Assembly: GCF_003044035.1 (NCBI RefSeq)
Contig: NZ_NVQC01000038.1
Coordinates: 6,669-38,668 of the forward strand
Length of the DNA stretch: 32,000 nt
Direction of reading: 5' to 3'
Source of the DNA: Candidatus Methylomirabilis limnetica
GTDB lineage: Bacteria > Methylomirabilota > Methylomirabilia > Methylomirabilales > Methylomirabilaceae
Shown: positions 1 through 32,000 of the stretch, piece after piece
How the letters are laid out: every line of letters starts with the position of its first letter
Position numbering within the stretch: position 1 is the stretch's first letter
Position numbers and translations under genes: made by a program
The notes under the pieces: generated by a model
The model's input: the letters and a program-made list of their open reading frames with translations, nothing else
Database searches by the model: none
What the model was told of the DNA's origin: nothing

Positions 1-399
1 TTCAATTATTTGGAAACTTGTCTGGATATGAAACCGTTGAATATTATACGGCACATTTGAATTTGTATATGTATCGAAGAATTCAATTGGTTTGTTTTTA
101 TACTCATGAGTCAGTCCGTGATAACCGAATTCAATGCACTCTGTATTTTCCTTAAGCAAAGCTATAAGCTCTTCCGCATAGGGCAGAGGGGAAGACTCTG
201 GCGCAATATGATTCACGTCCAAATACTTCATAGTAAAACACAGAGGGATTCGCATCTTATATTGCTTGGCGAGACTCAACACATTGCAGTAAAAGTCCAT
301 AGTAATTTTCGCACTATCTCTCTCTGGGTTTACGCATGGAAATCCTGCATCATCTACTATGATGAAAAATGGCCATTTTTTTCCGAATAAAATATTCAA
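1..399 (-). CDS. partial CDS (first 133 codons, runs off the left edge): predicted polysaccharide deacetylase-like protein (NodB-fold / DUF2334-like)
   Basis: Hand translation of the minus strand; it is absent from the ORF track because it leaves the window. TTG at 399-397 follows GGGAGA by 6 nt, and an in-frame TAA lies upstream at 426-424. It reads (M)NILFGKKWPFFIIVDDAGFPCVNPERDSAKITMDFYCNVLSLAKQYKMRIPLCFTMKYLD...ECIEFGYHGLTHEYKNKPIEFF. An early 'VDDxG' and a later 'HGxTH' resemble the metal-binding motifs of deacetylase-like folds. The family call rests on motif memory only. Confidence 0.4.
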   Translation of the reverse strand, partial: MNILFGKKWPFFIIVDDAGFPCVNPERDSAKITMDFYCNVLSLAKQYKMRIPLCFTMKYLDVNHIAPESSPLPYAEELIALLKENTECIEFGYHGLTHEYKNKPIEFFDTYTNSNVPYNIQRFHIQTSFQIIE

Positions 400-469
400 T
401 AAGCATCTCCCTATTCTCAATACTTATAAGGATTTGCCCCACAACATCTCTACGCCGTCAACCCCGGTC

Positions 470-1576
470 TCACGACCTCGCCAGCGCCCGATATAGCTCT
501 TCCATCTTGCGCATGTTGGTAATATGGTCTGCCCTCTCTACCGCGATCTTTTCACTTCGAGCGCCAAACTCCTGACGAGCAACCTGGTCCTTGATAAGGC
601 GAAGCAAGGCGTTCGCTAGAGCCTCCGCGTCACCTCGAGGAACAACCCAGCCGTTCCACCCATCCTTGATCCACTCGAGGTTTGACGGCGCATCACTTAC
701 CACGGCGGGTAGAGCTGCAGCCATAGCCTCCAACAAGGAGACAGAAGTGGTATCAGATTGAGGCACAGATACATACACTTGTGCCCCTCCGTAGCATTCC
801 TCCAACTCTTCGTGGGCCAAGTCACCGATGAAACGAACATGCTTCTCCACGTCGAGATTCCTCGCCAGCGATTCGAACTGAGCCTGAAGGCTGCCGCCTC
901 CGATGAACACAAAATACACATCCCGCCGGATTCTAGAAAGAATCTTCGGGATAGCTCGTATAACCGTGTCTAGGTTATAGATCGGCTCAAAGCGCCGCGT
1001 ACTCAGCACCACCAGCGCATCCCGCGGTACTCCCGCGAGTTGACGTAAGCAGCCGCTTCCCCGTAGCGAGTGGATGCGTTCCACGTTGACTCCCCACTGA
1101 ATCAATGCAACGCGGTCTTCCGAAACGCCGAGTGCCACCACCGCTCGCTTCAGGTCCTCTGAGTCCACAGTCACGAGATCGCAACGGCGCAGCCGCCAGC
1201 GCGTCACCCACCAGCGGAAGCGGGATTTGGTGGGACCCACCAGGATATCAGACCCCCATGATGTCAGCACGAGTGGGTGCCTGCGAAAGTAGGCTGCGTA
1301 CCCTCCTGACCAGGAAACACAGTGGCCATGCACTATATCCGGATTGACTACGCGTAGGATTTCTCGCACCTTCTTCCAACGCCGAATGAACCTCACAGGC
1401 CCTGGAATCATCCCCTTGACGTTCATGTCGTGAACCACTACGCCCGGAATCGCACGCCCAGCGTCTACATCCGTCGTGGCCAAATGGACATCATGGCCCA
1501 TGCGTACAAATGCCGATAGCCACCGAATAGTATGAATGCTCTTTGGGGGCGCAAAGTAGAAGAGGCGAAGCTTCAT
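470..1576 (-). CDS. GT4-family (GT-B fold) glycosyltransferase
   Basis: 368-aa ORF. The N-terminal half is typical of Glyco_trans_4-like domains (HDVHLAT...HGH...SWGSD). The C-terminal half has the GT1/GT4 signature region (FVFIGGGSL...VRFIG...YGGAQVYVSVPQSDTTSVSLLEAMAAALPAVVSD...G). Confidence 0.85.
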   Translation of the reverse strand: MKLRLFYFAPPKSIHTIRWLSAFVRMGHDVHLATTDVDAGRAIPGVVVHDMNVKGMIPGPVRFIRRWKKVREILRVVNPDIVHGHCVSWSGGYAAYFRRHPLVLTSWGSDILVGPTKSRFRWWVTRWRLRRCDLVTVDSEDLKRAVVALGVSEDRVALIQWGVNVERIHSLRGSGCLRQLAGVPRDALVVLSTRRFEPIYNLDTVIRAIPKILSRIRRDVYFVFIGGGSLQAQFESLARNLDVEKHVRFIGDLAHEELEECYGGAQVYVSVPQSDTTSVSLLEAMAAALPAVVSDAPSNLEWIKDGWNGWVVPRGDAEALANALLRLIKDQVARQEFGARSEKIAVERADHITNMRKMEELYRALARS

Positions 1577-1626
1577 AGCTCACCCTGGTGCAGCAGAGAC
1601 ATCTTCAATGGCACATCCGTCATTAC

Positions 1627-3050
1627 GAGTCAATCCCATTCTTAGTTGACAATGCGAAGCGGCCTCCCATGTCTCTTACGCCACATGCTCTTGCCGTTGG
1701 GTGCTCGAGGCAATCTCCCGTTGAAGCGCAGCGCGCAGCGGTGGCAGGTGCCGGTAGCCCTTGATCCGGTGCAGACGCGGCTCGATGGTCAGCAGCGCAG
1801 AGGCCACCCAGCGGTGCTTCTGCTCGGAGTTGCGCCACCGATCACCCTTATCGGTGTAGGCCCCGAGCTGCGCATTGAGCGACTCGATGCCGTTCGTCGT
1901 CTTCAGGCTGATGCCCAGGGAGCGGAACAGGCCCAGATGATGCAGGGTGAGCGTCTCATCCAAGCCTTCGTCGAGGCTTGTGACCGCCGAGGCGTTCAGG
2001 AGCCGCAGTTCGGTCCGAAGGCTGAGCAGCGCCGCCTTCGCCAGGACAGAGGTCGGTTGCTCGTAGGCCGCCTGGAGCGTGCGGCGCCAGAGCGTGCGCT
2101 GGCTCTTCGGGAGGTACGCCACACTGTTCTCTCGCGTATGCCATTGACACCGCTGCACGAGGGCCTGAGACCCGAAGACCGTCAGCAATCGCTGTGCGCA
2201 GCCCCTTGGGTCGATGACGCAGAGCAGACCTTGCTCGATCTGCAGGCCCCGCTCGATCAGCGCCCGGAGCAAGGCTGCGCAGACCCGTTCGTTCTCGGTC
2301 GCGGTTTGCACAAAGCCGAGGATGACCTTCTCCCCGGTCACCGTAATCCCCAGGGCGATGACGATCTCGTCCTCCGCGAAGGTCTTGCCATCGAGCAGCA
2401 GGGCAATGACGTCATAGCCGTCCAGCGTGCGCTCACGGAAGGGCCTGCAGATGCTTGGCGCTCTATCGGATGACCCTCCGGGAGACGGTCGAGGGACTGA
2501 GGCCAAATGCCTCGGGCACCGCCTCTGCGCAGATCTCATACTGGCGACAGGACAGGCCGTGCAGGATCGTCCGAAAGAGCCCGGCATCCGCGGCCCGTGG
2601 CTGCTCGCAACTGCTGGGAGGTACGCAGCGGGATCTCTGTGCGCCGCAGCCGATCCCGGACTCGCTGATAGGTGATCGGGAGTGTCTGATCGAGCAGGGA
2701 GACCGACCCGCGCTGGTGGGAGCACCGGACGGCCCCTGGGAGGCTGCGGCTGCGCTGGTACCACTCGCCTGTCAGCGCAGTGACCTCAGCCTTCAAGGTC
2801 TCTGCTACGGCCTGAAGCCCCAGGGGGATGAGCGCTTGGATCAGCGCAATCTTGGCATTCAGATCCTCGAGTGCGGGCACCTTGCTCAGCGCTTGCAGGC
2901 CCACGTCTTTGACCTTGCCTTGTCCCTGAATTCGCATGACTCTTTCATGGAGCGGCTCCTTTTGTCGTGCGGTTGTGGGGTGTCTTTGCCAACACCACTT
3001 CATCACGCAGGAGCCACTTCGTCAATTCTCAACTAAGAATAGCACACCTT
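1627..3050 (-). mobile_element. IS256-family insertion sequence, decayed, about 1.42 kb
   Basis: Imperfect inverted ends: 1637-1668 'attcttagttgacaatgcgaagcggcctc' against the reverse complement of 3011-3041 'attcttagttgagaattgacgaagtggctc'. It is flanked by a perfect 9-bp direct repeat 'cgtcattac' at 1618-1626 and 3051-3059. It encloses a Mutator/IS256-type transposase reading frame. The outermost ~10 bp of each end match poorly, so the exact termini are uncertain. Confidence 0.7.
1676..2937 (-). pseudogene. IS256-family (Mutator-type DDE) transposase, disrupted by two frameshifts and one in-frame stop
   Basis: The N-terminal part starts at ATG 2937 in the frame of ORF 2536..3006 (...ALIQALIPLGLQAVAETLKAEVTALTGEWYQRS...EIPLRTSQQLRAA). 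The middle part, 'RAADAGLFRTILHGLSCRQYEICAEAVPEAFGLSPSTVSRRVIR', is in the third frame and ends at TAG (2465-2463). 'SAKHLQA' follows, then a second shift near 2430 into ORF 1676..2764. That ORF carries the DDE region (DGYDVIALLLDGKTF...LCVIDPRG...CQWHTREN...TTNGIESLN). Confidence 0.8.
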
Positions 3051-3094
3051 CGTCATTACAGACTAACCAGGCGTACCGTAAGCCCCGTTATCTT

Positions 3095-3597
3095 TCATGG
3101 CACCGACGCTTGCAATGGCGTCGCCTCCCTTGCAGATCGGCTGATAGCAAGGTAACAGATAATGGCTATAAGGAATTGCCCCGTATAGGCAATGCTGGAG
3201 GCCAAGGCAGCACCTATCACACCGTATCGAGGGATGAGGACCAAGTCCAAAACCACTGTGAGAGCCACTACAACGCCCGCGTTAATGGAGTTATAGGCAG
3301 GGCGCCCCCCCTCTCCCGGTAATGTCGCTGCTGAACACCTTGACACCGCCCAGGAGCACAACGCCCGCCAACAGCACCAGCATTGGCATATAAGCACTCA
3401 CAAATGCCGACGCGTAGATAACAGGTATCGAGGCAGCTCCCCACCTCTACAGCAGATCCATCCGAGCCCTCACCACATAGATCCACCCCACAGTCATCAC
3501 CACGGACTGAAGTAGTCCAACGATGGACAGGACCTACACGATCGAAATCGTGGGTGCCCACTTCGGGCCGCGCACACAAAGCAGCCCGAGAATTAGG
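3095..3597 (-). pseudogene. remnant of a second Wzx/MOP-type polysaccharide flippase (C-terminal part only, with stops and a frameshift)
   Basis: ORF 3095..3397 ends with a typical flippase C-terminus (YNSINAGVVVALTVVLDLVLIPRYGVIGAALASSIAYTGQFLIAIICYLAISRS). Upstream hydrophobic segments (PLILGLLCVRGPKW..., VLSIVGLLQSVVMTVGWIYVV..., AASIPVIYASAFVSAYMPMLVLLAGVVLLGG) lie in another frame and are broken by two TAG stops. No intact N-terminal half exists. Confidence 0.5.
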
Positions 3598-3690
3598 GGA
3601 ACGTCACCGTAGCCATCGCCAAGAGCGCCCTAAGATCCGCAGCGCTAACCCGCGGCAAATCGTCCGCTATCTCTGACAGCGCCGAAAACA

Positions 3691-5526
3691 TCACACGGCT
3701 TCCAATCCCGATAATGTCATTGATGGGCTTTCTCGATATCTCTTTTCGAACACTTGCTGCAACCAAATTTCGAGTGTTAGATACCGACACAGCATCTCGG
3801 CGTAGTTAATTCCATTCATATAGTCCAGGCCCCCCACAAGAAAAGCATCAAGAGCCTCGATCACTCGCCATCGTGGGTAGAATTCTGGATATAATGCGGC
3901 CGGATTCTCAAGAATTTGGGAAAAAAAGGAGCGAGCTGGCTCTTGGCGGATCCAATTTGGATAATCGGTGTAATTCGCATCTGATTTCCAATTAATTCCT
4001 ATCTTGGCCAGGCGCCAACTAGCGGCGCGATGGAGCCGACGCCTAAACTTTCCAGCCCGTTCTGCGACTGACGGCCAGTTAATGGGAACCCCGGTTTTTT
4101 GCCACGGAACTCCTTTATAGAACAATGGGAAGTTCTGGAGAAGCATCCGCTTGTAGATGAAACTTTTGTACCTTAATTCATTGGGAAGAGAATACACATA
4201 TTCAAAAAGTTTGTTATCATAAAATGGCGTGCGAAACACGACTGCTGTTTGCGCATACTTGATCCCAGTAAACGCGAATCTTCGGAGGCGATTTTGCAGA
4301 AAATAGAAATCAGACGTATGAAGTGCCGAATATTCCTTGAAACTTGTCAGGAGATCAGGATTACATCGCATAGCCTGGGCAACAAGTTCGCGGCTTGCTG
4401 GCCGATGAACCAGTTCCTGTGTCAAAAAACTGCCACCCAGAATGACATCGCCGGCATGTCCGTGCACAACAATGTCAAACCATTCGCGATACAGATTAAG
4501 CCCCTCAATGCCGTGCATGTGCAAAAGGGCCAGTTCGCCATCCGTCCACCAGACACCGCCAAGCCGGGGAAGCAACCAATTCTGAGCTGTCAACTCGACA
4601 ATGTGGTGTGTGGCCCTTTTAAGTTTTGCGACCCTTGCAGCAATCCGAATATCGTCGCAGCCCGGTTTGCCGAACGTGACAGTTTGGAGTGACGTACCCT
4701 GCTGGGGCATCGCTGCCAAGATTGCGCGTGAATCTAGACCTCCGCTTAGCTCGATGCCGAACCGATGCTGGCTACTGGACCGTCGCAGCACCGCTTGTAT
4801 GAATAGTCGACCAAGCTCTTCGGCGATTTCGGTGTTGTCAAATGGCCCCCTCAGAGGTTCTATGTCTGCCCACCACCAATAACGCTGCTTCTGCACAGAA
4901 GAGGTAGAGAGATTAACGGTTAATACGCTGCCAGGTGAAAGGAGGTGAACACCCAAAAACCAGGTTCGGTCCTCGAGCAAATAACCGATCTCGAGGAATT
5001 CGGTGATTGCCTCGGGATCAATACGAGGAGCAAAGAGGGGGAATGCGAGGAACGCCTTTAACTCGGAGGCCCAGACCACAGAGTCACCGACGATTGTCCA
5101 ATAGAGCTGACGCATGGCGTAACGATCGGTGATCAAATGCAGTGCTTGTCGCGGGCGGTCATAAATGACTGCAGAGTAATCCCCATCAATCCGTCGCAGA
5201 AACGAGAAGCTGCCATGATTTTGGATGAAGAGTTCGCCCAATAGGGCGGCGTCACTTGATATGCTCGCGTGCCGTCCGTTAGATAATTCGTCGCGGTTAT
5301 AAAGCTCGCCATCCAGCCACACCAAAACCTCACCTTCTTTGTGTGGCTGCGACTGAGATGGCAGGACGTTAATGTGAGATCTGGAAACAGCCACTAGGGA
5401 ATCAGTAAACAGTTGATCCCCTTTATAAAATGATTGGTGCGCAATCATGGCACGCATTTTTTCTAAGATGCGTCCCTCATCCTGTGCGAGCGCAGGACCA
5501 AGAGTGAATCCGACTAAGCCAGGCAT
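3691..5526 (-). CDS. asparagine synthetase B-like amidoligase (intact PP-loop synthetase domain; glutaminase domain lacks the N-terminal Cys)
   Basis: The 611-615-aa ORF aligns by eye to AsnB along the N-terminal domain: MPGLVGF vs MCGIxG; VWLDGELYNRDEL; IDGDYSAVIYD; ITDRYAMRQLYW; WASELKAF. 'IELSGGLDSRAILAAM' is the SGGxDS PP-loop. ATG 5526 is preferred over TTG 5538 because a GGGGG tract lies 5 nt upstream. Confidence 0.85.
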   Translation of the reverse strand: MPGLVGFTLGPALAQDEGRILEKMRAMIAHQSFYKGDQLFTDSLVAVSRSHINVLPSQSQPHKEGEVLVWLDGELYNRDELSNGRHASISSDAALLGELFIQNHGSFSFLRRIDGDYSAVIYDRPRQALHLITDRYAMRQLYWTIVGDSVVWASELKAFLAFPLFAPRIDPEAITEFLEIGYLLEDRTWFLGVHLLSPGSVLTVNLSTSSVQKQRYWWWADIEPLRGPFDNTEIAEELGRLFIQAVLRRSSSQHRFGIELSGGLDSRAILAAMPQQGTSLQTVTFGKPGCDDIRIAARVAKLKRATHHIVELTAQNWLLPRLGGVWWTDGELALLHMHGIEGLNLYREWFDIVVHGHAGDVILGGSFLTQELVHRPASRELVAQAMRCNPDLLTSFKEYSALHTSDFYFLQNRLRRFAFTGIKYAQTAVVFRTPFYDNKLFEYVYSLPNELRYKSFIYKRMLLQNFPLFYKGVPWQKTGVPINWPSVAERAGKFRRRLHRAASWRLAKIGINWKSDANYTDYPNWIRQEPARSFFSQILENPAALYPEFYPRWRVIEALDAFLVGGLDYMNGINYAEMLCRYLTLEIWLQQVFEKRYRESPSMTLSGLEAV

Positions 5527-5542
5527 GGGAACCCCCAAGCAA

Positions 5543-6970
5543 TTAGTTCGCTAAAAGCCGCCACAGATCTTTAATGTACTGCCGCTCAAAGTAACTGATT
5601 TGTAAAACAAAGATCGTGCTTCCAATGAGGCACAGAGAAAGAAGGAGCACAATATGGTTTCCAATTAAGACAGTCAGGATATTATTACTCAAAAGCACGG
5701 CGCTTGCCATAACGGTCACAAACGTCGCAGGGCGCACAAAAACAAGTAGGTACTGTCGCAATGGCAAATCTATCAGGCGGCAAACAATCCATACGAAAGG
5801 AAGGAAATACAGACCGACAAGGATCACATGTGAAATCGCCACAGCGGCGACACCATAATGCACAACTGCCGCGAACGTAATGGCGTTCAGGGTAGCACTA
5901 AAGCACTCCCACTTGAAATCGATGTCCACGCGACCCTTTGCCAGCAAGACGGAGCCAGACGGGTTAGCAAAAGACTTCAACACGCCGAGAAAGGCAAGGA
6001 TTTGAACCAAGCGGATGGCTTCCCCCCACTTTGGGCCGAATACGAGAGGTACCAAAACCGGTGCGGTCAGACCTGCTCCAATTAGCACTGGTAGTGTCGT
6101 GAAGGCCAGGAATTTGGCAATGGCGAGATACCCGCGGCGCAAGGCTGCATTATCAGACTGAACCTTCGCGAACAAGGGGAAGGCAACGCTGGTCAGAATC
6201 GGGTTGATCGTAGTCAAAGGAAGAACGACTAATTGATAAGCGAGAGTGTAACTGCCTAAGGCGTGGGGCCCGAGAGCGCGGCCGATAACAAGATAGTCGA
6301 TGTTAGCGGAAATGTAATTGACGAAGCGCTCACCCATCTGATAAAGACCGAAGTTGATGTAGCCCCTGAGATCGCGAAGGTCAAAGTGCCATGTCGGGTG
6401 CCAAGAGTGTCGGCCAAAAGCGACATACAGTGTCGCCGTAGTGGCTGCCGTGGCTAATTGCGCTAAAATGAGAGAGAAAACACCATGACCACGGAATGCG
6501 AAAATGACCGCTACGGCAGAGCCGATGGTTACAGCGATCATCTGGATGCGGGCGAGCAAAGCAAAATTGAGGTCTCTTTGCATGACATTGCGAAAAACGA
6601 AGCCGATAGCGTTAATTAAGAATAGGGGGGCACACCAGGGTAGCAACATTCTCAGTTGAGGTTCAGCATAGAAGGTCGAGAATAGTGGAGTCGAGGCGAT
6701 GATGAAGGTGGAGACCGCGGTTGCAAAGGTAAGATTGAGCCAATATAGGCTGGCCAACTGGTGAGAGGTAGTATCACGGCGTTGAATGATCGCATTACCT
6801 GTTCCTAGATCCATGAAGGCATCAATCAAGCCGAGCAGAATGGAAATCATTGCCATTAGACCGAAATCGACGGGTGTCAAAAGGCGGCTAAGGATCGCAA
6901 TCCTGAGCGTCTGAAGACCCACACGGAAGATGGCAGAAACAGTCGTCCACTTGACCCCATGTACAGCCAC
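5543..6970 (-). CDS. wzx: Wzx-type (MOP superfamily) polysaccharide/oligosaccharide flippase
   Basis: 475-aa ORF, highly hydrophobic throughout, about 12-14 predicted spans. The N-terminus is typical of 'polysaccharide biosynthesis protein' flippases (KWTTVSAIFRVGLQTLRIAILSRLLTPVDFGLMAM). GTG start; an in-frame TAA lies 60 nt upstream. Confidence 0.85.
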   Translation of the reverse strand: MAVHGVKWTTVSAIFRVGLQTLRIAILSRLLTPVDFGLMAMISILLGLIDAFMDLGTGNAIIQRRDTTSHQLASLYWLNLTFATAVSTFIIASTPLFSTFYAEPQLRMLLPWCAPLFLINAIGFVFRNVMQRDLNFALLARIQMIAVTIGSAVAVIFAFRGHGVFSLILAQLATAATTATLYVAFGRHSWHPTWHFDLRDLRGYINFGLYQMGERFVNYISANIDYLVIGRALGPHALGSYTLAYQLVVLPLTTINPILTSVAFPLFAKVQSDNAALRRGYLAIAKFLAFTTLPVLIGAGLTAPVLVPLVFGPKWGEAIRLVQILAFLGVLKSFANPSGSVLLAKGRVDIDFKWECFSATLNAITFAAVVHYGVAAVAISHVILVGLYFLPFVWIVCRLIDLPLRQYLLVFVRPATFVTVMASAVLLSNNILTVLIGNHIVLLLSLCLIGSTIFVLQISYFERQYIKDLWRLLAN

Positions 6971-7295
6971 TTCTCGGTGCTGGTCTTTTGATGGAGAACA
7001 TTGGAGTCGGATATCAGCGTGTCCATTGGATTAAGAAGTAAAGTTGTACCAAGAATAACCAGTAGTCAGACCGCATGGTACTGAGTCTGGGCGACGCCGG
7101 AAATGTACAGTATGTCCACAACCACCACGAATCTCCTCATGTTGGCTTCCAGACGGTACGATCGACCTCTTGCCCTTGACCCCTTACACGGAAAACGAAC
7201 TGTCCTGTCGTGAGTATGTAACAAGGTCTCGCTGAGATCGGCTATTTTTGACCTGCTCATTTAATTCTCACATCCGGCTAACAGCCGTTTAACCC

Positions 7296-8270
7296 TCACC
7301 GAATCAACCTTCTCAGGCGCCTATAAACGTGGTACATCGGATTCTCCCAACGCGATACCTTTACCCGCATTCGGGCGGCTCCAAAGGACTCCTTGAACGC
7401 CACAACGCCCGCATGTCCTCCGCTCGGATTAAAGTCGTACCACCGGTATCCGCACCCGTGAGCATCCCTGATAATCTCGGATTGCAAGAGGTTCGTCGGG
7501 CTATACGAGAAATACGATTCTAGCCCGGCACCATGCCACCAGACCGCGTGCCAGCCATTCCAGTAAAAAACCAAAGCGCCCGCCACCACCAGACCACGCA
7601 CTTCGGCAATCCACAGCCGGCACGCTTCACTTGACTGAGCGTACTCTCTTATGGCTTCGAAAAGTTGCCATGGGTATCTGCTCGTAACACTTCCCCCCCA
7701 CCGTCGGAGGCTGTCATGGTAGACTGCATAGTAGGCTTTGAAATCCTCCAGTGATTCCGCGATTCGGACTTTCACGCCCATCTTCACCGCCTTTTTTACA
7801 CTATACCGATTACCATGGCTGGTTCCTCGAAGCACCTGATCAATCCCGGCGGAGAGGTCGAGAACGTGCGTGAAGTCGTTACTTGCAAGGAACGGCCTGG
7901 GCAGCTCGAACGGCGCATACGGATTCTCAACAATCGTCAGTTCGATTGTACGAGGGCCGGTCAGCCTTGAAAGGATAGATTCGATCTCCCATTGAGCGAG
8001 ACGACGCGTCGAAATAACACCACCGTAAACATTTGCTGCAGTCATCGCGTACCCATGCATAAGCCCGCCCAGATGGATTGAAGTTTCGACGGCAGGCACG
8101 ATCGCCACGCGCTGGTCGTCCAGCAAGAAACCTCGTGCACATCGACGAACTGCTAGTCCGGCCGTTTCGAAGAGTCTGCCCCATGCCGGCGTGTGGAAAA
8201 ACGTCGCGTATTCGCAATTTCGCGCGACGTCCTCCCACAGCGTGTCCGATACCCATCCAAGCTCACGCAT
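7296..8270 (-). CDS. FemAB-like / GNAT-fold acyl(aminoacyl)transferase of the type found in EPS loci
   Basis: 324-aa ORF. N-terminal 'ATFFHTPAWGRLFE' and C-terminal 'FYWNGWHAVWWHGAGLESYFSYSPTNLLQSEIIRDAHGCGYRWYDFNPSGGHAGVVAFKESFGA' match the FemAB-family / BioF2-like acetyltransferase pattern from memory. Confidence 0.7.
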   Translation of the reverse strand: MRELGWVSDTLWEDVARNCEYATFFHTPAWGRLFETAGLAVRRCARGFLLDDQRVAIVPAVETSIHLGGLMHGYAMTAANVYGGVISTRRLAQWEIESILSRLTGPRTIELTIVENPYAPFELPRPFLASNDFTHVLDLSAGIDQVLRGTSHGNRYSVKKAVKMGVKVRIAESLEDFKAYYAVYHDSLRRWGGSVTSRYPWQLFEAIREYAQSSEACRLWIAEVRGLVVAGALVFYWNGWHAVWWHGAGLESYFSYSPTNLLQSEIIRDAHGCGYRWYDFNPSGGHAGVVAFKESFGAARMRVKVSRWENPMYHVYRRLRRLIR

Positions 8271-8344
8271 CGCGGGATCCCAGGAAGGCGAGATACCTCA
8301 GTATCGCCGAGAGCACTTCAATCCGCGGATATGTTTTCATCGGA

Positions 8345-8983
8345 TTACGCCTCGATCAGGATGTCATAATACGGGACGTTAAGAAGATAGCTCTCATCTG
8401 CACGTTGAGCGAGAAACATTTCCCTTCGGGCCAGCCAGTTCAGAGAGCAAACGAATAGCCCCGGTAGACAATTAGCCATACGGATGAAAATAGTGGATAG
8501 CTTGGAATTTTGCCTACTGCGAATTCGCCGTACAGTTTTGACACGAAAGTCTTTCGACAGCTCGGGAATATAATCGGACTCCATGCTCGCTCGGGCCACG
8601 CTTCCTGAGGAACGACCAGAGAGGCTGGCCTGTTCGATGAGAATCTGACGTCCGCTTAGCACGAGAACGCGACGTATTTCGGACACAATTCGTGGGAAAT
8701 CTGAACCTCCCACGAGGTATTGCATGACCCAACATGATAGGCACGTATCAAAAACCACATCCGGACCAGCGAGAACTAGATCCAAGGAGTCGGCACACCT
8801 TACCGAAGGATGCTCGGCCCAGAGCTGCTGTCGCCGCTCTGGGCTCGATTCACAAATCCAGGAAAGGACGCCAAGGTCGGCGAAGTTTCGAACCAGGTTT
8901 TTTCCCTAGTAGCCAGCGCCGATACAGGCGATCACGGCCTTAGGCGGTGATTTCTCGCGTCCATCGCAGTTATCATTGGGCAT
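8345..8983 (-). pseudogene. Rossmann-fold, class I SAM-methyltransferase-like gene interrupted by an in-frame TAG
   Basis: Hand translation from ATG 8983 gives MPNDNCDGREKSPPKAVIACIGAGY*GKNLVRNFADLGVLSWICESSPERRQQLWAEHPSVRCADSLDLVLAGPDVVFDTCLSCWVMQYLVGGSDFPRIVSEIRRVLVLSGRQILIEQ... The TAG (8908-8906) falls inside the Gly-rich nucleotide-binding loop. The downstream part is track ORF 8345..8785. The first ~60 aa could also be read as a Gfo/Idh/MocA-type N-terminus. Confidence 0.5.
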
Positions 8984-8990
8984 CCAGTGT

Positions 8991-9350
8991 CTCCCCTCAC
9001 CCCCCCATCCTCACCTTCCCCCTCGTAGGGGGGAAGGGACAAATCCACCCACAGCTTCGACCTCTTTCCCCCTTAAAGGGAGATCACACTTTAGACCTCC
9101 TCCCCCCTTGAACGGGCCCACAACTGAATAAAGGCTCATGGTATGAAACTGTGGGTTACAGTTTCGACCTCCTCTTACCCCCCCATCCTCACCTTCCCCC
9201 TCGTGGGGGGGAAGGGAAGTGCGGTGGTACCTTCACCCGGTGGGGGGAAGGGATAAATCACCCACAGTTTCGACCTCTTTCCCCCTTGAAGGGAGATCAC
9301 ACTTTAAGCCTCCTCCCCCCTTGAGGGGGAGGATTGAGGTGGGGGGGAGA
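8991..9350. repeat. mosaic GC-rich multi-hairpin repeat cluster, two tandem composite copies
   Basis: 'ccccccatcctcaccttccccctcgtRggggggaaggga' occurs at 9001 and 9179. 'cacagYttcgacctctttcccccttRaagggagatcacactttaRRcctcctccccccttga' occurs at 9050 and 9263. The second copy also carries 'agtgcggtggtaccttcacccggtggggggaaggga' and 'gggggaggattgaggtgggggg'. Confidence 0.85.
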
Positions 9351-9383
9351 GCCGAATAAAATAACACCATACGATGCGTAACT

Positions 9384-12254
9384 TCAGGCGCTCCGCCTTA
9401 ATATCGCTGCAATCCTGGCCTGAAGTTCATCCAATCGGAACGGCTTTGTGATGTAATCATCTGCGCCGGCCCTGAGTCCGGTGACGACATCGTCTTTGTC
9501 GCCGTATCCTGTCATCATGATAATTGGGATGTTTCGATACTGGGGGTGGTCACGCAACGCCTGGCACACCTGGAGACCATTTTGGTCCGGCAGCTTTACA
9601 TCGAGAAGGATGAGATGGGGGCGCTGACGCTGGATTCGATCGAATCCGTCGCGGGCGCTACAGGCTGTTGCCACCTCATACGTACCGTTCACGGCCTCTT
9701 TCACCAAATCGCAGAGGGTCTTATCATCATCAATGACCAGGATGCGATACTTTTCACCAACCTCAGGAACCGAGAATGCAGACTCCTTGAGAGAAGGAGC
9801 ATAACTCGGGATCATGTCATGTATCTGTCGCAGAAGGGCGGGCACGTCGCCAACCATCGCCAGAGTTTCGAGGCGGTTAAGACGCTCCTCCATATCCCCG
9901 AAGGAGGCCTGCGGCTGCCGCACCGCGAAGATCCGGTCATATTCTGACACCAGAACTTCGTCGTCGTCCCAAAGGCTCTCGTGCAACTTCTCCCCTGGGC
10001 GCAATCCTGTGTATCGCTTTGTGACTCGCGATGGGTTCAGACCTGACGTCAGGGCGAGGTTATTCACCAGTTCGTCGATCTTGACCGGCTCTCCCATGTT
10101 CAGGATAAACACGTCCTCCTCGCAGTCCATCGTACTGCTCTGCAACACCAGTCCAACCGCTTCGGGTATCGTCATGAAGAAGCGTGTCATCTGTGGGTCT
10201 GTGATAGTAATGGGCTCTCCATTCTCGATCTGCTTCTGGAAGAGGGGCACCACACTTCCGGCGCTGCCGAGCACGTTACCAAATCTCACGACAAAGAAAT
10301 GAGGCGTCCCGCTTAACCCGTGTGACTGTCGGAGGACTCGATTGAGGGCTATAATGTACATCTCGCTCACCTTCTTCGTCGCCCCCATCAAGCTTTTCGG
10401 CCTCACGGCCTTATCGGTTGAGATGAAGACGAAGGTGTTTACGTCAAACTTCTGCGCAACTTCAGCCAGACGTTTCGTCCCGATGATATTGTTGAGAACC
10501 GCCTCTCCCGGATGGTCCTCCAGGATCGGCACGTGTTTATAGGCTGCGGCGTGGAACACAACCTGCGGCCTCGTGCGTTCGAATATCTCCGACATGCGTG
10601 GAATATGCTTGATGTCCGCAAGGGCTGCCGTTACGTTGGCCTCGGGGGAATGTTGTCGGATCTCCAATGAGATGTGGTGCAGGGCATTCTCGGCGCGTTC
10701 GACCATGATGAGCGATTCAACACCACAACTGATAAGTTGCCGACATAGTTCTGAACCAATGGATCCCCCCGCTCCGGTCACCATGACCCGCTTTCCGCGG
10801 AAAAACTCGGTAATCGCCTCTCGGTTGATGGCCACCGGTTCTCGCCCAAGCAATTCATCAACGTTCACCTTTCGAAGATACCGCAGGTTTCCATCCCCCC
10901 GCACGAGCTGGGTAAAAGACGGGAGGGTCTTGAATTCCAGACCAGCCCCGGCGCAGATGCTGCCGATGCGGCGTAGCCCGTTACCAGTCGCGGTCGAAAT
11001 CGCGATGATCGCTTCCTGAATCGCATACGTCTTCGCGATGTCAGGAAGCCTGTCGATTGTGCCGAGCACAGGCCGGCCATGAATGGTCGCCCCCTGCTTT
11101 TTGGGATCGTCGTCGACGAATCCGATGAGTCCGTAACCCGACAACGGATTGCCAAGGATTTCCCTTGCGATCAATTCACCGGTTTCCCCTGCCCCGATAA
11201 TGACAACCTTGCGGCTATTGGTTGGGGATGTGTCACTACTCAGGTGTTTAGGCTGAAGGCTGAAGCTCGACCGCACGAGGAGCCGCATCCCTCCTGTAAG
11301 CAGGACCGTCAAAGGCATGGTCAATATGAGAATCGATCTCGGATAGCCATGCCATCCCATAAGGACCACGGCGAAACCGTGCAGACCTCCTCCTATAGCT
11401 GATGCCTTGATAATCTGCCACAGGTCCTCTACGCCTGCAAACTTCCAGATGCTCCTATGGGTCCGGAGCGTTACGAAGGATACGAGATAGGCCGCGCAGA
11501 CAATGGGAAGGCCGTAAAGGAGATGCTGCGTCTCCTTCTCAGGAAGTGCCCAATCAAACCTGACCATGAAAGCCGATAGGTTTGCCGCAATAACAGCGAG
11601 GCAGTCCAGCGTCAACCTCGCATATTTTTGTATGTGGGGGGGCGGATTCAGTGTTGTGAGGATCCTTTCCCCTATCGCTATAGGCGTTCGGATTACGTAC
11701 CAGAGATCACCGGCAAGCGAGCGCGTACGGACGTACTCTCGGTCGCTCTCGAGTTTCTCCTGCATGAACTGCTTGGTATAGTGTTCATAGACATCAACTC
11801 CAGGAGGAAACGTATCCGACTCACCTACCCAGGCAAGTTGCGTTGGACCAGTGATTCCCGGTTTGACTTCCAAGATCGCGCGTTGTTCTGGCGTGTACTG
11901 TTCAACTATTGCAGGAATCTCCGGACGAGGCCCGACAAGGCTCATGTCGCCTTTCAGGACATTGATGATCTGGGGGAGCTCGTCGATCTTCAGCAGCCTG
12001 AGCAATCTGCCCACCCGAGTGACACGCGGGTCGGCGTTCCCTGTCAGATGAGGGCCAACTTGGTCAGCATCGACAACCATAGATCTGAATTTCAGAATCC
12101 TGAAGGTCTTCCCGCGCCTCCCGACGCGCTCCTGAGCATAGAAGACTAAACCTGGGGAATCCAGCTTAATGGCGATGGCCACGAGGAGAAAGATGGGCAA
12201 CAGCAGCACAAGCGCCACCAGGGAGAATATGAGATCTATCGCCCGCTTCAGCAT
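9384..12254 (-). CDS. tri-domain fusion: PglC-type bacterial sugar (phosphoglycosyl) transferase + CapD/PglF-like NAD-dependent 4,6-dehydratase + CheY-like receiver
   Basis: 956-aa ORF with ATG 12254 preceded by GGAGAAGG.
- aa 1-200: LKRAIDLIFSLVALVLLLP...RILKFRSM...KIDELPQIINVLKGDMSLVGPRPE.
- aa ~205-330: hydrophobic CapD-type membrane segments.
- Rossmann motifs: 'VVIIGAGETG' and 'VMVTGAGGSIGSEL'.
- Dehydratase core: 'VFHAAAYKHVP', 'FVFISTDKAV'.
- aa 836-956: receiver with 'ILVIDDD', 'LILLDVKLPD', 'IIMMTG', 'ITKPF'. Confidence 0.9.
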   Translation of the reverse strand: MLKRAIDLIFSLVALVLLLPIFLLVAIAIKLDSPGLVFYAQERVGRRGKTFRILKFRSMVVDADQVGPHLTGNADPRVTRVGRLLRLLKIDELPQIINVLKGDMSLVGPRPEIPAIVEQYTPEQRAILEVKPGITGPTQLAWVGESDTFPPGVDVYEHYTKQFMQEKLESDREYVRTRSLAGDLWYVIRTPIAIGERILTTLNPPPHIQKYARLTLDCLAVIAANLSAFMVRFDWALPEKETQHLLYGLPIVCAAYLVSFVTLRTHRSIWKFAGVEDLWQIIKASAIGGGLHGFAVVLMGWHGYPRSILILTMPLTVLLTGGMRLLVRSSFSLQPKHLSSDTSPTNSRKVVIIGAGETGELIAREILGNPLSGYGLIGFVDDDPKKQGATIHGRPVLGTIDRLPDIAKTYAIQEAIIAISTATGNGLRRIGSICAGAGLEFKTLPSFTQLVRGDGNLRYLRKVNVDELLGREPVAINREAITEFFRGKRVMVTGAGGSIGSELCRQLISCGVESLIMVERAENALHHISLEIRQHSPEANVTAALADIKHIPRMSEIFERTRPQVVFHAAAYKHVPILEDHPGEAVLNNIIGTKRLAEVAQKFDVNTFVFISTDKAVRPKSLMGATKKVSEMYIIALNRVLRQSHGLSGTPHFFVVRFGNVLGSAGSVVPLFQKQIENGEPITITDPQMTRFFMTIPEAVGLVLQSSTMDCEEDVFILNMGEPVKIDELVNNLALTSGLNPSRVTKRYTGLRPGEKLHESLWDDDEVLVSEYDRIFAVRQPQASFGDMEERLNRLETLAMVGDVPALLRQIHDMIPSYAPSLKESAFSVPEVGEKYRILVIDDDKTLCDLVKEAVNGTYEVATACSARDGFDRIQRQRPHLILLDVKLPDQNGLQVCQALRDHPQYRNIPIIMMTGYGDKDDVVTGLRAGADDYITKPFRLDELQARIAAILRRSA

Positions 12255-12274
12255 CGCCTTCTCCGGCTCAACCC

Positions 12275-12555
12275 TTTACCCCCCATCCTCACCTTCCCCC
12301 TCAAGGGGGGAAGGGATTTCTGAGGGATGGAGAGCCCACTGCCGCCTCCGCCTTCCGCTAACAAGAGTGGCCCGCAAGGGGGGAAGGGACACCCATTTCG
12401 GAATCCTCCCCCCTTGTGGGGGGGGTAATGCCTCTACTCGCAGGGGAGAACTCCAGACCTCCCGACAGACGGGCGGGGATAAACCCCGCCCCTACACCCC
12501 CCATCCTATCCTTCCCCCGCCAGGGGGGAAGGGAAGTGCGGCGGGACCTGTCCGG
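12275..12555. repeat. mosaic GC-rich multi-hairpin repeat cluster
   Basis: Contains 'ccccccatcctcaccttccccctcaaggggggaaggga', 'cctccccccttgtgggggggg', 'gggcggggataaaccccgcccctacaccccccatcctatccttcccccgccaggggggaagggaagtgcggcggg'. These are the same modules as at 9.0, 15.2, 15.6, 16.1, 17.0 and 18.9 kb. Confidence 0.85.
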
Positions 12556-12640
12556 ATAATGACAAAGCCCACCTGCCGCAATGGAGCGTAGCGGAATAGC
12601 GATCAGGTGCAGCACCTTGTTAGGCAAAGATTTCATCAAC

Positions 12641-12841
12641 TTATACGGTCTCAAATTGCAAACTCTTTAGCATTTGCACTGGGACGCGCTTGCTTAAGCC
12701 CAGTATCTCAACCCCGACTACGTTGTCATTTGCATCATAGTCGAGAATTACGCCTGGTTTAACCTCCTCGGACTCGACAATGGCTGACTCATCGAGCCGA
12801 AAATATAACGCGTCATTCTTGTGATCCACCTTTAATCTCAT
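12641..12841 (-). CDS. DUF2283-family small protein (putative antitoxin partner of DUF4258)
   Basis: 66 aa: MRLKVDHKNDALYFRLDES...GVILDYDANDNVVGVEILGLS, the typical DUF2283 pattern. Its start overlaps the upstream stop as ATGA (12838-12841). Confidence 0.8.
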   Translation of the reverse strand: MRLKVDHKNDALYFRLDESAIVESEEVKPGVILDYDANDNVVGVEILGLSKRVPVQMLKSLQFETV

Positions 12842-13086
12842 TGCGGCCTCCTTACTCTACGGTCAAAGAAGACAGTGACGATTCTCTGAGGCCGGGCATC
12901 CGGATTCACAACAACCCGTAAATATCGTCCACCGTGCTGCTCAATAGATCGAATATAGTGAAGCATTCCATCATCCTTTGGTTGCTTCTTCTCGGGATCT
13001 TCTAAAGCCAACTCTACCCAAGCTTCTTGAATGTTCCGCTCCCTTAGCATATCATAAGCATGTTCAGAGAACTCATACTCGATCAT
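12838..13086 (-). CDS. DUF4258-family small protein (putative toxin)
   Basis: 82 aa: EFSEHAYDMLRERNIQEAWVELALEDP...GRYLRVVVNPDARPQRIVTVFFDRR. This is the DUF4258 pattern (H-A-x-x-M-L-x-x-R-x-I ... LRVVV ... IVTV). Confidence 0.8.
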   Translation of the reverse strand: MIEYEFSEHAYDMLRERNIQEAWVELALEDPEKKQPKDDGMLHYIRSIEQHGGRYLRVVVNPDARPQRIVTVFFDRRVRRPQ

Positions 13087-13114
13087 GCCTGCCTATGTGC
13101 CGCAGGCGCCGGAC

Positions 13115-13178
13115 CTCCATCCCCCCCACCCAGAGGGTACCCGGGAGAAGGGATAGGAGAGGGAGAGCCTTCCCTCCA
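13115..13178. repeat. degenerate member of the GC-rich repeat family
   Basis: 'catcccccccacccagagggtacccgggagaagggataggagagggagagccttccctcc' resembles the 18700-18750 copy ('cccccccacccgtcccctccccctcggaggggggagggtaagagggagag'). Confidence 0.4.
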
Positions 13179-13277
13179 TCGGCACCGTTCGGTCACATCG
13201 TGAGGCGTGAGGAGGAGCCCCTTATGCCTTCCGATTGAAGAACCACGTAACTTGCTCATCCTCGCTTTCACTCTCCG

Positions 13278-13589
13278 CTATGTCGTAAGGCGGCTAGACC
13301 TGTGATTGAGCCATTTCTTGAAAGAGGCCTGACTTTCGCCTGAGGGTTTCCCAGCCAATAGACCCTCAACGCTCACATCCTCATCGATGTCTTCCCAGTG
13401 GATACCCTGCCCCTCACCAATCAGCCTCCAGTGACTTCGTTCTTGTTGGGTCGCATGCACAAGGCGAGGGAACCACGCAAGTGGGACTGAGATCGTCCGC
13501 CCGTCGCTCAAATCCACGCTCAGCGTATCGTCGGTTACCGTAATGCTTTCAGCATTTGGAACCTCAATCTCAACTGCCGAAGTAGTCAT
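13278..13589 (-). CDS. DUF2442-family small protein
   Basis: MTTSAVEIEVPNAESITVTDDTLSVDLSDGRTISVPLAWFPRLVHATQQERSHWRLIGEGQGIHWEDIDEDVSVEGLL is the typical DUF2442 pattern. ATG 13589 is preferred over 13622 because GGAGG lies 8 nt upstream. It overlaps the upstream gene by 20 nt. Confidence 0.8.
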   Translation of the reverse strand: MTTSAVEIEVPNAESITVTDDTLSVDLSDGRTISVPLAWFPRLVHATQQERSHWRLIGEGQGIHWEDIDEDVSVEGLLAGKPSGESQASFKKWLNHRSSRLTT

Positions 13590-13806
13590 TCCACGCCTCC
13601 ATGAATCTTGGGTCATGCTCATTCACGAGTTGCTGAATTCGACCGATTTCTGCTCGAGTAAATCTACCACTCTTTTGTAGCCGTATCGGATCCAGCCAGA
13701 ACTTTGCAATTTTGCTGTTCCGTTCCACATGAATGTGCGGCGGTTCATCTCGATCGCCGGCGTAGAAGAAGAACCGATACGGGCCAACTTTCAGTACCGT
13801 CGGCAT
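13570..13806 (-). CDS. DUF4160-family small protein
   Basis: 78 aa: MPTVLKVGPYRFFFYAGDRDEPPHIHVERNSKIAKFWLDP is the typical DUF4160 N-terminus. The ATG lies 5 nt after the DegT stop. Confidence 0.8.
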   Translation of the reverse strand: MPTVLKVGPYRFFFYAGDRDEPPHIHVERNSKIAKFWLDPIRLQKSGRFTRAEIGRIQQLVNEHDPRFMEAWNDYFGS

Positions 13807-13811
13807 GAGCC

Positions 13812-15005
13812 CTATCTCCGAAGGGTGTGGAGTGTGTCGTGTACGGACTCGATCACTCGCCCTATGTCGGCATTCGTCATCGCCGGATAGATTGGGAGCG
13901 AGACCGCACGCTCGAAGATATGTTCGGCGTTCGGAAACGCTCCCTGATGGTAGCCAAATGACCGCTGATAGACGGGGTGCAGATGAAGGGGAATGAAGTG
14001 AACGGAGGTCCCAATGCCCTTCTCTCCAAGGGAGCGAATGACCTCGTCTCGCCCACTAGCCAAGGCGGGAAGATTGAGTTGTAAGATGTACAGGTGCCAG
14101 GCGTGTGTGCCGTAGTCGGCCTCTTGAGGGATCACGCACGTCTCCAGACCTGAGAAGCTCTCGCTATACATCCGAGCAATCTCTCGCCGTCGCTTGTAAA
14201 AGTCATCCGACCTTCTGAGTTGCTGGATTCCCAACGCCGCAGCCAGATCGGTCAGGTTGTATTTAAATCCGAAATCGAGGATCTCGTAATACCAGTGTCC
14301 CTTATCGGAGTACCGGTTCCAGGCATCACCACTCAGACCATGGAGGCTCATCCGCTTCATTCTGGCGGCATGGTCGTCGCGCATCGTCGCGATCATCCCG
14401 CCCTCTCCAGTGGTTATCGGCTTGGTGGCATAAAAGCTGAAGGCCGTGAGATCACCAATAGCCCCGATCATCTTTCCTTTGTAGGTGGCATGAAGGGCAT
14501 GAGCGGCATCCTCAATGACGTGAAGGTGATGCTCCCTGGCAAGTTCCATGATCGGATCCATGTCACATGCCTGCCCGGCGATGTGAACGGGGATGATGGC
14601 CTTGGTCTTCGGCGTGATCAGCGGTGCTACCGTAGCCGCATCAATATTGAAGGTGTCAGGCCGGCAGTCGGCCAGGACAGGACGAGCCCCGAGGTAAGTC
14701 ACCACTTCTCCGGTGGCGGCAAACGTATAGGTGGGGAGGATCACCTCGTCGCCTGCCCCGACGCCAACTGCATCGAGAGCCAGATGGAGCGCGGCGGTGC
14801 AGGAGTTGACGGCAATGGCATGCTTGGCGCCAACGTAGGCGGCAAAGGCCTCCTCGAATTGTCTGACCTTCGGACCAGTCGTCAGCCAGCCGGAGCGAAG
14901 CACTTCGACGACTTCGGCGATCTCTTCTTCGCCAATCGAGGGGAGATGGAAGGGAATCTTTTGTTGTTGTCCGTTCTGCATGTTGTTCACAGTAACAAGC
15001 GGCAT
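13812..15005 (-). CDS. DegT/DnrJ/EryC1/StrS-family PLP-dependent sugar aminotransferase (PglE-like)
   Basis: 397-aa ORF. 'LPSIGEEEIAEVVEVLRSGWLTTGPKVRQFEEAFAAYVGAKHAIAVNSCTAALHLAL', 'HVIEDAAHA' and the Lys motif 'FSFYATKPITTGEGGMI' are family hallmarks. Confidence 0.9.
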   Translation of the reverse strand: MPLVTVNNMQNGQQQKIPFHLPSIGEEEIAEVVEVLRSGWLTTGPKVRQFEEAFAAYVGAKHAIAVNSCTAALHLALDAVGVGAGDEVILPTYTFAATGEVVTYLGARPVLADCRPDTFNIDAATVAPLITPKTKAIIPVHIAGQACDMDPIMELAREHHLHVIEDAAHALHATYKGKMIGAIGDLTAFSFYATKPITTGEGGMIATMRDDHAARMKRMSLHGLSGDAWNRYSDKGHWYYEILDFGFKYNLTDLAAALGIQQLRRSDDFYKRRREIARMYSESFSGLETCVIPQEADYGTHAWHLYILQLNLPALASGRDEVIRSLGEKGIGTSVHFIPLHLHPVYQRSFGYHQGAFPNAEHIFERAVSLPIYPAMTNADIGRVIESVHDTLHTLRR

Positions 15006-15045
15006 TTGCTATCTCTTGCCATCCATCACGCTCTTCTTCTTCTTC

Positions 15046-15188
15046 CTAGTGTAGTATATCCAACGATTCTTTTCAATCCGTTCGCCCTGAGCCTGTCGAA
15101 GGGTGAAGTATTTCAATTGGTTCCGTTCATGGGTTCGACAAGCTCACCACGAACGGATTGTAAAGGTATTTGTGAGGCACTACACTAG
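15046..15188. repeat. 143-bp imperfect palindromic (inverted-duplication) element, MITE-like
   Basis: Perfect 10-bp termini: 'ctagtgtagt' (15046-15055) / 'actacactag' (15179-15188). Perfect 11-bp inner pair: 'caatccgttcg' (15074-15084) / 'cgaacggattg' (15150-15160). A 12/13 pair: 'tgagcctgtcgaa' (15088-15100) / 'ttcgacaagctca' (15134-15146). Confidence 0.55.
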
Positions 15189-15207
15189 AGTCTTGGGCTC
15201 ATGGCAC

Positions 15208-15317
15208 GTGGGATGGGCGGGGATAAACCCCGCCCCTACATCCCCCCCATCCTCACCTTCCCCCGCCAGGGGAGAAGGGAAGTGCGGCGGTACCTTCACC
15301 CGGTGGGGGGAGGGAAG
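15208..15317. repeat. canonical ~110-bp unit of the GC-rich multi-hairpin repeat
   Basis: 'gtgggatgggcggggataaaccccgcccctacatcccccccatcctcaccttcccccgccaggggagaagggaagtgcggcggtaccttcacccggtggggggaggga'. Confidence 0.9.
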
Positions 15318-15325
15318 TATGATTG

Positions 15326-15544
15326 TTAGCCCTTGATAACTTGCTCCTCTATCGGGACCTTGCTTATGAGGAGCTCTTTCATGTCTACTTTCTTGCTAGC
15401 ATTATCAATGTCGATACCCACGATATTCCCATCAACATCATAATCGAGGATCACTCCTTCCGATATCTCTTTGCTGTCAGCGCTGACCTTGCCCGACAAA
15501 TCTATGTAGAGAGAATCAGTGTCTGGATAGTAGTTCAACCTCAT
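15326..15544 (-). CDS. DUF2283-family small protein, orphan (no DUF4258 partner adjacent)
   Basis: 72 aa: MRLNYYPDTDSLYIDLSGKVSADSKEISEGVILDYDVDGNIVGIDIDNAS. Paralog of 12641..12841. Confidence 0.75.
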   Translation of the reverse strand: MRLNYYPDTDSLYIDLSGKVSADSKEISEGVILDYDVDGNIVGIDIDNASKKVDMKELLISKVPIEEQVIKG

Positions 15545-15566
15545 GGCTTATACCCCCGATGTCGCA

Positions 15567-15699
15567 GGGGAAGGCTTTACGCTCTCCCGTGGGATGGGCG
15601 GGGATAAACCCCGCCCCTACATCCCCTCATCCTGTCCTTCCCCCACAAGTAGGGAAGGGAGGTGCGGTGGTACCTTCACCCGGGGAGGGGAAGGGAAAG
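15567..15699. repeat. GC-rich multi-hairpin repeat unit
   Basis: 'ggggaaggctttacgctctcccgtgggatgggcggggataaaccccgcccctacatcccctcatcctgtccttcccccacaagtagggaagggaggtgcggtggtaccttcacccggggaggggaaggga'. Confidence 0.9.
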
Positions 15700-15756
15700 A
15701 ATCGCTTGCCCCGCCGTGCTCATTCCAGCTTGCGAGAGGAGTCCAGATACGAGCGG

Positions 15757-16056
15757 TTAGGCTCTCTTTGGCTTCGCTGTATGCTTTTTGGGGAGTAGTG
15801 GGATTAAACACCGCAAAGCCCTATTTACAGACTCTGAGTTTGGGAAATATGCTCGAGTATCCGGCTCTAGAACCACTATGCCCTCTTTAGGCATCACGTC
15901 CTTAACAACAGTTGTACCATCTGCCTTACGGATAGTCATCGTATACCCAGCTTGCATAGTCCTATAATGTTTACCACGCACTCCACACCTAAAATCATAT
16001 TCGGTACGCATATCGTTGTCTTCCACCTGTACCATTTTAGTCGCCACCTTCTTCAT
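15757..16056 (-). CDS. small conserved protein, antitoxin-like, orphan
   Basis: 99 aa, with ATG 16056. 'EYDFRCGVRGKHY' and 'VVLEPDTRAYFPNSESVNRALRCLIPLL' match a motif pair (EYDF..G.RGK.Y ... V.LDPDV...FPdSeSVNeALR) that I recall from small proteins next to toxin genes. I cannot name the family with certainty. Confidence 0.5.
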   Translation of the reverse strand: MKKVATKMVQVEDNDMRTEYDFRCGVRGKHYRTMQAGYTMTIRKADGTTVVKDVMPKEGIVVLEPDTRAYFPNSESVNRALRCLIPLLPKKHTAKPKRA

Positions 16057-16071
16057 AAAGTTCCCGCTCCG

Positions 16072-16221
16072 ATGAGGTGGAGGGTATACTGGGAAGGCTT
16101 ACGCTCTCCCGTGGGATGGGCGGGGATAAACCCCGCCCCCACATCCCCCCCATCCTCACCTTCCCCCGCCACGGGGGAAGGGAAGCGCGGTGGTACCTTC
16201 ACCAGGTGGTGGGAGAGAGGG
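16072..16221. repeat. GC-rich multi-hairpin repeat unit
   Basis: 'gaggtggagggtatactgggaaggcttacgctctcccgtgggatgggcggggataaaccccgcccccacatcccccccatcctcaccttcccccgccacgggggaagggaagcgcggtggtaccttcaccaggtggtggg'. Confidence 0.9.
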
Positions 16222-16294
16222 TCCGATGGCGTGTAGTGAGCGAAACAGACCGCAAACACACTGTTATCCGAAGTTGCCCGGCTTGTTCCTACGA

Positions 16295-16540
16295 TCAGGC
16301 AAAGGCTTTTGCCGGCATCTCAATGTAGCGATCTGGTTCTTCTACCTTACCATGAATGGCAAAGAACTGCCGCTCGATTTCCTTGAGAACAACCGCATCG
16401 TAGTAGACCATGCCACAATTCAGGCATACTTCAACAGGGGTATTCGGCACCAGCAAGTATTTCCCCTCGTGGCTATAGAGATACTCAATCCTTCGTTCCT
16501 CATGGCGGTCACTGCCGCAGAAATTACACTCTATTGCCAT
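16295..16540 (-). CDS. YgiT/MqsA-type zinc-finger small protein (putative antitoxin)
   Basis: MAIECNFCGSDRHEERRIEYLYSHEGKYLLVPNTPVEVCLNCGMVYYDAVVLKEIE has two CxxC pairs with YgiT-type spacing. ATG 16540 overlaps the upstream TAG stop by 10 nt (aTGGCAATAG). Confidence 0.75.
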   Translation of the reverse strand: MAIECNFCGSDRHEERRIEYLYSHEGKYLLVPNTPVEVCLNCGMVYYDAVVLKEIERQFFAIHGKVEEPDRYIEMPAKAFA

Positions 16541-16848
16541 CCTCGTCTTTCTCCTCGCGTCCAAGGGTCAATGAACTTCGGCGGGCGTGGAATGTATACG
16601 GTGATAAGTACTACCTTTTCCCCACGCCAGCCGCATACGACGTGAATAGGTATCTTCCCAGCAAAACCTACGACCAGACAACTCTCACCGCGTCCAATAT
16701 CAGGATACTGCTCAAGGATCTTACTATTCAATAGAGCCTCTTCTACTTGAGCGAAGGTTAATCCGTCCGCTCTCCGCTCAATCTCGGCATGATGGCTGTA
16801 AACATACCTGTTGTCGCGAACCCTCGCCTTTATCTCTTCAATGTCCAT
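16531..16848 (-). CDS. DUF4258-family small protein (putative toxin), second paralog
   Basis: 105 aa: YVYSHHAEIERRADGLTFAQVEEALLNSKILEQYPDIGRGESCLVVGFAGKIPIHVVCGWRGEKVVLITVYIP. Confidence 0.8.
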   Translation of the reverse strand: MDIEEIKARVRDNRYVYSHHAEIERRADGLTFAQVEEALLNSKILEQYPDIGRGESCLVVGFAGKIPIHVVCGWRGEKVVLITVYIPRPPKFIDPWTRGERRGWQ

Positions 16849-16900
16849 CTCTGCTCATAACGATACCCACTACTACTGACGGCTCCCACGTCATGCGTCG

Positions 16901-17192
16901 CTCCTCCTCCCCCCATCCCAGCCTTCCGCCGCCAAGGGGGAAGGGAAGTGCGGTGGTGCCTTCACCTGGTGGGGGGAAGGGATGCCCATGGTGGATTTTT
17001 CCCCCTCACGCCTGACGCCCATCTCCCTTCCGAGGGGAGGATTCCCTCTCCGACCTCCTCCCCCCTTGTGGGGGAGGATTGAGGTGGGGGGTATACTGGG
17101 AAGGCTTACGCTCTCCCGTGGGATGGGCGGGGATAAACCCCGCCCCTACATCCCCCCCATCCTCACCTTCCCCCGCCAGAGGGGAAGGGATC
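16901..17192. repeat. mosaic GC-rich multi-hairpin repeat cluster (about two and a half units)
   Basis: Contains 'ccccccatcccagccttccgccgccaagggggaagggaagtgcggtggtgccttcacctggtggggggaaggga', 'cctcctccccccttgtgggggaggattgaggtggggggtatactgggaaggcttacgctctcccgtgggatgggcggggataaaccccgcccctacatcccccccatcctcaccttcccccgccagaggggaaggga'. Confidence 0.9.
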
Positions 17193-17202
17193 GGCATCAC
17201 AG

Positions 17203-18483
17203 TCAGTGGATCTTCTTGAGGGACACCTGGTCGATCCAGGCGGTTCCGCCGATGAGATTATCGAGTTTCTGGCTGGTCTCTCGCCGGATCTTGATGACAA
17301 TGGCCTGAGATCGCGGAGAGGTTTCAAACGGTACGCGCACCTCGGACCACGGGTGGTCGCCGATGTAGCTCTCGCTCGTGGCATGGCGTCTGCCATCGAG
17401 AAAATCTATTACCTCCAGATAGGGGCCGTTTGAGGTCGTGATGCCTGTGGTCTTGATGGAACCGCTCAGTAGGTAGCGAGTCCCCGGCATCACCGGAACC
17501 ACCTGAGAGGCAGCGGTCAGATCTAGATTTCGAGTGCCATCAAAGGCGATCTTGAGCGATCGCGTCCCCTCCGCGGAGCTCGACGCACCAACCCCAATCT
17601 CTACCCCAGCGCTCCGTCCAACCCGCCAATCGAATCCGGCCCCCCACGTCTCGTCTCGCTCGAACCCGCCATTCCACATTAGATTGTCAAGGTCACCGCC
17701 TCCCCTGCCAATCCCCCGTAATCGCAACAGCAGGTTCCAGGCAGACGTAGCCTCTGACAGGTCCTTGTGTTCAAGCATGAAATCGACATACGCTGAAGCG
17801 AGGCGGGGATCCACGCTGACAGCAGGGAGAGCGGTAAGCCGCTGCCACACCACCCTTCCGTTCTCAGCCTCCCCCTGCCTGATCAGGTAGTCCAGGTAGT
17901 CCGACAAGACCCCCGGCTCGGCGGGTAAGGTCGTGTCGATGAAATCGGCGGGCTGCATGAGGGTGTGGATAAGGGTGAAATAGGTCTGGCGCTGGCTTGG
18001 CTCGGTCATCACCAGATGTCGCAGGTTGGCGATGGCGGCCTCGTAGTCCTCAAGCTGGATCTGAAACAGTGCGGCCTCCCAACGCAGCCTCGCATTGCTA
18101 GGATTGAACCACAACGCAAGCCTGAGGGCGGGCTTGGCCTCCTGGACCTGACCTAACCACCAGTGGGTCCTCGCCACATCGAACCACGTGCGGCTGGAAA
18201 GGGGATTCTCCCAAAGGGCCAGTCGATAGTGACGCAACGCCTCCTGATAGTCCTGGAAGCTCACGCTGTATTGGCGAATCTTTCCCAGGTGCTGATGCTG
18301 GTACTGGGGGTGTTCTGGATGCGACCGCCAGGCACGGAGCAGTTCAGGGTCGTGGGGAAGAGCGGGGATCGCGAAGCTGGCCGCCCAGGGACGGACGATC
18401 ATCCAGGAGGCCAAGGTGGTAAGGCAGGCGAGCAGTAGGAGGGAAGCGGCCTTGCTTGACGACGTCCTGAACTCGAGGACCAT
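17203..18483 (-). CDS. membrane-anchored TPR-repeat protein with a C-terminal carbohydrate-binding-module-like (CBM4/9-type) domain
   Basis: 426 aa with an N-terminal hydrophobic anchor (AASLLLLACLTTLASWMIV). TPR-like helices: YQEALRHYRLALWENPLSSRTWFDVARTHWWLGQVQEAKPALRLALWFNPSNARLRWEAALFQIQLEDYEAAI. The C-terminus, 'WNGGFE...W...GTRSLKI...QVVPVMPGTRYLLSGSIKT', resembles a CBM_4_9 fold. Confidence 0.65.
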   Translation of the reverse strand: MVLEFRTSSSKAASLLLLACLTTLASWMIVRPWAASFAIPALPHDPELLRAWRSHPEHPQYQHQHLGKIRQYSVSFQDYQEALRHYRLALWENPLSSRTWFDVARTHWWLGQVQEAKPALRLALWFNPSNARLRWEAALFQIQLEDYEAAIANLRHLVMTEPSQRQTYFTLIHTLMQPADFIDTTLPAEPGVLSDYLDYLIRQGEAENGRVVWQRLTALPAVSVDPRLASAYVDFMLEHKDLSEATSAWNLLLRLRGIGRGGGDLDNLMWNGGFERDETWGAGFDWRVGRSAGVEIGVGASSSAEGTRSLKIAFDGTRNLDLTAASQVVPVMPGTRYLLSGSIKTTGITTSNGPYLEVIDFLDGRRHATSESYIGDHPWSEVRVPFETSPRSQAIVIKIRRETSQKLDNLIGGTAWIDQVSLKKIH

Positions 18484-18548
18484 GCGATCTCATCTCCCAT
18501 CCTAAAACTAGCGCGGGAAAACTATTCCATAGTCATTTTGTTGAGGGT

Positions 18549-18645
18549 CGATACCCCGCGGCTTGCCGCGAGTTCGTCATACCGGCGGAAGCCGGTATCC
18601 AGAGGGCCGACTGGATTCCGTGTCAAGCACGGAATGACGGGCCAG
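18549..18645. repeat. ~95-bp two-hairpin repeat (second family), copy A
   Basis: 'cgataccccgcggcttgccgcgagttcgtcataccggcggaagccggtatccagagggccgactggattccgtgtcaagcacggaatgacgggccag' is near-identical to 28897-28989. Perfect hairpins: ataccggc-ggaa-gccggtat and attccgtg-tcaagc-acggaat. The head 'cgataccccgcRgcttgccgcg' recurs at 18655-18677. Confidence 0.85.
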
Positions 18646-18699
18646 AACAGAAGACGATACCCCGCAGCTTGCCGCGGGGCAGTTCATTGGTTTTAAGGT

Positions 18700-18775
18700 C
18701 CCCCCCACCCGTCCCCTCCCCCTCGGAGGGGGGAGGGTAAGAGGGAGAGTGCGGCCTTTCATGCCCATTGGCGAG
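18700..18775. repeat. GC-rich repeat, variant unit with the 'gggagagtgcggcctttcatgcccattggcg' tail
   Basis: 'cccccccacccgtcccctccccctcggaggggggagggtaagagggagagtgcggcctttcatgcccattggcgag'. The tail matches 18930-18962 at 28 of 33 positions. Confidence 0.7.
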
Positions 18776-18825
18776 TCAAGGCTCATGAGGTACTGCCCCG
18801 AAAGTCCCCCTCAACTACCTGATCC

Positions 18826-18960
18826 GTAGGGGCGGGGTTTATCCCCGCCCGGTAAGCGGGAGGGCATAAAGCCCTCCCCTACATCCCCCCATCCTATCCT
18901 TCCCCCGCAAGGGGGGAAGGGATATCGGCGGGAGAGTCCGGACTTTCATGCTCATGGGCG
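18826..18960. repeat. GC-rich multi-hairpin repeat, rearranged unit overlapping the 3' end of the Wzc-like gene
   Basis: Inverted copy of the ATAAA-loop hairpin ('gtaggggcggggtttatccccgccc', 18826-18850). A covariant direct copy follows ('gggagggcataaagccctcccctacatccccccatcctatccttcccccgcaaggggggaaggga', 18858-18921). Then the tail 'gggagagtccggactttcatgctcatgggcg'. Confidence 0.85.
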
Positions 18961-21293
18961 TGGGGGGCTCCTGGGGTATTGCTTCGATCATGGTGCCCCC
19001 TCGCGACGATACCGTGCCGTTCGGATTTCCGATGATAATAGTCGTGATAGTCCTGATAGTACGAATACCCGTGGCTATGCAGATCTATGTTGTTCAGGAC
19101 GACGCCCAAGATTTTCGCGTTGACTGCGTTGAGCGTTCTCACCGCTCTTTGAGCGGCATCTCGAACCGTTTTGCCTGCACGGATAACAAACACGGTGCCC
19201 TCGGCGAATGTGGATAGCAGGACGCTATCGGTAAACCCAAGCACCGGCGGCGCATCGATAATCACATACTTGAACTGCTGACAGAGCAGTTCCAAGGCAT
19301 CCCTCATCCGCTCGGAGCCAAGTAACTCTGCCGGGTTCAGTGGGGATTGTCCCGCCGGCAGTAGAGAGAGGTTGGAGGTTGCCGTTGGTTTGATGACGGC
19401 GCTAAGCTCTGCGTCTCCCACAAGGAAGTTCGACAGCCCTGGCGTTCGATCCTGCCCCAGGATCCGGTGACAATCGGGATAGCGCATATCCGCATCGATG
19501 AGCAGAACGTCACCGCCAAGTTGCGACAGCGCGACAGAGAGATTGATCGACACGCCTGTTTTACCGTCGCCCGGTTCCGCACTGGTCACGAGGAGCAGCT
19601 TAGGAGGGTTCTCCGGGAGAGAGAAGAGGAGCGAGGTCCGGATGTTCCGGATGGCCTCACCAACCAACGAGGACTGATCCTGGAGCATGACCAGTTCAAA
19701 CGACTTCGCGTCCTGGCCGTTGTTGGTCGTTCCTTTCAGCCGCCTCCTTCGTTCGACGGAGGCTAATGCCGGCACGGCCCCCAGAATCGGCAATGCGAAC
19801 GTCGATTCTACCTCTTCGATCTTATTGACAGTGTTGTCAAGGTAGTCGGAGAAGAACGCCAGGCCGATCCCCAGGCCGAGACCGAGGACGATCCCGAGCG
19901 TCAGGTTGAGCAGTTTCTTAGGGCGATCGGGCCAGAGCGGAATTTTCGCCAGGTCAGTGATCATAATATTCGTGGAATCGAGTCCCGCAGAGACAGCCGT
20001 CTCTTTCATGCGCTGCAACAGGCCGGAATACAGTTCGCGGTTGATGTCAACCTCTCGCTTCAGGATGTTGTACTGAATGGAATCCTCGTTGGTCTTGAGG
20101 GTCACCGTTTTCTGCTTATCCACCGCTGATTGGAGCAGATGTTCCGATTTCAGGCCTGCCTCATAACTCGACCGGAGGCCATCGACAACCCTTTGGACCT
20201 CACCATCAAGCTTTATCTTCACTTCGTCGATATTACTCTTCAGCGCCACCATCCTGGGATAGTCCGACAGGAACGTCTCAGACAGCTTCCTGTATTCGGC
20301 CTGAAGGCGGAAATACTCTGTCTTCAAGCTAGAGATCAGCGGATTTTCCAACACCGATGGGATCGACTGAAAATCCTGTCCCTGAGTCTGCCGATGCAGC
20401 GCCTCCTTCGCCAGCCGCTCGCTGCGCGCTTTCATCAGGGCATCAGTGAGCAGTGAGAGCTGCTTGGTGGTCTGTTCCTGTTTTTCATCTAGCACGAGGT
20501 ATTGCTTCTGCTTGGCAAATCGCTGAAGCAGTTCATCAGAGCTCTCGAGCTTGATCCTCACCTCTTGAATCTGTTTCGCCAGGAAGTCGCCGGCATATTT
20601 CATCGCGCCCAGCCTCTGCTCGATGCTCTGTTCGATAAAGTTCTCTGCCATCGCGTTGGCAATTTGGGCGGACAGTTCCGGCGAGGGGCTGAGGAAGGCG
20701 ATCTTCACCAGGCGGGTATTCTTGACGGGTTCAATCTCCAGCTTTTTCAGGAAACTCTGCACCACGGGCGATTCGGTGATTGACGCCTCGCCGGAAGCCT
20801 GCTGCGTAGACGGCTGAGGGCGTATGAGGTCCACAAGATTGGTGAGCCAAGTCCATGTTGGAGAGGCCGGACCTTGCATTCCAGAGCCCAAGAATTCCGG
20901 GTTTGCGTCGAGGTTGAAGCGTTTGACGACCCGCTCCGCAAGCGAATAGCTTGTCAGCAGCTTGTATTGCGTCTGATAATAATCATCGGTCTCTTTGTTG
21001 GCAGACGGCGAGACGTCATCGAACTTCAGGATCTTGAGTTCTGCCCTGTCGATCTTGATGGTGGCGGTGGCCTTATACACCGGCCGCTGAACAAACGTCG
21101 CAGTGGCAACGGTAACCACCGTGACAAGAAAACAGGTGAGGACGATCCAGCGATGCTTGAGGAGCACCTGCCAGTAATCCCTGAGATGCGGATCTTTCTT
21201 TTGCTCGGGAAACGCCTGGACAGGCCATAGCTGAGGCTTCGCCAAGCCTCCGCTGCCCCCCTTCACCTTTACGAGCGCATTATCGGGGTCCAT
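18894..21293 (-). CDS. wzc: Wzc/GumC-type polysaccharide co-polymerase fused to a BY-kinase (tyrosine autokinase) domain
   Basis: 799 aa. N-terminal TM plus Wzz-like region (HLRDYWQVLLKHRWIVLTCFLVTVVTV...YKATATIKIDR). Long coiled periplasmic part. Second TM (LNLTLGIVLGLGLGIGLAFF). P-loop 'TSAEPGDGKTGVSINLS', 'VLLIDADMRYP', 'YVIIDAPPVL'. Tyr cluster 'HGYSYYQDYHDYYH'. Confidence 0.9.
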   Translation of the reverse strand: MDPDNALVKVKGGSGGLAKPQLWPVQAFPEQKKDPHLRDYWQVLLKHRWIVLTCFLVTVVTVATATFVQRPVYKATATIKIDRAELKILKFDDVSPSANKETDDYYQTQYKLLTSYSLAERVVKRFNLDANPEFLGSGMQGPASPTWTWLTNLVDLIRPQPSTQQASGEASITESPVVQSFLKKLEIEPVKNTRLVKIAFLSPSPELSAQIANAMAENFIEQSIEQRLGAMKYAGDFLAKQIQEVRIKLESSDELLQRFAKQKQYLVLDEKQEQTTKQLSLLTDALMKARSERLAKEALHRQTQGQDFQSIPSVLENPLISSLKTEYFRLQAEYRKLSETFLSDYPRMVALKSNIDEVKIKLDGEVQRVVDGLRSSYEAGLKSEHLLQSAVDKQKTVTLKTNEDSIQYNILKREVDINRELYSGLLQRMKETAVSAGLDSTNIMITDLAKIPLWPDRPKKLLNLTLGIVLGLGLGIGLAFFSDYLDNTVNKIEEVESTFALPILGAVPALASVERRRRLKGTTNNGQDAKSFELVMLQDQSSLVGEAIRNIRTSLLFSLPENPPKLLLVTSAEPGDGKTGVSINLSVALSQLGGDVLLIDADMRYPDCHRILGQDRTPGLSNFLVGDAELSAVIKPTATSNLSLLPAGQSPLNPAELLGSERMRDALELLCQQFKYVIIDAPPVLGFTDSVLLSTFAEGTVFVIRAGKTVRDAAQRAVRTLNAVNAKILGVVLNNIDLHSHGYSYYQDYHDYYHRKSERHGIVARGHHDRSNTPGAPHAHEHESPDSPADIPSPLAGEG

Positions 21294-21312
21294 CTATCTC
21301 TATCCTTGACTG

Positions 21313-21387
21313 AGAAAATCTCCCCTCGCCCCTCTTTTCCAAAGAGGGGTAAATCCTCCCTTTGGCAAAGGGAGGTGAGGAGGGATT
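21313..21387. repeat. 75-bp two-hairpin element (third family), copy A, in the wza-wzc intergenic gap
   Basis: 'agaaaatctcccctcgcccctcttttccaaagaggggtaaatcctccctttggcaaagggaggtgaggagggatt'. It matches 22471-22545 at 71 of 75 positions. Hairpins: cccctcttt-tcc-aaagagggg and cctcccttt-ggc-aaagggagg. Confidence 0.9.
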
Positions 21388-21392
21388 GTTCA

Positions 21393-22484
21393 TCATAAAG
21401 ACGCGCCGACGCCGAACCGGATGAACTCAAGAAAACCGAACCAAGCCGACTTAAACCCATTGCTGTTGACCAGGATCACGTCGTTCTTCATCACAAGGGG
21501 GCCTTTCTGGCCCTGCTCGATTTCGTTGAGACTGACCTCAATGATCTGCTTCTGTTGTCCTTTAATCTCGCGGAAGATCTTGACGCTTTCAAAATCTGCG
21601 ACCTTCGTGACACCGCCGGCTTCGATGATCGCTTGATCAACCGTAACATCCCTGCCCTTCAAGACATACGAACCAGGTTTCTGGACCGATCCCCCCACAA
21701 AGTAGCTGCCCGCCTTTGGAACGTGGACGACGTCTCCGGACTGCAGGGGCGCGTTCAACTCATCCTTCCCATCGACCAGCATCTCCTCCAGGTTGATTTC
21801 GAGAACCGCCTCCTGAGCGGATTTGCCATCCGATGCGGTCTGGGGCTGAGAGCCAAGCGGTCCTGGCGCTGCTGACGACTTCACAACTTTACGAATCAGG
21901 TAGACGATCTGGTCAGATTGCTCTGTGAGCCCCTCGGCCATTGCCAGCATATCGACTACCGAGCGCGGGCCACTGACCTCAAAGACGCCGGGCTTTTTCA
22001 CGGCGCCGAGGACACTAATTCGGTGACTGTGATGCTCGAGCACGAAGACGCTGACCTGAGGATCCCTGATGTACCTGGAGCCGAGCGCCGCCTTCACGAT
22101 CGCTTCAAGCTCCATAGCGGTCTTTCCGCCGGCGGCTACCGTTCCCGCCAGCGGGAGCGTCATGAGCCCTTCTGCGCCGACTCTGGCCTTGATCTTGCTG
22201 AGTTCCGCGATGTCGAAGACGGAGATCTCTAGCAGATCGCCTGTCCCCAACCGATAATCACCAGACAGACTGTCGGAATTCGCCATGGCAAGGATCCTGC
22301 TGTTGAGGGCCATAGTGCCACGGCTCTCGTCACGGGTCGCGTTGGCGATCAAGGCTTCGGTCTTTGAAATCCCGGACCTTGTCGCGCAACCGGAAGCGAA
22401 GAGAGCGAGCACCGCCACAAACAACAGGATATAGCTATTAACCGCATCAAATTTGAATTGACATCGATTAAGAAAATCTCCCAT
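21393..22484 (-). CDS. wza: Wza-type polysaccharide export outer-membrane lipoprotein (Poly_export + SLBB repeats)
   Basis: Starting at ATG 22484 gives MGDFLNRCQFKFDAVNSYILLFVAVLALFASGCATR, which has a lipobox (LFASGC). 'YRLGTGDLLEISVF', 'GLMTLPLAGTVAAGGKT' and repeated 'V.V.G.V.KPG.Y.L' SLBB-like segments are present. The longer GTG 22661 start would translate a repeat element. Confidence 0.85.
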   Translation of the reverse strand: MGDFLNRCQFKFDAVNSYILLFVAVLALFASGCATRSGISKTEALIANATRDESRGTMALNSRILAMANSDSLSGDYRLGTGDLLEISVFDIAELSKIKARVGAEGLMTLPLAGTVAAGGKTAMELEAIVKAALGSRYIRDPQVSVFVLEHHSHRISVLGAVKKPGVFEVSGPRSVVDMLAMAEGLTEQSDQIVYLIRKVVKSSAAPGPLGSQPQTASDGKSAQEAVLEINLEEMLVDGKDELNAPLQSGDVVHVPKAGSYFVGGSVQKPGSYVLKGRDVTVDQAIIEAGGVTKVADFESVKIFREIKGQQKQIIEVSLNEIEQGQKGPLVMKNDVILVNSNGFKSAWFGFLEFIRFGVGASL

Positions 22485-22545
22485 CGCCCCTCTTTTCCAA
22501 AGAGAGGTACATCCTCCCTTTGGCAAAGGGAGGTCAGGAGGGATT
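22471..22545. repeat. 75-bp two-hairpin element (third family), copy B, overlapping the wza start
   Basis: 'agaaaatctcccatcgcccctcttttccaaagagaggtacatcctccctttggcaaagggaggtcaggagggatt'. Confidence 0.9.
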
Positions 22546-22727
22546 CTTCGATACGGTAAAGTCACTATTTTTAGATAGTTAATCGCTGTTTCCCTATCCG
22601 ATCCTATCCTCTGTTTTAACATCTCTCGGTCTTTCGTCTTCTCCTGTTTTCCACAGTACACAGGAGGGCATCGATCGCGTAAATCCCCTCTCCCATCAGA
22701 ACAAGACGGAGCGGTGTAGGCTATTGC

Positions 22728-24047
22728 CTATTTAAGGGCCACGTCACTGGCAACGGAGTTATTTCCATTGCTGTGTAATGCCAATGAACCACCTGCGGTA
22801 GCTCCTGCCGTGCCCCCAGTCACTGCCGCAGCGAGCCCCCACCCAGCCGCTGGGACAAAGAACGCTGCTGCGAGACCGCATTCCTCAACGACTACCCATC
22901 GCTCTTCAGGTTTTTCTTCCCACGCCCACGTAAAGCCGTCGTACAGATCCTGGGTCGGTCGCGGCGGTTCGGCATTCGGAGAGCCAAGTTGCACCTCCTG
23001 CCACCCACCCGACACCTGTGGCGGGTTCGACGGATGCCAGGCCCATACATGCTCCGACTTGGCAGCTTGGGATGGCGGACTGACCGGCGGCGGGAGCTTG
23101 GCAGCCTCCCCGCTGGAAGCCCGGCGGAACGCTGCAAATTGACCGCACTCTCTCTGGGCAACCACCCATTGATCCTTCCACGCCCACGCAAAGCCTTGAC
23201 GCAGATCCTGGTCCGGCGCCGGAGGCGTCACTGGTGGCACGCCAAGCCTCATCTCCTGCCACCCGCCCTGAACCGCTTGGGGGTGAGAGGGGTGCCATGT
23301 CCAGACATGTTCAGGCTTTGCCGCCTGGCTAGGAGGATCGGACGGCGGAGGGGTTCGCTGGCCTCCAGGCTGAGCAGCCGCGTACTGTTTGAATCCCCCA
23401 AACGATTGAGCGAGCATGGTCCGTACCTGTCCTTCTCTCAGCCGTTCTGTGACGGAGCCGTTCTGCGAGACGAGGACCGCCTCACCAGACAGCAGGCGGA
23501 CTCGAGGAATCCCCCCCTTCTGAGCTGTGATCACACCCAGCGTGTCTCGCTGAGCCTGTGCATCCGTGCTGACGCGGGTCGCTATGGGGTTGTGATCAGA
23601 GCGCCCCATGCCGGCCACCGCAGTCTGAATCATCCCCCCCGGCATCCAAAGCCGAACAGACGAGGAGGGGCGCAATCGAAACAACATGTTGCCCTCTGCC
23701 ATGCGTACCGTCGTGGAAGGCCCCATCACAGCGATGGCAAGCTCTGTCGTGGGACTGGCTTCCAGTCGGCTTCCGTCGGACAGGGTCAAGGCAACGATCC
23801 CGGATCGGGCCCTGACCAGCATCTTGTCGAACACTGGAAGCGTCCCTGAGCCCAACGAAATCCAGCTCTTCCCGTCGAAGGAAACCTGCGCGGGCGACGT
23901 CCCGCGGATTTCACCGAGCGGTCGATTGAACAGAGGTGCTCCCGCGATCGCCACCGGCGTGATCGCTGACAAGGCGACCATAAGGAGCACCGCAACCGTA
24001 CAACCAATACGACTTCCACGATCTACCCAAGAGGCGAACATTACCAT
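22728..24047 (-). CDS. secreted or anchored protein: signal/TM segment, FecR-like domain, two tandem Trp-rich ~75-aa repeats, Gly/Ala-rich C-terminus
   Basis: 439 aa starting at ATG 24047. N-terminal hydrophobic stretch: CTVAVLLMVALSAITPVAIAG. FecR-like part: 'LPVFDKMLVRARSGIVALTLSDGSRLEASPTTELAIAV...VRMAEGNMLF'. Repeats at aa 233-307 and 319-396 (nt 23127-23351 and 22860-23093). Confidence 0.6.
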   Translation of the reverse strand: MVMFASWVDRGSRIGCTVAVLLMVALSAITPVAIAGAPLFNRPLGEIRGTSPAQVSFDGKSWISLGSGTLPVFDKMLVRARSGIVALTLSDGSRLEASPTTELAIAVMGPSTTVRMAEGNMLFRLRPSSSVRLWMPGGMIQTAVAGMGRSDHNPIATRVSTDAQAQRDTLGVITAQKGGIPRVRLLSGEAVLVSQNGSVTERLREGQVRTMLAQSFGGFKQYAAAQPGGQRTPPPSDPPSQAAKPEHVWTWHPSHPQAVQGGWQEMRLGVPPVTPPAPDQDLRQGFAWAWKDQWVVAQRECGQFAAFRRASSGEAAKLPPPVSPPSQAAKSEHVWAWHPSNPPQVSGGWQEVQLGSPNAEPPRPTQDLYDGFTWAWEEKPEERWVVVEECGLAAAFFVPAAGWGLAAAVTGGTAGATAGGSLALHSNGNNSVASDVALK

Positions 24048-24088
24048 TACCCCCTCTCTACGCCATCGGACGGTTATTGAGAAATAGA

Positions 24089-24577
24089 TTAGATAAATAC
24101 AGGCTCAGAGGGCGACGGTTCGCCCTCAGCCCTCTGAAACGTGCGGCCGACGAGACCAACGAGCTGATCGAATATGCGAGCCAACACTCGCCGCCGGGCC
24201 CACACCTCTCCGCGCTGCACTGCTCGGATCGCCTTTTCCAGGTTAGTTCCATCGCCCTTGACAAGGTACCCCATGGCCCCGAGTTCAAGCGCCTCCAGAA
24301 TGGTCGTCTCCTCATCGTGGCCCGAGAGGACGATCACCTTTGTTTTCGGGCTACACCATCTTACCACTGGGAGGACCTCCAGGCCACTGATTCCCGGCAA
24401 GTCTATGTCCAGGGTCAGGATGTCTGGATCTAGCCGTTCCACAGTGGCAATCGCCTCCCGCCCACTGTGCGCCTCTCCGACAACTTCAAAGCCCGGCACC
24501 AAGTTGAGTTGTTCACGGAACAACTCGCAAAGCCCTGGGTCATCCTCAGCGATAACAATACGAATCATAGATGACAT
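24089..24577 (-). CDS. stand-alone NarL-type receiver protein (no DNA-binding domain)
   Basis: 162 aa: 'IVIAEDDPGL', 'ILTLDIDLPGISG', 'VIVLSGH', 'GAMGYLVKG'. The linker resembles the neighbouring regulator (EVWARRRVLARIFDQL vs EIWAGRKVLAEALESL). It stops before any HTH. Confidence 0.85.
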   Translation of the reverse strand: MSSMIRIVIAEDDPGLCELFREQLNLVPGFEVVGEAHSGREAIATVERLDPDILTLDIDLPGISGLEVLPVVRWCSPKTKVIVLSGHDEETTILEALELGAMGYLVKGDGTNLEKAIRAVQRGEVWARRRVLARIFDQLVGLVGRTFQRAEGEPSPSEPVFI

Positions 24578-24736
24578 GCTGTCAGTTCTCCCCGCTCTTG
24601 GTTTCTACATGTTCCTATGTATACAAGATACGCTCAAGAGATCCTTTTCGTCCATAGGCCATGTGGCGTATTTTCTAGAAAAAAGAGGGCTGAGGGTTTT
24701 AGGGGTGTGTAGGGTTTAATCACGGCAGACATGAGG

Positions 24737-25390
24737 TCAGTCCGGTTGTTCTACGATCCGGTAAAGGGTGAGCTGTAACCGCCGACTGATCTTTAACTTA
24801 TTGAATACATTGCTCACATGGGTCTTAACGGTCTTATAGCTGATCCCGAGCCGGGCGGCAATCTCTTTATTTGTCATACCCTGAATGACCCACCTCACGA
24901 TCTCTTGCTCCCGATCCGTCAGGGCCTCTTGCATCTCTGAGAGGGGGAGATTCATCTCTTGCGTCTTCTGACGCAAGCTTTCCAGCGCCTCGGCCAGGAC
25001 CTTGCGCCCCGCCCAGATCTCTCCAATATAGGTGACCCGGATGGCCCTGATGAGATCCTTGTGGTTGAGTGGTTTCGATAAATATCCTTTGGCACCCAGT
25101 TGTAAAGCCTGGCTCACGAACTCATCTTCAGGCAATCCGGAGAGGATCAACACATGTGTTCGGGAGGATTTCTCGCGGATCATGGGGAGCGCCTCAAGCC
25201 CACCCATCTCCGGCATGCTCACATCCAAGAGCAGAATATCCGGCTGAAGGACTTCCGCTAGCCTTATGGCTTGGAGACCATCCGCCGCCTCGCCGACCAC
25301 GGAAATGTCGGGCTCTTGCGCCAACAGCGTCCGGAGCCCTTCTCGAAAGAGCGTATTGTCGTCAGCGATAAGGACTGATATGGGGCTCAT
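24737..25390 (-). CDS. NarL/FixJ-family response regulator (receiver + LuxR-type HTH)
   Basis: 217 aa: 'VLIADDNTLFREGL', 'ILLLDVSMPEMGG', 'VLILSG', 'GAKGYLSK'. C-terminal 'LTDREQEIVRWVIQGMTNKEIAARLGISYKTVKTHVSNVFNKL'. Confidence 0.9.
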   Translation of the reverse strand: MSPISVLIADDNTLFREGLRTLLAQEPDISVVGEAADGLQAIRLAEVLQPDILLLDVSMPEMGGLEALPMIREKSSRTHVLILSGLPEDEFVSQALQLGAKGYLSKPLNHKDLIRAIRVTYIGEIWAGRKVLAEALESLRQKTQEMNLPLSEMQEALTDREQEIVRWVIQGMTNKEIAARLGISYKTVKTHVSNVFNKLKISRRLQLTLYRIVEQPD

Positions 25391-25450
25391 GGAACCATTC
25401 TCTCACGTCACACCATGAAATCTCTTGTTACCCGTCAACAATAGGTGATA

Positions 25451-25466
25451 TGGCACATATTGAGCT
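25451..25466 (+). promoter_or_regulatory. candidate sigma-54 (-24/-12) promoter facing the YdbH-like gene
   Basis: 'TGGCACatatTGaGCt': GG and GC have the canonical spacing of TGGCAC-N5-TTGCW, but the -12 TT is missing. Single occurrence, so it may be chance. Confidence 0.2.
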
Positions 25467-25566
25467 TATCTTAGGCCCATTTCCACACCTGTCAAGAAAC
25501 TTCTCGGGAAACGGAACAACATGGGGTTCTTCCGGATTTTCCGTGGGTACCCCGGCCTTCCAGCAT

Positions 25567-25604
25567 CCCCTCCCCCCACCGAGGGGGAGGGCGTGGGTGG
25601 GGTA
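25567..25604. repeat. isolated GC-rich hairpin related to the main repeat family
   Basis: 'cccctccccccaccgagggggagggcgtgggtggggta'. The stem ccctcccc/ggggaggg resembles the 'cctccccccttgagggggagg' module. Confidence 0.4.
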
Positions 25605-25704
25605 GCTGTCGTGTCGATGATAGATTTGCTTGCCATCTCCCGCCCTCCTTGCGTATGGTTATGCTGAGGTTAGATGCGTCCCCTTCAACCGGAGAATTTC
25701 ACCA

Positions 25705-28700
25705 TTGCGAAGGCTTAAATCGACGCTGATCATTATGCTGCTGGGACTGACGACTGTCGTTGTCGTTGGCGCGCTTCTGCTCCTGCTCTTCCTTCCCACC
25801 CTCCTCCAGCGGTTCGCCTGCGCCCCGTACGGGATTCGCTGCGCCGTCGGGCAGGTCAACATCCGCCCCCGCCCGAACCTGACCGCAGACCTTGTGATTT
25901 ACCATCTTACCCTGTTTGACCCTGAAGGCCCGGGTGTGGCGCTGCAGGTGAAGCGTCTCGCCGCAACGCTGAATATTCCGGCGCTGATCCTCACGCGTCA
26001 GGTCATGCCGACCGAGGTCCGGATCGATGGCCCGGAACTGCTGCTCAAACAGCTCGACGATGGCCGATGGAATCTGGCGGTGTTGGCTCAGGAGGTGCAG
26101 AAACATTTGCAGCCTACCACCCGGCCCACCGGATTGCAGCTTCCCCGGATCGCTTTAACCGCCGGCGCGCTTCAGATCGGCGACCATCGGATCGGCGATG
26201 TCAACGTAACTCTTGAGCCGAAGCCGGCCCCTCTACTGTTTGAGATGCAGGCGCGAGCCGTCGTCGGTGGACGGTCGGTCCAGATAAGCGGCGCCTTGAG
26301 AAATACACTCGATGGGCAGATCATGGCGCAGGTTCAGGAGGTTATGCTGCGTGGCGCACTGCGGTTTCGCGTTGATGCTTCGGATCGCGCCGTAACCATT
26401 CCCGAATGGTCGTTCGAGACGGAGGGCGCGATGGCGCGCGGGGCAGCGGCCATTCGTTATGGAGACTGGCCACCTGCCTATACACTAACCGTCGCCGAGT
26501 GGGGGGCAGATCTTACAGCGTTGGCGCATCGGCTCTCCTTCCCCTGGCTTGCGGACCTTACGGGCATGATAGAAGGCGAGCCGACTACGCTGCAAGGTCA
26601 CTGGCCGGAGCTGCCCGTCGGGGAGGTTATGGCTACGCTCAGAGGCGGTGGACTGGAGCTCGCCTCGCCGCGATTCGGAGTGGCGGGGCTCAGTGGACGC
26701 ATCGGCTTCTCATTACCGGACGGAGGACGCCCATGGAAGGCGGAGATCATGAGCCGATCGATACAACTCCACGCTGCCACCAGTAACGGTGCGACTACGC
26801 TGCAAGACGCCGAGATCGCCATACAAGGGATTGGGATGTCGGGGCGTGATCTTACAGGCACGCTCGCCATCGGACAGGCCGACCTCGCTGGTCGGCCACT
26901 ACGCGCGCTCAAGGCCAGGCTTGAGATAGACCCTGACCATGTTCGAATCCCCGAGTTCCACGTTACCGCCGGTGATGGGGATGTCCGTGGCCACGCCTCG
27001 TTTTCGAGGGCTGCGCCCCTGCAAGAGGCGCGCGTGACGCTTTCGGTACGCGGCCTTCGTCCGCAGTCGCTGTTCGCCCTCGTCGAAAAGCCAGCAGGGC
27101 TGCTGGGGATCCCATTCGACGCTGAGCTCTCGGCCACACTCTCCCACGGTTTCGTGACAGCAACCATCGATCTGCCGCCCGCCGTGACTGGGCAGTTGCG
27201 TCGCATGATCCTTGAGGTCCCGCATACGGCCTCCGCCGCCGGCCAAACCAGTGGCCATCTTCTCCTTCAGGCGCAAGGGACCCTCCAGACCGGCCAGGGC
27301 ATGCAGGCGTCCGGTTCGGTCAGGGTGCGAGGGCTCCGCGAGCTGTTGGCCGGTGGGGATCCGATGAATCAGGCGCCCCCCGTTGAGCTCGCCGTTGCCT
27401 ACCGTGATAGCCTGGTCACGCTCAAGGCTCAAGATCTCGGCTTCTCGGCCGCTGAGCTCGCCCCCTTGCTCAGTCGGCTGGCTGGCCGGCGGATCGAAGG
27501 CAAGGAAGGACGCCTGGTCATATCGGCAGACGCCACATTCGGCGGATTGCAACCTCCCACCGCCAGCGGCGCGATAACGCTTCAAGGCCTTTCGTTCAGC
27601 CTGGCACGGCAAGCGGCTGAGCCGGTGCCTCTGCTTACGGGCATCCGGGGTACCGTCGCCTTCACCCTCGACAGGGGTCTACTGACGATCAAAGAGACGG
27701 CCCTTCGGACCGACAGAGATCTCACGCTCATCCTCTCAGGTAGTCTGCCGCTCAGCCACAACGACCGCAGTGCGACCCGCGCTTACCTGACCGTCCCGTG
27801 GACGGAGGTCGCGGGACTCCGCTCAACGCTCGCCGCTCTGACGGGAGGCCAGCCTGACGCCACTCGCCTCGCCGGTCAACTTCAGGCGAATCTGGAGCTC
27901 ATCGGCCAGGAATATCACGGGGCGCTCTCCCTGCGAAACGTCAGCATAGAATCGAACAGCTTCCATCTGGACAGCGCAAGCGGTGTGATCCCGCTGCACG
28001 GACGGACCGGTTCGACAGGCTCACGGCAGGTCGGCCAGGGTTCGACTTCACCCCTGCACCAGGTCGCGACCCAGCAGAGAGCAGGCTGGTCCCACACCAC
28101 CGAACGTGAGTATCGCACGGCGCTGGAGAGGTTATCGAACGTGCCGGCCCGGGCGCCATTCTCGCTGACCATCAGATCACTCGCCTACGACCCGATCGAG
28201 CTTCGTAACATCGAGGTCGCCCTCGCCTCGTCAGGAAACCAGATCGCCGTGCAGCGGTTTGCCTTTGACGCCTCGGGCGGGCGGTGGAGCGGCTGGGGAA
28301 CGGTCGAGCCTCTGGGAGGGGGGATCGCTCTGACCTTGCTCACTGAGGGGCTCAGCCTGCGCGCGATTTGTGATGCCTTTCCGCCCATCAAGGGGTATAT
28401 TAATGGGCGGATCAACGGGATGACCGACCTCGTGGTTCCACACTTTGCCATCGACCAGGCACAAGGCAGCGCTCGGTTTTGGGCCGTAGACTCTCCGCAA
28501 GAGAAGCGGAAGATCAGCCGCCGCCTGATCGAACAGTTGGCCGGGCAGCAGATCCGCTATTTCAGTCTGTTTGGAGTGCCCCGTCGCTATAATCGTGGCG
28601 TACTGGAGGTAGCCTTGAAAGCAGGCGATCTGAGCTTTCACGAACTTGAGATTTCTCACACGATACTAGGGTATAAAGATCTGGACGTTCGCGTCTCGCC

Positions 28701-28791
28701 TACCTTTAACAGGATCGGGTTGACTCACCTGCTCGAAAGTATCAGTGAAACGATCGAGCGGATCAGGGCCTCGGCTGAGACAAATCACTGA
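25705..28791 (+). CDS. large N-terminally anchored AsmA-like / YdbH-like envelope protein
   Basis: The ORF is open from 25630. TTG 25705 is preferred: GGAGA lies 9 nt upstream, and it gives MRRLKSTLIIMLLGLTTVVVVGALLLLLFLP, a charged N-terminus followed by a TM segment. About 1000 aa of Gly/Leu/Ala-rich beta-like repeats follow. A YdbL-like gene lies downstream, as in the ydbH-ynbE-ydbL arrangement. The family call rests on architecture and synteny. Confidence 0.55.
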   Translation: MRRLKSTLIIMLLGLTTVVVVGALLLLLFLPTLLQRFACAPYGIRCAVGQVNIRPRPNLTADLVIYHLTLFDPEGPGVALQVKRLAATLNIPALILTRQVMPTEVRIDGPELLLKQLDDGRWNLAVLAQEVQKHLQPTTRPTGLQLPRIALTAGALQIGDHRIGDVNVTLEPKPAPLLFEMQARAVVGGRSVQISGALRNTLDGQIMAQVQEVMLRGALRFRVDASDRAVTIPEWSFETEGAMARGAAAIRYGDWPPAYTLTVAEWGADLTALAHRLSFPWLADLTGMIEGEPTTLQGHWPELPVGEVMATLRGGGLELASPRFGVAGLSGRIGFSLPDGGRPWKAEIMSRSIQLHAATSNGATTLQDAEIAIQGIGMSGRDLTGTLAIGQADLAGRPLRALKARLEIDPDHVRIPEFHVTAGDGDVRGHASFSRAAPLQEARVTLSVRGLRPQSLFALVEKPAGLLGIPFDAELSATLSHGFVTATIDLPPAVTGQLRRMILEVPHTASAAGQTSGHLLLQAQGTLQTGQGMQASGSVRVRGLRELLAGGDPMNQAPPVELAVAYRDSLVTLKAQDLGFSAAELAPLLSRLAGRRIEGKEGRLVISADATFGGLQPPTASGAITLQGLSFSLARQAAEPVPLLTGIRGTVAFTLDRGLLTIKETALRTDRDLTLILSGSLPLSHNDRSATRAYLTVPWTEVAGLRSTLAALTGGQPDATRLAGQLQANLELIGQEYHGALSLRNVSIESNSFHLDSASGVIPLHGRTGSTGSRQVGQGSTSPLHQVATQQRAGWSHTTEREYRTALERLSNVPARAPFSLTIRSLAYDPIELRNIEVALASSGNQIAVQRFAFDASGGRWSGWGTVEPLGGGIALTLLTEGLSLRAICDAFPPIKGYINGRINGMTDLVVPHFAIDQAQGSARFWAVDSPQEKRKISRRLIEQLAGQQIRYFSLFGVPRRYNRGVLEVALKAGDLSFHELEISHTILGYKDLDVRVSPTFNRIGLTHLLESISETIERIRASAETNH

Positions 28792-28896
28792 ACGTAACTA
28801 TTCAGGTAGATAGGCTGAAGGCTGAAGGTTTTTAGGGACAAATAATGCGTGATCATACAAAACTCCGGAAAGGTCTTGAATCTACAGGGGGTTCAT

Positions 28897-28989
28897 TCCC
28901 CGGCTTGCCGCGAGTTCGTCATACCGGCGGAAGCCGGTATCCAACAGGCCCCGGCTGGATTCCGTGTCAAGCACGGAATGACGGGCCAG
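28897..28989. repeat. ~95-bp two-hairpin repeat (second family), copy B
   Basis: 'tccccggcttgccgcgagttcgtcataccggcggaagccggtatccaacaggccccggctggattccgtgtcaagcacggaatgacgggccag'. Confidence 0.85.
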
Positions 28990-29051
28990 TATCAAGTACG
29001 GGGCAGGCTTGTCAAGCCCGGAAAGACAAACAACAAGCAAGGAGGACGTGG

Positions 29052-29726
29052 ATGCGCAGATACCGAAAACAGCTTGTGATGTTCACCCTGAGCTCCCTGC
29101 TCAGCGTCGCCGCGTGCGCGGTCATTACCGTCAATGTCTATTTTCCGGAAAAGGATGTCAAATCGGCCTACAAGTCGCTGGAGGAGGAGTTGCTTCAGCC
29201 GACTCCGAAGAAGGAGAAGGAGGCGCCAGGTCAGTCGCCAACGTCCAGCCTGCGGCCAGGGCAGCAATCGATGCTGGCCGTGATCCGTACGTGGCGAGTA
29301 ACGTTGGTGAGCGAAGCGATGGCCCAGGACGATCTCTCGCGGCGGATTACGCAGGAGATCAAGGGCTATCCGGAGGTGATCGCCGCGTATAAAGGAATCG
29401 GACAGCGACTCGCCCGGATGAATCAGCTTCGAGATCAGGGATTGGTGGGTGAGGCGAAAGATGGGAAGGCGGCCCTACGCGCGAATCCCCCCCAGGTGGG
29501 CGAGGCGGAGGCCGCGCTGCTGCTGGAGGAGAATGGGGACCGTGAAGTGATTATCAACGGGATGGCAAAGGCGATCCTCAAGCTTACCCAGCAAGAGGCA
29601 ACCCCTGCGAATCTGACGAAGGTGAAAACACAGGCCGCCGAGACCTTTGCGTCGATCCGCCGCGATGCGGCTCACCCGGGCTGGTGGGTGCAGATCCCGA
29701 ACGGCACCTGGGGGATGCGCAAGTAA
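29052..29726 (+). CDS. lipoprotein with a C-terminal YdbL-like (DUF1318) domain
   Basis: ATG 29052 lies 6 nt after AGGAGG. MRRYRKQLVMFTLSSLLSVAACAV carries a lipobox (VAAC). The C-terminal 'LRDQGLVGEAKDGKAAL...LLLEENGDREVIINGMAKAI...HPGWWVQIPNGTWGMRK' matches the YdbL pattern I recall (G.VGE...G.L...N.DR...Y..IA...G.W.Q...G.W..K). The track start 28845 would translate a repeat. Confidence 0.65.
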   Translation: MRRYRKQLVMFTLSSLLSVAACAVITVNVYFPEKDVKSAYKSLEEELLQPTPKKEKEAPGQSPTSSLRPGQQSMLAVIRTWRVTLVSEAMAQDDLSRRITQEIKGYPEVIAAYKGIGQRLARMNQLRDQGLVGEAKDGKAALRANPPQVGEAEAALLLEENGDREVIINGMAKAILKLTQQEATPANLTKVKTQAAETFASIRRDAAHPGWWVQIPNGTWGMRK

Positions 29727-29752
29727 CGCCCGACCCAATAAGGCAGCGGCCT

Positions 29753-31702
29753 TTACTGGTCTTCATACTTGGCCTTTAGCTCAGCCACCACATTGGCGTC
29801 TGCCAGCGTTGTGGTGTCGCCCAACGCCCGGCCTTCGGCAATGTCACGGAGCAGGCGACGCATGATCTTGCCGCTGCGGGTCTTTGGGAGTTCGGCCGTG
29901 AAGATCAGATCGTCCGGTCTGGCGAAGGCGCCGATCTTCTTGACGACATGCGCCTTGATCTCCGCCTGGAGTTCGGGAGTGGGCTTGATGCCGTCCCGGA
30001 TGGTCACGAAGGCGGCGATGGCCTGCCCCTTGATCTCGTGGATGCGGCCGATGACGGCTGCCTCAGCCACGGCAGCGTGATCCACGAGGGCGGACTCGAC
30101 CTCCATCGTCGAGACACGATGTCCGGAGACGTTCATCACGTCATCGACGCGACCCAGCAGCCAGAAATCGCCATCTTTATCTTGGCTTGCCCCGTCACCG
30201 GTGAAATAGATACCTTTATACTTCGACCAGTACTCTTTGGCGAAGCGATCCGGATCACCCCAGATCCCGCGGAGCATACCGGGCCAGGGCTTACGAAGCA
30301 CGAGGAAGCCGGTCGTGGCGGGTCTGCCTCCCTCATCCACCACCTCAGCGTCGATCCCCGGGAAGGGCCTGGCAGCCGAGCCTGGCTTGAGCGTGGTAAT
30401 CCCCGGGAGTGGCGTGATCATGATGTGGCCGGTTTCAGTCTGCCACCAGGTGTCCACCACCGGACAGCGGCCGCCGCCAATTACCTTCCAGTACCAGACC
30501 CACGCCTCGGGATTGATCGGCTCGCCGACGCTGCCAAGCAGGCGAAGGCTTGAGAGGTCGCAGCGATTCGGGTATTCTTCGCCCCACTTCATAAAGGTAC
30601 GGATGGCCGTCGGCGCCGTGTAGCAGATTGTGATTCCGTGCTTCTCGATGATGCGCCAGAAGCGATCCTTATCCGGGTAGTCCGGGGTGCCCTCGTACAT
30701 GACGGTGGTGGCCCCGTTGGCCAGAGGTCCGTAGACGACGTATGAATGACCAGTGACCCAGCCCACGTCAGCGGTGCACCAGTAGACATCGTTGTCCTGG
30801 ATATCGAAGACCCATTTGTGTGTGGCAACCACTCCGGTCAGGTAACCGCCTGTGGTATGAATGATCCCTTTCGGTTTCCCGGTCGAACCAGAGGTATAGA
30901 GGAGAAAAAGCATGTCCTCGGCATCCATGATCTCAGGGGCGCACTTGGCCGGCGCGTCATCGATGAAATCGGTCCACCAGATGTCCCGACCCGGCTGCAT
31001 GTCTATGGCCTGCCCGGTCCGCTTCACCACGACCACCGTCTTGACACCGGGGCACGCCCTGAGCGCCTCGTCGGTGTTTTTCTTGAGCGGCACCACCGCG
31101 CCGCGACGGTAGCCGCCGTCGGCCGTGATCACGAGGGCCGAGTCGGCGTCGAGGATTCGGTCGCGGACAGCCTCCGGTGAGAAGCCGCCGAAGATCACGC
31201 TATGAGGCGCACCGATGCGCGCGCACGCCAGCATCGCGATGGCGACCTCCGGGATCATCGGCATATAGATGGTGACCCGATCCCCTTTCTTGACCCCGTG
31301 TCGCTTGAGGGCCGCTGCGAAGCGGTTCACCTCGCGATAGAGATCCCAGTATGTGAGGGTCCGAGTGTCGCCCGACTCTCCCTCCCAGATGAGGGCTGCC
31401 TTGGTGCGCAGGGGGCCATTCACATGGCGGTCGAGACAGTTATAGGCAACGTTAAGTTTGCCGCCCGCAAACCACTTGGCGTGCGGGGCTTTCCACTGGA
31501 GGACCCGCTTCCACGGCTTGAACCAGTGAAGGGCCTTGGCCTGGCGCTCCCAGAACCGGACCGGATCCTTTGCCGCTTCCTTATATACGGCAGGCTGATT
31601 GACTACCGCCCGCTTGGCGAACGCTGTCGGCGGCCTGAACTTTCGTCGCTCCTTCAGAGGTGCTGCAATCGGGATATCGCCTCCGCTCTTGGTCTGGGTC
31701 AT
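29753..31702 (-). CDS. acs: acetyl-CoA synthetase (AMP-forming)
   Basis: 649 aa. ATG 31702 is preceded by GGAGGAG. Canonical motifs: '[17 protein letters not shown]', '[13 protein letters not shown]', '[15 protein letters not shown]', 'DTWWQTETG', '[13 protein letters not shown]', '[15 protein letters not shown]'. Confidence 0.95.
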
Positions 31703-31984
31703 AAACTCCTCCGTCGGTCACATCGTTCATGGCATCCTGAACAGCTTTCACGAGCGATCATTGTACGTGAGGCTCAAGTACGCTGACAACGATTTTCCTT
31801 TTGCTGCTCTCTTGTGGATAAATCGTATTTACCGAGAAAAATATAGAGGGCCCCAACGGAATCAAATTTATATTGGCTCTTCGCGTAATCGAGTGGGTGA
31901 ATTTAACATGAAATCCTCTGTAAGCCTTGTGGCATCTGGTAAAATCCGGTCTGCACCCCTTGCAGAAAACGGGAGGATTTCTCA

Positions 31985-32000
31985 ATGGCTATTTCAACCA
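31985..32000 (+). CDS. possible start of a plus-strand CDS that leaves the window (5 codons visible)
   Basis: ATG 31985 lies 8 nt after GGGAGG (31971-31976). An extended -10-like 'TGgTAAAAT' sits at 31937-31945 in an AT-rich divergent intergenic region. Only MAIST is visible, so there is no product call. Confidence 0.25.

Follow-up and report, generated by a model that had tools for sequence, protein, structure and literature searches.

Sequences of the GTAG-tagged REP type, with their RAYT transposases, and the dimers called REPINs are said to go back to Nunvar 2010 and Bertels & Rainey 2011. The survey by Di Nocera et al. 2013 (PMC3733652), in which GTAG REP families number 24, describes complementary stem changes between sub-families, dimers of HH/TT type, REPs lodged in other palindromes, and intergenic regions built as mosaics.

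The stretch analysed here, 32 kb in length (the window), comes from Candidatus Methylomirabilis (NC10), and its repeats sit within a polysaccharide operon that is otherwise compact. Its proteins share 90 %-identity clusters with proteins bearing the names Candidatus Methylomirabilis and NC10. Between 8786 and 18893 there are eight gaps of more than 100 nt, and each carries at least one repeat module, in agreement with the preliminary description, at a frequency far above chance; none was found in the rest of the window. An assembly artefact is ruled out because two independent assemblies (L001 and L002) agree in this region with 99.995-100 % identity. The repeats are a known type of selfish palindromic DNA (REP-like), of which the composite is a further member. 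The gap-filling clusters are probably nested selfish palindromes of the REP/REPIN/BIME kind, belonging to at least two unrelated families, that multiplied as a composite and act as joints for cassette exchange. Module by module, we read them as follows:

9001-9346, + strand: gap I cluster, 3′ of the 956-aa gene (sequence inspection), with A (9001-9039), F (9041-9093) and a truncated D (9096-9111), then A (9179-9217), C (9218-9253), F (9259-9306) and D (9309-9346).
12279-12545, + strand: gap II cluster (sequence inspection and comparison with the relative L204, where D is intact and additional units are present), with A (12279-12316), a remnant of the A 3′ arm (12378-12389), a deleted D (12404-12423), a decayed partner REP (~12438-12470), GTAG-REP B (12471-12495), A (12497-12534) and a truncated C (12535-12545).
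13125-13160, + strand: gap III, a degenerate A unit, intact at the same position in L204 and L256.
15184-15316, + strand: gap IV unit, with a strongly decayed partner REP (15184-15214), B (15215-15239), A (15243-15280) and C (15281-15316).
15563-15696, + strand: gap V unit, with E (15563-15595; partner REP, tag GCAG, stem GGGAAGGC/GCTCTCCC), B (15596-15620), A (15623-15660) and C (15661-15696).
16085-16214, + strand: gap VI unit, with E (16085-16117), B (16118-16142, tag CCAC), A (16146-16183) and C (16184-16214).
16909-17190, + strand: gap VII cluster, with A (16909-16946) and C (16947-16982), then the full nested composite of D (17054-17091), E (17092-17124), B (17125-17149) and A (17153-17190).
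18700-18740, + strand: divergent A/D-type hairpin CCCCTCCCCC-tcgga-GGGGGGAGGG, in families D1 and D5.
18826-18922, + strand: gap VIII, a flipped head-to-head GTAG-REP dimer, then A (sequence and fold); first arm GTAG-GGGCGGGG-TTTAT-CCCCGCCC (18826-18850), second arm GGGAGGGC-ATAAA-GCCCTCCC-CTAC (18858-18882, after a 7-nt spacer), A (18885-18922, overlapping the final codons of the Wzz-kinase ORF).

Eleven or more copies of the CATCCTCACCTTCCCCC module had been claimed; the 49-nt family D1 does hold 11, but one is merely A/D-like and nine match at ≤3 mismatches (0.12 expected). The hairpin GGGCGGGGATAAACCCCGCCC (module B) occurs five times on the + strand and once inverted (18830-18850), with 0 expected, and its stem variant GGGAGGGC-ATAAA-GCCCTCCC (18858-18878) brings the total to the seven first reported. 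Four of the seven, however, have the exact 'ctacatccc' flank said to follow them all: the copy at 12471 continues with 'ctacacccc', that at 16118 with 'ccacatccc', and the inverted copy has a different flank. The six copies of AGTGCGGYGGTACC... (module C) are five full ones and a truncated sixth (12535-12545). Module 'cctcctcccccc...' is present in two full (9309-9346 and 17054-17091) and two truncated copies, and 'tatactggg...' (E) in two identical copies and one variant. With the sole exception of 18826-18850 all modules lie on the + strand, as noted earlier, but this uniformity is local and no rule, neither family having an orientation preference across 240 other loci (crude gene calls).

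The reverse complement of module B reads GTAG-GGGCGGGG-TTTAT-CCCCGCCC, a GTAG-tagged palindrome found in six exact hairpins and one stem variant; judged by its sequence, the ATAAA hairpin is a GTAG-tagged REP read on the opposite strand. Exact matches to the 25-mer were found in at least 120 genome stretches from numerous phyla, including isolates of Rheinheimera, Desulfacinum, Actinobacillus and Glaesserella and MAGs of many phyla, and among the matches listed it mostly forms inverted pairs. In Rheinheimera, Y1_Tnp genes (PF01797) with HUH and Tyr motifs have a B-type REP immediately alongside (three genes in L017, and L008), the arrangement of a REP-flanked RAYT (REPtron), and homologues of these genes carry the name 'REP element-mobilizing transposase RayT'; this linkage is evidence on the family, not on the Methylomirabilis genome. 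The search for a RAYT beside the repeats, advised in the preliminary description, thus succeeded in other genomes only: no RAYT/Y1 gene was found among the window ORFs or in the Methylomirabilis relatives' loci examined, and no Methylomirabilis-named protein stands within the best 120 of 5199 homologue matches.

Anchor-free sampling of B returned 53 fully paired copies out of 74 and at least 10 fully compensated stem variants, so that module B has sub-families with complementary stem changes. Across 75 anchor-free copies of other genomes plus the window's variant copy, eight of eight stem pairs covary: doubly changed cells number 31, where 8.6 ± 2.5 would be expected, and the covariation score of 0.364 (0.139 for shuffles, ≤0.16 for slid controls) was equalled by none of 500 shuffles. 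Covariation well above both controls establishes that structure as well as sequence is kept in the ATAAA hairpin, as had been argued from a compensatory change at 18858-18878. That copy, however, is not a mutated one but the second arm subtype (GGGAGGGC) of a flipped hetero-dimer.

The dimer at 18826-18882 is an inverted pair of the REPIN type with a 7-nt spacer, and the same hetero-dimer is seen in a Nitrospirales MAG / L109. Module E aligns as a partner REP of B at a constant 7-nt spacing (gaps II and IV-VII); B is invariant across the window copies and E is decayed. E is thus the decayed partner REP of B, and E + B make up a REP dimer (REPIN). As a counterpoint to the selfish reading, the perfect conservation of B inside diverged units could also mean host function. 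Every B copy in the window and in further fragments from the same genome goes together with module A; since B is always inside the composite here, its copies may have spread by duplication or recombination, not transposition.

Modules A ('catcctcacc...') and D ('cctcctcccc...') are inverted relative to each other and belong to a second, C/G-rich hairpin family, unrelated to the first. This family is abundant in metagenomes, and its covariation is limited to a single compensated pair, seen between two sub-types. Across 870 kb of B-anchored loci there are hardly any A/D units, and in 666 kb of A-anchored loci the only B copies are those of L204, the window's relative. What had been taken for one modular family is at least two, the GTAG hairpin and the A/D hairpins being non-overlapping in distribution elsewhere and joined in this lineage only. 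The assignment to REP/BIME-like structured extragenic repeats is borne out by BIME-type clusters in seven gaps, yet these are no mosaic combined differently at each site: the order D-E-B-A-C-F-D is fixed and colinear, with truncations, and the best explanation for it is that a REP dimer (E+B) is nested inside an inverted doublet (D/A). The D-E-B-A composite folds into one long hairpin (-88 kcal/mol, z = -5) in which D, resembling the reverse complement of A, pairs with it along its length and the B and E hairpins are apical. Inverted termini of this kind suit a MITE, but no target duplication is visible at the flanks of 17054-17190, and neither a transposase in the 120 A-anchored loci examined nor a parent IS was found. 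The search for an empty/filled site pair of the A/D family returned none.

E+B and 18826-18882 are head-to-head dimers of a pan-bacterial GTAG REP (GTAG, an 8-bp G/C stem and a TTTAT loop). In the mechanism that we propose, the hairpin of this REP in single-stranded DNA would be the substrate for RAYT-type Y1/HUH transposases; such a RAYT may have been active in this lineage. A and D, each a C-rich/G-rich 9-bp hairpin with a GGTGAGGATGGGGGG-type tail, form an inverted doublet, and module C looks like 24 nt of filler plus a duplicated GGGGGGAAGGGA. A REP dimer would have inserted in the spacer of the D/A doublet, beside the A head, in this Methylomirabilis lineage, and the resulting composite unit (~110-140 nt) would then have multiplied. 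Direct unit copies would serve as recombination joints at which strains gain, lose and exchange small toxin-antitoxin-like cassettes, and the units would be a cause of cassette turnover and not mere companions. The cassettes are these:

12641-13086, − strand: DUF2283 (12641-12841) and DUF4258 (12838-13086); absent from L236 and L250, present in L204 and L256 with A units on both sides.
13278-13806, − strand: DUF2442 (13278-13622) and DUF4160 (13570-13806); absent from L204, L256 and L236; adjoins DegT with no unit between.
15326-15544, − strand: DUF2283; in L260 after the TPR gene and a single unit.
15757-16056, − strand: 99-aa ORF, no Pfam match.
16295-16848, − strand: YokU/MqsA-like zinc-finger protein (16295-16564) and DUF4258 (16531-16848); absent from L255 and L260; in L258 its DUF4258 gene adjoins foreign AT-rich DNA.

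At the same sites the relatives vary from no unit or one to several, and toxin-antitoxin-like cassettes lie between the direct copies; these states come partly from short metagenome/Logan contigs in which mis-joining at repeats is possible. The TPR, DegT and transferase genes overlap without repeats in L254, and L255 has a single unit between TPR and DegT; L260 has one cassette and the window three amid four direct units. At a site where L236 and L250 show a lone A, L256 carries two A units with a cassette between them. In L260, cassette and unit together match the window at 99 % identity, the adjacent core TPR gene at only 91 %. A BrnT toxin gene in L259 pairs with and overlaps a homologue of the 99-aa ORF, so that the latter is probably an orphan antitoxin in the window.

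It seems unlikely that the hairpins serve first and foremost as cis-acting RNA elements in the polycistronic mRNA of the polysaccharide operon, selected as 3′-exonuclease barriers, processing sites or partial terminators. The units in the window are all co-oriented with the genes and intercistronic, the hairpins are highly stable, B is kept perfectly within diverged units, and REPs of E. coli are established stabilisers of upstream mRNA (reviewed in PMC3733652). However, the orientation relative to genes is without preference at the 240 other loci, L254, a compact relative, has the same operon without any unit, and G·T and A·C mismatches have no clear strand bias. Nor is there a T-run terminator signature: a scan of 8700-19100 gave three terminator-like sites, fewer than in shuffles, with no G+C hairpin followed by a T/U-run in the modules. 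Rfam 15 returned no family at gathering score, only sub-threshold chance matches. The hairpins may have some influence on the mRNA of the operon.

Chromosomal integron cassettes typically carry toxin-antitoxin genes and small DUF proteins, and the cassettes of the window resemble such content. We hold it quite improbable, all the same, that the units serve as attC-like sites for a dedicated capture system, integron-like or moving single-stranded DNA between direct hairpins by a RAYT/IS200-type enzyme, with the toxin-antitoxin-like genes as true mobile cassettes. The array is what one would look for: n cassettes amid n+1 direct units in one orientation, each strain-variable cassette followed by a unit at its 3′ end, with 0, 1 or 3 cassettes at the same site in relatives, A duplicated on either side of the L256 cassette where the empty L236 and L250 have one, and a cassette at 99 % identity beside a core gene at 91 %. 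Yet homologous recombination between direct repeats of 110-140 nt accounts for the same states, an integrase/Y1 gene is absent from the window and the relatives' loci, RYYYAAC/GTTRRRY core sites are not visible in the units, and the DUF2442/DUF4160 pair adjoins DegT without one. The IntI gene and attC cores of an integron cassette array in the strict sense are likewise not seen among the window ORFs and unit sequences. Equally doubtful is the version in which composite REP units are attachment sites of integrase-free capture, toxin-antitoxin-type cassettes with one unit each being excised and integrated there; the cassettes might then move as single-stranded circles via a RAYT-type Y1 enzyme recognising the strictly conserved GTAG hairpin. 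If true, this would give domesticated REP/RAYT systems an integron-like role in gene shuffling.

That the units are a small regulatory RNA family, as once suggested, or short peptide-coding ORFs is very improbable, the recurrent peptides (e.g. ...PSPLAGEGEDGGDVGAGFIPAHPTGERKPSQYT) from ORFs at 16053-16259 and 17006-17200 being a trivial consequence of DNA identity, with neither Pfam nor Rfam matches, no pairing of promoter and terminator, and copies elsewhere in both orientations and varied contexts.

Set against known systems, the nested REP composite is modular like BOX of Streptococcus pneumoniae (boxA-B-C-like) and like MITEs, with hairpin sub-units and the inverted termini D and A; it differs in having no target duplication or parent IS found and, from BOX, in its host phylum and unrelated sequences. 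With chromosomal integrons/CALINs the array shares small, co-oriented, strain-variable cassettes rich in toxin-antitoxin genes, each followed by a structured repeat of ~100 nt, but it has no IntI gene or attC core sites, its repeats are REP-type composites and it lies inside a biosynthetic operon. As in E. coli BIMEs and the Neisseria mosaics (REP/Correia/dRS3 interleaving), short palindromes and recurring linkers mix in intercistronic operon gaps; here, unlike there, the module order is fixed and explained by nesting, and the units are direct repeats between variable genes. Several features set the window apart from GTAG REPs and REPINs: a dimer of two distinct arm sub-types, one decaying; copies embedded in a larger composite, with RAYT linkage from other genomes only; and exact identity of the B 25-mer across many phyla. 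In common with GTAG REPs, module B ends in a GTAG tag and combines a short G/C stem with a small loop; it has complementary-stem sub-types, short-spacer head-to-head dimers, an intergenic location and, in Rheinheimera, adjoining RAYT genes, and it is placed inside another palindrome, as is reported of GTAG-15 and GTAG-23 in PMC3733652.

The minus-strand genes of the window form an exopolysaccharide cluster, and the window proteins cluster at 90% identity with those of Candidatus Methylomirabilis oxyfera, lanthanidiphila and tolerans and with 'NC10 bacterium' proteins. Interspersed are small gene pairs of toxin-antitoxin type (DUF4258/DUF2283, DUF4160/DUF2442 and DUF4258/YokU-MqsA-like), along with DUF2283 and a 99-aa ORF, here called cassettes; neither a Y1 transposase nor an integrase is found among the window genes. 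The cluster comprises:
Minus strand: glycosyltransferase, flippase, asparagine synthase-like, acetyltransferase.
Also minus strand: sugar-transferase/CapD/receiver fusion, DegT aminotransferase, TPR protein, Wzz-type tyrosine kinase, Poly_export.

At the cluster's left end, a locally G+C-rich segment (0.60-0.64) holds a partial Mutator-family transposase (PF00872, 1676-2764). Sugar transferase, CapD-like dehydratase and receiver are one 956-aa ORF (9384-12254) in the window and in the related locus L254; the same functions are two genes of 333 and 598 aa in relatives L250-253 (L250 11325-14189). The 3.2 kb at 22436-25603, encoding a 439-aa protein without Pfam hit and two response regulators, correspond to ~800 nt in L236 (6244-7038), and M. 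oxyfera (L249) has the genes of this segment.

Counts against chance expectation show that the repeats listed in the preliminary description are genuine and correctly located. In the window, the 17-mer CATCCTCACCTTCCCCC has 9 matches at ≤3 mismatches (0.12 expected), and a 49-nt family around it numbers 11 members; the ATAAA hairpin GGGCGGGGATAAACCCCGCCC has five exact plus-strand copies and one inverted (0 expected), and the stem variant GGGAGGGC-ATAAA-GCCCTCCC lies at 18858-18878. Of six copies claimed for the 30-mer beginning AGTGCGGYGGTACC, five are full and the sixth is only a stump. A blastn-short map places all modules (A-F) in eight gaps of >100 nt between 8786 and 18893, with no module in the rest of the window, and agrees with the single orientation previously noted, every module being on the plus strand except 18826-18850. 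Instead of a mosaic of freely combined modules, as had been proposed, the map shows one constant order, D-E-B-A-C-F-D, truncated in places. An assembly artefact is ruled out because the sequence is the same in two independent assemblies; CRISPR was rejected since spacers of adequate length are absent, and coding repeats were also considered and rejected. The Wzz/tyrosine-kinase ORF (18894-21293) ends inside module A (18894-18925), so that its last residues (...SPLAGEG) are repeat-encoded, and its C-terminus differs among relatives; as a caution for annotation, ORFs crossing these units are spurious, final Wzz-kinase codons included.

The ATAAA hairpin, module B, is a GTAG-tagged REP (palindromic repeat) whose other strand reads GTAG-GGGCGGGG-TTTAT-CCCCGCCC. 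The species-representative genome collection contains its exact 25-mer in at least 120 stretches, among them isolates (Rheinheimera, Desulfacinum infernum, Actinobacillus indolicus, Glaesserella) and MAGs labelled Desulfobacterales, Desulfarculus, Thermoanaerobaculia, Planctomycetota, Verrucomicrobia, Nitrospirales, Anaerolinea and Bipolaricaulis. These copies have unrelated flanks and are mostly inverted pairs 20-25 nt apart. Phage carriage is negligible: among 2.9 million viral contigs, B occurs in 4 and module A in none.

Maintenance of the hairpin structure, claimed earlier for the ATAAA hairpin, is borne out by B-type copies sampled through tag and loop alone (GTAG-N8-TTTAY-N8) in 870 kb of B-anchored loci, which yielded 74 copies besides the anchor sequence, against ~12 expected from a shuffle. 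Stem pairing is perfect in 53 of the 74 and reaches 7 of 8 pairs in 11 more, and at least 10 distinct stems are fully compensated, GGGAGGGC/GCCCTCCC among them. In the alignment of sampled copies, both-side changes occur at all eight stem pairs, doubly changed cells number 31 versus 8.6 ± 2.5 in shuffles, and the covariation score is 0.364 versus 0.139 shuffled and ≤0.16 with slid partners. Since stem covariation exceeds both the shuffled and the slid controls, the structure of B is maintained.

Aligning the sequence upstream of each B copy identified module E (tatactgggaaggcttacgctctcccgtgggat) as a decayed, inverted REP of the GGGAGGGC sub-type at a constant 7 nt from B, best kept in gap V (GCAG-GGGAAGGC-TTTAC-GCTCTCCC); E and B are thus a head-to-head REP dimer. 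The 18826-18882 pair is this E+B hetero-dimer reversed, still linked to module A via CTAC|ATCCCCCC, and this hetero-dimer is also present in a Nitrospirales MAG (L109). The stem at 18858-18878, earlier taken for a compensatory change, is therefore the other arm of the dimer rather than a mutated copy. B arms are all alike in the window and E arms differ, which suggests that B is constrained or homogenised.

Linkage of this REP to RAYT genes (Y1/HUH transposases, Y1_Tnp) is seen in Rheinheimera sp. YQF-1, where B flanks each of three Y1_Tnp genes, and in R. soli, where a B-type REP flanks one further gene. HUH and catalytic Tyr motifs are present in these genes, whose homologues, members of a very large family, carry the name 'REP element-mobilizing transposase RayT'. 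B and its RAYT linkage match the anatomy of GTAG REPs, REPtrons and REP dimers described in PMC3733652. Searching all ORFs of the 1.8 Mb of compared DNA with phmmer and an HMM from 17 RAYT homologues matched the Rheinheimera genes alone; two large protein searches gave no Methylomirabilis-named RAYT among the matches listed, and the B hairpin was not in the flanks of RAYT homologues of Thermodesulforhabdaceae and Bipolaricaulota (L261, L262).

The YQF-1 genes (L017 4800-8000) are near-identical and in tandem, each inside a REP array, the arrays having two stem types, GGGCGGGG and GGGCGACC; three copies are unusual because RAYTs are normally single-copy. RAYT-family genes contain in-frame GTAG palindromes just 3′ of the HUH motif (L261 616-640; L262 1777-1804; proteins P0046-P0209), for example GTAGGGGCGACGCATGCGTCGCCCCTAC, encoding 'VGATHASPLP', and GTAGGGGCACGGCATGCCGTGCCCC, encoding 'VGARHAVPP'. 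A VG[AEV] peptide lies ≤45 residues from PNHxH in 77 of 156 family members, at least five of these cases being the conserved ..VVGAFKS.. framework and not an insert; some members have several such peptides, including the 'VGAGFKPA(L/P)T' type, which corresponds to a B-like hairpin.

Modules A and D are one unit type in opposite orientations, rc(A) being TCCCTTCCCCCC-N4-GGGGGAAGG-TGAGGATGGGGGG and D CTCCTCCCCCC-TTGA-GGGGGAGGA-TTGAGGTGGGGGG, and module C is inferred to be a 24-nt filler plus a second GGGGGGAAGGGA. The 137-nt D-E-B-A composite is predicted to fold (-88 kcal/mol, z = -5) with D against A, leaving the two REP hairpins at its apex. JGI metagenomes contain the 22-mer head of A in no fewer than 120 contigs, typically with D upstream at a 14-nt spacer and tandem short CTTCCCCC-N-GGGGGGAAGGGA hairpins downstream. 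They include Methylomirabilis limnetica-like contigs and others that cluster with Omnitrophica- or Thermodesulfobacteriota-labelled proteins, MAG labels not being fully reliable. Across 666 kb of A-anchored loci there is a single GTAG-REP, that of the window's relative L204, and A/D units are nearly absent from the 870 kb of B-anchored loci. What had been described as a single modular family is instead two independent ones, A/D and GTAG-REP, with distributions that barely overlap elsewhere; their junction is therefore specific to this lineage, and fits the GTAG REPs inserted into other palindromes reported in PMC3733652. For A/D sites anchored on the tail alone, the stem reaches ≥8 bp in 191 of 242, against 3 after shuffling; the main stems are just two, CTTCCCCC/GGGGGAAG and CCTCCCCC/GGGGGAGG, which amount to one compensated pair, and structural evidence for this stem is weak. 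The cluster is genuine and of the known REP/REPIN/BIME kind; it looks modular because unrelated families are nested in it.

The suggestion of a small RNA family did not hold, an Rfam search of the modules returning no family at threshold. Intrinsic terminators were rejected as the hairpin-plus-T-run signature is in none of the modules, and integron attC sites because there are no core sites in the units and no IntI in the window. At 240 other loci neither family favoured one orientation over the other with respect to the adjacent genes, which is weak evidence because the crude longest-ORF calls used put many elements 'inside' spurious ORFs.

Among the relatives, L254 lacks the repeats, and its TPR, DegT and transferase-fusion genes overlap or are 4 nt apart; in L255 the TPR-DegT interval holds a single B-A-C unit and an unrelated inverted repeat. 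The order in L260 is TPR, one unit, DUF2283 cassette, with 99.2% identity to the window in the cassette segment but just 91.4% in the TPR gene; in the window, four direct units separate three cassettes. In the DegT-transferase interval, a single A with a short hairpin is present in L236 and L250-253, L256 has DUF4258/DUF2283 flanked by two A units, L204 has that cassette plus extra tandem units, and the window has DUF4160/DUF2442 in addition. In L258, foreign AT-rich DNA is joined within DUF4258, and the conserved part of the locus in M. oxyfera (L249) contains none of the modules. The 99-aa ORF (15757-16056, no Pfam hit) is probably a BrnA-like antitoxin, since in another strain (L259, 353-917) a BrnT-toxin gene overlaps with it; BrnT being absent from the window, it would be orphaned there. 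Taken together, these cassette states show the units to be the joints of a hypervariable cassette array, although some contigs are short and mis-joins possible. Turnover could be caused by homologous recombination between the direct 110-140-nt repeats or by a site-specific or single-strand mechanism. Logan contig L003 (SRR6684602), 99.95% identical over DegT, departs from the window sequence at 15184 (L003 2815-2830), exactly at the start of the decayed REP/B unit, and goes on as an RND-efflux operon with OEP and MFP. The departure reflects either a true structural variant or mis-joining at the repeat.

Other repeats occur nearby. A third family of ~150 nt (18549-18690 and 28898-28989; L204 1461-1612) has hairpins CATACCGGCGGAAGCCGGTATCCAG and GGATTCCGTGTCAAGCACGGAATGACG bounded by ends of the GATACCCCGCGGCTTGCCGCG type; its L204 copy lies inside the DUF4258 gene, and since the window has the empty site (13031-13045), this is a mobile MITE-like element. 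A fourth, the 84-nt double hairpin CCCCTCTTTTCCAAAGAGGGG...CTCCCTTTGGCAAAGGGAG...GGAGGGATTGTTC, flanks Poly_export on both sides (21308-21391 and 22466-22549, 92% identical) and stands upstream of DUF4258 in L256 (~2200-2305) and L204 (~1666-1715), with none there in the window. Upstream of DegT, an unrelated inverted pair CCGTTCGCCCTGAGCCTGTCGAAGGGTGAA ... TTCGACAAGCTCACCACGAACGG (15078-15165), also in L255 and L003, has a motif resembling repeats of many environmental genomes.

In the literature searched, exact B, A and D sequences were found in no paper, nor was any paper found connecting Methylomirabilis or NC10 with REP/REPIN elements. REP/REPIN-type elements are now extended to this phylum of nitrite-dependent methane oxidisers. 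Worth pursuing are the cassette array delimited by units, the strict GTAG-REP conservation within decaying units and GTAG-REP identity across phyla. An identical GTAG-REP 25-mer in so many phyla sits uneasily with strictly vertical inheritance of REPIN-RAYT systems. At this locus, a concrete case open to comparison, nested palindromes lie at the joints between toxin-antitoxin cassettes that vary among strains within a biosynthetic operon. Long-read metagenomes of Methylomirabilis enrichments could thereby test whether local gene turnover is organised by REP clusters.

Follow-up and report, generated by a model that had tools for sequence, protein, structure and literature searches.

A receiver-bearing fusion of a phosphoglycosyl transferase with a predicted 4,6-dehydratase in Candidatus Methylomirabilis limnetica: a candidate phospho-switch for exopolysaccharide initiation

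The initiating step of bacterial glycan synthesis draws on two substrates in short supply that peptidoglycan synthesis also uses: undecaprenyl phosphate and an expensive modified UDP-sugar. A first mechanistic answer to how this step is throttled came recently, with the EpsW-EpsZ pair (2025). The locus described here raises the question of whether such control may be built into an initiating enzyme itself. Within the window (the whole 32-kb stretch of DNA that was analyzed), an open reading frame at 9384..12254 runs from an ATG start through 956 codons without an internal stop and ends at a stop codon at 9384-9386; this frame, like its domains and the named genes of the cluster located below, is on the minus strand. 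Its product combines a phosphoglycosyl transferase (PGT), a transmembrane (TM) bundle with a "DUF" domain, a predicted 4,6-dehydratase, and a receiver (REC). An in-frame stop codon lies 7 codons upstream of the ATG. The protein is 100% identical to PTL34909.1/WP_107564021.1 of Ca. Methylomirabilis limnetica, a product badly under-described by its RefSeq name, "SDR family NAD(P)-dependent oxidoreductase." A promoter and terminator scan around the gene returned only weak consensus matches and was uninformative.

An alternative reading of such a long frame is an assembly or annotation artifact, in which a missed stop or a frameshift joins separate genes. However, the colinear, full-length tripartite architecture was found again in 31 of the top 120 clusters formed at 90% identity. 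These homologues, with identities of 36 to 92%, came from assemblies in four independent data sources (NCBI, ENA, JGI, and Logan), which excludes a local frameshift or missed stop. The domain junctions were also conserved among homologues, and AF2 folded every module confidently (pTM of 0.53 for the model of the fusion). Because catalytic and phospho-acceptor residues were conserved down to 36% identity across independent assemblies, the fusion is not an assembly artifact; the recurrent colinear homologues effectively refute that assignment, to which we attach almost no probability. Two claims of an earlier note on this DNA, a single uninterrupted 956-codon frame and the physical coupling of its three modules, are therefore confirmed: the modules are joined in one conserved, intact protein.

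The N-terminal 200 residues (11655..12254) correspond to a monotopic PGT core, as judged from Pfam, alignment with WbaP, conservation, hydropathy, and AF2. Bac_transf (PF02397) matched aa 3 to 192 (9e-60; 201.6 bits versus a cut-off of 27; 175 of 179 profile positions). The D91-E92 dyad of the KIDELPQ motif (nt 11979-11984) aligned with "DELPQ" of WbaP, and LVGPRPE supplies P109-R110-P111 (nt 11922-11930); D91, E92, P20, and the PRP were invariant in 24 homologues. P20 lies within a strongly hydrophobic N-terminal helix (aa 1-32 by hydropathy, 2-32 in the AF2 model) that may be of the re-entrant type. Profile, dyad, and PRP place this N terminus, by sequence, in the monoPGT superfamily. It had been described as a complete small PglC-type transferase; its small size, completeness, and motifs were borne out, but the nearest solved sequence was the catalytic domain of WbaP (6e-32) rather than PglC (3e-25). 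PglC-type PGTs specific for UDP-diNAcBac combine a GLLLP mobile-loop motif and an aromatic box with a profile score of at least 200 (Anderson et al. 2023, PMC10186338). A G[LIVM]3P motif was absent from aa 1-210 in 24 of 24 homologues, in which the loop reads GPxLTG instead, so the fusion PGT is not filed as a diNAcBac PGT.

Downstream of this core, a four-helix TM bundle (aa 206-332; 11259..11639) was delineated by hydropathy (segments 213-233, 243-264, 281-299, and 307-327) and by AF2 (helices 206-232, 239-262, 275-298, and 306-332). An even number of TM helices returns the chain to the cytoplasm, and we propose from hydropathy and the AF2 model that a re-entrant N-terminal helix and the four TM helices would leave all soluble domains at the cytoplasmic face. 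The bundle leads into a Rossmann-like PF13727 (CoA_binding_3) domain, the DUF (aa 340-445; 10920..11237; Pfam match at aa 340-430, 5e-9). TIGR03025, the profile of the large PGTs, matched both halves of the fusion protein: residues 200 to 460 aligned with its positions 2 to 230 (7e-23), which are its N-terminal half. The PF13727/TM bundle is common to PglF-like dehydratases and large PGTs, including WbaP (PMC10312794). At the sequence level, the fusion thus contains all three large-PGT modules in permuted order, plus a dehydratase. It is not a large, WbaP-like monoPGT but a permuted relative, its catalytic core being N-terminal to the bundle and the DUF.

The next module (aa 461-814; 9813..10874) is a predicted PglF/CapD-type UDP-GlcNAc 4,6-dehydratase of the extended SDR class, assigned by Pfam, its match to PglF, and Foldseek. 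Polysacc_synt_2 (PF02719) covered aa 490-778 (2e-104, 349 bits), and PglF (5BJU) matched at 1.4e-75 with 38% identity, a Foldseek TM of 0.92, and an rmsd of 2.2 Å. The segment ISTDKAVRPKSLMGATKK aligned with ISTDKAVRPTNIMGCTKR of PglF, following the pattern STDKAVRP..MG.TK. In the homologue alignment, K615, M623 (nt 10386-10388), and K627 (nt 10374-10376) were invariant, and T613 and D614, which form a triad with K615 (nt 10410-10418), were at least 90% conserved. The numbering of the PglF catalytic residues T395/D396/K397/M405 was confirmed by the PDB variants T395V, D396N/K397A, and M405Y. The CapD-type membrane segments, the dehydratase core, and both Rossmann motifs (VVIIGAGETG at aa 349 and VMVTGAGGSIG at aa 490) reported previously were all recovered by Pfam, hydropathy, and motif position. 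Profile, TM bundle with PF13727, SDR fold, T-D-K, and Met in place of Tyr point to a membrane UDP-GlcNAc 4,6-dehydratase.

A variable linker (aa 815-835; 9750..9812; mean column entropy of 2.29), predicted to be disordered (AF2 pLDDT below 50 at aa 824-833), connects the dehydratase to a receiver at aa 836-956 (9387..9749), which was identified by Pfam, NCBIfam, PDB, and AF2. Response_reg (PF00072) matched aa 838-948 (5e-28; 97.9 bits versus a cut-off of 30.2), and the model shows (beta-alpha)5 topology, with five strand-helix units across aa 836-955. The phospho-acceptor residues lie exactly where the earlier note had placed them: the DDD run at aa 842-844 (D842/D843, nt 9726-9731), D885 of LILLD (nt 9600-9602), T915 of MMTG (nt 9510-9512), and K937 of TKPF (nt 9444-9446), which is followed by P938. 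Y934 is at nt 9453-9455. Profile, predicted fold, acidic pocket, phospho-Asp, Thr, and Lys-Pro are consistent with a phosphorylatable PF00072 receiver. Conservation of the acidic pocket held up across relatives: the phospho-acceptor quintet was kept in 21 of 21 tripartite homologues and 10 of 12 CapD-REC proteins, with D885 present in 33 of 33 proteins and D843 in 32 of 33. The lowest-entropy elements were the DDD loop, beta3, beta4, the alpha4-beta5 loop, and KPF, and REC identity was on par with that of the enzyme domains (at P0025, for example, 68% for the PGT, 66% for the dehydratase, and 66% for REC). A pseudo-receiver assignment was rejected, the quintet being intact.

The best NCBIfam and PDB matches of the receiver were to the OmpR/PhoB family, the nearest being the PhoB, MtrA, and RpaB receivers. 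GADDYITKPFRLDELQARIAAILRR fits the alpha4-beta5-alpha5 signature of this family; the homologue alignment yields the motif GADDYxTKPFxxxELxARIxAxLRR, with D932, D933, E943, R947, R953, and R954 at least 90% conserved. The alpha4-beta5-alpha5 face is known to mediate phospho-dependent dimers (Toro-Roman/Stock 2005), and the fusion receiver may, from its sequence, work like OmpR/PhoB receivers. The protein is not itself a member of the OmpR/PhoB family; it ends at the receiver and lacks the C-terminal winged-helix DNA-binding domain of that family. We know of no characterized response-regulator class with an output of the glycan-initiation type, and the literature search was likewise empty on this point.

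To place the fusion among its relatives, we counted related architectures. Among the top 120 clusters at 90% identity, 68 were two-part PGT-CapD fusions, as were 51 of the top 150 representatives at 50% identity. The premise of the earlier note that dehydratase and PGT are separate proteins is thus valid for Campylobacter but not generally. CapD-REC proteins without a PGT accounted for 9 to 10 of these 150 representatives, versus 1 for the tripartite form. By these sequence counts, the receiver is the rarer element and tracks the dehydratase. Among the matches listed in a genome-contig scan (80 loci), only REC-less relatives appeared, which is weak evidence of rarity. In a class termed Bi-PGTs, fusions of a monoPGT with a sugar-modifying enzyme and of a monoPGT with a receiver have been catalogued bioinformatically (O'Toole, Imperiali & Allen, PNAS 2021, via PMC12802240; also summarized in PMC10312794 and PMC11626204), so the general idea is not new. 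The literature searched, in which the 2021 catalogue is represented through citing papers, yielded no characterization of a PGT-dehydratase-REC architecture, and nothing relevant was found on CapD with a receiver or on EPS regulation in Methylomirabilis. On whether the architecture is common and already characterized, the answer is divided: the two-part fusion is common, the addition of REC is rare, and no characterization of the whole was found.

The 32-kb window carries genes of a predicted exopolysaccharide (EPS) cluster. A DegT/PseC-like sugar 4-aminotransferase lies upstream of the fusion gene (13812..15005; Pfam DegT, 4e-136; NCBIfam PseC-like, 1.6e-116, below cut-off) and abuts it, with a gap of 0 to 20 nt to the fusion start, in every relative that retains upstream sequence (L081, L082, L084, L085, L089, and the P0025 locus). 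This adjacency is consistent with a neighbor that acts on UDP-GlcNAc as a retaining 4,6-dehydratase and yields a 4-keto-6-deoxy product. In this genome only, two toxin-antitoxin-like pairs (DUF4258/DUF2283 and DUF4160/DUF2442; 12641..13806) sit between the two genes. The operon here is broken up by these modules, by repeats, and by a transposase. The cluster is headed, as in L084, by a single-domain receiver (24089-24577) and a LuxR-type response regulator (24737-25390), and it includes a Wza-like exporter (21393-22661) and a Wzc-like chain-length/tyrosine-kinase protein (18894-21293). Downstream of the fusion gene are a FemAB/Acetyltransf_6 acyltransferase (7296-8270), a Wzx flippase (5543-6970), and an AsnB-like amidotransferase (3691-5538); the window also holds a GT4. 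ORF 8345-8785 was considered as a remnant of the methyltransferase found downstream of the fusion in L081, but it had no Pfam match and no similarity.

We consider it probable that the fusion is a multifunctional inner-membrane enzyme that initiates a Wzx/Wzy-type EPS, with the receiver serving as an Asp885 phospho-switch that gates the enzyme by dimerization. The PglF-type domain would convert UDP-GlcNAc to a UDP-4-keto-6-deoxy sugar, the neighboring DegT enzyme would aminate the 4-keto sugar between the dehydratase and PGT steps, and the cluster acyltransferase would probably modify it further. The N-terminal domain would then transfer the phosphosugar to undecaprenyl phosphate (Und-P), and the first EPS sugar would be a 4-amino-4,6-dideoxy-HexNAc derivative. 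On its flexible tether, the receiver would respond to phosphorylation of Asp885 by OmpR/PhoB-style dimerization through the alpha4-beta5-alpha5 face, which would alter (activate or inhibit) the oligomeric or active state primarily of the dehydratase/PF13727 module that co-evolves with it. Since small monoPGTs reportedly function as monomers (PMC12802240), the PGT itself might be unaffected by dimerization. Through the switch, both the supply of EPS precursor and the commitment of Und-P would be gated post-translationally. In this scheme, architecture, integrity, conservation, and synteny are observed, whereas the substrate, the phosphorylation, the dimerization, and the direction of its effect are inferred. 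There is precedent in trans from the Wzx/Wzy EPS pathway of Myxococcus xanthus, where phosphorylated EpsW (EpsW~P) activates the initiating PGT, EpsZ, at the post-translational level (Schwabe et al., mBio 2025, PMC12802240), and EpsW has been modeled as touching both the PF13727 DUF and the catalytic domain of EpsZ, favoring a dimer (PMC12802240). Stimulation of S. aureus CapM activity by Tyr phosphorylation has also been suggested (PMC10312794). By analogy, the fusion switch may do in cis what EpsW~P does to EpsZ. The suggestion of the earlier note that both steps are under post-translational phospho-control has this precedent behind it; nevertheless, it is an extrapolation, since CapD-REC proteins without a PGT exist and the receiver is tied to the dehydratase.

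That tie underlies a narrower explanation, in which the receiver controls the dehydratase only, and hence the supply of modified nucleotide sugar, while the PGT is an unregulated passenger fused for channeling or co-localization. The greater frequency of CapD-REC proteins without a PGT favors it, as does the tethering of REC at the dehydratase C terminus, some 600 residues from the PGT. At the P0040 locus, a CapD-REC gene occurs with a polytopic Glycos_transf_4 gene and no monoPGT, and tripartite and CapD-REC proteins were interleaved or sister in at least four places in the dehydratase-domain tree, a neighbor-joining tree without support values. However, large PGTs dimerize and are regulated through the very PF13727/TM module that here lies beside the dehydratase (PMC10312794), and EpsW is modeled as reaching the PGT domain of EpsZ as well as its DUF (PMC12802240). 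With the enzymes fused, a throttled dehydratase would limit the substrate of the PGT anyway, so this explanation and gating of the whole enzyme differ in mechanism alone. On balance we regard control of the dehydratase only as unlikely, though a serious contender.

What would phosphorylate the receiver bears on a further alternative. Next to their REC-bearing genes, L081, L085, L087/88, and the P0040 locus carry a kinase-like GAF-GAF-HATPase gene. In L089 this gene is split, at the P0025 locus it is truncated, and from L084 and the window it is missing. Along the lineage the gene decays, being intact at 54 to 56% identity, split or truncated at 60 to 63%, and absent at 66 to 100%. No kinase gene for the fusion receiver was found within the 32-kb window, and a tblastn search of it with the relatives' GAF-HATPase proteins gave zero matches, which leaves no trace of a pseudogene in the gap at 15005-17203. 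This pattern, together with the disrupted operon, could mean that the Methylomirabilis receiver has lost its partner kinase and is no longer a phospho-switch, being kept instead as a phosphate sink or for a structural or constitutive role. Against this, the quintet is intact in kinase-less members (P0001, P0002, P0004, P0008, P0009, P0012, P0014, and P0018), and this conservation and a REC identity no lower than that of the enzyme domains indicate continued purifying selection. The absence of a kinase also covers only 32 kb of the genome, and receivers without a linked kinase commonly take their phosphate from kinases encoded elsewhere or from acetyl phosphate. We therefore find loss of the switch improbable. 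The GAF-HATPase family itself had no Pfam HisKA match and no invariant histidine, and in the subgroup adjoining tripartite genes the position of the candidate H-box His is occupied by Ser. Tentatively, CapD-REC, with or without an N-terminal PGT, and the adjacent GAF-GAF-HATPase may form an undescribed enzyme-level two-component module for EPS initiation. Such a module might set the phosphorylation state of the receiver according to a cytoplasmic small molecule sensed by the GAF domains, and might switch glycan initiation by dimerization via the PF13727/TM module of dehydratases and large PGTs. Its kinase partner could be non-canonical, lacking a conserved phospho-His, and dispensable; Methylomirabilis might have lost it and rewired the intact receiver to another phosphodonor.

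Gating of the whole fusion by its receiver would have several consequences. With one switch covalently linked to the enzyme that makes the precursor and to the enzyme that commits it to lipid, synthesis of a polysaccharide could be turned on and off directly, which is relevant to how nitrite-dependent methane oxidizers form aggregates and biofilms. Response regulators would gain a new class of enzymatic output. The fusion could also account for the TM/PF13727 module common to PglF-like dehydratases and large PGTs. Being self-contained and amenable to biochemistry, it is moreover a system in which receiver control of glycan initiation can be tested.

Among known systems, the stand-alone dehydratases PglF of C. 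jejuni, CapD of S. aureus, and WbpM of P. aeruginosa share with the fusion four TM helices, PF13727, an extended SDR domain, the T-D-K triad, and Met replacing the SDR Tyr, but they lack an N-terminal PGT and a C-terminal receiver. The large monoPGTs (WbaP/WcaJ/CpsE) have the same TM bundle, PF13727 DUF, and PGT core; the core is C-terminal in WbaP and N-terminal in the fusion, and their DUF leads into the PGT core, whereas that of the fusion leads into the dehydratase. Bi-PGTs, as described in citing papers, likewise join a small monoPGT core to a pathway enzyme or a regulatory domain; relative to those descriptions, the fusion unites both kinds of partner in one chain, and the partner that modifies the sugar is a full-length membrane dehydratase of the PglF type, which brings its own TM bundle and PF13727 domain. 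CheB, PleD, and RpfG similarly place a receiver with a complete phospho-acceptor pocket on an enzyme rather than a DNA-binding domain, but their REC is N-terminal, and their outputs are unlike the predicted membrane-embedded two-enzyme glycan-initiation module of the fusion, whose REC is C-terminal. A functional parallel would be EpsW-EpsZ, in which, as in our reading of the fusion, a phosphorylated receiver acts on an initiating PGT. EpsW, however, is a stand-alone single-domain protein supplied by the Dif chemosensory kinase, and EpsZ has the canonical form of a large PGT and no dehydratase, whereas the receiver of the fusion is of the OmpR/PhoB type and is covalently attached to the dehydratase.

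The gene for the fusion protein occupies window positions 9384..12254 on the minus strand as one ATG-initiated frame of 956 codons, with an in-frame stop 7 codons upstream of the ATG. The ORF listing of the window contains no interruption, bearing out the single frame claimed in the earlier note, and the motifs quoted there, including Asp885 at nt 9600-9602, were all found where that reading had put them. A profile-HMM scan placed four Pfam modules above threshold in the one chain: Bac_transf (aa 3-192, 9e-60), CoA_binding_3 (PF13727; aa 340-430), Polysacc_synt_2 (aa 490-778, 2e-104), and Response_reg (aa 838-948, 5e-28). The protein is 100% identical to PTL34909.1/WP_107564021.1 of Candidatus Methylomirabilis limnetica (phylum Methylomirabilota/NC10), named "hypothetical protein" in GenBank and "SDR family NAD(P)-dependent oxidoreductase" in RefSeq; the public annotation of WP_107564021.1 overlooks the phosphoglycosyl transferase (PGT) and receiver (REC) domains alike. 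Full-length colinear homologues made up 31 of the best 120 90%-identity clusters (36-92% identity), drawn from NCBI, ENA, JGI, and Logan assemblies. Their recurrence across these assemblies, with functional residues kept, led us to reject an assembly artefact. We conclude that the fusion is a real and conserved protein, a predicted bifunctional initiating enzyme with an intact receiver.

Hydropathy was combined with AlphaFold2 modelling (mean pLDDT 82, pTM 0.53) to derive the domain layout. An N-terminal hydrophobic helix (aa 1-32, with P20 invariant), which we read as a putative re-entrant helix of monotopic PGTs, is followed by the PGT core, and aa 206-332 form four transmembrane (TM) helices. 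After these come the PF13727 domain, which is Rossmann-like, an extended-SDR dehydratase of the PglF/CapD type (CapD), two C-terminal helices, a variable disordered linker (pLDDT <50 at aa 824-833), and a (beta-alpha)5 receiver (aa 836-955). Because the number of TM helices is even, every soluble domain is predicted to stay cytoplasmic. The dehydratase superposes on Campylobacter jejuni PglF with a TM score of 0.92 and an rmsd of 2.2 A. Residues 200-460 match positions 2-230 of the large-PGT model TIGR03025, its N-terminal half (7e-23). The protein thus contains each of the three modules that make up a WbaP-type large PGT, arranged in a permuted order, and adds the dehydratase and the receiver. 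That composition fits a published finding, namely that a TM/DUF module is common to large PGTs and PglF-like dehydratases, for reasons unknown (PMC10312794). The PGT core itself is nearer the catalytic domain of WbaP (6e-32) than the small PGT PglC (3e-25), and a motif check found in it no GLLLP motif, the criterion for diNAcBac-specific enzymes (PMC10186338).

In an alignment of 24 full-length colinear homologues, functional residues were invariant or nearly so in the PGT (D91-E92 and P109-R110-P111) and the dehydratase (T613-D614-K615, M623, and K627), the latter aligning with PglF T395/D396/K397/M405/K409, a numbering confirmed by PDB variant names. The same held for receiver residues D842, D843, D885, T915, and K937-P938. 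When twelve CapD-REC proteins were added to give an alignment of 33 receivers, D885 was kept in 33/33, and the full phospho-acceptor quintet was present in all 21 tripartite (PGT + CapD + REC) proteins; the phospho-acceptor residues listed in the earlier note are thus conserved. Between homologues, identity in the receiver is as high as in the enzyme domains, a pattern that points to a working receiver held under purifying selection.

To place this architecture, the four query modules were compared by BLAST with database matches in two samples, the best 120 90%-clusters and the best 150 representatives at 50% identity, out of 1.84 billion. The tripartite arrangement accounted for 31 of the former and 1 of the latter, PGT + CapD for 68 and 51, CapD + REC for 9 and 9-10, and CapD alone for 10 and 78. 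Joining of PGT and dehydratase is thus common, and the receiver is the rare element. In a neighbour-joining tree of dehydratase domains, built with no support values, most REC-bearing proteins fell in one clade with tripartite and CapD-REC forms interleaved, and three more tripartite/CapD-REC sister pairs were seen. The CapD-REC genes checked in genomic context lacked a fused PGT; one such locus carried a polytopic Glycos_transf_4 gene and no monotopic PGT. The interleaving and these PGT-less loci suggest that dehydratase and receiver form a stable evolutionary unit and that the PGT has been repeatedly gained or lost. The earlier interpretation stands in part: the conserved bifunctional enzyme with its intact receiver is upheld, but its premise that dehydratase and PGT are separate proteins is specific to Campylobacter, and the receiver belongs with the dehydratase module, a point new from the present analysis.

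Also new is that the receiver travels with a non-canonical GAF-HATPase partner. In relatives, the REC-bearing gene has beside it a gene for a soluble, 571-585-aa GAF-GAF-HATPase_c protein, which lies directly upstream of CapD-REC in L087/88 (gene at L087 8277-9992) and the P0040 locus, and is separated from the tripartite gene by just DegT in L081 (7098-8825) and L085 (7074-8810). The family is small and discrete (about 55 90%-clusters) and may represent a non-canonical or degenerate kinase: it lacks a Pfam HisKA match, and no histidine is invariant in it. Of 29 aligned sequences, 18 have His at the sole H-box candidate position and the other 11 have Ser, Gly, Tyr, or Gln, with Ser in exactly the subgroup beside tripartite genes. 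Toward the Methylomirabilis lineage the partner gene decays. Relatives whose fusion shares 54-56% identity with the query have it intact, and an intact kinase-like gene neighbors P0034 and P0031. At 60% it is split into ORFs of 332 + 226 aa (L089 7166-8844, P0029), at 63% it is shortened to 333 + 78 aa (P0025 locus), and it is absent from L084 (66%) and from the window. The split and shortened genes, apparent intermediate stages of loss, neighbor fusion proteins whose receivers are intact. No kinase was found in the 32-kb window, which contains three receiver domains. From these sequences, the partner appears to have been lost in the window's lineage with the receiver still under constraint. 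At 36% identity, P0107 is the remotest of the tripartite homologues, and beside its gene L082 encodes a GAF + HD-GYP-type (HD_5) protein (12951-14594) and then a PAS-HisKA-HATPase kinase (15705-19106), the same enzyme architecture with a different set of signalling partners.

The fusion gene lies within a minus-strand Wzx/Wzy EPS cluster that encodes, in transcription order, a LuxR-type response regulator, a single-domain receiver, an unknown 439-aa protein, Wza, Wzc, a TPR protein, small TA-like genes, a DegT/PseC-like aminotransferase, two further TA-like pairs, the fusion protein, a FemAB/GNAT-like acyltransferase, Wzx, an AsnB-like amidotransferase, a transposase, and a GT4 glycosyltransferase. 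DegT adjoins the fusion gene (0-20 nt or overlapping) in every relative with upstream sequence retained, which supports a dehydratase -> aminotransferase -> (acylation) -> PGT pathway logic. Only in the window's genome do 1.56 kb of TA-like modules and repeats lie between the two. Four such modules (DUF4258/DUF2283; DUF4160/DUF2442; lone DUF2283; YokU/MqsA-like + DUF4258) sit inside the operon at 12641-13806 and 15326-16848; the group at 15005-17203 fills the slot that holds the GAF-HATPase gene in relatives, and L084 has YokU and DUF2283 genes there. An intergenic repeat family (9005-9200, 12279-12570, 15170-15700, 16073-16220, 16909-17225, and 18829-18906) flanks the fusion gene and every small TA-like module. 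One core, CCATCCTCACCTTCCCCC, occurs 9 times against 0.06 expected, always on the + strand, and another, GGGCGGGGATAAACCCCGCCCC, occurs 6 times against 0 expected; the family looks like a REP/MITE-type element associated with the insertions. A Mutator-family transposase ORF (1676-2764) between the AsnB-like and GT4 genes is further evidence of ongoing remodelling of the cluster in this genome. The 439-aa ORF (22728-24047), upstream of Wza and conserved in L084 as a 435-aa gene, had no Pfam or NCBIfam match; L087 and the P0025 locus have a BBP2_2 outer-membrane beta-barrel gene in its position, and it may be a divergent outer-membrane component. The single-domain receiver (162 aa) and LuxR-type regulator at the cluster head (24089-25390) recur in L084.

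The closest matches of the fused receiver are receivers of the OmpR/PhoB family, whose alpha4-beta5-alpha5 signature, GADDYITKPFRLDELQARIAAILRR, it bears. In that family, charged residues of this face form a phospho-dependent dimer; at least 90% of the homologues keep them. Given this signature, the conserved dimer face, and the flexible tether, the best-supported model is a dimerization switch, in which phosphorylation of Asp885 would lead the receiver to dimerize and the dimer would shift the membrane enzyme to another quaternary or active state.

The fusion protein consists of known parts, combined rarely. The general fusion classes are already in the bioinformatic literature, including receivers fused to small monotopic PGTs, which PMC12802240 notes as catalogued with mechanism unknown; the literature searched yielded no characterized example of such a protein. 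In Myxococcus xanthus, the phosphorylated receiver protein EpsW post-translationally activates the large PGT EpsZ (PMC12802240), and EpsW~P is modelled as binding the PF13727 DUF and catalytic domain of EpsZ, favoring a dimer (PMC12802240). The single-domain receiver at the head of the window's cluster is placed like an EpsW-type regulator. For the fusion protein, the closest experimental precedent is the EpsW-EpsZ pair, which acts in trans (PMC12802240).

Follow-up and report, generated by a model that had tools for sequence, protein, structure and literature searches.

A locus within the exopolysaccharide operon of Candidatus Methylomirabilis (NC10) is probably a gene-turnover hotspot, and it represents a clear new instance of an already known type. 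[quoted passage not shown] These cassettes were gained and lost independently, in combinations that differ by lineage, and toxin erosion has left behind antitoxin-type genes under purifying selection. The evidence comes from a synteny comparison with ten related Methylomirabilis loci; comparators were metagenome contigs throughout, and the genome itself was represented by the 32-kb window.

Small-gene cassettes in an exopolysaccharide operon

All genes of the studied block lie on the minus strand, and all have Pfam matches above the gathering cut-off except for one 99-aa open reading frame. Core genes include the fusion gene (9384–12254; Pfam Bac_transf, Polysacc_synt_2, and Response_reg), which combines a PglC-like Bac_transf domain, a PglF/CapD-like 4,6-dehydratase, and a receiver domain, as well as a DegT/PglE-type aminotransferase (13812–15005; Pfam DegT, 454.6 bits) and a 426-aa TPR-repeat gene (17203–18483) that already belonged to the operon core ancestrally. 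Homologues of DegT carry the name Ca. Methylomirabilis. The ancestral operon would have consisted of the Wzz/kinase, TPR, DegT, and fusion genes, with tight or overlapping junctions. In the window, DegT and the fusion gene are instead 1.56 kb apart with two TA-type pairs between them, which matches the separation of about 1.5 kb given in the original prediction, and every gene family and repeat named there was found in its place.

Based on domain families and gene layout, the small genes form five putative TA cassettes: a DUF4258 gene and its zinc-finger antitoxin, BrnT and a BrnA-like antitoxin, a lone DUF2283 gene, a DhiTA-like pair of DUF4160 and DUF2442, and a second DUF4258 gene paired with DUF2283. 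The first three lie between TPR and DegT. There, a 105-aa DUF4258 toxin-type gene (16531–16848; Pfam, 57.1 bits), from a family within the RelE/ParE BECR superfamily (PMC11980606), overlaps a zinc-finger antitoxin-type gene (16295–16564) of YokU/MqsA (YgiT/MqsA N-terminal) type (YgiT_finger, 41.4 bits for a cut-off of 20.2); in the related locus L213, this DUF4258 gene is reduced to its final ~66 nt. The 99-aa gene (15757–16056), for which a Pfam search returned no family, is an orphan analogue of BrnA-type antitoxins with 821 homologues, the best 120 of which are ~77–85% identical and span several phyla. A BrnT gene sits directly upstream of, and overlaps, the homologue in L221, L222/L223, and L225. 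All that is left of BrnT in the window is a remnant (16037–16084, minus strand) comprising the last ~13 codons (SERELYEEGGD, then a stop), which matches BrnT of L225 at 77% over 13 aa (tblastn), abuts a repeat, and runs into the beginning of the 99-aa gene. Together with the 72-aa DUF2283 gene (15326–15544; Pfam), also an orphan, this gene makes up a set of two eroded modules.

Between DegT and the fusion gene, Pfam matches identify a DhiTA-type cassette (13278–13806) in which DUF4160 (13570–13806) and DUF2442 (13278–13622) overlap. The gap between the DegT stop and DUF4160 is 5 nt, and no repeat is found at this junction in the window; DegT and DUF4160 had already been grouped as one block in the original prediction. 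The other cassette (12641–13086) consists of a second DUF4258 gene (DUF4258b, 12838–13086; Pfam) overlapping a DUF2283 gene (12641–12841; Pfam) by 4 nt. The same gene pair is present in L227 in an unrelated context, and from gene neighborhood alone these two genes form a putative functional pair.

Three hairpin modules make up the repeats

The repeats surrounding these cassettes are mosaics of three modules: A, a REP-like module in which a GTAG tetranucleotide precedes an 8-bp-stem hairpin, B, a hairpin with 9-bp arms and a 4–5-nt center, and C, which also contains a hairpin. Repeat units fold as separate short hairpins. One 22-mer, GGGCGGGGATAAACCCCGCCCC, occurs 6 times (0.00 expected), while the B hairpin pattern yields 18 matches for 0.02 expected, a count that includes overlapping and shifted matches. 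The repeats cluster in one segment of the window, about 10 kb out of 32 kb, where all B and C copies and five of the six A copies share the same orientation.

Listed from TPR towards the fusion gene (plus-strand coordinates), a composite repeat (16880–17202; in gene orientation B-A, a spacer bearing a further hairpin, C-B) is followed by three ABC units, at 16069–16228, where homology to L213 stops exactly at the repeat start (16226), at 15547–15706, between the 99-aa gene and the orphan DUF2283, and at 15190–15320, directly upstream of DegT. The A module of this last unit, along with its adjoining flank, is common to a single B+A unit in L216 and L226. A degenerate repeat resembling a fused relic of C and B (13095–13230) is also found downstream of DUF2442 in L209, and another composite (12270–12570; B-A, spacer hairpin, B) lies directly upstream of the fusion gene start. 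Relative to L209, the tail of module B is duplicated on either side of the DUF4258b-DUF2283 cassette.

Repeats of this family (B, C-B, and spacer hairpins; 8975–9335, plus strand) also occur downstream of the core fusion gene and are thus not specific to TA cassettes. The Wzz/TPR junction (18826–18923, plus strand), likewise beside core genes, contains a B hairpin (18884–18923) that supplies the last codons and stop of the Wzz/tyrosine-kinase gene, a position also occupied by B in L009, L216, and L226, and an inverted doublet of GTAG-tagged hairpins (18826–18880) that resembles a REPIN. Beyond these loci, single copies of the A and B hairpin motifs occur in numerous unrelated contigs of metagenomic and viral origin, the A hairpin being a generic GTAG-tagged REP-type motif present in >120 unrelated contigs, and the remaining spacers of the operon are occupied by two or more further hairpin-repeat families. 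No terminator-like sites or U-tracts were found in the repeats, which is why the whole array would probably be read through with the operon. A search for attC R″/R′ core motifs was also negative, and an identification of the repeats as integron attC sites was rejected, given that they have neither these cores nor a single bulged hairpin.

A palindromic MITE-like element of ~142 bp (15047–15188, unoriented), with terminal inverted repeats CTAGTGTAGT...ACTACACTAG and a folding energy of −45.6 kcal/mol (z = −5.5), lies next to the DegT-proximal unit. Its empty site is seen in L216 and L226. In L003, the element is joined to an unrelated efflux operon, which suggests that the genome has another copy at a different location.

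Cassettes diverge less than the operon that carries them

Cassette occupancy varied across related loci. As the original prediction had anticipated, DegT and the fusion gene are adjacent in relatives: ~4 nt separate them in five loci (L009, L213, L214, L217, and L220), and this junction spans four lineages, including the outgroup. Also as anticipated, some cassette-free sites contain a single repeat, namely one B hairpin within a 105-nt DegT/fusion spacer in L211, a lone B+A unit at the Wzz/DegT junction in L216 and L226, and one B at the 3′ end of Wzz in L009. The DUF4160-DUF2442 pair is the sole pair in L209, and DUF4258-DUF2283 the sole pair in L226, where it is found at the equivalent site with a B module on each side; both pairs are present in the window and in L215. 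L213, whose arrangement is shared by L214, includes only the zinc-finger gene and the first DUF2283 gene along with a toxin remnant, with no repeat between these neighboring cassettes, which indicates that cassettes can adjoin without repeats. Mapped onto a DegT tree, cassettes are patchily distributed, and one clade (L216, L226, and L009) has no TPR gene, most simply through a single loss. Relatives thus differ in gene order, and the small open reading frames belong to recognizable families.

Sequence divergence changes sharply at cassette boundaries. Identity to L209 shifts stepwise exactly at the DegT stop, from 88.7% for DegT to 99.2% and 98.3% for DUF4160 and DUF2442 (nucleotide level), with dS values of 0.455 for DegT vs. 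0.0 and 0.026 for the two cassette genes, and an overall flank range of 0.455–0.60. Compared to L213, the zinc-finger gene and the orphan DUF2283 are 95.9% and 94.5% identical (nucleotide level; dS 0.13 and 0.18, the latter with a dN/dS of 0.16), vs. 77–80% identity for the zinc-finger flanks and a dS of 0.82–0.92. The DUF4258b-DUF2283 cassette is 96.6% identical to that of L226 (dS 0.059 and 0.073, vs. 0.33 for DegT), and this cassette together with its flanking B repeats is 95–97% identical, compared to 87–91% for core genes. Overall, cassette dS is 5 to >17 times below that of flanking core genes, and dN/dS ranges from 0 to 0.16 in the five cassette genes that have diverged enough for an estimate. 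GC content is 44–53% in cassettes vs. 55–60% in the core genes next to them (Wzz, TPR, DegT, and fusion). Lower dS and lower GC therefore show that cassettes were exchanged recently across lineages, well after the divergence of the core genes. Varied occupancy and low cassette dS both bear out the original prediction of a hotspot that has repeatedly taken up small addiction-type modules.

Origin of the cassette array and a proposed part for its repeats

The repeats clearly mark the cassette junctions. That they also cause them, the other half of what had been proposed, is something we infer, with no recombination intermediate or enzyme identified: the repeats would probably serve as short portable homology, or as recombination sites, so that cassette gain would bring a second repeat copy and block deletion would leave a one-repeat scar. 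The single B or B+A scar of the TPR-less clade fits repeat-mediated recombination. The left part of the L216/L226 unit corresponds to the B at the Wzz end in the window and its right part to the DegT-proximal A flank, which is the product expected from recombination between these two repeat copies. Stabilization of the locus or abortive infection, suggested earlier as roles for the modules, found no such support: a PADLOC search of the small genes gave zero matches, the neighborhood is unstable and has lost TPR in one clade, and a recent study found that TA systems do not stabilize the chromosomal regions around them (PMC13617665).

A different reading, possible but clearly the less favored, is that the repeats are passengers, i.e., REP- or MITE-like hairpin families that fill dispensable intergenic DNA and play no part in cassette turnover. 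The repeats adjoining core genes (8975–9335 and the Wzz 3′ end), along with the MITE and the at least two other families in the remaining spacers, fit such a general colonization of intergenic DNA, as do the repeat-free junctions between the L213 cassettes and between DegT and DUF4160, and the generic nature of the A hairpin. Passengers would however not readily explain the single B at cassette-free sites of L211, L009, L216, and L226, the 95–97% identity of cassette and flanking repeats between the window and L226, above that of the core genes, the exact one-repeat fusion in the TPR-less clade, or the shared orientation of nearly all modules, as direct-repeat recombination needs. The repeats could also belong to a dedicated site-specific system, in which a recombinase encoded elsewhere (serine resolvase, Xer-like, or Y1/RAYT-type) targets the B or GTAG hairpin and inserts and excises promoterless cassettes, integron-like but with another site and enzyme. 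Cassettes alternating with repeats in a uniform direction, sharp cassette boundaries, a site count of one at empty loci but two where a cassette is enclosed, and the Photorhabdus TA operons, whose flanking palindromes are duplicated and similar to a Tn3 res-I site (PMC13617665), would all agree with this scenario. We nevertheless regard it as unlikely: the 32 kb contain no recombinase, only a Mutator-family transposase 10 kb away, the hairpins are separate and short and have no attC cores, module content varies among repeats, the DUF4160-DUF2442 cassette has no site on one side, and an excised form was never seen.

Turnover itself could be questioned in two ways. An entirely ancestral array, with relatives differing by differential loss and no horizontal exchange, is very improbable; deletions do occur, as illustrated by the TPR loss and toxin remnants, but the dS deficit of the cassettes already contradicts it, as do their lower GC and the ~4-nt DegT-fusion junction across four lineages including the outgroup. 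Misjoining of metagenome contigs at repeats is extremely improbable. Logan contigs do end within the MITE and where repeats begin or stop, and L003 connects the MITE with an unrelated operon; yet two separate ENA assemblies reproduce the arrangement (14.8 kb at 100% and 21.2 kb at 99.995% identity), Logan contigs from several sequencing runs cover 15103–11236 unbroken, and sub-arrangements are shared with L215, L226, and L209 from other studies.

Comparison with known systems

Chromosomal integrons typically carry TA genes as cargo, and clusters of attC sites without an integrase are known as CALINs. The present array, interpreted as a turnover hotspot, resembles both in that its cassettes are short and co-oriented, mostly have no promoter, and have a structured repeat after each of them, but differs from integrons in having no IntI integrase, repeats without RYYYAAC/GTTRRRY cores or single bulged hairpins, and core operon genes interleaved among cassettes. 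REP, BIME, and REPIN elements include GTAG-tagged palindromic repeats (PMC3733652, PMC3116915). Module A is REP-like in its tag and stem, its extragenic location, and its position at gene 3′ ends, the doublet at 18826–18880 is REPIN-like, and the combination of modules into mosaics recalls BIMEs or pneumococcal BOX elements. Unlike in REPs and REPINs, modules B and C have no GTAG or CGTC tag, nearly all copies share one orientation, no RAYT gene was seen within the 32-kb window, and copies cluster within about 10 kb of it.

Among individual cassettes, the DUF4160-DUF2442 pair has the same Pfam domain pair and overlapping two-gene layout as DhiTA of Dickeya dadantii (PMC8198452), although similarity to DhiT is remote (19.6 bits for a cut-off of 100). 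For DUF4258, a zinc-finger partner of MqsA type is in line with reported DUF4258-MqsA fusions; the review covering this family (PMC11980606) describes its toxins as having no known target or activity and cites no work on them. Unlike MqsA, the zinc-finger protein here has no HTH domain.

The closest parallel is with chromosomal TA “spots” of Photorhabdus, in which two palindrome copies enclose the TA operon, an empty site has one copy, and erosion affects the toxins (Belot et al., Mol Biol Evol 2026; PMC13617665). Both share type II TA modules clustered in small high-turnover spots, two repeat copies around a cassette and one at a relative’s empty site, independent acquisition at one site in different lineages, toxins that decay first while antitoxins remain, and a locus without a mobility gene. 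The present spot differs in that its repeats are 40–150-nt three-module mosaics with no known Tn3 or res-site link, rather than one 24–28-bp palindrome, and in having five cassettes in series, placed among enzyme genes of a single pathway inside a polysaccharide operon that is co-oriented throughout, in an uncultured NC10 methanotroph.

A variable cassette array within an exopolysaccharide operon

Every gene located from 9.4 to 25.4 kb is encoded on the minus strand, and these genes make up an operon for exopolysaccharide export and biosynthesis. In the direction of transcription, this operon includes two response regulators (24737-25390 and 24089-24577), a 439-aa ORF of unassigned function and without Pfam family (22728-24047; found in the related Methylomirabilis loci L209, L211, and L213, missing from L009), a Poly_export gene (21393-22661), a Wzz/tyrosine kinase (18894-21293), a TPR protein (17203-18483), a DegT aminotransferase (13812-15005), and a 956-aa fusion protein with Bac_transf, PglF/CapD-like dehydratase, and receiver domains (9384-12254), with FemAB-like, flippase, and AsnB-like genes farther downstream. 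The fusion gene thus combines an initiating sugar transferase, a 4,6-dehydratase, and a C-terminal response-regulator receiver domain in one protein, an architecture which suggests that the first pathway steps may be under phosphorylation control; most but not all Methylomirabilis relatives are listed with this receiver domain.

Candidatus Methylomirabilis DegT homologues are 84-92% identical to the DegT of the window, and ten related loci could be mapped onto it. The original prediction held that DegT and the fusion gene are normally adjacent and that their separation here reflects repeated uptake of small toxin-antitoxin (TA) modules, and proposed checking whether empty sites contain a single repeat unit. 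The relatives bear out both points. The two genes are separated by ~4 nt in L009 (e.g. TAGGTGATG), L213, L217, and L220, and single hairpin repeats (a B or a B+A unit, of the modules described below) occupy the equivalent positions in some relatives without cassettes, including L211 (Ca. M. lanthanidiphila-like), in which the 105-nt spacer contains one B. The same junction holds half a B and ~300 nt of noncoding DNA in L216 (no credible ORF was found in this insert, within a 408-nt spacer), a DUF4160-DUF2442 cassette and a degenerate repeat in L209, a B, DUF4258-DUF2283, B-A series in L226, and both cassettes in the window and L215. Upstream of DegT, the TPR gene overlaps DegT in L209 and L217 and is 45 nt away in L211, while the window has three cassettes separated by ABC units (one of each module). 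At this site L213 encodes, in order, decayed A/B repeats, a 66-nt DUF4258 remnant, a zinc-finger gene, a 70-nt repeat-free spacer, and DUF2283. The TPR gene is absent from L216 and L226, in which a single B+A unit separates Wzz from DegT, and from L009, in which the 3′ end of Wzz carries one B, located 53 nt before DegT.

A neighbor-joining tree of DegT, (L220, ((L213, L211), L217), (L209, ((window, L215), (L216, (L226, L009))))), indicates that the ancestral operon had TPR as well as a tight DegT-fusion junction, that TPR was most simply lost once, and that cassette presence is patchy. One member of this tree, L009 (DATMXF010000044.1), is titled "Patescibacteria group bacterium", yet is ~89% identical to the operon at the nucleotide level and nested in the Methylomirabilis DegT clade, so that its label or binning is probably wrong. 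The arrangement of the window is reproduced without change by two separate ENA assemblies, and Logan contigs of several runs contain parts of it, making an assembly artefact unlikely. The only differences between samples are one indel at 18609 (L001) and two mismatches within a MITE upstream of DegT (L003). A frameshift polymorphism of the toxin gene DUF4258b, which callers skip in some contigs, was rejected since the DNA is identical there.

Other parts of the locus also vary. A 23S rRNA intervening-sequence protein gene (PF05635; 6452-6898 of L213) lies between Wzz and TPR in that lineage only, which makes the Wzz-TPR junction a third variable site. The 1.1 kb downstream of the fusion gene (within 8270-9384) contains only repeats and a 146-aa ORF without Pfam match, having replaced the Wzy and glycosyltransferase genes found at this position in relatives. 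A Mutator-family (IS256-like) transposase ORF (1676-2764, 65.7% GC) within the polysaccharide gene cluster is a further sign of locus plasticity.

Cassettes are younger than the operon around them

Sequence divergence within and around the cassettes shows a clear contrast in time. Between the window and L209, nucleotide identity is 99.2% in DUF4160 and 98.3% in DUF2442, compared to 88.7% in DegT, 81% in TPR, and 85% in the fusion gene, and it steps from ~88% to 99% exactly between the DegT stop and the DUF4160 start. Similarly, identity between the window and L213 is 95.9% for the zinc-finger gene and 94.5% for DUF2283a (flanks, 73-80%), and the DUF4258b block is 96.6% identical between the window and L226 (flanks, 87-91%). 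The corresponding dS values were 0.0-0.026 for cassettes against 0.455-0.60 for flanks with L209, 0.13-0.18 against 0.82-0.92 with L213, and 0.06-0.07 against 0.33 with L226. dN/dS ranged from 0 to 0.16 in the five cassette genes that had sufficient substitutions, which identifies these as real genes under constraint. GC content is 44-53% in the cassettes, compared to 55-60% in adjacent core genes. By these measures the cassettes are both young and foreign. Taken together, the junction series and the cassette/flank dS contrast support the uptake hotspot originally proposed, and show independent, recent gain and loss of TA-type cassettes, with later toxin erosion.

From ~13909 downstream, across both cassettes and on into the fusion gene, identity between L215 and the window is 100%, but it is ~94% upstream of this point within DegT (region compared, 13909-15105), which marks a recombination breakpoint inside DegT between two very close strains.

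Most small genes form predicted toxin-antitoxin pairs

The small genes, all on the minus strand, could mostly be assigned to families. Upstream of DegT, DUF4258a (16531-16848; PF14076, 57.1 bits) overlaps a YgiT/MqsA-type zinc-finger gene (16295-16564; YgiT_finger TIGR03831, 41.4 bits for a cut-off of 20.2), and these are followed by a 99-aa ORF without Pfam family (15757-16056) and DUF2283a (15326-15544). Downstream of DegT, DUF4160 (13570-13806; 65.0 bits) starts 5 nt past the DegT stop and overlaps DUF2442 (13278-13622; 81.7 bits) at 13570-13622, followed by DUF4258b (12838-13086) and DUF2283b (12641-12841). All the family calls made in the original prediction correspond to Pfam matches above cut-offs, confirming this observation.

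DUF4160 and DUF2442 have the DhiTA-type layout of overlapping predicted toxin and antitoxin genes, and match the DhiTA domain pair identified in Dickeya (PMC8198452). The score against the DhiT equivalog model (NCBIfam NF048015) was 19.6 bits for a cut-off of 100, and the window pair shares a domain family with DhiTA but is not its orthologue. DUF4258a and the overlapping zinc-finger gene show the layout of a DUF4258 toxin and MqsA-type antitoxin, and are a predicted pair. The zinc-finger protein matches MqsA through residues 12-75 alone, i.e., the N-terminal half, and scored below cut-offs for full-length MqsA with zinc finger and C-terminal HTH (PF15731, 20.3 bits vs. 30; TIGR03830, 21.5 vs. 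61.8). DUF4258 is a RelE/ParE-superfamily (BECR) toxin family of unknown target and activity, for which fusions to MqsA are known (PMC11980606). The DUF4258-DUF2283 pair recurs as a unit in an unrelated context (contig L227), and its close homologues are found in bacteria and one archaeon. Sequence searches for solved-structure relatives of the 99-aa protein, DUF4258b, and DUF2283b yielded chance-level matches only.

The 99-aa protein, tentatively considered an orphan antitoxin in the original prediction, is predicted to be one of BrnA type. This assignment is based on a BrnT gene overlapping the start of its homologue in three independent contexts (contigs L221, L222/L223, and L225), and on a BrnT remnant in the window: an intact BrnT (PF04365) is absent upstream of the 99-aa gene, where only the last ~13 codons persist (16043-16081), abutting an ABC repeat. 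The protein itself has no Pfam or NCBIfam match at E ≤ 0.01, hence is not Pfam BrnA, and the best 120 of its 821 homologues are likewise without Pfam family. These best 120 are 77-85% identical and span Actinomycetota, Planctomycetota, Syntrophales, Desulfobacteria, and others, an unusually high conservation for this BrnT-associated family. Toxin loss is also seen in L213, where DUF4258a is reduced to its 3′ end, adjoining decayed repeats.

PADLOC returned no match for any small gene and a weak match only for the TPR protein, so that an assignment to anti-phage defense was rejected and the suggested abortive-infection role is left without support. The other function put forward for these modules, stabilization of the locus, is argued against by the visible instability of the neighborhood.

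Intergenic regions are mosaics of hairpin modules

Intergenic DNA around the cassettes is a mosaic of three modules. Module A (~50 nt) has the 3′ part GGGCGGGG-ATAAA-CCCCGCCC-CTAC, read on the gene strand as GTAG, GGGCGGGG, TTTAT, CCCCGCCC, i.e., a GTAG tag then a hairpin with an 8-bp stem. Module B (~40 nt), found in all units, consists of CCCCCCATCCTCA, then CCTTCCCCC-GCCA-GGGGGAAGG, and module C is also ~40 nt long. HMM scans of the 32-kb window detected 6 A (all within 12446-18873), 11 B, and 5 C, with every copy within 9001-18923 and in a single orientation except for one A, for a chance expectation of about zero. Repeat units fold as 2-3 separate short hairpins, not one long hairpin. They matched no Rfam family, and neither known RNA families nor tRNA genes, as integration targets, were found in the window. 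Repeats also occur outside TA junctions, after the fusion gene (8975-9335) and at the Wzz end (18884-18923).

Module A is a 20-40-nt extragenic palindrome with a terminal GTAG, and forms an inverted doublet at 18826-18880. This structure, along with its wide occurrence, fits the published class of GTAG-tagged REPs (PMC3733652). The exact 26-nt A hairpin GGGCGGGGATAAACCCCGCCCCTACA was identified in >120 unrelated metagenome contigs (L089-L208) from unrelated habitats, usually solitary or as REPIN-type inverted doublets 20-30 nt apart and never followed by a B; the same GTAG-tagged hairpin is thus shared by very different organisms. A tblastn search of the nine small proteins against 830 kb of these A-hairpin loci, a search of limited sensitivity, found nothing to link the A hairpin with these TA families elsewhere. 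B and C are lineage-enriched hairpin modules. B-like hairpins were detected in six viral contigs, one in each; we rejected these as a clue to a mobile-element origin, as they show only that the motif is generic.

No repeat contains a terminator-like site or U-tract, and only one terminator-like site was found across 12000-19000 vs. 4.9 expected. A role as intrinsic terminators was rejected on this basis, and the operon and the array are probably transcribed together. E. coli REP elements at gene 3′ ends shape mRNA stability, and by analogy the REP-like hairpins of the window could also influence it. At the Wzz/kinase gene, a repeat has reshaped the coding 3′ end: the B hairpin at 18884-18923 provides its C-terminal SPLAGEG residues and stop codon. 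The last ~40 codons of this gene (18894-19021) have no counterpart in L209, L211, and L213, and the protein is 799 aa long vs. 768-771 aa in these three relatives.

Additional hairpin families were found in other spacers of the operon. A palindromic element of ~142 bp just upstream of DegT (15047-15188; fold of -45.6 kcal/mol, z = -5.5) has the characteristics of a MITE, being small and noncoding with terminal inverted repeats (CTAGTGTAGT, ACTACACTAG) and having an empty site in relatives, since L216 and L226 lack exactly this segment. It includes a promoter-like match on the minus strand, toward DegT (TTGAAA, 17 nt, TACACT; 15076-15048). Logan contigs break at the MITE center, and in L003 the outer end of the element is linked to an efflux operon, which we read as a second MITE copy in the genome or a chimeric contig, not a genuine alternative arrangement. 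A two-hairpin family (CCTCCCTTTGCCAAAGGGAGG, CCTCTCTTTGGAAAAGAGGGG) occupies the spacers on both sides of Poly_export (21329-21391 and 22487-22552), and is found in L226 between a B module and the DUF4258 cassette (2690-2760). Finally, two copies of CGATACCCCGCGGCTTGCCGCG 106 nt apart (18549-18679) belong to a larger element rich in hairpins, in the Wzz-TPR spacer, which is 411 nt long in the window vs. 66-71 nt in L209 and L211.

Possible roles of the repeats in cassette movement

Repeats are found at nearly every junction, and the original prediction that they mark or cause these junctions is plausible in its causal form, with repeats providing either recombination sites or short, portable homology. 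Several comparisons point in this direction: the DUF4258b cassette has a B on each side in both L226 and the window, the cassette and its repeats are more alike between these two than are core genes, the insertion has, relative to L209, a duplicated B tail at its boundaries, and nearly all copies are direct repeats. In addition, the single B+A unit of the TPR-less L216 and L226 is the exact fusion expected from recombination between the two copies in the window. The main rival explanation, that repeats merely colonize free spacers, would fit their presence next to core genes, the lack of a repeat on the 5′ side of the DUF4160 cassette, the neighboring cassettes of L213 without intervening repeat, and the generic nature of hairpin motifs. 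If the repeats are passengers, the locus would be just a well-documented TA hotspot in a little-studied phylum.

A dedicated site-specific recombination system is an unlikely alternative, with no enzyme to name. Integrons and CALINs were excluded, based on the lack of attC cores and IntI and on the wrong fold: no pair of RYYYAAC ... GTTRRRY cores with an imperfect hairpin of 55-140 nt was found on either strand of 8900-19000, and Pfam scans of the small genes and most large ORFs of the 32-kb window identified no IntI, the sole mobility gene being the Mutator-family transposase. We consider it improbable, though worth stating, that the B and A hairpins are the sites of an unrecognized cassette-capture system, integron-like except for its site and its enzyme, the latter encoded elsewhere. 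In such a system, a REP-associated Y1 or resolvase-type enzyme would insert and excise promoterless TA cassettes inside operons, which would explain the one hairpin at empty sites, the two around a cassette, and the sharp divergence step at the boundary.

Across about ten related genomes, the locus forms a natural series of compact size, from empty site and single-hairpin site to one or other cassette, both, eroded cassettes, and a probable inter-repeat deletion scar. Given the clear time contrast between cassettes and core genes, this series offers concrete junction sequences with which to test hairpins as recombination substrates. It also illustrates that a surface-polysaccharide operon can accommodate 5 kb of selfish cargo separating enzymes that act in succession, which bears on the transcription and processing of such operons.

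Comparison with known systems

The movement of TA modules into and out of chromosomes without a visible mobile element is poorly understood (PMC13617665). The closest precedent is provided by the Photorhabdus TA spots with duplicated palindromes, in which one palindrome is found at the empty site and two around a cassette. The same relationship is observed here, with a single B at the DegT-fusion junction of L211 and the DUF4258b cassette flanked by two Bs in L226 and the window. Toxin-first decay is likewise common to the Photorhabdus spots, the window, and L213 (PMC13617665). The window nevertheless differs from these spots by its multi-cassette array within an operon, its mosaic REP-like repeats, and its NC10 host.

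What the first reader, a model, noticed from the sequence alone, without database searches (positions are those of the whole stretch)
21313..22545. A 75-bp two-hairpin element precedes both wza and wzc, and one base difference creates the wza start codon
Seen: 21313-21387 and 22471-22545 match at 71 of 75 positions in the same orientation. Copy A starts 5 nt after the wza stop and ends 19 nt before the wzc ATG.

Copy B contains the best wza start. Its 'cat' at 22482-22484 reads 'cct' in copy A, so a single C/A difference makes the ATG. The first codons (MGDFL) and the putative SD (aaGAGGGGcgATG on the mRNA strand) are repeat sequence. That SD forms the 3' arm of the hairpin ccYctcttt-gga-aaagagggg.

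The second difference (g/a at 22505) keeps pairing only as G-U on the minus-strand transcript. It would be a C-A mismatch on the other strand.

Inference: the element is folded in the mRNA and may gate translation of the two export genes by sequestering the SD. It may also be an example of a repeat co-opted as a translation start.
Basis: partly seen in the sequence, partly recalled or inferred. Interest (0 to 1): 0.65.

Follow-up and report, generated by a model that had tools for sequence, protein, structure and literature searches.

The report
Mobile palindromic repeat inserted into wza
The 75-bp "two-hairpin element" is the conserved core of a widespread, multi-copy selfish palindromic repeat; one copy landed between wza and wzc and a second, full-length 147-bp copy landed in frame inside the signal-peptide coding part of wza, so it is an insertion scar that may have supplied a new start codon, not a regulator of the two export genes.

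Summary
The two 75-nt stretches match at 71/75. The ATG at 22484-22482 differs by one base from AGG in copy A, and its SD lies in the 3' arm of hairpin 2.

- The repeat is not specific to this locus. A scan found the same core in at least 120 stretches of about 50 genomes (Nitrospirota, Desulfobacterota, Acinetobacter). Copy A is closer to a deltaproteobacterial copy (73/75) than to copy B.
- Most copies sit inside a roughly 150-nt element with inverted arms ending TTAYTAA...TTARTAA. Copy B is a full-length copy of this kind (147 nt, 22437-22583). Copy A is core only.
- Five related loci lack both copies. Their wza-wzc spacer is about 20 nt. Their Wza N-termini show that copy B lies inside the ancestral signal-peptide coding region, in frame and without stops. 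The ancestral ATG (22622) is intact upstream.
- Across 138 copies there is no bias in orientation (30:38) and none toward gene starts.
- The wzc ribosome-binding site lies outside copy A and is accessible. The new wza ATG is buried (about 21 kcal/mol to open); the old ATG needs about 3.5.

Which start is used remains open. The mature lipoprotein is the same either way. This is a new member of a known kind, of moderate interest.

The parts
22437..22583 (-). Copy B: full-length 147-nt palindromic element (ATTAAC...GGTTAAT) with degenerate inverted arms around the core. It is inserted between the Ala (GCG) and Ser (AGC) codons of the ancestral Wza signal-peptide n-region. It is in frame (49 codons) and has no stop codon.
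   Evidence: nhmmer profile from other phyla: model positions 10-166, E=1e-33. Boundaries from the empty sites GGGAAACAGCC|AGCTATGTCC in L007 and L131. Length and translation.
22471..22545 (-). 75-nt conserved core of copy B: outer stem, hairpin 1 (CCTCCCTTT/AAAGGGAGG) and hairpin 2 (CCTCTCTTT/AAAGAGGGG).
   Evidence: covariance model 22472-22547, 83.4 bits.
22482..22484 (-). Derived in-frame ATG inside the outer stem of the core (consensus AGG). Candidate new wza start.
   Evidence: T at this position in 0 of 103 other copies. RBS opening energy 20.7 kcal/mol.
22487..22492 (-). SD-like GAGGGG, the 3' arm of hairpin 2, 2 nt upstream of the new ATG.
   Evidence: Sequence; paired in both predicted folds.
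22620..22622 (-). Ancestral wza start codon ATG (MLKQRIGSDRETA...). Its GACCGAGAG context is the same as in relatives.
   Evidence: Protein alignment. DNA of relatives: in L132 it is the only possible start. Opening energy 3.5 kcal/mol.
21393..22622 (-). wza (Poly_export + SLBB outer-membrane polysaccharide export lipoprotein). 409 codons from the ancestral ATG or 363 from the new ATG. The lipobox Cys codon is at 22386-22388 in either case.
   Evidence: Pfam; homologues; translation.
21311..21398 (-). Copy A: core-only copy (75-nt core at 21313-21387) filling the wza-wzc spacer, which is 99 nt here and about 20 nt in relatives.
   Evidence: nhmmer model positions 41-128, E=2e-30; covariance model 93.2 bits; empty spacers in L008, L131, L132 and L135.
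21294..21312 (-). wzc ribosome-binding region (cagtcAAGGAtagagatag). It lies outside the element and is conserved in relatives without the element.
   Evidence: opening energy 7.0 kcal/mol.
18894..21293 (-). wzc (Wzz + GNVR + P-loop tyrosine autokinase type co-polymerase).
   Evidence: Pfam.

Best explanation
What it is. The 75-nt repeat is the conserved three-way-junction core of a family of small, non-coding, nested-palindrome repeats. The family is MITE/REP-like. Full-length copies are about 150 nt, with imperfect inverted arms ending TTAYTAA...TTARTAA. It is multi-copy and dispersed in many Nitrospirota and Desulfobacterota genomes. Core copies also occur in Acinetobacter and in this probable NC10 (Methylomirabilota) organism.

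What happened here. After this lineage split from its roughly 90%-identical relatives, two independent copies entered the wza-wzc operon.
- A core-only copy entered the 20-nt wza-wzc spacer.
- A full-length 147-nt copy entered the coding sequence of the n-region of the Wza lipoprotein signal peptide.

Why it is tolerated (inference). The second insertion is in frame and free of stops. It lies in the part of the pre-protein that signal peptidase II removes. Translation from the intact, accessible ancestral ATG (22622) can therefore read through it and still yield the normal mature Wza. A later G-to-T change made an internal in-frame ATG (22484) with an SD. It may serve as an alternative or replacement start, but it is buried in a very stable structure.

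My split for the main start:
- ancestral ATG with read-through, about 0.55
- internal ATG, about 0.35
- other, or both about equally, about 0.10

The element is selfish DNA. It is not a dedicated translational gate for the two export genes.

Shown:
- family membership
- that both copies are insertions, and their boundaries
- the open frame through copy B
- that the ATG is derived
- no positional or orientation bias in the family

Inferred:
- which start is used
- tolerance through cleavage of the signal peptide
- the mechanism of mobility
For: - Distribution. There are many near-identical copies per genome, for example CAVXFA01 and JBFLZS01, and copies often lie at contig ends.
- Full-length architecture. 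Inverted arms and TTAYTAA/TTARTAA termini are visible in the alignments.
- Window copies. A profile that excludes the window finds copy B full length and copy A core only. Copy A is 73/75 and 72/75 identical to copies in other phyla.
- Absence in relatives. L007, L008/L009, L131, L132-134 and L135 lack both copies. The strain variant L130 has both, with identical cores.
- Position in wza. 37 of 40 close Wza homologues reach the lipobox, and their predicted starts lie about 9-16 codons upstream of the hydrophobic region in most. The other three predictions are truncated. The window carries the same N-terminus (MLKQRIGSDRETA), then 49 extra codons, then SYILLF...SGC.
- Open frame. On average only 8.6% of reading frames are open through a full-length copy. 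Only 23% of copies have a length divisible by 3.
- Family survey. 138 copies are mostly intergenic, with orientation 30:38, and lie nearer to stops than to starts.
- RBS accessibility.
- No Rfam family matches, either in the window or in 12 loci of other phyla. No terminator is called.
Against: - No autonomous parent element or transposase was found in the 8-kb loci.
- No target-site duplication is present at either window site. Only 2 of 76 copies elsewhere have 8/9 flanking direct repeats, against 0.24 expected. Mobility is therefore inferred from distribution and is not demonstrated.
- The stem sequences are more than 95% conserved across phyla, including an invariant C.A mismatch and U.G pair (65/65). 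This is unusual for decaying selfish DNA and suggests that the core is under functional constraint of unknown kind.
- The canonical second start position (GTG in L130) is GGA in the window. The unique G-to-T makes a well-placed ATG with an SD. A 78-residue signal peptide would be abnormal. All three favour the internal start.
- ORF calling for the family survey was crude.
- The complete genome of the window organism was not available, so its copy number is unknown.
Confidence: 0.8

Rival explanations
1. Exaptation with structural gating. The internal ATG at 22484 is now the real Wza start. Because its SD and AUG are locked in the element's hairpins, translation depends on melting of the structure by temperature, a helicase, or ribosomes arriving from the upstream ATG.
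For: - T at the ATG position occurs in 0 of 103 other copies.
- The ATG has a good SD and leaves an 18-residue n-region before the hydrophobic core.
- A gene caller chose it.
- Both rare stem substitutions in copy B weaken the structure around the RBS. Reverting AUG to AGG raises the opening energy from 20.7 to 24.1 kcal/mol.
- The canonical second start position is GGA in the window and GTG in L130.
Against: - The opening energy of 20.7 kcal/mol is above that of all nine other starts tested (5.7-15).
- The upstream ATG is intact, accessible and in frame, with no stop through 49 inserted codons. That would be roughly a 2-3% coincidence if the region were untranslated. Chance cases do exist, however (L026 and L055).
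- Most random stem substitutions are destabilising anyway.
- The arrangement is not conserved beyond one species.
Confidence: 0.3
2. The core is a functional structured RNA or DNA module that hosts keep, for example as an mRNA 3'-end stabiliser, an intra-operon attenuator as described for REP/ERIC/Correia-type repeats, or a protein-binding site. On this view copy A tunes the wza:wzc expression ratio.
For: - The stems are very strongly conserved across phyla, while the loops and linkers vary.
- A divergent copy (L024:3567) keeps all three stems through paired changes.
- Copies lie nearer to upstream stops, at a median of 42 nt.
- The fold is stable, at -37 kcal/mol.
Against: - There is no orientation bias (30:38), although the element is asymmetric in sequence (115 against 55 bits).
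- There is no G.U excess.
- Orthologous spacers lack it.
- No terminator signature is found.
- No Rfam family matches.
Confidence: 0.15
3. A local duplication: one copy arose from the other within the operon as a shared cis-regulatory box for the two export genes.
For: The two copies have the same orientation, lie 1158 nt apart and match at 71/75.
Against: - Copy A is more similar to copies in other phyla than to copy B.
- Copy B has arms that copy A lacks.
- Relatives lack both copies.
Confidence: 0.02
4. An integron attC-like or other site-specific recombination site. The termini ATTAAC...GTTAAT resemble the RYYYAAC/GTTRRRY core sites.
For: - The structure is an imperfect palindrome with AAC/GTT-containing ends.
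- No target-site duplication is present at the window sites.
- Cassette-like small toxin-antitoxin genes lie nearby.
Against: - The termini do not fit the attC consensus: TATTAAC, and GTTAAT with T in place of R.
- Copies are dispersed singly and are not arranged in arrays in one orientation.
- The centre is conserved, whereas attC centres are variable.
- No integrase was seen.
Confidence: 0.03

Closest known systems
Rickettsia palindromic elements (RPEs)
   Same: Palindromic repeats of about 150 bp that insert in frame into protein-coding genes and carry a conserved open reading frame (review PMC10969869). Here copy B is 147 nt, in frame, and read as IPPDLPLPKGG...RGAMGDF. That frame is open in the core of 57 of 74 family copies.
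   Different: The sequence and the lineage are unrelated. Only one in-gene case is documented here, and it lies in a cleaved signal peptide rather than in the mature protein. This family spans several phyla, and most of its copies are intergenic.
Bacterial MITEs (Correia/NEMIS, ERIC, RUP, BOX, QMITEs of Coxiella)
   Same: - Small, non-coding and multi-copy.
- Terminal inverted repeats.
- Fold into long hairpins when transcribed.
- Can create fusions and change expression of neighbouring genes (PMC10969869, PMC3184786, PMC5896051).
- Near-identical bursts of copies within single genomes.
   Different: - No clear target-site duplication.
- No parent insertion sequence identified.
- The conserved part is an internal three-way junction rather than the termini.
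- The same core occurs with different arms or with none.
- Cross-phylum identity above 90%.
REP / REPIN / BIME elements
   Same: Extragenic palindromes without target-site duplication, mostly downstream of genes, occasionally inside genes, and combined into larger composite structures (PMC3733652). The window also carries CGTC-tagged REP-like units (18556-18645, 28898-28989).
   Different: The core is 75 nt, against 20-40 nt for REPs. It has three stems and no GTAG or CGTC tag. Whether a RAYT gene is present could not be tested.
SD-sequestering 5'-UTR hairpins (RNA thermometers such as ROSE and fourU)
   Same: If ATG 22484 is used, its SD forms the 3' arm of a hairpin containing one G.U pair.
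   Different: It is far too stable (about 21 kcal/mol to open; the whole element folds at -34 to -45 kcal/mol). It is not conserved with the gene. It belongs to a repeat family that is inserted in either orientation.

Membership tests
MITE (bacterial miniature inverted-repeat transposable element) | Small (under about 500 bp) and without coding capacity for a transposase | tested here: met
   Full-length copies are 139-212 nt, median 158. Copy B is 147 nt. Its translations match no Pfam family.
MITE (bacterial miniature inverted-repeat transposable element) | Terminal inverted repeats | tested here: met
   The family consensus is TTATTAAnnGTCTCATAAT ... ATTATGAGACnnTTAATAA, with paired changes between subfamilies (GTCTCATAAT/ATTATGAGAC against GTCCATAAT/ATTATGGAC). 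The arms are degenerate in copy B and absent from copy A.
MITE (bacterial miniature inverted-repeat transposable element) | Target-site duplication flanking the element | tested here: inconclusive
   Neither window site has one when compared with the empty sites of relatives. Among 76 copies elsewhere, 2 have 8/9 flanking direct repeats, against 0.24 expected from shuffles. The remainder are at background level.
MITE (bacterial miniature inverted-repeat transposable element) | Many dispersed copies within a genome | tested here: met
   The truncated scan found at least 12 copies in CAVXFA01, at least 9 in JBFLZS01 and at least 8 in CAVXWK01. Only 2 copies are seen in the 32-kb window, and the rest of that genome was not available.
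MITE (bacterial miniature inverted-repeat transposable element) | Cognate autonomous insertion sequence with the same termini | tested here: inconclusive
   No isolated arms bracketing a gene were found in 120 loci of 8 kb. Whole genomes were not searched.
REP / REPIN (RAYT-associated) | 20-40-nt palindrome with an unpaired GTAG or CGTC tag | tested here: not met
   The core is 75 nt with three stems, and neither hairpin has a GTAG or CGTC tag. Definition taken from PMC3733652.
REP / REPIN (RAYT-associated) | RAYT transposase gene in the same genome | not testable with these tools
Rickettsia palindromic elements | Palindromic repeat of about 100-150 bp inserted in frame in an ORF | tested here: met
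   Copy B is 147 nt (49 codons), has no stop, and lies between conserved codons of wza.
Rickettsia palindromic elements | Sequence membership in one of the RPE families of Rickettsia | not tested
   No RPE sequences were compared. The host phyla are different, so this is an analogy only.
SD-sequestering regulatory hairpin / RNA thermometer | SD and/or AUG of the regulated gene paired in the leader | tested here: inconclusive
   Met for the candidate ATG 22484. Not met for wzc, whose SD lies outside the element with an opening energy of 7.0 kcal/mol. Whether 22484 is the start is unknown.
SD-sequestering regulatory hairpin / RNA thermometer | Conserved with the regulated gene in related organisms, in a fixed orientation | tested here: not met
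   Absent from five related wza-wzc loci. Family orientation relative to genes is 30:38.
SD-sequestering regulatory hairpin / RNA thermometer | Marginal stability that allows melting under physiological conditions | tested here: not met
   Opening energy is 20.7 kcal/mol. The element folds at -34 to -37 kcal/mol, and at -44.6 in its mRNA context.
Intrinsic terminator | G+C-rich hairpin directly followed by a T-run | tested here: not met
   The scan calls none inside either copy.
Any Rfam 15 family | Covariance-model score at or above the gathering threshold | tested here: not met
   No match in the window. Only chance-level microRNA hits with E above 0.2. No match to the element in 12 loci of other phyla.

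The most novel reading that the evidence does not exclude
The 75-nt three-way-junction core is not merely decaying selfish DNA. Its stems are more than 95% identical from NC10 to Nitrospirota, Desulfobacterota and Acinetobacter, with an invariant C.A mismatch and U.G pair. It occurs with different arms or with none, and it is absent from Rfam. On this reading it is a previously undescribed functional nucleic-acid module. One possibility is the recognition structure of a widespread mobilisation machinery that leaves no target-site duplication. Another is a host-recruited RNA or protein-binding element. In this operon it would have been exapted to supply the RBS and start codon of Wza under structure-gated initiation.
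Probability: 0.2. Interest if true: 0.7.

Novelty: new member of a known kind. Interest (0 to 1): 0.4.

Why it matters
- Annotation. The wza start here cannot be assigned from sequence alone, and the gene caller's choice rests on repeat sequence. The same trap probably exists wherever this repeat sits next to a gene start (L026 and L055).
- Evolution. This is a clean, datable example of a palindromic repeat landing in frame in a signal peptide, with empty sites in relatives and filled sites in two strains. A new in-frame start codon then arose inside the repeat. It shows how selfish repeats can remodel the 5' ends of genes at little cost, because the affected segment is cleaved off.
- Mobile DNA. 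A repeat family whose core is more than 90% identical across several phyla is worth describing. It has no Rfam entry, no identified transposase and no clear target-site duplication.

Tried and rejected
- Rfam at gathering and at E-value thresholds, on the window and on 12 loci of other phyla: nothing beyond chance-level microRNA hits and one unrelated tRNA.
- Intrinsic-terminator and sigma-70 promoter scans of 21200-22800: nothing inside the elements.
- Viral contigs: 0 matches to the core pattern.
- PLSDB plasmids: only 37-nt partial hits in two Acinetobacter indicus plasmids, at positions with no annotated feature.
- Search for a parent insertion sequence, meaning isolated arms flanking a gene: none in the loci held.
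- Target-site duplication: none at the window sites, and only a weak excess elsewhere.
- attC hypothesis: rejected because the termini do not fit the consensus, there are no arrays, and the centre is conserved.
- Strand test by G.U against A.C counts: no asymmetry.
- RNAalifold on the full-length MAFFT alignment gave a poor consensus because the arm subfamilies misalign. The stems were therefore defined by hand.
- Protein search with the 49-residue insert peptide: no candidates. Pfam on element translations: nothing.
- Four literature searches found no description of this family, only general reviews of MITEs, REPs and RPEs. This is not proof that the family is undescribed.
- My first reading of GCGATTAAC / GCGGTTAAT as a target-site duplication was wrong. 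These are the inverted termini of the element.
Full report
**1. The observation**

On the minus (coding) strand, 21387-21313 (copy A) and 22545-22471 (copy B) match at 71 of 75 positions. The differences are at 21325/22483, 21347/22505, 21352/22510 and 21377/22535. The similarity runs to 84 nt (D7).

- Copy A starts 5 nt after the wza stop and ends 19 nt before the wzc ATG.
- Copy B contains ATG at 22484-22482 where copy A has AGG.
- GAGGGG, 2 nt upstream of that ATG, is the 3' arm of hairpin 2.

Neither hairpin 21-mer is expected by chance in the window. Folding shows more than two hairpins. In copy A an outer stem (AAUC-C-CUCCUC / GAGGGG-A-GAUU) encloses both hairpins, at -37 kcal/mol and z = -3.1. 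The two hairpins can also pair with each other.

**2. The genes and the organism**

The window corresponds to metagenome contigs (ENA ERZ4201065/63 and Logan runs). ORF 21393-22484 carries Poly_export and SLBB domains and is Wza-like. ORF 18894-21293 carries Wzz, GNVR and a P-loop domain and is Wzc-like. One close Wza homologue, 88% identical, is labelled candidate division NC10. I therefore treat the organism as probably Methylomirabilota.

**3. Copy B lies inside the ancestral wza**

I aligned the 40 closest Wza homologues. The 37 predictions that reach the lipobox have a conserved lipoprotein signal peptide. Their predicted starts lie about 9-16 codons upstream of the hydrophobic core in most, for example MLEQRVRPGREIASD-ILILLLGVVCALFTSGC. 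The other three predictions are truncated at the N-terminus.

The long open frame of the window reads as follows:
- the same N-terminus, MLKQRIGSDRETA
- 49 extra residues, INYLKIVTLPYRRIPPDLPLPKGGCTSLWKRGAMGDFLNRCQFKFDAVN
- SYILLFVAVLALFASGC

At the DNA level the relatives read GGGAAACAGCC|AGCTATGTCC (L007, L131). The window reads GGGAAACAGCG[ATTAAC...147 nt...GGTTAAT]AGCTATATCC. The insertion is exactly 49 codons and has no stop.

The upstream ATG (22622) keeps the context GACCGAGAGATG. This is the same context as in L132, where it is the only possible start.

**4. Copy A is also an insertion**

Four related loci have a wza-wzc spacer of about 20 nt (L008/L009, L131, L132-134, L135). In L007 the same spacer is occupied by a GIY-YIG ORF instead. 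The window has 99 nt.

The wzc SD region (AAGGATAGAG...) is conserved in the relatives and lies outside the element. A profile search at E up to 10 finds no copy of the element at either site in these loci. A strain variant from another sample (L130, ERZ27249638) has both copies with identical cores. Both insertions therefore predate that strain split and postdate the split from the roughly 90%-identical relatives.

**5. The repeat is a cross-phylum family**

One scan of species-representative genomes used CCTCCCTTTNNNAAAGGGAGGNNNNNCCNCTCTTT. These are mainly Nitrospirota and Desulfobacterota/'Deltaproteobacteria' MAGs, plus three Acinetobacter genomes.

The parts of the element that the pattern did not specify are also conserved. 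These are the outer stem (AAATCCCTCC / GGGGAGATTT) and the right arm of hairpin 2.

Most copies carry longer inverted arms. The consensus is:

TTATTAA-nn-GTCTCATAAT...GACAT...[core]...ATGTC...ATTATGAGAC-nn-TTAATAA

A second subfamily has GTCCATAAT/ATTATGGAC. The total length has a median of 158 nt.

Several genomes hold many near-identical copies at unrelated sites, and copies often sit at contig ends. Both are signs of recent amplification.

A profile built without the window sequences matches copy B over its full length (22587-22432, E=1e-33). It matches copy A over the core only (21398-21311, E=2e-30). The sense strand scores about twice the antisense strand.

Copy A is 73/75 identical to a copy in a deltaproteobacterial MAG (L037) and 72/75 to one in a Nitrospirae MAG (L122). 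Both are closer than copy B. The two window copies are thus independent family members. They are not a locus-specific pair.

**6. Tests of the regulatory interpretation**

(a) Position and orientation. I surveyed 138 copies in other genomes using crude ORF calls:

| Location | Copies |
|---|---|
| Spacer between genes on the same strand | 68 |
| Between divergent genes | 14 |
| Between convergent genes | 16 |
| Overlapping a called ORF | 14 |
| Locus edge | 26 |

In same-strand spacers the orientation is 30 same to 38 opposite. The median distance is 42 nt to the upstream stop and 88 nt to the downstream start.

(b) Strand-specific RNA pairing. In 65 non-redundant full-length copies, departures from the majority pair are 13 G.U, 20 A.C and 12 other. 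The single G.U in copy B therefore carries no evidential weight.

(c) Accessibility. The table gives the energy needed to open positions -14 to +5.

| Start | Opening energy (kcal/mol) |
|---|---|
| ATG 22484 (new) | 20.7 |
| ATG 22622 (ancestral) | 3.5 |
| wzc ATG | 7.0 |
| Nine other starts in the window | 5.7-15 |

Copy A does not sequester the wzc RBS. The new wza ATG is the least accessible start examined.

(d) Known RNA families and signals. No Rfam family matches and no terminator is called.

**7. Which wza start is used?**

For the new ATG:
- T at that position occurs in 0 of 103 other copies: 100 have G and 3 have A.
- It has a good SD and leaves an 18-residue n-region.
- The canonical 'second' start position is GTG in L130 but GGA in the window.
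- A 78-residue signal peptide would be unusual.

For the ancestral ATG:
- Its context is conserved, and it works in a relative.
- It is accessible.
- The frame stays open through the whole insertion, and the insertion length is a multiple of 3.

Among 81 full-length copies, on average only 8.6% of reading frames are open, and only 23% of copies have a length divisible by 3. The combination would be roughly a 2-3% coincidence if the region were untranslated. Chance cases do exist: L026 and L055 are in frame with a downstream gene whose true start is clearly further downstream.

The wza frame reads the core as IPPxLPLxKGG...RGDF. That frame is open in 57 of 74 copies, which recalls the conserved open reading frames of Rickettsia palindromic elements.

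My estimate for the main start:
- ancestral ATG with read-through, 0.55
- internal ATG, 0.35
- other, or both about equally, 0.10

Both routes give the same mature lipoprotein after cleavage at the lipobox Cys (22386-22388). That is the simplest reason why the insertion is tolerated. This last step is inference.

**8. What kind of element is it?**

It has most features of a bacterial MITE: small size, inverted termini, many copies, and bursts within genomes. Three things do not fit the usual picture:
- I found no parent insertion sequence.
- There is no target-site duplication at the two window sites. Elsewhere there is only a weak excess: 2 of 76 copies with 8/9 flanking repeats, against 0.24 expected.
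- The most conserved part is internal. It is a three-way junction whose stems are more than 95% identical across phyla, with an invariant C.A mismatch and U.G pair.

The core also occurs with different arms (for example in Candidatus Sulfobium) or with none (Acinetobacter, copy A). Other hairpin modules are nested in the loop of hairpin 2 in several genomes. One divergent copy (L024:3567) keeps all three stems through paired changes.

A covariance model of the core (R1) gives only weak hits (14-18 bits) to the many other pyrimidine-arm/purine-arm hairpin repeats in the window.

The closest analogies:
- Rickettsia palindromic elements, for the in-frame insertion (PMC10969869)
- MITEs such as Correia or ERIC (PMC3184786)
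- REP/REPIN elements (PMC3733652)

It is not a REP by the tag criterion. It is not an RNA thermometer by stability, conservation or orientation.

**9. Verdict**

The sequence observation is right. The 'one base makes the ATG' point is right, and I have shown that the change is derived. The proposal that a shared folded element gates translation of wza and wzc is not supported.

What is there is a pair of insertions of a widespread selfish palindromic repeat. One of them is an in-frame insertion in the Wza signal-peptide coding region and may have donated a start codon.

Novelty: a new member of a known kind. The cross-phylum conservation of the core is the most intriguing point left open. Interest: 0.4.

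Noticed in passing
window 8991-9346, 12269-12535, 15170-15697, 16073-16220, 16899-17191, 18691-18923, 25567-25604: At least 12 further hairpin repeats have a pyrimidine 5' arm and a purine 3' arm: CCTTCCCCC-n5-GGGGGAAGG, TCCTCCCCC-n5-GGGGGAGGA and CCCTCCCCC-n6-GGGGGAGGG. GGGCGGGG-ATAAA-CCCCGCCC hairpins occur as well. Together they form composite units of 50-110 nt (families D1-D5). They fill spacers that are 7-20 nt in relative L008; for example, wzc to the TPR gene is 410 nt here and 7 nt there. The covariance model of the 75-nt core hits them only weakly (14-18 bits).
   Followed up: partly
window 18556-18645 and 28898-28989: Two copies (92-97% identical) of a pair of CGTC-tagged REP-like hairpins: tCGTCATACCGGCGGAAGCCGGTATccag and ggATTCCGTGtcaagCACGGAATGACGg. 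Similar units flank copies of the main element in other phyla (flanks of L010, L015, L049 and L127). Compare the CGTC REP superfamily of Di Nocera et al. 2013.
   Followed up: partly
window about 12300-17000 (L001 14447-18654): Small toxin-antitoxin-like genes (DUF4258 + YokU, DUF4160 + DUF2442, and two DUF2283) lie between the polysaccharide genes, each bordered by the hairpin repeats. The syntenic locus L008 has none of them. The arrangement looks cassette-like.
   Followed up: no
L007 11138-11500 (wza-wzc spacer of a relative): In relative ERZ27253376 the same wza-wzc spacer holds a small GIY-YIG nuclease ORF (…SFWVYLLRCADG…). The gene caller fused it to wzc (863 aa). This spacer seems to be a recurrent landing site for selfish elements.
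   Followed up: no
L029, L053, L089, L102, L100, L044, L059/L080 (core region): Other G+C-rich hairpin modules are nested exactly in the loop of hairpin 2 of the core, for example CCCCTCTTTGG-CCGCCGGCCCATAGGGCCTCTGGCCCGGAGGG-CAAAGAGG. This suggests modular hairpin-in-hairpin insertion.
   Followed up: no
L030 4174-4268, L050 4891-4960, L085 3467-3542; plasmids NZ_CP044019.1 and NZ_CP094257.1: Core-only copies of the same element occur in Acinetobacter chromosomes. Partial copies of 37 nt occur in two Acinetobacter indicus plasmids. This genus is far from the anaerobic and groundwater lineages that hold most copies.
   Followed up: partly
L026 about 3400-3490 and L055 about 5620-5700: Here the element is in frame with a long downstream ORF (501 and 404 codons). 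In L026 the true start is clearly downstream of the element (SD + ATGAAACGATTT..., itself a signal peptide). Gene callers could easily over-extend such genes into the repeat.
   Followed up: partly
window 9384-12254: A single 956-aa ORF combines Bac_transf, Polysacc_synt_2 (epimerase/dehydratase) and a C-terminal response-regulator receiver domain. In relative L007 the sugar transferase (333 aa) and the dehydratase-receiver protein (598 aa) are separate genes.
   Followed up: no
window 22593-22612 vs L130: Four substitutions between the two strains fall between the ancestral ATG and the core of the element. Three cluster within about 10 nt, in codons 7 and 9 of the old N-terminus (GGATCGGAT against GTGTCGGGT). 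One lies in the left arm of the element (TAT against AAT). All are non-synonymous, and one removes a GTG at the canonical start position. By contrast, the 109 nt ending just after the ATG and the 75-nt core show no change.
   Followed up: partly
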